Positions 1 through 20,000 are shown, numbered from the stretch's first letter. The stretch is 20,000 bases of DNA from an uncultured virus (IMG/VR IMGVR_UViG_3300007229_000009) (IMGVR_UViG_3300007229_000009); one strand, 5' to 3'. Notes: a model not told the origin generated them from the sequence alone. A program made the numbers and translations.

Positions 1-1376
1 AAATTAAATAATGACTGTTTACTTTCATCTCTAAATGCATGAGACTCAGACCTAGGGAATTGTCTATAAAATTCATTCAATGCATCTGGATCATTTTTTA
101 ATGACTCTACCTCATTCTCCCAATAATTAATTGCACCTTGATATATTAATTCGCCATCTATACCCATAATAGGTTCTTGTGGGTTTTTTAACACTGGCAT
201 TCCATGTCTGTCAATAAACCCTTCCATATTCCATTCCATAGGCACAAACAGATTATACAAACCACTTTTTGTTTGTCCATTGGAATTTCTTTTCATACAA
301 TCAGAATCTTCATATAGGGATTTAAAATTTGCACCCCCTTTATCTAGAGCATTAGAAGTTGAACCCATCATACACTTACCTATAACTTTACTACCTAGTC
401 TAAGACATGTTTTAGTTACCCTCCAGTTGTTTAATATGTTTTCTGGCCTTTCCCATTTACCACTTTCATCATGAAGTAGAAGTTGTAACTTCTCACCATC
501 ATAACTATTGTCAGATGTATTCTTCCAGTCAATGGTTGTATCTAAGCCTTCTAATTCTTCCTCATCTATAACATACATATTTTTTTTAGTAATCTTAGAA
601 GCAGGAACTCGATAAGCTAATTCTGTTTTAGGTTTATCCATACCATCTTGTATGGGTTTAAAAAAGAACGGATAGTTGTTAGATATTGGAACTATTTTAT
701 CTGTAAACATTTTTTTAGCATCGGCACCAGTTTTAGATAATATACCTATTCTAGAATCTTTAGTAATTGTTGCAGTGTTAACACCTTCACATGAACTCAT
801 AAAAGAAAATCCTGAACGTCTTATTTTTAAATAACACATACCAAAACTTCTTTTGTCAGCTTTAGATGCTTCCCAAAATATATAAAAAAGTCTATTCGCT
901 TCTCTAAAATCTGGATGACCAACATCAATTTTTGTCCATTGCAGATACATATAATGAGTGCCAGTTATATAGGTTGGCTCCCCATTATTCATAAACCAAA
1001 AACCTTCTTCTCTTCTATCAAACTCTTGTTCTATATAATCTACCCATTTATTTTTAAATTGAGGTGGGGTTTCATGCCAATGAAATATAGATTGTATTTT
1101 TTTTAATTCTTTAGGTAAAACATGTGGCTCCCAGTACTGTTCTTTGTTTTTTTTGTCTCGCGTGTGCACGCGCGCGGGAGGTTTAGGTAAGGCTATATTT
1201 AAACCATTTATATTTATTATTTGGTCAATTTGCCCAGTTTTAGAAATAACTACAAAATCATATTTAGGATTATAACCATATAGCCATGTACGAGCTCTGT
1301 TTTTTGTTGCCATAACATTGTTCGGCACAATTTTGTACAATTTTCTATATAAACTATTTTGATCTTGATTCTGCAA
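1..1376 (-). CDS. terL: Terminase large subunit, N-terminal ATPase part; runs off the left edge. Start uncertain: TTG at 1376 or ATG at 1313
   Basis: Hand translation gives an open minus-strand frame from about 1397 to base 1 (not in the ORF track). It has a Walker A-like YLKIRRSGFS, Walker B LLLHDESGKW and coupling motif MMGSTSN, plus YITGTHYMYLQW and FYRQFPRSESHAF, as in Bacteroidota/crAss-related phage TerL. Confidence 0.9.
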   Translation of the reverse strand, partial: MQNQDQNSLYRKLYKIVPNNVMATKNRARTWLYGYNPKYDFVVISKTGQIDQIININGLNIALPKPPARVHTRDKKNKEQYWEPHVLPKELKKIQSIFHWHETPPQFKNKWVDYIEQEFDRREEGFWFMNNGEPTYITGTHYMYLQWTKIDVGHPDFREANRLFYIFWEASKADKRSFGMCYLKIRRSGFSFMSSCEGVNTATITKDSRIGILSKTGADAKKMFTDKIVPISNNYPFFFKPIQDGMDKPKTELAYRVPASKITKKNMYVIDEEELEGLDTTIDWKNTSDNSYDGEKLQLLLHDESGKWERPENILNNWRVTKTCLRLGSKVIGKCMMGSTSNALDKGGANFKSLYEDSDCMKRNSNGQTKSGLYNLFVPMEWNMEGFIDRHGMPVLKNPQEPIMGIDGELIYQGAINYWENEVESLKNDPDALNEFYRQFPRSESHAFRDESKQSLFN

Positions 1377-1632
1377 ATCCTTTAGGTGTATTATTTTTTA
1401 CTATATCAATTCCATCTATTAATTGCTTTTCATCTTCAATTCTTTTTAATATCTCGAATGCATCAAAGATAGCAAGTTTTTTTGTAGCGGCTGCATTTTT
1501 CAATCTGTCAGCTGCCAACTCATCATCTTTTTCGTATTTAATAATATCTTCTTTTGCTACTTTTATTAATTGTATAACTGCTTTTTCACCAGCTTTAATT
1601 ATTTCTTCTTTTATTTTTTTACTATCCATCAT
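1354..1632 (-). CDS. Helical protein directly upstream of TerL; putative terminase small subunit
   Basis: 92 aa charged helical ORF (LAADRLKNAAATKKLAIFDAFEIL). The TerS call rests on position only. Confidence 0.5.
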   Translation of the reverse strand: MMDSKKIKEEIIKAGEKAVIQLIKVAKEDIIKYEKDDELAADRLKNAAATKKLAIFDAFEILKRIEDEKQLIDGIDIVKNNTPKGFAESRSK

Positions 1633-2195
1633 AATGTTAATGCTATGTTGTTGGTAAACATACGATATAATTTTTCATCATCAACATAAAACTCATATTC
1701 ACTATCAGGAGTGAAACAGACTTCATCCCCTTCATTAACACCTAATTGTTCTAATTGTTTGTTTGAGTATTTTATTACACCATGTAAGGGTTCTTCCTTA
1801 ACACCAATGCCTTTTAAATAAAAATCTTTTTTAGGAATAGGTTTTACAAAACAATATTTGTCATGACCATACCATTTACCTTTTTTGTTATATAAAAAAA
1901 ACTGATCATTGTCAATAAAAAATAAATCATCTTTAAAAAAACTTTTACCACTTTTTTCTCTACCCTTCATGTCAAAATAAAATTTAAAAACATTGTGATG
2001 AACTAAAAGTATATCTCCTTTTTTTATATCTCCAGAATAATTTACTGGTGTAGACACAACTTCTGCATGTCTATTAGATGCTTTATGGTCTTCTTTAGAA
2101 ACACTGGTTATAAAGTCAATACCACCAATGTCTTTTATATTATCATACCTTCTCCCTTTTACTGGTCGAACTATGAAAGAATGTGGTGACTGCAT
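1629..2195 (-). CDS. Tandem double GroES-like (Cpn20-like) co-chaperonin-fold protein
   Basis: Two GroES-like units: FIVRP..KDIGGIDFI..AEVVSTP..IKKGDILLV and CFVKP..HGVIKY..VNEGDEVCF..EYEFYVDDEKLYRM..NI. Compare the GroES pattern VKVGDxVxF..ExxxDGEEYLIM. Confidence 0.65.
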   Translation of the reverse strand: MQSPHSFIVRPVKGRRYDNIKDIGGIDFITSVSKEDHKASNRHAEVVSTPVNYSGDIKKGDILLVHHNVFKFYFDMKGREKSGKSFFKDDLFFIDNDQFFLYNKKGKWYGHDKYCFVKPIPKKDFYLKGIGVKEEPLHGVIKYSNKQLEQLGVNEGDEVCFTPDSEYEFYVDDEKLYRMFTNNIALTL

Positions 2196-2419
2196 TAAAA
2201 GTTTAGATTATATTCTACAGAAATAGGCATTGTGTTTTTAAACTCCTTCCACATAATTAATTCTTGATTCTTTTCTATCCATATTTTAAATGAATTAGAA
2301 TTTGCATCGTGTTGAATTAAATGAATAATATAAGAGCCTCCTAAAACATTCTGCCCTACAATATAATGCATGGCACCAGACTTGTAATCTGCTCCTATGG
2401 AAATCTTACGGATGTCCAT
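2195..2419 (-). CDS. Phage hypothetical protein (74 aa, beta-rich)
   Basis: ORF coupled to the next gene by a TAATG overlap; plausible protein composition. Confidence 0.8.
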   Translation of the reverse strand: MDIRKISIGADYKSGAMHYIVGQNVLGGSYIIHLIQHDANSNSFKIWIEKNQELIMWKEFKNTMPISVEYNLNF

Positions 2420-2423
2420 TTGA

Positions 2424-2957
2424 CTAGAAAGTTGAATTTAACTTTAGTTTTCTGTAAGAAATATTGACATAAAGTGTTCCATTGCCTTGTGTAGGGTTGC
2501 TACCAGCTTTAGACAAAACCACCGAAGTATTAGTTGGTAACACAAAGTTATTTGTGCCTCCAGTCCAAATTACTTCAACAACATCTGTTGCAGAATTCAT
2601 AGTGGTTAGTTGAATGTCATTAAGTGATCGTGATCCCATATCAAATGATGGTAAATCTGTTGCAAAATCATACACTGTAGAGCCTGGATCCATAAAAACT
2701 AAAATTCTTTGTATGTCATATACGTATGCAGAACCTGGTGCAGGAAGTATTTCAAAGTCTTGAGTTGCTAAAACATTTAAATAAAGTGGAGAAACTGTTA
2801 TAGATTTTGAAACTACATCAACATTATAAAGTTGTTGTAGGGACTCTAGTGTACAAGTTTTAGTAGATAAGTCGTCATTAGCATCAGTCAATACAAAGTA
2901 ATCTGACAATACAGGATTAATATTTGGATAAACGCTAGTGTTACTTATTCTTGCCAT
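2424..2957 (-). CDS. Putative virion structural or fibre-anchor protein
   Basis: N-terminus MARISNTSVYP..LSDYFVLTDAND..TKTCTLESL is paralogous to the N-terminus of 13324..14049; the C-terminal domain is beta-rich. Confidence 0.6.
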   Translation of the reverse strand: MARISNTSVYPNINPVLSDYFVLTDANDDLSTKTCTLESLQQLYNVDVVSKSITVSPLYLNVLATQDFEILPAPGSAYVYDIQRILVFMDPGSTVYDFATDLPSFDMGSRSLNDIQLTTMNSATDVVEVIWTGGTNNFVLPTNTSVVLSKAGSNPTQGNGTLYVNISYRKLKLNSTF

Positions 2958-2960
2958 TTT

Positions 2961-3215
2961 TTATTCTTCTACAGTTTGTGCCTCTTCTACGTTTTCTTTT
3001 ATTTCTCCAGTTGCTAAATCTATAGAAACATCTTTTCCATAAGCTTCCATTAGATTTTTTTCATCTACTTTAAACGCAGATCTTAGGTTGTCCATTTGAA
3101 CCATTAATTCTTTTTGTTGAAGTAATGAATCTGCGAGTGCTAGTTTAGTTTTTGTAAACTCAGCATTCATGCCTTGAAGTCTTTTTAATTCTTCTTCTGT
3201 AATTTTTTTTGCCAT
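2961..3215 (-). CDS. Small coiled-coil hypothetical protein
   Basis: 84 aa heptad-rich ORF ending YGKDVSIDLATGEI; preceded by a TAnnTTTG motif. Confidence 0.75.
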   Translation of the reverse strand: MAKKITEEELKRLQGMNAEFTKTKLALADSLLQQKELMVQMDNLRSAFKVDEKNLMEAYGKDVSIDLATGEIKENVEEAQTVEE

Positions 3216-3245
3216 TGTATTAGATTTAATTTAAGTTATAAAAAA

Positions 3246-3253
3246 CAAATATA
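3246..3253 (-). promoter_or_regulatory. Bacteroidota-type -7 promoter element (TATATTTG)
   Basis: Exact TAnnTTTG match in the intergenic gap about 30 bp upstream of the ATG at 3215. Confidence 0.6.
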
Positions 3254-3264
3254 GTAAAATAATA

Positions 3265-3624
3265 TTATTCTTCAATAGGTGGTACTGGTGGATTGTCCCA
3301 AGTAAAATATAAGTCTTCATCCACAGGTTTTTTTTCTAAATCTATTTGTTTAGATAAACTTGCTTCCATTTCAGCAACAGGCAATCCATCTTTTAACCAT
3401 CCAATTACTACATTCTCAAATGCCTCATCATCTGCATAAGGAACAAAAGGTGAAGACGGATCGTACTGTAAAGAGTAAGCTCCTATTTGGCTAGCGATAT
3501 ACTTAGGATCTTTGTCGTCTTGTGCGGTATACGTCCAATGTACTGTGTAGATTACATTTTGATTCCCATCTTCTTCAATACGGGCATTCATTTGATTTAT
3601 TGTCCACTTATAAAAATTTGCCAT
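3265..3624 (-). CDS. Tail-fibre-associated small acidic protein (assembly or tip partner)
   Basis: W-x-I..NVIYTVHW..FVPY..VIGWL..L..QI pattern, which I recall from proteins that follow S74 fibres in aquatic phages; lies directly downstream of fibre 3649..5973. Confidence 0.6.
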   Translation of the reverse strand: MANFYKWTINQMNARIEEDGNQNVIYTVHWTYTAQDDKDPKYIASQIGAYSLQYDPSSPFVPYADDEAFENVVIGWLKDGLPVAEMEASLSKQIDLEKKPVDEDLYFTWDNPPVPPIEE

Positions 3625-3639
3625 TGTTTAATATTTTTA

Positions 3640-3647
3640 CAAAGATA
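3640..3647 (-). promoter_or_regulatory. Bacteroidota-type -7 promoter element (TATCTTTG)
   Basis: Exact TAnnTTTG match 15 bp upstream of the ATG at 3624. Confidence 0.6.
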
Positions 3648-3648
3648 A

Positions 3649-5973
3649 TTATTTATTTTTTAATAATTCTATTTCTGCTTTTAGTTCTTGGATTGCTTTT
3701 AATAAGACAGGAATTGTTTCTGTATATTTCATTCCTAACAATCCATCATCTTCTTTATTAACTATTGGGGCAAAATCATCCACCCAATCTTGTGCAATAA
3801 AACCTATTTTTTTATCATTAGGTACATTTTTTAAATTATATTCAACACATCTATAATCTTTTATTTTATCTAAAACATTATTTAAAGGTTTAATATTTTC
3901 TTTTAAAGTTTCATCAGAATTTGCAGTCCAAGACGTGCCACCATCTGTTATATAAACACCTGTATCTCCATTGTTAAGTATGTATAATCTATTTTGACTG
4001 GCTACATCAAAATTCCAATATTTGCCAGATGCTGCAGCACCATTTCTTAAATGAATATGATTTCCTGATTGTTCAATATTTAAAAATCCTGTAATACTTG
4101 TTCCTTGTCCAATATTAACTTTCCCCCCACTTGTAATACGCATTGCTTCTGTAGTACCATTGATTTCAAATCTATGGTCTAGTGATGAATATCTAGTTGT
4201 TTTCCAAGCTGCAGTTGACCTATTGTAAGAAAATATAGAAACTACTTCTCCACTTGCATTTAAAGGGTCTATTTCATATCCTAATGCCCCACTATTTGAA
4301 ACTACTAATTTAGCCCCAGGCGAATCAGTTCCTATTCCTACGTTGCCGCCATTAATCCAACTATTACCAGTCGCATATAATCTAATATTTTCTGTGCCAT
4401 TATGTTTCATTTGCAGAATAGGATCATCAGTTCCTGCACTGGAACCAGTACCTAAATAAACAATTTGGTTAGTTGTATTATTTTTTATTATTTCAAGTGC
4501 AGCATATTGATTAGATTTATCAATAGTTAAACCTCTTCCAGGCGTAGCCGTCCCGATCCCGACGTTACCACCATTAAAATGAGTTACACCACTTGATCTT
4601 ATTGCAATAGTTGTAGAACCTGCGGCCGTACTTGCGAATAAACCAGCATCAATACCACCAGGAGCATATGCATTAAGATTACCAGCAAGTTGTAATTTTT
4701 CATTAGGCGAAGTCGTTCCAATTCCTACGTTGCCACTAGCATTTAAAACCAACACATTAGCTACACCATTAGTTCTAAAATCCATTACACCAGTATCTCT
4801 TGTATAACGAATCCTACCTTCATATTGACCAGCACCAGTGTTAGCACTTGCAAAAGATATAGCGGCTTGAGCTGAATTACCTTGCCACAATGTTATATGC
4901 GGTGAAACACCACTTGTTCCTTTACCTATAACTAATGATGCGGCTGTGCTTCCACCACCACTAAAACTATCAGGGGAACTATTATTAATTCCAACTGCAC
5001 CAGCAGGAACTATACGCATTCTTTCTGTAGGGCTGGTGTTTGATGCTCCTGCTGTGTGAAAAGTAATAAAAGAGCCGCTTGCTGGACCTTGTATATTTAT
5101 TCCGCCCCAAGATTTTGATGTATCATACCAATCTCCATCTACCATATCTCTTTGAGTAGACAATTGTAAACTAGTACTATCAAAATTAATAAAAGCTGCA
5201 CTAGCTGTACCAGATGTGCTTTCTAATTGTATTTGTGGACCACCAGCGTTAGAAGTTTCTATATGTAAAATATTATCAGGCGAAGTCGTTCCGATTCCTA
5301 CATTTCCAGTTGTTTCTTTTATAGCCATCATATAGGCACGAGTGCCAGTTGACATTTCTGAAAAATATAATGCAGTTGAATCAGAAGAAAATTCCCATTT
5401 AGAATCTCCAGAATTACCTCTTGTTATATCTATAGCAGCTTGCGAACCAAATATTGATAATTTTGAAGTAGGTGAAGTCGTTCCAATTCCTAATCTATTA
5501 TCGTTTGTAAATCTTGCAGTTTCTAACCATCCACCATTATAACCCATAAAAGCTATATCACCTGTTGCAGTTCTTGCGGCAATAACAGCAGTTGTTTCAT
5601 CTGTTCTGTAGCCTATTGTTAACCCTTTTAACTGCCCACCACTTTCGCTAAAACTGGCACTTGTCAAAGAATTTGGAATTCCAGTATTTAAACCATCTTT
5701 TTTTACTACTAAATTACCGTCACTTGGATTTGTAAAATTTCCTATTCCAACATTTTGAGAATTATCTATAACTACAGCATTTGTTAGTGTGCCTGAATTT
5801 TCTGTACTAATAAATAATTTAGCATTATTAGTATCAATTTGATCCATTGTAATTCTTGCTTTAGAATCACCTGTATCAGCATTTTCTACAAAATCTATAT
5901 AAGGTGCGTTAGTGGGACTATGTAAAGTTATATTCCCTGTTATATTTTCGCCACTTAATATTTTTATTGCCAT
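3649..5973 (-). CDS. Tail fibre with GNVGIGT repeats and C-terminal S74-type intramolecular chaperone
   Basis: Multiple GNVGIGTxSP repeats; the C-terminal SDETLKENI..IGFIAQD..Y..IPVLLKAIQELKAEIE matches the autocleaving chaperone signature. Confidence 0.88.
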   Translation of the reverse strand: MAIKILSGENITGNITLHSPTNAPYIDFVENADTGDSKARITMDQIDTNNAKLFISTENSGTLTNAVVIDNSQNVGIGNFTNPSDGNLVVKKDGLNTGIPNSLTSASFSESGGQLKGLTIGYRTDETTAVIAARTATGDIAFMGYNGGWLETARFTNDNRLGIGTTSPTSKLSIFGSQAAIDITRGNSGDSKWEFSSDSTALYFSEMSTGTRAYMMAIKETTGNVGIGTTSPDNILHIETSNAGGPQIQLESTSGTASAAFINFDSTSLQLSTQRDMVDGDWYDTSKSWGGINIQGPASGSFITFHTAGASNTSPTERMRIVPAGAVGINNSSPDSFSGGGSTAASLVIGKGTSGVSPHITLWQGNSAQAAISFASANTGAGQYEGRIRYTRDTGVMDFRTNGVANVLVLNASGNVGIGTTSPNEKLQLAGNLNAYAPGGIDAGLFASTAAGSTTIAIRSSGVTHFNGGNVGIGTATPGRGLTIDKSNQYAALEIIKNNTTNQIVYLGTGSSAGTDDPILQMKHNGTENIRLYATGNSWINGGNVGIGTDSPGAKLVVSNSGALGYEIDPLNASGEVVSIFSYNRSTAAWKTTRYSSLDHRFEINGTTEAMRITSGGKVNIGQGTSITGFLNIEQSGNHIHLRNGAAASGKYWNFDVASQNRLYILNNGDTGVYITDGGTSWTANSDETLKENIKPLNNVLDKIKDYRCVEYNLKNVPNDKKIGFIAQDWVDDFAPIVNKEDDGLLGMKYTETIPVLLKAIQELKAEIELLKNK

Positions 5974-6004
5974 TATTATCTTTTTATAAATATATTAATT
6001 AAAC

Positions 6005-6484
6005 TTAAGGGTTACAAGCTCCTGTTCCTTGCACTGTTCCTGTACTTCCTGTTATTCTAAACCATCCAACTGGAGCATTAGGTCCACCGGGAAAAATTGG
6101 CCACTGTACACCTGTACCTCCATCTACTGGGCTTGATGTGGAGTTACTTAAATAAACTATATCACCAGTAGTGGGATAAGTACCACTCCCATCATGATAA
6201 TAGGTTGCTTGAGAAGATAATTGACTACACATGTCAGAAACAAATGCAGATGGATTACCAACTAAAAAAGCTGTTAAGGACACAAAGCTTCTTCCATAAA
6301 ATTCACTAAATGAATGTGGTGCACTTTGATTTACTGCTGGAGTAGCTGTAGCATATATTTTAACTAATGAACCAGTTTGTGGAGTTGAACTTGTGCCAGA
6401 CAAAGGTGCATTAGCAGTTGCCGATCTACTAGCTACAGTATTCATTTGACTTGCTTTTATTTCTCCTGAACTTGGTAAACTCAT
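6005..6484 (-). CDS. Putative fibre-tip adhesin or partner of fibre 6481..9195
   Basis: MSLPSSGEIKASQMN..PHSFSEFYG N-terminal module resembles small proteins that follow fibres ending ATGDVxAYSD; 4-bp ATGA overlap with the fibre gene. Confidence 0.55.
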   Translation of the reverse strand: MSLPSSGEIKASQMNTVASRSATANAPLSGTSSTPQTGSLVKIYATATPAVNQSAPHSFSEFYGRSFVSLTAFLVGNPSAFVSDMCSQLSSQATYYHDGSGTYPTTGDIVYLSNSTSSPVDGGTGVQWPIFPGGPNAPVGWFRITGSTGTVQGTGACNP

Positions 6485-9195
6485 TGTTTAATTTGTTTTT
6501 TAAGTTCTTCTACTTCTGCTTTTAATTCTTTTATTGCTTCAATAAATAATCCAGCCATATTTCCATAAGCTACTGAATATTTATCTTCTAAATCTTTTTC
6601 AACTACTTCTGGTATTGTTTCTAATACTTCTTGGGCTATTACTCCAATTTTAGTTGATTTATCATCTATATCTTTTCTATTATAACTAACACCTCTCAAT
6701 TTTAAAACCTTATTAAGGGCATTGTCAATAGTTTTTATGTTTTCTTTTACCCTTCTATCAGAGTAGGCTATTACATCTCCTGTTGCACGTATTGTTCCAT
6801 CAGCATCTAATTTATATGAAGGTGTAGAGTCATTAACACCAACATCACCATTATCTAATACATAAAGTTTATTGGAAGAAGAGCCACCGCCTACAATAGT
6901 AGTAGTACCTGATCTATAAATAATATTTGCTGAATTCGCTTTGTTGTTTACAACATCAGTTCTTAAGGTAGTTGTTTCTACTGTTCCTGCAAACACTGCG
7001 TTACCACTTGATATAGCCATTGTAAGGGCGTTTACGTTAGCAGTTGAATCTCTGATACAGAAGGATTCATTTTCTGATCCTGTAACTCCTGCTGTAATAT
7101 TCCACTGTTGATCAGTTCCACTAGTATTAATTATTCTTAATCCTCTATTCTCTCCTGTACTAATATCTGAATATGATACTGATAACATAGTGTCACAATC
7201 TATACTACCTGCAAAAGTTGCATTACCAGCAGCATAAAATGTTCCATTGACTGCTAATTTATAAGATGCATCAGTTGTACTACCTATATGAACATTTCTA
7301 TTGCTAGCATCTATGTGCATTGCATACTGGCCGCCAGCCGACATTCTCAAAGGAATAGCAGCTTCACTTCCAATTATTATACTACTAGAATTATAATAAC
7401 AGGCTCCTTGAGTTACATTATTGTATTGTATTAAAAAACCACCATAATTTCCAGAAGTAGGATTAGATACAAACGCCCAAGGTTCACTTCCTGAATTAGC
7501 TTGAACTCTTCCTGCCACAACAAGTTTTGATGCGGGATTCGTGTCTCCGATTCCTACGTTTCCAGTAGTATCAATATACATACTTGTTGAGGTGGTTTGG
7601 TTATAATTAGAAGCGGTTGTAGCTCTTTTAAAATATGTTTTACCATCAACCATAATCATAGAAGCTGAAGCCACATTTGGTACAACACCCTGCATGACAC
7701 CACTAGTGTTTAAATATGTATTTTGACATATTGCTATTTCATCATCTGTTCCATAAGCAGCTATTTGACTTGACTGTCCTATTTGCAACACTTTCCATCC
7801 ACCACCTGAAGCAGTATAAGTATCAGATGGTATGCTTGATGTTGCGATTCCTACATTTCCAGAACTGTCTATAACCATAGAAGCAGATATTGTTCCTGCT
7901 TTTTTATTTCTAAATATTATCTCACCATTGTTAATGTCAATTCTACGACCAGATATTTCTGCCATATTAACAGTACCTACTTCAAATTCTTGTGTTACAT
8001 ATCCTGTGTATGGAGCAGCTGAATAATTTCTTAAAACTAAAGCAGTTTCATCAGAGCCATCAGCACCCTGTGCTTGTATTGTTACTTTTGAACTTGATGT
8101 TGCTGATATAGTTCCAATTCCTACGTTGCCGTTACCAAGTATACGCATTTTTTCAGTTACAGAAGTTGCACCATCCCGAGTAGCAAATACTAAATCACTA
8201 TTTGTTGCGTAAGTAGTACCCATTACAGCACCTATGTAAGCTGTTTCAATAATGCCAGCCGGATTACCCGTGGCTGCTCCGTAATATATATTAGAATCGA
8301 AAGATATTTTAGGCCCAAAACCGGTATATGGGCCATTACCGCTAGCACTTACACTTAAAACAGGTTCTAAAGTTGTTCTATTAGAAGTTGTGATCTGTAC
8401 GTCTAATTTATTTGAAGGCGAAGTCGTTCCGATTCCTACGTTGCCGTTTGATAATTGACAAACACCAAAAGTAGTGTCATTATATTTCATAAATAATCCA
8501 CCACCACTATTCCATATATCCCATTTATAAGCAGCGTTTCCATTATCACTTAATACTATACCAGCTGTTGTTCCTTCAATAGCTAAAAATGTTGTAACAC
8601 TTGTAGGCGAAGTAGGCGAAGTCGTTCCGATTCCGACGTTTCCACCATTAAAATATGAATCACTTCCTGTAGATATTTTGACTTTTTCACTTTCCGCTTC
8701 ATTATACATGCTGAGGGTAGCGGCATTCCCACTTCGCCCAACATTAAATAAAAATCTTTGTTCACCATTATCAGCTCTAAACCTTACAGTTCTATCAATA
8801 TTATTATCCCCAGTGGCTGAGTTTGTTAAAATATCTAATCTAGCTGTAGGCGAAGTCGTTCCAATTCCTACAGTGCCACTGGCACTCATAGTTACATATG
8901 ATGTGGTTCCAGATTGTAATTGTATTCCTCCAGCTTGTGAGTTTAGTTTTAAACCACCACTAGCACCAGAGTCAGTAGATATTATTCCTGAATCTGCCCA
9001 ACCAGAAACACCTGTATACCCTGCACTAGTAGCAACAAGATCAAGTTGTGATGATTCTCCTACTACCTGCACGCGCGCGTTCGCGGAGACACCAGTGTCT
9101 GTATTAGTTACCGCTAAATATGTTATGCCATTTTTAGAGAGAGTAACATCTATATCTCCAGCTATATTCTCACTACTTAGAAACTTAATTGCCAT
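6481..9195 (-). CDS. Tail fibre with GNVGIGT repeats and C-terminal S74-type chaperone
   Basis: GNVGIGT repeats; C-terminal IRATGDVIAYSDRRVKENI..LRGVSY..IGVIAQEV..PEVV..SVAYGNMAGLFIEAIKEL. Confidence 0.9.
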   Translation of the reverse strand: MAIKFLSSENIAGDIDVTLSKNGITYLAVTNTDTGVSANARVQVVGESSQLDLVATSAGYTGVSGWADSGIISTDSGASGGLKLNSQAGGIQLQSGTTSYVTMSASGTVGIGTTSPTARLDILTNSATGDNNIDRTVRFRADNGEQRFLFNVGRSGNAATLSMYNEAESEKVKISTGSDSYFNGGNVGIGTTSPTSPTSVTTFLAIEGTTAGIVLSDNGNAAYKWDIWNSGGGLFMKYNDTTFGVCQLSNGNVGIGTTSPSNKLDVQITTSNRTTLEPVLSVSASGNGPYTGFGPKISFDSNIYYGAATGNPAGIIETAYIGAVMGTTYATNSDLVFATRDGATSVTEKMRILGNGNVGIGTISATSSSKVTIQAQGADGSDETALVLRNYSAAPYTGYVTQEFEVGTVNMAEISGRRIDINNGEIIFRNKKAGTISASMVIDSSGNVGIATSSIPSDTYTASGGGWKVLQIGQSSQIAAYGTDDEIAICQNTYLNTSGVMQGVVPNVASASMIMVDGKTYFKRATTASNYNQTTSTSMYIDTTGNVGIGDTNPASKLVVAGRVQANSGSEPWAFVSNPTSGNYGGFLIQYNNVTQGACYYNSSSIIIGSEAAIPLRMSAGGQYAMHIDASNRNVHIGSTTDASYKLAVNGTFYAAGNATFAGSIDCDTMLSVSYSDISTGENRGLRIINTSGTDQQWNITAGVTGSENESFCIRDSTANVNALTMAISSGNAVFAGTVETTTLRTDVVNNKANSANIIYRSGTTTIVGGGSSSNKLYVLDNGDVGVNDSTPSYKLDADGTIRATGDVIAYSDRRVKENIKTIDNALNKVLKLRGVSYNRKDIDDKSTKIGVIAQEVLETIPEVVEKDLEDKYSVAYGNMAGLFIEAIKELKAEVEELKKQIKQ

Positions 9196-9209
9196 ATTTA
9201 ATATTTATT

Positions 9210-9217
9210 CAAAGATA
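9210..9217 (-). promoter_or_regulatory. Bacteroidota-type -7 promoter element (TATCTTTG)
   Basis: Exact TAnnTTTG match 14 bp upstream of the ATG at 9195. Confidence 0.6.
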
Positions 9218-9244
9218 GTTAATTATAAGAATACATTTTTTTAA

Positions 9245-11803
9245 CTACATTTCGTTTATTCTAGATTCTAATGCTACTATTTTAGCATTTAGCTCTTGTA
9301 TTGTTTTAACAAGAACAGCAAACTCCATACCTACTTTCAAACCTTTACCATCTTTATATCCAGAAACAAGTTCACCTTGTTCTTTTAAAGGTACCCCATG
9401 CTCATCATGTGTTTTATATATTCTAGTATCTCTAGTATTAACCCAAGATGGAAAAACTTGTTCAACCTCTTGAGCTATTAATCCTATTTGTTTTTTGTTA
9501 TCACCTATAAAATTAAAATTTTTAACTTTAAGTGACAATATATCATCTAGTTTAGAAGTTGCTTCTACAATGTTTTCTTTTACCCTTTCATCTGAGCTAA
9601 TTGTACCGTAACTACCATTTATATTTTTTATATCTCCATCATCTTCAAAATCAATCATGTTTGCCATATAACCCCCAACGTTATATTTTCTCCATTTAAC
9701 AGACACATTACTCGTGCCTGCATCTGGACAATCATATAGCCATGTTCCTAAAGTTTGATTTAAACTTATTCTAGTTACCAGTAAAGCATTAACATAACCC
9801 CCAAAAAATATACTAGATGTACTGTGTAGACCTTCGGCTCCGATATATATACTGTTTGGTGTGGTTGCAGTGTCTACTATATTTAGTCCCCATGTGTTGC
9901 CACTGTTTGAAGGTTCGTAGCCAAAAATATATTCTTGACTGTGTGTGTGGCCGCTATGTATTTCACTAGCGATTATATTAACTGGACCATCAAAGTTTTT
10001 TGCAGCAGTAAAATAATTAGTGCTATTAGATAATTTACCTATTTGAGCTTTTAAAACTCCTGCGGCTTTAAACGTTATGTTTGATTGGTAGCTTGTTGAT
10101 GTTCCATTTGTGTCTGTATCATTTATATCTACATTTGCCAAGGCTCCAGACGCTGCAACTCCTAATCCTCCAATATTAACTATTCCTTCAGCTCTTATTT
10201 GTCCGTCTACATCTAATTTATATTGAGGCGAATCAGTTCCTATTCCTACGTTTCCTGCTCCTTTAACCACCATTCTTACAACACCACTTGTTCCTAAAAC
10301 AACAAAGTCTTGTCCATTTCTTGGCTCTACAACTAAATTACCAGATGTTCCTGTAAAAGGATATGCACCACCCGTATTTTCAGTAGAGTATATTGTAGAA
10401 TATGTTAAATTAGAAGCTGCTACTATATTATTTCTAATACCTATCCTACCACCATTTATATCTAATTTACTAGCAGGCGATGTTAATCCAATTCCGACGT
10501 TGCCGTTAGTATTGACTCTCATTTGTTCACCACCACCAGCAATAAATCTTATATAACCCCAACTGCTTGATGTTCTATTGTATGATTGCCAAGCTGTACC
10601 ACTTGCTTCAGAATATAATTCTAAATCACAATTAGAACCTGATTTTATAGCAAGTTCAGCATTTGCAGCATTAGCAGTTCCTATGCCAACTTTACCGTTA
10701 CTTTTGATACGCATTCTTTCTGTAGCACTTGTGCCTGTACCAAAAGTTAATGGAATGTCTGCAAGTGTTTGAAGTTGAACTATGGTAGCACTTGCATTTA
10801 ATTCTCCGTATCTTGTTCCATTTTGACCTAAATCAATTCCAGAATAAGAAGTTCCATTTATCTGTAACTTAGCAATACCAGTTCCTCCTATACCAACACT
10901 TCTACCATAAAATCTACCAAATATATCTCCGTCTGTAACTCCTATCCCGACATCCCCTGAAATGTCTATACGCATTCTTTCATTTGAACCAGCAGTTCTA
11001 AATACTAAATATCCAGACGCATTTGTTGCAGCTAAATAATTTGCACCTGCTCTTGCCATTCCTATAAATGCTGAATTTGTATCACCAATTGTAACATCAC
11101 CATCTAAAAATGATGTGCCTGTTATAGATATGTTTCCAGATGCTTGAAAGTTTGCTGTGAATATAGTATCACCATCAACATAAAAATCAGAATCAGAATC
11201 AATAGCAGTTGTGCCATTCCAAATTGCTAATCTATTATTAACACCAGTACCAGTTACGGTTCCTGTTGTTGGGGTTGTCCATGTAGGATTAGAGTTTCCA
11301 CCAGAAGTTAATACTTGACCAGATGAACCATAGTTAGTTCCTGTCGATCCGACAGATATAGCTCCAGTATCTGTAATTCTTAATCTTTCAACACCACTTG
11401 TCGTTCCAGAAGTTGCAGTTTCAAATCTAATATAGCCTCCATCTGCACCAGTAGCTGACTGTTCTAAATGAATTGATGATAGATACCCCCTACTACTTTC
11501 ACCTATTAACCTTCCTCCTGCTGTTGCTACATCTAATAATTGAGTGCTATGAATTTGTCCATTTTCATCGAACGTCACTTTACCTGCACTGCTAGTGCCG
11601 ATTGAAACACCATCTAATGATCCACTTAATGATTCACACTTAAATAACCAAGTTTCATTTCCTGTTTGTGTAATTTCTAGAAAAGTTCCATTATCGACTA
11701 AACTAGGAATACTAATAACATTATTAGTTTTATTTAAGGTGACGGTAGAGTTTATGGTTAAAGCACCATCTATGTCTCCGCTACTTAAGAATCTAATCGC
11801 CAT
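9245..11803 (-). CDS. Tail fibre with GNVGIG repeats and C-terminal S74-type chaperone
   Basis: GNVGIG and ERMRI repeats, GSSGQVLTSGG fibre motif; C-terminal SSDERVKENI..IGLIAQEVEQVFP..LVKTIQEL. Confidence 0.88.
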   Translation of the reverse strand: MAIRFLSSGDIDGALTINSTVTLNKTNNVISIPSLVDNGTFLEITQTGNETWLFKCESLSGSLDGVSIGTSSAGKVTFDENGQIHSTQLLDVATAGGRLIGESSRGYLSSIHLEQSATGADGGYIRFETATSGTTSGVERLRITDTGAISVGSTGTNYGSSGQVLTSGGNSNPTWTTPTTGTVTGTGVNNRLAIWNGTTAIDSDSDFYVDGDTIFTANFQASGNISITGTSFLDGDVTIGDTNSAFIGMARAGANYLAATNASGYLVFRTAGSNERMRIDISGDVGIGVTDGDIFGRFYGRSVGIGGTGIAKLQINGTSYSGIDLGQNGTRYGELNASATIVQLQTLADIPLTFGTGTSATERMRIKSNGKVGIGTANAANAELAIKSGSNCDLELYSEASGTAWQSYNRTSSSWGYIRFIAGGGEQMRVNTNGNVGIGLTSPASKLDINGGRIGIRNNIVAASNLTYSTIYSTENTGGAYPFTGTSGNLVVEPRNGQDFVVLGTSGVVRMVVKGAGNVGIGTDSPQYKLDVDGQIRAEGIVNIGGLGVAASGALANVDINDTDTNGTSTSYQSNITFKAAGVLKAQIGKLSNSTNYFTAAKNFDGPVNIIASEIHSGHTHSQEYIFGYEPSNSGNTWGLNIVDTATTPNSIYIGAEGLHSTSSIFFGGYVNALLVTRISLNQTLGTWLYDCPDAGTSNVSVKWRKYNVGGYMANMIDFEDDGDIKNINGSYGTISSDERVKENIVEATSKLDDILSLKVKNFNFIGDNKKQIGLIAQEVEQVFPSWVNTRDTRIYKTHDEHGVPLKEQGELVSGYKDGKGLKVGMEFAVLVKTIQELNAKIVALESRINEM

Positions 11804-11821
11804 GTGAGTAAAGTTAATGTT

Positions 11822-13312
11822 TTACACAGCGGTTACCAAAATCCTAGCTTCAGCAGTAGCTAAAGTTGTTGTAGTAGTTATAGTTACTTGTGTTGTACTG
11901 TTTCTAACTGTATCTGCATAAATTGTTTCGCCAGTAGACTTTAATACTAACTGTACAATTACATCTAATGTTCCTAAGTTATGAGTTACAATAATAGGGT
12001 TAGTTGAGCCATCTCCAATGTCAACTGCATAATTTAAATTTGTTCCTACACAAGATTGAACTTCAGTACAAAAGTCTGTTACTTGAGATGCTGTTATTGC
12101 GATAGCTGGTTCTGATGCTCCAGTAATAACACCTTTATCATCTACAGTAATTACGGTTGCTTTTGCTGCTGCACCATATGTATCTGCAGTTAATCCACCT
12201 TGAGTGTCTAAAGATACTGCTCCTGCCGCACTTACCGTAAGTCCTCCTGCTGTAGGAATGCTTACAATACCTGTAGTTGTTGCTGTTGCTATACCTATGT
12301 TATTTTGAACAGTAATCCAGTCAGTTAATGCTCCTGCCCCAGCTGCAGTTGCAGTTTGACATATTAATGTGTCACCAACCGCTACAGTTTCAGTATAAAA
12401 AGTACCATCTACAGTTACGACATAAGTATCACCGACTGCACATGCAATCTGTGTACCTCTACTATCTAAAAAGTCTGTTGTTCCTGCAACCTTACCGGTA
12501 CTACCATCAAATCCTCCTTTAAATTCTAAAAGTCCCGTTACAGCAGCATCAACATATGCTTTTGTTGCTGCGTCTTGTGCATCTGTAGGATTAGTTACAT
12601 TTATAAGTTTATTTGTATTAATATCTAAATTTGCGGCTGGAGCTCCTAGTAAGTTAATAGGTATTTCACTACTTTGTTTTCTTTTCTGAGCTGTTCCATC
12701 TAATACAATAAATTCATCAGTGTTAACCCAGGTTTGAGTCATGTCTGGTAAATCTTCTAATTGTAAGCTATATGTTACTGTATCTGTAGCACTAATTGTT
12801 GCTTCTAAACCTGTATTATGTGCAAATGTAATTGTGTCTCCATTTTCAACAGTCTCTGAAGTTGTACCATCACTTATATTAAAACTAGTTACGGGTTGTG
12901 TACCAGCAGTAACTGCTGTGATTTGTCCTTTTTTATTGTAACCAATACTAGTTGGGAATGCGACTGTGCCTGCTGCAGCACTAGGTGCATTATCATCCAT
13001 TGTAATTGTTACCTGTCTAGTAGCTCCCGCAGTTGTTGTTATAAACCCTGACTCACCAGCTACAGTTGCAGATTGACCATTTCCAATAGTTTGTGTTCCT
13101 GAATCTCCTGCTAATATCCACGTAACCATACCAGATGATATCGCTACCCATGTATTACTACCAGTGTGATAGTAAAGTTCATTTGTGTCAGTTCTGTATA
13201 TAAGTTGTCCTTCACCAGCTAGTCCACTTGGGTTAGATGATTGATTATCGACAATAAAGCCTTTCAGCTCATTATTATCAAGATTAATATTAGATAAATA
13301 TTTTATTGCCAT
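11822..13312 (-). CDS. Fibre or extender structural protein (no S74 chaperone)
   Basis: Thr/Ala/Gly-rich; fibre motif NPTDAQDAATKAYVD; N-terminus MAIKYLS shared with the three fibres; C-terminal VTHNLG domain. Confidence 0.75.
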   Translation of the reverse strand: MAIKYLSNINLDNNELKGFIVDNQSSNPSGLAGEGQLIYRTDTNELYYHTGSNTWVAISSGMVTWILAGDSGTQTIGNGQSATVAGESGFITTTAGATRQVTITMDDNAPSAAAGTVAFPTSIGYNKKGQITAVTAGTQPVTSFNISDGTTSETVENGDTITFAHNTGLEATISATDTVTYSLQLEDLPDMTQTWVNTDEFIVLDGTAQKRKQSSEIPINLLGAPAANLDINTNKLINVTNPTDAQDAATKAYVDAAVTGLLEFKGGFDGSTGKVAGTTDFLDSRGTQIACAVGDTYVVTVDGTFYTETVAVGDTLICQTATAAGAGALTDWITVQNNIGIATATTTGIVSIPTAGGLTVSAAGAVSLDTQGGLTADTYGAAAKATVITVDDKGVITGASEPAIAITASQVTDFCTEVQSCVGTNLNYAVDIGDGSTNPIIVTHNLGTLDVIVQLVLKSTGETIYADTVRNSTTQVTITTTTTLATAEARILVTAV

Positions 13313-13323
13313 AATTTTTTATT

Positions 13324-14049
13324 TTAATTAAATGTTACAACCCCAGTAAATCCTGGGTTTGCAGGTTGTGCAAATGTTAATGTTACTTGATTGTTATCAA
13401 CAAAATCAACATCGCAAAAAATTTCTACTCCAGGACTTGCAATTGTTCCTGTCAAAACTGTTACTGATGGAATTTTGTTCAAACCATGAACAACAGTGTA
13501 TTGATTTGATCCAGTTAATGCAAATGTAAAGTTTGCATCAGATGTCCCTGGAATACTTAGCAAAGATATAAAATAATCTTTGTTTGCTGTTAAGCCATTT
13601 TGACTGTTCTTATGGGTAACAGCTATGTCGTAAAAGTTTCCACTTGCATCTACTGTAGCGGTGTTCCAAGTAAAAATAGCCCATTTAGATATGTCATCAC
13701 ATTGAGTGACCAATACATCTGCACCTAATAATCCAGTTTCATAATACCCAGAAATGTCTGTTGTAGGTTCTACTAATGCATACTTGCTAATTTTAAATCC
13801 TGTTATTCCAGAAAACGATACATTGTCATTACCTTGTGGATTAAATGATAAACTTCCAGTCCCAACTGGAACAGTATTAGTATATACAAATCTTATAGCT
13901 TGTGACTGAACAGCTTCCCTGTTCATAAACTTAGCTACAGACTCTATAGTAAAGTTTTTAGTAGCAAAACTACTATTAGCGTCTGATCCAATCCAATAAT
14001 CGGAGCCAACTAGTTTAGTGTCTAAAGGGTAAGTACTAATTCTTGCCAT
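13324..14049 (-). CDS. Putative fibre-anchor structural protein
   Basis: MARISTYP..SDYWIGSDAN..TKNFTIESV N-terminus (paralog of 2424..2957); the C-terminal VVHGLN..VTLTF domain resembles the end of 11822..13312. Confidence 0.65.
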   Translation of the reverse strand: MARISTYPLDTKLVGSDYWIGSDANSSFATKNFTIESVAKFMNREAVQSQAIRFVYTNTVPVGTGSLSFNPQGNDNVSFSGITGFKISKYALVEPTTDISGYYETGLLGADVLVTQCDDISKWAIFTWNTATVDASGNFYDIAVTHKNSQNGLTANKDYFISLLSIPGTSDANFTFALTGSNQYTVVHGLNKIPSVTVLTGTIASPGVEIFCDVDFVDNNQVTLTFAQPANPGFTGVVTFN

Positions 14050-14064
14050 AATAATTTATTTTAA

Positions 14065-14072
14065 CAAAGTTA
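14065..14072 (-). promoter_or_regulatory. Bacteroidota-type -7 promoter element (TAACTTTG)
   Basis: Exact TAnnTTTG match 15 bp upstream of the ATG at 14049. Confidence 0.6.
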
Positions 14073-14091
14073 ATAAATCTTTTGCTTTGTT

Positions 14092-14499
14092 TTATTTCTT
14101 CCAAATCTTTGCAGTTTTTTCAATACCTCGAGAAGTAAAATAAAAACCTAGACTCATTATTACAATTTGTCCAAGCAGATCTACATACTGATTTGCTATA
14201 TTAAATTCTCCTATATTGCCATCTGATATAGCAAATAGTGTATATAATATTAAGCTAAAAATAGTAAGTAGAGGACGTATATTCTTCGAAAGCCATGAAT
14301 CCGATTGCATGTCTGCGGCATGACGTGATGTGATTTCTTTTTCTAGACTCAATTCATGAGACATAAAAATCTCTGTCATTTGTTTTTCAAACTCCGCCTT
14401 TTCATCTTTAGTCCTTACAAACTTATCAACTACTCCTCCTAGTTTTTCTGCGATAGAGACTCCAGCTCCACCAAACATTTTTGCAAATAATTTTTTCAT
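14092..14499 (-). CDS. Holin (GTA-type 3TM holin family-like)
   Basis: SDSWLSKNIRP motif followed by two hydrophobic segments and GFYFTSRGIEK; overlaps the endolysin gene by 4 bp. Confidence 0.8.
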   Translation of the reverse strand: MKKLFAKMFGGAGVSIAEKLGGVVDKFVRTKDEKAEFEKQMTEIFMSHELSLEKEITSRHAADMQSDSWLSKNIRPLLTIFSLILYTLFAISDGNIGEFNIANQYVDLLGQIVIMSLGFYFTSRGIEKTAKIWKK

Positions 14500-14909
14500 G
14501 TTAAATATTTATATTCTTCCTTTGCATCGAAACTAGGACATGCTTTTGTAGAAAAGTCTCTGTGACCATATATTTCTGCATTTGGATGAAATTTTTTTAA
14601 TAAATTTAATAAATCTAAAAGTGTAGATTTTTGTTCTTCAGTTCTTGTGTCTTCCCATTCATTCATATCTTCATCCATCCCCCCAATATAACATACACCT
14701 ATGCTAGATTTATTTTGTCCTTTACAATGAGCACCTTGAATGTTAACCATTCTTCCATACTCCATACTTCCATCAATATGAACAATATAATGATAACCAA
14801 TATCTGAGAAGCCTCTTTCTAAATGCCATTTCTTTATAGTATCAGCACTGAAATGTTTTCCTTTTGGAGTTGCTGAACAGTGGACAATAATTTTATCTAT
14901 GTTTCTCAT
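14496..14909 (-). CDS. Endolysin, N-acetylmuramoyl-L-alanine amidase (T7 lysozyme/Amidase_2 type)
   Basis: IIVHCSAT, DIGYHY, GAHCKG.N..SIGVCYIGG, GHRDF and KACPSF carry the Zn-binding His/His/Cys pattern. Confidence 0.95.
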   Translation of the reverse strand: MRNIDKIIVHCSATPKGKHFSADTIKKWHLERGFSDIGYHYIVHIDGSMEYGRMVNIQGAHCKGQNKSSIGVCYIGGMDEDMNEWEDTRTEEQKSTLLDLLNLLKKFHPNAEIYGHRDFSTKACPSFDAKEEYKYLT

Positions 14910-14913
14910 TTAA

Positions 14914-15234
14914 CTATTCTTTAGCAATAATATTTACTCTATCTTGTATTTCTTCTTTAGTCGCTGTTATTTTAAAACTTAAATTAGCAACCCATTGTCC
15001 TCTTGGTTTTCCATTTTTGTCTAATAAAATTATTATTGGAACAGATTTTATTTGTGCTTTGAGTGATGGGACTTGATCTTCTAATAATGCATATCTCACT
15101 TTACAATTCTGTATGCCCTTTAAATCAAAATTATTAGGTTGATTCCATTTTGCATTTATATGCATTAATGTTAAATCTTGTGCATTTATAAAACACAAAA
15201 AAAACACAAAAAAAACACATATTAAATTTTTCAT
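14914..15234 (-). CDS. Exported thioredoxin-like-fold protein lacking CxxC
   Basis: Signal peptide MKNLICVFFVFFLCFINA-Q; HINAKWN at the usual F-x-A-x-W-C position; IKSVPIIILL cis-Pro-like strand. Confidence 0.55.
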   Translation of the reverse strand: MKNLICVFFVFFLCFINAQDLTLMHINAKWNQPNNFDLKGIQNCKVRYALLEDQVPSLKAQIKSVPIIILLDKNGKPRGQWVANLSFKITATKEEIQDRVNIIAKE

Positions 15235-15542
15235 CTTTTTTTATAAACTTTATCTTCTAAATCTTTTATTGCTTCTTTATTTTCTTCAACATCTTCTTTT
15301 ATATTTTCAGTAAGCTTATCAATTGTAACTATGTTAGAACGAATTAACTCATCTTTAAATTTAAACTCCATTTGTTGTACAAACTCATCTCCAGAAAAAT
15401 TATCTATTTTGTTTTGTAATTCTGATATATCACTTTGTAAAGTAAACCACATACTAGCTAAAGAAATTGTTCCTGCTATAATTATGCCGATTGTTTTTAA
15501 ATCAAGCTGTACGTTAGTATCTTCACCAATCTTAGTTGCCAT
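15231..15542 (-). CDS. Single-TM coiled-coil membrane protein
   Basis: Hydrophobic segment TIGIIIAGTISLASMWFTL followed by a coiled coil; paralog of 15545..15820. Confidence 0.7.
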   Translation of the reverse strand: MATKIGEDTNVQLDLKTIGIIIAGTISLASMWFTLQSDISELQNKIDNFSGDEFVQQMEFKFKDELIRSNIVTIDKLTENIKEDVEENKEAIKDLEDKVYKKR

Positions 15543-15544
15543 GG

Positions 15545-15820
15545 TTATTTTTTATTTTTTATTATATAATCTTTTATGTATTTAATGTCATCTTTTATGT
15601 CAGAAATATCTTCTTTCATATTTTCGAAATCATTTTTTATTAACTCATCTTTATAAGACAATTCAATTTTCGTGACTTCTGGTAATGGCAATTGTTTTGC
15701 CAATGCAATATCAGCTTTAAGAGTAAAAAAAACAGCTAATAATGAACCTAATCCAAGTGCTCCAGTTATAAGTTCTTTTATTGATAAACTAAATTTACTT
15801 TGTGGATTAAATTTTTTCAT
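15545..15820 (-). CDS. Single-TM coiled-coil membrane protein
   Basis: LITGALGLGSLLAVFFTL followed by a coiled coil; shares FTLxxDI and KDELI with 15231..15542. Confidence 0.7.
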   Translation of the reverse strand: MKKFNPQSKFSLSIKELITGALGLGSLLAVFFTLKADIALAKQLPLPEVTKIELSYKDELIKNDFENMKEDISDIKDDIKYIKDYIIKNKK

Positions 15821-15899
15821 TATTATTATTTTACATAAGTGTAATTAAAAACTATTTCATCGTTTAACAAACTATTTGTTTGCGTGTAGTAATATTTAT

Positions 15900-16694
15900 T
15901 TACCATATTGCTATAAGTTTATCTGCTGTAGTTCCTGTTGCCATTACTTGTACACATTGTATTGGTAGGTAAGAACCTACTTGACAATTATGAAATGTAA
16001 TTATATCTCCAGCTACAGTTCTTACTGTTACATTATAAAACTGAGTAGCTATAGTAGTAGCTGCAGTTGCATCTCCTACATATATTAAACACCCTTCGTT
16101 GTTTGATGTTGTAGCCACACCTCCATTTGTGCCACCATATGCTGGATAATTAGAACCGCCTTCTGCTTGTGAATATATTCTAAAGTTGTCATCGTATGTA
16201 GAGTCTGTACCAAATATATTAGCACTTAAGGTTAATTCATCTACACCAACGACTGCTGAAACTGTAGCAATACCTGGATTGTCAGTATTTAAAACTATAT
16301 CTCCAGGCTTAACCCCTTTAGCTACAAAATCTATTTCATCATCTACTAACGCATTTTGTCTTACTATTAAATAGTTTTCGGGTGTTGCTTGAAAAATATT
16401 ACTACCAAAAGCTAATTGTGTGGCAGAATCTACAGCTGTTACTGCGGCATTTGCTGGAGTTGTTGTATTATAAACAACATCACCAACAACTACTGGAAGT
16501 GGTGGAGTTGTTGCTGTCCATGTTGCACCAGTGTCAACCAGTTTGTTTGTTACAACAGAAGTATTTACTCCATTGTCAACTTGATTGCCCACGCCTGTAG
16601 CTGCTATAAAGTTTGGATTTGGTATTGGAATTGTGTCACTTGGCACTACTATAAGTGCTTGTCCCGTGTTAACGGTAATTTTAGGATACGCCAT
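15900..16694 (-). CDS. Head-spike-base-like structural protein with an inserted tandem repeat
   Basis: N-terminal A..VVPSD and C-terminal IYVG..NVTVRTVAGD..TF.N..G..LPI....VMATGTTA..LIAIW resemble the RcGTA Rcc01079 spike base. The middle has two LVD..GD.V.NT..A.V.AV....L....NIF repeats. Confidence 0.55.
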   Translation of the reverse strand: MAYPKITVNTGQALIVVPSDTIPIPNPNFIAATGVGNQVDNGVNTSVVTNKLVDTGATWTATTPPLPVVVGDVVYNTTTPANAAVTAVDSATQLAFGSNIFQATPENYLIVRQNALVDDEIDFVAKGVKPGDIVLNTDNPGIATVSAVVGVDELTLSANIFGTDSTYDDNFRIYSQAEGGSNYPAYGGTNGGVATTSNNEGCLIYVGDATAATTIATQFYNVTVRTVAGDIITFHNCQVGSYLPIQCVQVMATGTTADKLIAIW

Positions 16695-16724
16695 TTTATT
16701 TAATTTAGAGGGTTAAAAATCTCT

Positions 16725-16871
16725 TTATCTATCGTAAGGAAACATACGGTTCAACGTATCTCTACGCTTGTTACAACCACAGTCGCCTTTCGTTACTGTT
16801 TCGACTACTTTTTTTATACCAGTAGCCTTGGTAAATTTTTCTATACTATCGCCTATGCCTCTTGATTTCAT
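16725..16871 (-). CDS. Basic microprotein with CGC motif (48 aa)
   Basis: Hand translated: MKSRGIGDSIEKFTKATGIKKVVETVTKGDCGCNKRRDTLNRMFPYDR. I recall a similar GxGD..TKATGIK..DCGC..LN..FPY family in Flavobacteria-type phages. Confidence 0.85.
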   Translation of the reverse strand: MKSRGIGDSIEKFTKATGIKKVVETVTKGDCGCNKRRDTLNRMFPYDR

Positions 16872-16873
16872 AA

Positions 16874-17014
16874 TTATTTTTTACAAACACACTGTGCGAC
16901 TGGACATTCTTTAACATCTATAATTAGTTTTGACACTAACCAGTTCCATTTACATAAAAGTTTTTTCCAAACTTTCTGAATCCAATGTCCTATCTTAACT
17001 AATAACTTGCCCAT
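16874..17014 (-). CDS. Cationic amphipathic Trp/Cys microprotein (46 aa)
   Basis: Hand translated: MGKLLVKIGHWIQKVWKKLLCKWNWLVSKLIIDVKECPVAQCVCKK; fills the gap between neighbours (0 and 2 bp spacers). Confidence 0.75.
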   Translation of the reverse strand: MGKLLVKIGHWIQKVWKKLLCKWNWLVSKLIIDVKECPVAQCVCKK

Positions 17015-17173
17015 TTATTTTTTCTTTTTAAACTCTTTTGCTAATGCAACCTGTCTTGCAGCCATTCTATCTTTGATTTCCTGTGATCTATCATGCCATT
17101 CTACGAAGCCTGCTGTAGGAGGATCTTGTTTAGTTATTTTTTTATTAACTAATTTGATTTTTTTCTTAGCCAT
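17015..17173 (-). CDS. Basic microprotein (52 aa)
   Basis: Hand translated: MAKKKIKLVNKKITKQDPPTAGFVEWHDRSQEIKDRMAARQVALAKEFKKKK; TAATG coupling to the upstream ORF. Confidence 0.8.
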   Translation of the reverse strand: MAKKKIKLVNKKITKQDPPTAGFVEWHDRSQEIKDRMAARQVALAKEFKKKK

Positions 17174-17328
17174 TATTTTTTATTTATTTTGCGCATTGTT
17201 TTTGCAAAATTATATTTTTTACTTCCTACTGGACAACTCTTGCTGCCAAATTTTTTCCCAGTGCAATCACCAAGAGTTCCTCTTCGTTTTGCTCCTTGAA
17301 AAACATTTTGTATAAAGTTCTTAGCCAT
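17173..17328 (-). CDS. Basic microprotein (51 aa)
   Basis: MAKNFIQNVFQGAKRRGTLGDCTGKKFGSKSCPVGSKKYNFAKTMRKINKK; start moved to the ATG at 17328 because of the TAATG overlap with the upstream stop. Confidence 0.8.
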   Translation of the reverse strand: MAKNFIQNVFQGAKRRGTLGDCTGKKFGSKSCPVGSKKYNFAKTMRKINKK

Positions 17329-17525
17329 TATTTTAAATGACCGTGAGTTTTCCAACTAGATGAATGTCTGTATGACATTCCAGAGTCACCTCCGTAAGAA
17401 TGTCCATATTCTTTTTTAGACATAGCTTTTGATTCATCTCTACGATCTTTATAAGATTGAGATTTTTTCCCATGCTTAGCACCTAAAGACTCATCTAGTC
17501 TTGAATTATATCCTTGTTTTTTCAT
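17328..17525 (-). CDS. Basic Ser/Gly/His-rich microprotein (65 aa)
   Basis: MKKQGYNSRLDESLGAKHGKKSQSYKDRRDESKAM...; preceded by a promoter motif. Confidence 0.8.
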   Translation of the reverse strand: MKKQGYNSRLDESLGAKHGKKSQSYKDRRDESKAMSKKEYGHSYGGDSGMSYRHSSSWKTHGHLK

Positions 17526-17545
17526 AATTTAAAAATTTATATATA

Positions 17546-17553
17546 CAAATATA
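17546..17553 (-). promoter_or_regulatory. Bacteroidota-type -7 promoter element (TATATTTG)
   Basis: Exact match; the surrounding 14-mer tacaaatatactaa (17544-17557) recurs at 18925-18938. Confidence 0.65.
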
Positions 17554-17561
17554 CTAATATT

Positions 17562-17903
17562 TTATTTATATTTTTTCTTCAACCTTCTAGCTATTCCTTC
17601 CGCCCTACTTGCAGATATTTTTTTTGTTCTAACTCTTCTATTACCATTTCTGGTTCTGGAAACATACTTAGTAAATTCACCATTGTTTTCGCTAACCTGT
17701 TTAAATTTACTTTTTTGTGTAGTTTTATTTCCTTTAGTTTTTGTTGTAGTTTTGCTGTATGAAACATTTGGCTTATTGCCATAAGCGGGAGTATTAGAGG
17801 ATTCAGAAACAGTTTTACTTTTCTTTTTCTTACCCATTTTTTGATTAGACTTGGTTGAAGAACGAAGTCTAATATATTCAGGATCATTTTTTTTCTTAGC
17901 CAT
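17562..17903 (-). CDS. Very Lys/Arg/Ser/Thr-rich basic protein (113 aa)
   Basis: MAKKKNDPEY start like its neighbours; tiles between adjacent genes. Confidence 0.75.
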   Translation of the reverse strand: MAKKKNDPEYIRLRSSTKSNQKMGKKKKSKTVSESSNTPAYGNKPNVSYSKTTTKTKGNKTTQKSKFKQVSENNGEFTKYVSRTRNGNRRVRTKKISASRAEGIARRLKKKYK

Positions 17904-17913
17904 AATTTTTTAT

Positions 17914-18189
17914 TTAACATCTCCAACGTCTACGAGCTGCACAAATTCTTTTTTCTGGAGTCTTAGAACAATTAATATTGTGCATACGCATTTGACCAGC
18001 AGACCTAGAGCAATAAGACTTTCTTCTTTTTGACCTCATTTTGCTAGGTTTCTTTTCAGTAACCGCAGTTTTTAGGTTTGATCCAGGATTGGCTCTTTTA
18101 TATGCAGCCACCCCTCTAGCAGTCATACCCGCACCAGATGATGTGGACCTATAGTTACCTCCTTTGCCTGTGGTTCTTGCTATAGGCAT
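17914..18189 (-). CDS. Basic phage protein, DUF6321-like (91 aa)
   Basis: GAGMTARGVAAYKRANPGSNLKTAVT..RRKSYCSRSAGQM..RICAARRRWRC matches my recollection of the DUF6321 pattern. Confidence 0.75.
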   Translation of the reverse strand: MPIARTTGKGGNYRSTSSGAGMTARGVAAYKRANPGSNLKTAVTEKKPSKMRSKRRKSYCSRSAGQMRMHNINCSKTPEKRICAARRRWRC

Positions 18190-18191
18190 AA

Positions 18192-18305
18192 TTATTTCTT
18201 TTTCTTAGGAACACAATTTGGAACTTCTTTTCCGTTCTTCATTTTCATTCCATATGCAATAAAACCTTTCCAACATGGGTTCTTCATTTTCTTTTTTCTA
18301 GCCAT
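18192..18305 (-). CDS. Basic microprotein with CWKG..VPNCVP motif (37 aa)
   Basis: Hand translated: MARKKKMKNPCWKGFIAYGMKMKNGKEVPNCVPKKKK. Confidence 0.85.
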   Translation of the reverse strand: MARKKKMKNPCWKGFIAYGMKMKNGKEVPNCVPKKKK

Positions 18306-18308
18306 AAT

Positions 18309-18491
18309 TTATTTTTTCAAGTGATCCATATTTTTAGGATATGTATTTAATCCAACTGTTGTCCATGCAGTTTTTTTAACCCCTTGTGGTAATAAATGAC
18401 TTTTAATTTTTTTTACTGGTTTTCTTTTTGATATAATTTTATCAATGTCTTTGTTTTTAAAATTGATACTGTTGTAATCTTTTTTAGCCAT
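18309..18491 (-). CDS. Basic microprotein (60 aa)
   Basis: MAKKDYNSINFKNKDIDKIISKRKPVKKIK...; 3-4 bp spacers to neighbours. Confidence 0.75.
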   Translation of the reverse strand: MAKKDYNSINFKNKDIDKIISKRKPVKKIKSHLLPQGVKKTAWTTVGLNTYPKNMDHLKK

Positions 18492-18495
18492 AATA

Positions 18496-18648
18496 TTAAT
18501 ATGATGAGTTCATTTTTTTCTCCATACCGTAGTTTGGATTATTTTTTACTTTACCTCCATTCATTTTTGCATATTGGTGAGCCTGTGCTTTACCTACTGC
18601 ATTGTATGGAAATACTTTATTACCAGATTTTGATTTTACTGTTGGCAT
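18496..18648 (-). CDS. Basic microprotein (50 aa)
   Basis: Hand translated: MPTVKSKSGNKVFPYNAVGKAQAHQYAKMNGGKVKNNPNYGMEKKMNSSY. Confidence 0.8.
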   Translation of the reverse strand: MPTVKSKSGNKVFPYNAVGKAQAHQYAKMNGGKVKNNPNYGMEKKMNSSY

Positions 18649-18673
18649 AATTATATTTTTAAAATATTAAACT

Positions 18674-18799
18674 TTATCTACCTTGTCCACGATAAGCCTT
18701 CTTGTAAGCATTTTGACTACGCGAAGCATTCTTACTATGAACACCAGGTCTTTTCTTTTTACCTTTCGACAAATAAGATACGAAATTATTTAAAGCCAT
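18674..18799 (-). CDS. Basic microprotein ending YRGQGR (41 aa)
   Basis: Hand translated: MALNNFVSYLSKGKKKRPGVHSKNASRSQNAYKKAYRGQGR. I recall the C-terminal YRGQG motif from other small phage proteins. Confidence 0.85.
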   Translation of the reverse strand: MALNNFVSYLSKGKKKRPGVHSKNASRSQNAYKKAYRGQGR

Positions 18800-18801
18800 T
18801 A

Positions 18802-18897
18802 TTAGATAATAACTCTTTTACTTTCTTTCTTTACGCTTGGCGATTTGACTGCAACTTTTTTTGGAGCTGCTTTTTTTACTACTTTTTTCTTAGCCAT
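18802..18897 (-). CDS. Histone-H1-like Lys/Ala/Pro microprotein (31 aa)
   Basis: Hand translated: MAKKKVVKKAAPKKVAVKSPSVKKESKRVII; first ORF after the promoter motif at 18927-18934. Confidence 0.75.
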   Translation of the reverse strand: MAKKKVVKKAAPKKVAVKSPSVKKESKRVII

Positions 18898-18926
18898 AAT
18901 TTTTGTTATTAAAATAATTATATTTA

Positions 18927-18934
18927 CAAATATA
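18927..18934 (-). promoter_or_regulatory. Bacteroidota-type -7 promoter element heading the microprotein operon (TATATTTG)
   Basis: Exact TAnnTTTG match in the 51-bp divergent intergenic gap. Confidence 0.65.
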
Positions 18935-18948
18935 CTAACTTTAATTTA

Positions 18949-19434
18949 ATGAAATCTAAAGGCGTCTATCAGCGCAAGGCAACATCAAGAATTACACCTT
19001 CCCACAACTATTTAAAATACTGGAGAGTCATTAGGTATTGGGTTAAGGCTAAGTACAAATTATCTACACCTGATCTTGAGATGTTATTGTTTTTATACAG
19101 TGAGGATATATTCAACAAAGAACAGTTTAAAAAGTATGAAGAGGTTATGAGTTGGGAGTATCCTAGGTTTGCTAGACTTCTTCGTGACGACTGGATTCAT
19201 GTTTGGAGAAAACGTGAGGGTAATAAGGCTACACTTTATGAGCTTACTTACAAGGCCAAGCGCATCATAACAATGATTTATAAAAAATTAAATGGTGAGG
19301 AGATTGCGGAGACTGCACACTCTAACCCTTTATTTAGAAATGATGCATCGTACATGGATAAGGTCTACCGTAATACGATTATTGAGATGAATGATTTTAT
19401 AAAACAACAACGACATCTCTCTCAAGAATTATAG
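18949..19434 (+). CDS. Putative MarR-like winged-helix DNA-binding protein
   Basis: KYKLSTPDLEMLLFLY...RLLRDDWIHVWRKREGNKATLYELTYKAKRII follows the MarR pattern (L-T/S..Q/D..L..L ... L...G.I.R......YxLT.KG). 161 aa; the only credible + strand gene. Confidence 0.55.
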   Translation: MKSKGVYQRKATSRITPSHNYLKYWRVIRYWVKAKYKLSTPDLEMLLFLYSEDIFNKEQFKKYEEVMSWEYPRFARLLRDDWIHVWRKREGNKATLYELTYKAKRIITMIYKKLNGEEIAETAHSNPLFRNDASYMDKVYRNTIIEMNDFIKQQRHLSQEL

Positions 19435-19654
19435 TATACTGTTTGTCGTTAATTATCATAGTATATCCAGACATCTTGTCATAGTATATTAGGTCCCCTT
19501 CTTCTATATCACTTACATTGGTCCCAGGCTTCACCACCTTACCTTTTTTATATCTAAAATCTTTTATGTCGTTTGCAGACAATAACAACCCAGAGTCAGT
19601 CTTTATCTCCTCTTCAATTGTGTCGATAATAATGTATTTATTTATAGGGATCAT
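19397..19654 (-). CDS. groES: Co-chaperonin GroES (phage-encoded)
   Basis: PINKYIII..EEIKTDSGLLL (mobile loop)..GKVVKPG..IEEGDLIYY....G..IINDKQYTIILERDVV. Confidence 0.92.
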   Translation of the reverse strand: MIPINKYIIIDTIEEEIKTDSGLLLSANDIKDFRYKKGKVVKPGTNVSDIEEGDLIYYDKMSGYTMIINDKQYTIILERDVVVVL

Positions 19655-20000
19655 GCTCGTTTATGTGTTATTATTGCATTAGTTGATAGTATTGTTGTGG
19701 CTACAGACACTGCATTGACCAGTGCATTCTTAGTTACTTTAAGTGGATCGATTACACCTAACACATACATGTCATCAACATCTTCATTCTTAACATCGTA
19801 TCCTATATTACCCCCCATATGTTGGAACTTACTAATTATCTCCGTCACATCTTTACCTGCATTAATAATAATTTGTTTTAATGGCACTTGTATTGCTTGG
19901 GCTAATATCTCACCAGCTACTTGTATGTTGGGTTCGTTCTCAAATGGCTTGTATGACTTAATATATTCTTTTAAAAACCTAGCACAATGAAATAGTGCCA
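19651..20000 (-). CDS. groEL: Chaperonin GroEL, C-terminal part; truncated by the right edge
   Basis: Frame is open to the edge: ALFHCA..AGEILAQAIQVPLKQIIINAG..GYDVK..DMYVLGVIDPLKVTKNALVNAVSVATTILST, matching the GroEL equatorial C-terminus. Confidence 0.95.
   Translation of the reverse strand, partial: ALFHCARFLKEYIKSYKPFENEPNIQVAGEILAQAIQVPLKQIIINAGKDVTEIISKFQHMGGNIGYDVKNEDVDDMYVLGVIDPLKVTKNALVNAVSVATTILSTNAIITHKRA

Follow-up and report, generated by a model that had tools for sequence, protein, structure and literature searches.

Twelve small basic genes in a variable island of Flavobacteriia phages, and their possible association with packaged DNA

The gene row and its signals

The window, a stretch of 20,000 nucleotides of DNA from an uncultured virus (IMGVR_UViG_3300007229_000009), carries on its minus strand (16725–18897) a row of 12 ORFs, m01 to m12, which encode proteins of 31–113 amino acids with net charges of +6 to +29 (Table 1). 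ORFs cover 96.6% of this interval in the sense direction versus 6.9% in antisense; the coverage in 1000 Markov shuffles had a mean of 15% and a maximum of 53%. From m01 to m12, the inter-gene gaps are 2, 25, 4, 3, 2, 10, 36, −1, −1, 0, and 2 nt, and both −1 gaps are TAATG overlaps (m08/m09 and m09/m10). A first reading, made from the sequence alone, had listed 12 mutually dissimilar ORFs. All were present at the lengths it gave, and no pair of the 12 proteins is similar at E < 0.01. Its count of seven ORFs below the ORF-track cut-off fits a limit of 60 amino acids if m09 is read from an upstream TTG, which gives a 60-residue protein. Together, the 12 proteins contain 187 Lys and Arg versus 37 Asp and Glu among 685 residues, and they are Lys-rich (141 Lys vs 46 Arg). 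Selection had been named as a check of the first reading, and 11 of the 12 genes are under purifying selection, with pN/pS values of 0.06–0.28 (0.12 when pooled; m04 had no ungapped pair and is the one gene without a value). No published description of such a cassette was found in the literature searched.

Table 1. Coordinates of the gene row, its promoter-like sites, and the flanking genes.
Feature	Position	Strand	Length (aa)	Net charge	Description
Regulator-like gene, upstream flank	18949–19434	+	161		Divergent orientation
Promoter-like site 1	18925–18938	-			Exact 14-mer TTAGTATATTTGTA, contains TATATTTG; 28 nt upstream of m01 ATG
m01	18802–18897	-	31	+11	Lys/Ala/Val-rich
m02	18674–18799	-	41	+11	C-terminal YRGQGR
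m03	18496–18648	-	50	+8	
m04	18309–18491	-	60	+12	
m05	18192–18305	-	37	+12	Free-standing PCWKG...VPNCVP module, two cysteines
m06	17914–18189	-	91	+22	Free-standing DUF6321 domain
m07	17562–17903	-	113	+29	Ser/Thr/Lys/Asn-rich, low-complexity
Promoter-like site 2	17544–17557	-			Exact 14-mer TTAGTATATTTGTA, contains TATATTTG; 18 nt upstream of m08 ATG
m08	17328–17525	-	65	+8	Island core gene
m09	17173–17328	-	51 (from ATG)	+13	Two cysteines
m10	17015–17173	-	52	+10	
m11	16874–17014	-	46	+8	Amphipathic cationic helix, then Cys cluster CPxxxCxC
m12	16725–16871	-	48	+6	Core gene; motif GxGD...CGC...LNxxFPY
Tail-fibre-like structural gene, downstream flank	15900–16694	-	264		MAYPKITV...

The two promoter-like sites had already been recognized by their shared 14-mer, and they are indeed exact copies (two matches vs 0.07 expected; 0 of 200 shuffles reached two). 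In the related record G001, an ATG is preceded by a third copy, which differs at one position. The TATATTTG within both copies fits the −7 element of the Bacteroidetes primary sigma factor, which is given as TAnnTTTG or TAHHTTTG in excerpts of PMC6847099, and the sites are predicted promoters; a strict pattern search for a −33 TTTG at canonical spacing matched neither of them. Because they resemble the host primary-sigma consensus, they carry no information on the timing of expression. The ORFs had been described as a single operon, but site 2 lies between m07 and m08, so the row may comprise two transcription units. The start contexts are A-rich, with A at position −3 in 11 of the 12 genes and a Shine-Dalgarno core in none, in agreement with the Kozak-like initiation described for Flavobacterium in the same excerpts (PMC6847099).

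A variable island at a fixed site

Conservation and turnover of the cassette were followed over 80 related loci with 578 island ORFs. The row is one state of a variable island that occupies a fixed site in ~60–66-kb phages of Flavobacteriia. Over these loci, the island holds 118 small-protein families (66 of them singletons), its length ranges from 0.37 to more than 3.7 kb, and m08, m12, and m11 form its core. The downstream flanking gene, which has a homologue in 74 of the 80 loci, matches phrog_12296 (tail fiber protein) at its C-terminus (1.3e-6). The upstream one has a homologue in 61 loci and matches phrog_17028 (1.7e-9) and phrog_12817 (transcriptional regulator; 4.2e-4), and its syntenic counterpart in MW202828 is annotated as a "repressor protein". 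The island heads a long co-directional block of tail-fibre, lysis, and packaging genes. In the cultured Cellulophaga phage phi46:3, the syntenic site holds two non-basic genes, which indicates that this virion type does not require the island. A Lys/Met-repeat protein and a small HExxH protein, absent from the window, are encoded in three of the relatives (L006, L008, and L012).

The Lys/Arg-rich character noted at the outset extends to the relatives. The basic charge is a property of the locus, because the non-homologous genes that replace one another in relatives are basic too: 88 of the 118 families are basic, and 80.6% of the island ORFs have a net charge per length of at least 0.1, compared with a median of −0.013 for the large ORFs of G001. 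G001 has 10 strongly basic small ORFs (net charge per length of at least 0.15) in the part that it shares with the window, and the cassette contains all of them. The gene of relative L012 at the m07 position, for example, encodes 123 residues with a charge of +35 and a composition like that of m07, with no detectable similarity between the two.

The members differ widely in their distributions. The core gene m12 is present in 74–78 of the 80 loci, and its profile search collected 3564 cluster representatives at E ≤ 0.001; its best AlphaFold2 model has three helices and a pLDDT of 85.6, and the other four models have values of 64–67. Relatives of m08 (pN/pS 0.16, 48 pairs) are encoded in 148 IMG/VR stretches, and the ESM Atlas groups m08 into clusters of 58–192 members from viruses only. 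The third core gene, m11 (42–43 loci; pN/pS 0.13–0.18), exceeds the other 11 in hydrophobic moment (0.67 at residues 3–20), and its product looks membrane-active rather than DNA-binding from its sequence. The other 11 proteins are polar and without an amphipathic or hydrophobic segment. Outside the core, m03 is present in 28 loci at E ≤ 1e-3 (pN/pS 0.28, 4 pairs), and m04 is present in 14, with gapped orthologues of 85% identity in L008 and L005. The remaining genes are rarer: m09 (pN/pS 0.07) and m10 (0.085) are found in three loci each, m07 (0.085, 1 pair) in two, and m01 (0.06, 2 pairs) only in close relatives, also in two. The gene m02 (pN/pS 0.13–0.20), whose product matches phrog_516 at 8.9e-4, has homologues in contigs of the pelagiphage type and a 42-aa counterpart in the cultured Pelagibacter phage HTVC010P.

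Many of the proteins start with MAKK or MARK, and the first reading had taken MAKK as a possible encapsidation tag. MA starts 7 of the 12 proteins, with MAKK or MARK in five of these seven. However, MA is also the commonest start of large ORFs in G001 (16 of 61), none of the core genes m08, m11, and m12 has it, and only 57 of the 578 island ORFs start with MAK or MAR. We therefore set this candidate aside.

Modules shared with virion and head proteins

Two adjacent genes, m05 and m06, connect the row with larger phage proteins. The suspected DUF6321-like pattern in m06 proved to be a clear match to Pfam DUF6321 (PF19846; 1.1e-14, 55.3 bits vs a cut-off of 28.5), in which residues 19–89 align with positions 5–72 of the 72-position profile. 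Among 31 aligned sequences, C60, R88, W89, and C91 are invariant; the C-terminal basic helix pair and the terminal RRRW-x-C are conserved, and many relatives miss both middle cysteines together. The AlphaFold2 model (pLDDT 67) has three helices behind a disordered N-terminal segment of 20 residues. No DNA-binding fold emerged when the m06 and m12 models were used in fold searches. Relatives of m06 are encoded in at least 588 IMG/VR stretches and in 39 phage records. HTVC010P, too, has a free-standing DUF6321 protein, of 93 aa.

A connection to virus particles is found in cyanophages. The C-terminal DUF6321 domain of S-CREM2 ORF137 (490 aa) is 67.6% identical to m06, and this protein is listed in the proteome of CsCl-purified virions with 4 peptides and 4.1% coverage (PMC10665884, Table 3). 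ORF137 is overall acidic (64 Lys and Arg vs 84 Asp and Glu), and the detected peptides may come from outside its DUF6321 part. In S-SCSM1, ORF29 (517 aa) contains DUF6321 at 3e-22, and its product is named "virion protein" in the record. Both genes lie between terS and terL. The cyanophage DUF6321 proteins are single, overall acidic chains of 430–700 residues with an N-terminal DUF5661, and many have an m05-type module upstream of DUF6321, whereas the island has separate 37-aa and 91-aa genes far from the terminase gene. The order of m05 and m06 matches that of the modules in the fused proteins. Of 71 long DUF6321 proteins, 8 have an m05 module ahead of this domain, and the succession DUF5661, m05 module, and DUF6321 is found in many of 123 proteins that contain the module. 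In addition, an 80-aa island gene of L012 is fused to DUF6321 in P0057.

The m05 module consists of 27 residues with two cysteines. It is found in 2 of the 80 family loci, aligns to internal parts of long PHROGs, and was detected by tblastn in 64 phage records, among them cyanophages and 10 haloarchaeal viruses; examples are HSTV-1 gp13, HRTV-4 gp37, HCTV-1 gp27, and S-ShM2 gp182. In HSTV-1 gp13, which is annotated as "head maturation protease" and encoded between the "tower" and major head protein genes, the module lies just after an XkdF-type protease domain (Peptidase_S78_2). The gene for HRTV-4 gp37 is located between the portal/MuF and major capsid protein genes. The modules of these two prohead protease/scaffold proteins, encoded between portal and major capsid genes, share the PCW-x-GY...VPNCVP pattern and are 52–56% identical to m05 over 27 residues, but they are embedded in acidic proteins of 473–527 residues, whereas m05 stands alone with Lys-rich flanks.

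The context of free-standing DUF6321 genes was surveyed in 13 distant loci, with scans of 58 of their 97 neighbouring ORFs. Head or packaging genes are nearby in five, including L077, where the portal and major capsid genes flank it; lysis genes are nearby in three, auxiliary metabolic genes are adjacent in four, and a DNA-metabolism gene is adjacent in one.

Possible roles of the island proteins

The most likely role of the row's proteins, which we propose tentatively and by analogy, is that they enter the capsid together with the DNA or attach to it. The genes are real and under selection, their basic charge is maintained across non-homologous replacements, and their site is fixed. Free-standing m05 and m06 correspond to two modules of larger proteins that are reported from purified cyanophage virions (S-CREM2 ORF137 and S-SCSM1 ORF29), and the m05 module is also linked to the head interior through HSTV-1 gp13 and HRTV-4 gp37; the fused and split forms of both and the head or packaging neighbours of DUF6321 genes point in the same direction. 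The families are spread over phages of different host phyla, which favours a generic target, for example DNA, over a host-specific one. In such a mechanism, the Lys and Arg side chains would offset the phosphate charge of the packaged DNA, and the proteins would be expressed late and enter the host together with the genome. The variable members may also shield the incoming DNA or interfere with the host.

Precedents exist in other particles. In phage T4, approximately 1000 internal protein molecules are embedded in the packaged DNA with lysines contacting phosphates, and the T-even internal proteins are injected with the DNA and described in excerpts of the source as "a highly diverse set" encoded at variable loci (PMC3012670). 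These polymorphic, basic, DNA-embedded proteins are the closest working analogue. IPI, IPII, and IPIII are likewise small basic proteins encoded at a variable locus, as the Lys-rich island is hypervariable at a fixed site, but the island proteins are smaller (31–113 aa), far more numerous, and candidates for packaging. Searches of Pfam, PHROGs, and NCBIfam assigned none of the 12 to a family that is labelled an internal protein. Whereas the T4-type proteins share an N-terminal capsid-targeting sequence of ~10 residues that is cut by the prohead protease, the N-termini of the island proteins have no more in common than MA(K/R)K, which 5 of the 12 carry. In eukaryotic dsDNA viruses, adenovirus VII and mu, baculovirus P6.9, and the basic proteins of chlorella viruses are described in the excerpted sources as short, highly basic, DNA-condensing, and particle-borne (PMC4189039, PMC12159748, and PMC3281028). 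Such protamine-like core proteins are one or few per virus and Arg-rich, whereas those of the island are many, variable, and Lys-rich, with no homology between them.

Several findings count against packaging. The first reading had suggested capsid core proteins; the part of this that stands is indirect, through the reports of DUF6321-bearing proteins in two cyanophage virion proteomes and through the haloarchaeal-virus prohead protease gene. Both virion reports concern large, overall acidic fusion proteins, and none of the free-standing members has been found in a virion. The virion link covers 2 of the 12 genes (m05 and m06), and the core genes m08, m11, and m12 are outside it. An N-terminal targeting sequence common to the 12 proteins was not found. 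PHROGs recognized no prohead protease among 12 head-region proteins of G001, a scan that left out four ORFs crossing locus boundaries and that distant proteases could escape. The character of m11, the absence of basic genes in phi46:3, the metabolic neighbours of DUF6321, and the lack of a DNA-binding fold in the fold searches also weigh against it.

A broader version of capsid loading is somewhat unlikely, but carries real weight. Ocean phages of unrelated hosts (SAR11, cyanobacteria, and Flavobacteriia, with haloarchaea for one module) would draw on a common, exchangeable set that comprises dozens to hundreds of tiny polycationic modules, which occur as single genes, paired fusions, or one large virion protein, are loaded into the capsid as protamine-like injectable chromatin, and are reshuffled at a hot spot in each lineage. 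If so, they would constitute a general, undescribed layer of the composition of tailed-phage particles, one that escapes both standard tryptic proteomics and gene callers.

It is rather unlikely, but deserves serious weight, that the proteins are unpackaged and act inside the cell as small nucleic-acid-binding or anti-defence effectors, which might, for instance, coat phage DNA, compact the host nucleoid, or block nucleases. In that case, an arms race with host defences would underlie the turnover. A hypervariable island beside a divergent regulator is the typical layout of accessory and counter-defence islands, and the hypervariability seen here at a fixed site, the adjoining regulator-like gene, the host-like promoter boxes, and the dispensability in phi46:3 all agree with this. 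However, the presence of the same families in phages of SAR11, cyanobacteria, and Flavobacteriia, and of m05 in haloarchaeal viruses, argues against host-specific protein targets, and the DUF6321 and m05 modules are tied to virion and head genes. To our knowledge, moreover, the small DNA mimics that counter restriction or CRISPR are acidic rather than basic.

Unlikely too is the absence of any common function. The site would then be an insertion hot spot for unrelated small mobile genes, moved in part by homing endonucleases, with roles as different as DNA binding, membrane activity, and redox chemistry. The mutual dissimilarity of the 12 proteins, their separate distributions (from m12 down to m01, m05, and m07 in two loci each), and the amphipathic, Cys-rich m11, which is unlike the other 11, are consistent with such a site. 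HNH endonucleases also recur, with one gene occupying the island in MW202828, one domain fused to DUF6321 (P0007), and one inserted beside an m12-like gene (P0305), and an m12-like domain is fused to thioredoxin in P0238. Random accumulation, however, predicts neither the strongly basic charge of most families and ORFs against the near-neutral median of large ORFs nor the gene fusions between island members that are seen in other phages.

A role as lysis accessories is improbable, whether for the whole set or for part of it. The proteins would then be cationic peptides, released at the end of infection, that act on the holin as regulators or destabilize the outer membrane. The amidase and holin genes lie 1.8–2.6 kb downstream of the island on the same strand, the m02-like genes of HTVC010P stand among genes for holin-like membrane proteins and an M15 peptidase, and in the second part of G001, another m02-like gene stands immediately behind a holin gene. 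The lysis neighbours of DUF6321 and the amphipathic cationic helix of m11 fit as well. Nevertheless, the other 11 proteins have no such segment, the cyanophage DUF6321 genes are in the packaging region, and we know of no lysis system that uses nearly as many as 12 such peptides. Disruptin-like peptides, which disrupt the outer membrane, have a cationic amphipathic helix and are encoded in the lysis cassette; in the row, a strong amphipathic segment is present in m11 only, and m11 is 2.0 kb upstream of the amidase gene, outside that cassette. Finally, an association with host ribosomes, in which the proteins would mimic or supplement small ribosomal proteins, is very improbable. None of the 12 proteins matches ribosomal families at E ≤ 1 in Pfam or NCBIfam, and the m06 and m12 models retrieved no significant ribosomal-protein match in fold searches. 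Some ribosomal proteins are encoded by marine phages; the likeness that the first reading had pointed out is one of size and charge only.

Small basic genes and their turnover at a fixed site

The twelve small ORFs of the island (m01–m12, numbered along the coding strand) are all present on the minus strand, and their lengths, consecutive tiling, and positive charges agree with those given by the sequence-only reading, which had described them as cationic microproteins. From m01 to m12, successive ORFs are separated by 2, 25, 4, 3, 2, 10, 36, −1, −1, 0, and 2 nt, and both −1 values are TAATG overlaps. ATG ORFs of at least 30 aa cover 96.6% of 16725–18897 on the sense strand and 6.9% on the antisense strand, whereas coverage averaged 15% and peaked at 53% in 1000 Markov shuffles. 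The proteins contain 187 Lys and Arg versus 37 Asp and Glu in 685 residues, and pairwise comparison of the twelve shows no similarity at E < 0.01.

The island genes are real. Nei-Gojobori counts on ungapped pairs between the window genes and orthologues from related viral contigs gave, for 10 of the 12 genes in a first set of relatives, 389.5 synonymous versus 186.5 non-synonymous differences (pN/pS 0.12 when pooled). In a second set of 80 loci, the ratio was 0.06–0.28 for the 11 measurable genes, indicating purifying selection; the orthologues of m04 are all gapped, with 85% identity. Contigs from four RNA libraries of three studies cover parts of the island, and one of them (557 nt) matches 16825–17381 with 0 differences. 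Because these contigs are strandless and may derive from carry-over DNA, they are weak evidence and no proof of transcription, and bins without cover are uninformative.

An A occupies position −3 in 11 of the 12 starts, and a Shine-Dalgarno core was found within 20 nt of none of them. Judged from the sequence, this is the Kozak-like initiation context that is described for Flavobacterium in PMC6847099. On the basis of the same paper, we infer that an A-rich initiation region is a simpler explanation for the MAKK starts, which had been suggested as a possible packaging tag. Such a tag is not supported: MA is the commonest start of the large ORFs in G001, a related 89-kb IMG/VR record (16/61), the three core genes of the island start with MKKQ, MGKL, and MKSR, and of the 578 island ORFs in the family as a whole, MAK or MAR opens only 57.

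The 14-mer TTAGTATATTTGTA, previously noticed at two sites, occurs in exactly two copies, at 17544–17557 and 18925–18938, both on the minus strand (0.07 copies expected; two were reached in 0 of 200 shuffles). It contains TATATTTG, which fits the −7 element of the Bacteroidetes primary sigma factor, given as TAnnTTTG and refined to TAHHTTTG in PMC6847099, and the two sites appear promoter-like. A degenerate search of G001 with up to three mismatches yielded 64 hits compared with 51 in shuffles; therefore, only exact and one-mismatch copies of the 14-mer are meaningful.

In close relatives, the flanks are kept and the small genes are exchanged. Among three related loci, L008 retains 11 of the 12 window genes, L006 8–9, and L012 five. 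The substitutes include Lys/Met-repeat proteins in three sizes (43, 76, and 232 aa), a protein of 80 aa with two cysteines, others of 57, 61, 62, and 79 aa, and a 112–116-aa protein with an HExxH motif. These exchanged-in proteins are basic except for the HExxH protein, which is near-neutral (+3 to +4). The Lys/Met-repeat gene (43–232 aa, up to +64) is followed by a directly adjoining HExxH gene.

To describe the family, 80 loci were fetched via m08, out of 148 confirmed stretches, and island ORFs were called from ATG starts at 28 aa or longer with overlaps removed greedily. A tail-fibre-like flank is present in 74 of these loci and a regulator-like flank in 61; in the 56 with both, the interval between them ranges from 0.37 to at least 3.7 kb (3-kb flanks were fetched). 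The blocks hold 2–14 small ORFs (median 6.5), 578 in total, which group as 118 families (88 basic; 66 represented by a single ORF). The net charge is positive in 91% of the ORFs, and charge per length is 0.1 or more in 80.6%. The island is variable, and its site is fixed. The core consists of m08, m12, and m11. At the position of m07, L012 has a gene (123 aa, +35) with similar charge and composition and no detectable sequence similarity to it. All 10 strongly basic small ORFs in the window-shared part of G001 lie inside the island, and the large ORFs of this record have a median charge density of −0.013. In Cellulophaga phage phi46:3, two non-basic genes stand at the syntenic site, so that the island is an accessory feature of one sub-lineage.

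Small genes of the island and a gene pair of related islands (occurrence among the 80 loci fetched via m08)
Feature	Coordinates	Length (aa)	Net charge	Occurrence
m01		31	+11	2/80
m02		41	+11	12/80
m03		50	+8	28/80
m04		60	+12	14/80
m05		37	+12	2/80
m06		91	+22	10/80
m07		113	+29	2/80
m08		65	+8	80/80, by construction
m09		51	+13	3/80
m10		52	+10	3/80
m11	16874-17014	46	+8	42-43/80
m12		48	+6	74-78/80
Lys/Met-repeat + HExxH pair	L006 4031-4716			not in window
Lys/Met-repeat + HExxH pair	L008 3010-3480			not in window
Lys/Met-repeat + HExxH pair	L012 2705-3759			not in window

An even cysteine count was considered as a sign of disulfides; it is true for the twelve proteins (0, 2, or 4 Cys) and fails across the families, where the medians are 5 for m11 and 1 for m03. 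One RNA-library contig (run X16, depth 10.6) runs straight from 17526 to 18495 and lacks the 968 bases with m04–m07. It looks like a natural island variant lacking these genes, in line with the turnover in relatives. DNA near-identical to 16725–18950 (at least 0.78 of sampled words) occurs in 14 DNA runs from about 10 studies, which are labelled as freshwater, seawater, or marine metagenomes; nine of these rows may be the source sample. From these varied labels, the phage or its close kin seems to be widespread across salinities.

Relatives of the island proteins in other phages

The DUF6321-like pattern noticed earlier corresponds to a DUF6321 domain in m06 (Pfam, 1.1e-14). Relatives of m06 are encoded in at least 588 IMG/VR stretches, and the domain is present in 39 deposited phages, including 17 pelagiphages, 12 Synechococcus phages, and 6 Microcystis phages. 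In T4-like cyanophages, it forms the C-terminal domain of larger proteins. ORF137 of S-CREM2 (490 aa, acidic overall) shares 67.6% identity with m06 over its last 71 residues, and its gene is located in the terS-terL interval. Table 3 of PMC10665884 lists ORF137 in the proteome of CsCl-purified virions, with 4 unique peptides and 4.1% coverage. ORF29 of S-SCSM1 (517 aa, DUF6321 at 3e-22) is likewise located between terS and terL and has the record product name 'virion protein'; for this phage, 45 proteins detected by mass spectrometry are marked in Figure 2 of PMC9602691. Of 71 longer DUF6321 proteins, 11 were scanned; 10 of them carry the domain at the C-terminus, linked to DUF5661, DUF5872, or a small HNH_3 domain. 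In the matched protein P0057 (168 aa), the 80-aa island gene of L012 is fused to DUF6321.

The AlphaFold model of m06 (pLDDT 67) comprises three helices, with the first 20 residues disordered. Foldseek found no match to it in the PDB (best row, E = 9.4), a viral structure library returned mainly DUF6321 proteins and nothing else informative, and the best hit of VIA-align among 48,161 chains (Z = 4.5) was an uninformative helical hairpin. In the alignment of relatives, Cys60 and Cys91 are invariant, and Cys74 and Cys83 are present together or absent together. This co-occurrence suggests a paired use of the latter two, as a disulfide or a metal site.

The m05 protein is a free-standing form of a 27-residue module, PCW-x-GY...VPNCVP, which tblastn located in 64 phage records. 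It lies upstream of DUF6321 in 8 of the 71 long DUF6321 proteins, and a module search with P0010 retrieved 123 proteins of 316–1008 aa, many with the order DUF5661, module, and DUF6321. Because the module precedes DUF6321 in these fusions, the adjoining genes m05 and m06 stand in the order that the domains have there. Haloarchaeal tailed viruses carry the module as well. In gp13 of HSTV-1 ('head maturation protease'), it occupies residues 236–262, just after a Peptidase_S78_2 (XkdF-type) domain at 105–217 (8.7e-22). In gp37 of HRTV-4, it spans residues 60–86, and the gene is located between those for portal/MuF and the major capsid protein. Another carrier is gp27 of HCTV-1.

Pelagiphage-type contigs and Pelagibacter phage HTVC010P group m02-like and DUF6321 genes with other very basic mini-genes; HTVC010P encodes a free-standing 93-aa DUF6321 protein and a 42-aa m02-like protein. 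The m02-like mini-proteins end with (Y/N)(K/R)GQG(K/R) in G001 (63139–63680) and HTVC010P (locus L001, 4163–4291), two unrelated phages in which their genes adjoin holin-like or M15 peptidase genes, an arrangement not seen in the window. A tblastn search of the cultured-phage collection with m08 and m02 gave no match, probably because of the low-complexity filter, and their relatives were found by local unfiltered searches.

The m12 family profile matches 3564 cluster representatives at E ≤ 0.001, mostly of 50–140 aa. The few long forms scanned include one HNH/NUMOD4 protein and one thioredoxin fusion. In P0305, HNH/NUMOD4 stands next to an m12-like gene and a partial duplicate of it, an arrangement that looks like a homing endonuclease inserted beside the gene. 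The HNH associations may therefore reflect mobility rather than function, and HNH fusions were set aside as evidence for DNA binding. The best m12 model (pLDDT 85.6) has three short helices, and the other four reach 64–67. Foldseek found no PDB match for m12, and no solved structure matched the m06 or the m12 model significantly. In the ESM Atlas, m12 and m08 gave only virus-only clusters of hypothetical proteins, and Pfam gave nothing above a curated cut-off for 12 representatives of other island families. The m11 protein is different in kind from the other eleven and is present in about half of the islands of the family. Its amphipathic cationic helix (moment 0.67) is rich in Trp and Lys and precedes a conserved CPxxxCxC cluster; the peptide may act on membranes or bind metal.

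Possible roles of the island proteins

What unites the island proteins is physical: they are small and strongly positively charged, and non-homologous replacements keep both properties. Its members are repeatedly fused to each other in other phages, and two of them (m05 and m06) have fused homologues in reported virion proteins or head-assembly genes. Because the families span host phyla, a generic polyanionic partner is argued for rather than a host-specific protein. The best fit, which we put forward tentatively and with more doubt than confidence, is that the island proteins travel in the capsid with the DNA. They would be loaded into the capsid and carried along with the DNA, after the model of the T-even internal proteins. 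About 1000 copies of internal protein are embedded in the packaged DNA of T4 according to PMC3012670, which reports lysine-phosphate contacts and a set that is highly diverse between phages; protein within the packaged DNA of T4 has also been sought by particle imaging (cryo-EM or bubblegram; PMC7697877). The T4 proteins are defined by an N-terminal targeting sequence, whereas the island proteins have neither this sequence nor homology to them, and no membership of that family is claimed. We file it, as a sequence-based candidate, beside phage-encoded basic proteins associated with packaged DNA.

The context of free-standing DUF6321 genes was surveyed at 13 diverse distant loci, with 58 of 97 neighbouring ORFs of at least 90 aa scanned against PHROGs. 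A head or packaging gene is nearby at five of the loci, and at one locus (L077) the DUF6321 gene is flanked by portal and major capsid genes. Lysis genes are nearby at three loci, auxiliary metabolic genes at four, and a DNA-metabolism gene at one. Our caution about the capsid has several grounds. The virion support comes from 2 of the 12 genes and the proteome hits are large acidic fusions; m08, m11, and m12 have no virion link and the proteins share no targeting sequence; and none of the 12 head-region proteins of G001 that were compared with PHROGs was called a prohead protease.

The proteins might instead act within the cell as nucleic-acid-binding or counter-defence effectors, which we consider unlikely. 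The island might also be a hot spot where unrelated mobile mini-genes gather, an unlikely explanation given the charge kept by the replacements. A role as lysis accessories is very unlikely. The island does head the lysis and structural region, as had been stated. Ribosome binding is improbable in the extreme, since the supposed likeness to ribosomal proteins disappeared in profile searches.

Full-text searches, which also covered protamine-like phage capsid proteins, turned up no account of what DUF6321, DUF5661, DUF5872, PF19846, or PF18905 do (one paper mentions DUF5872) and none of such arrays, in line with the earlier reading. If the island proteins are packaged, many abundant marine phages hold a protein component that has escaped notice, because the genes are too short for the usual ORF cut-offs and because trypsin would cut Lys/Arg-rich proteins to very short peptides. 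Packaging would bear on how tightly the DNA is packed, on what first enters the host, and on the encounter with host nucleases, and would provide a function for very large families that now have none, DUF6321 and m12. Even if unpackaged, the island is a clear natural case of selection for positive charge across non-homologous replacements. The cultured carrier HTVC010P makes the question open to direct testing.

Phage lineage and gene order

For the large terminase, deposited phages gave 87 matches. The cultured ones are all phages of Flavobacteriia (68 of Flavobacterium, 15 of Cellulophaga, 2 of Tenacibaculum, and 1 of Maribacter), and the closest relative, with 71% identity, is MW202828, a circular 60.85-kb metagenomic podovirus. 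Along the coding strand, GroEL and GroES are followed by a divergent 161-aa regulator-like gene and the island, then by a 264-aa tail-fibre-like gene, membrane proteins, an amidase, and a holin, and finally by four large tail-fibre genes and the large terminase.

The window is 99.9–100% identical to parts of G001 (89.3 kb), which aligns in two blocks only, 1–5696 and 10707–20000; the segment 5697–10706, with repeat-rich tail-fibre genes, is missing from that record. Because of this two-block match and the doubled portal genes and holin/endolysin sets, G001 probably combines two phages as a chimera, or else the genome of the window is a differently joined circle of about 66 kb.

The phage encodes GroEL and GroES (19397–19998), and a second GroES-labelled protein (188 aa, phrog_13932) is encoded at 1629–2195, just upstream of the terminase region; two GroES-like genes are likewise annotated in phi46:3. 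The four consecutive tail-fibre-like proteins at 3649–13312 (774, 904, 852, and 496 aa) share the N-terminal sequence MAI(K/R)(I/F/Y)LS, and the three largest have common GNVGIGT repeats and a similar C-terminal segment with a coiled-coil-like end. Judged by eye, the four look like a paralogous set with a common N-terminal adaptor.
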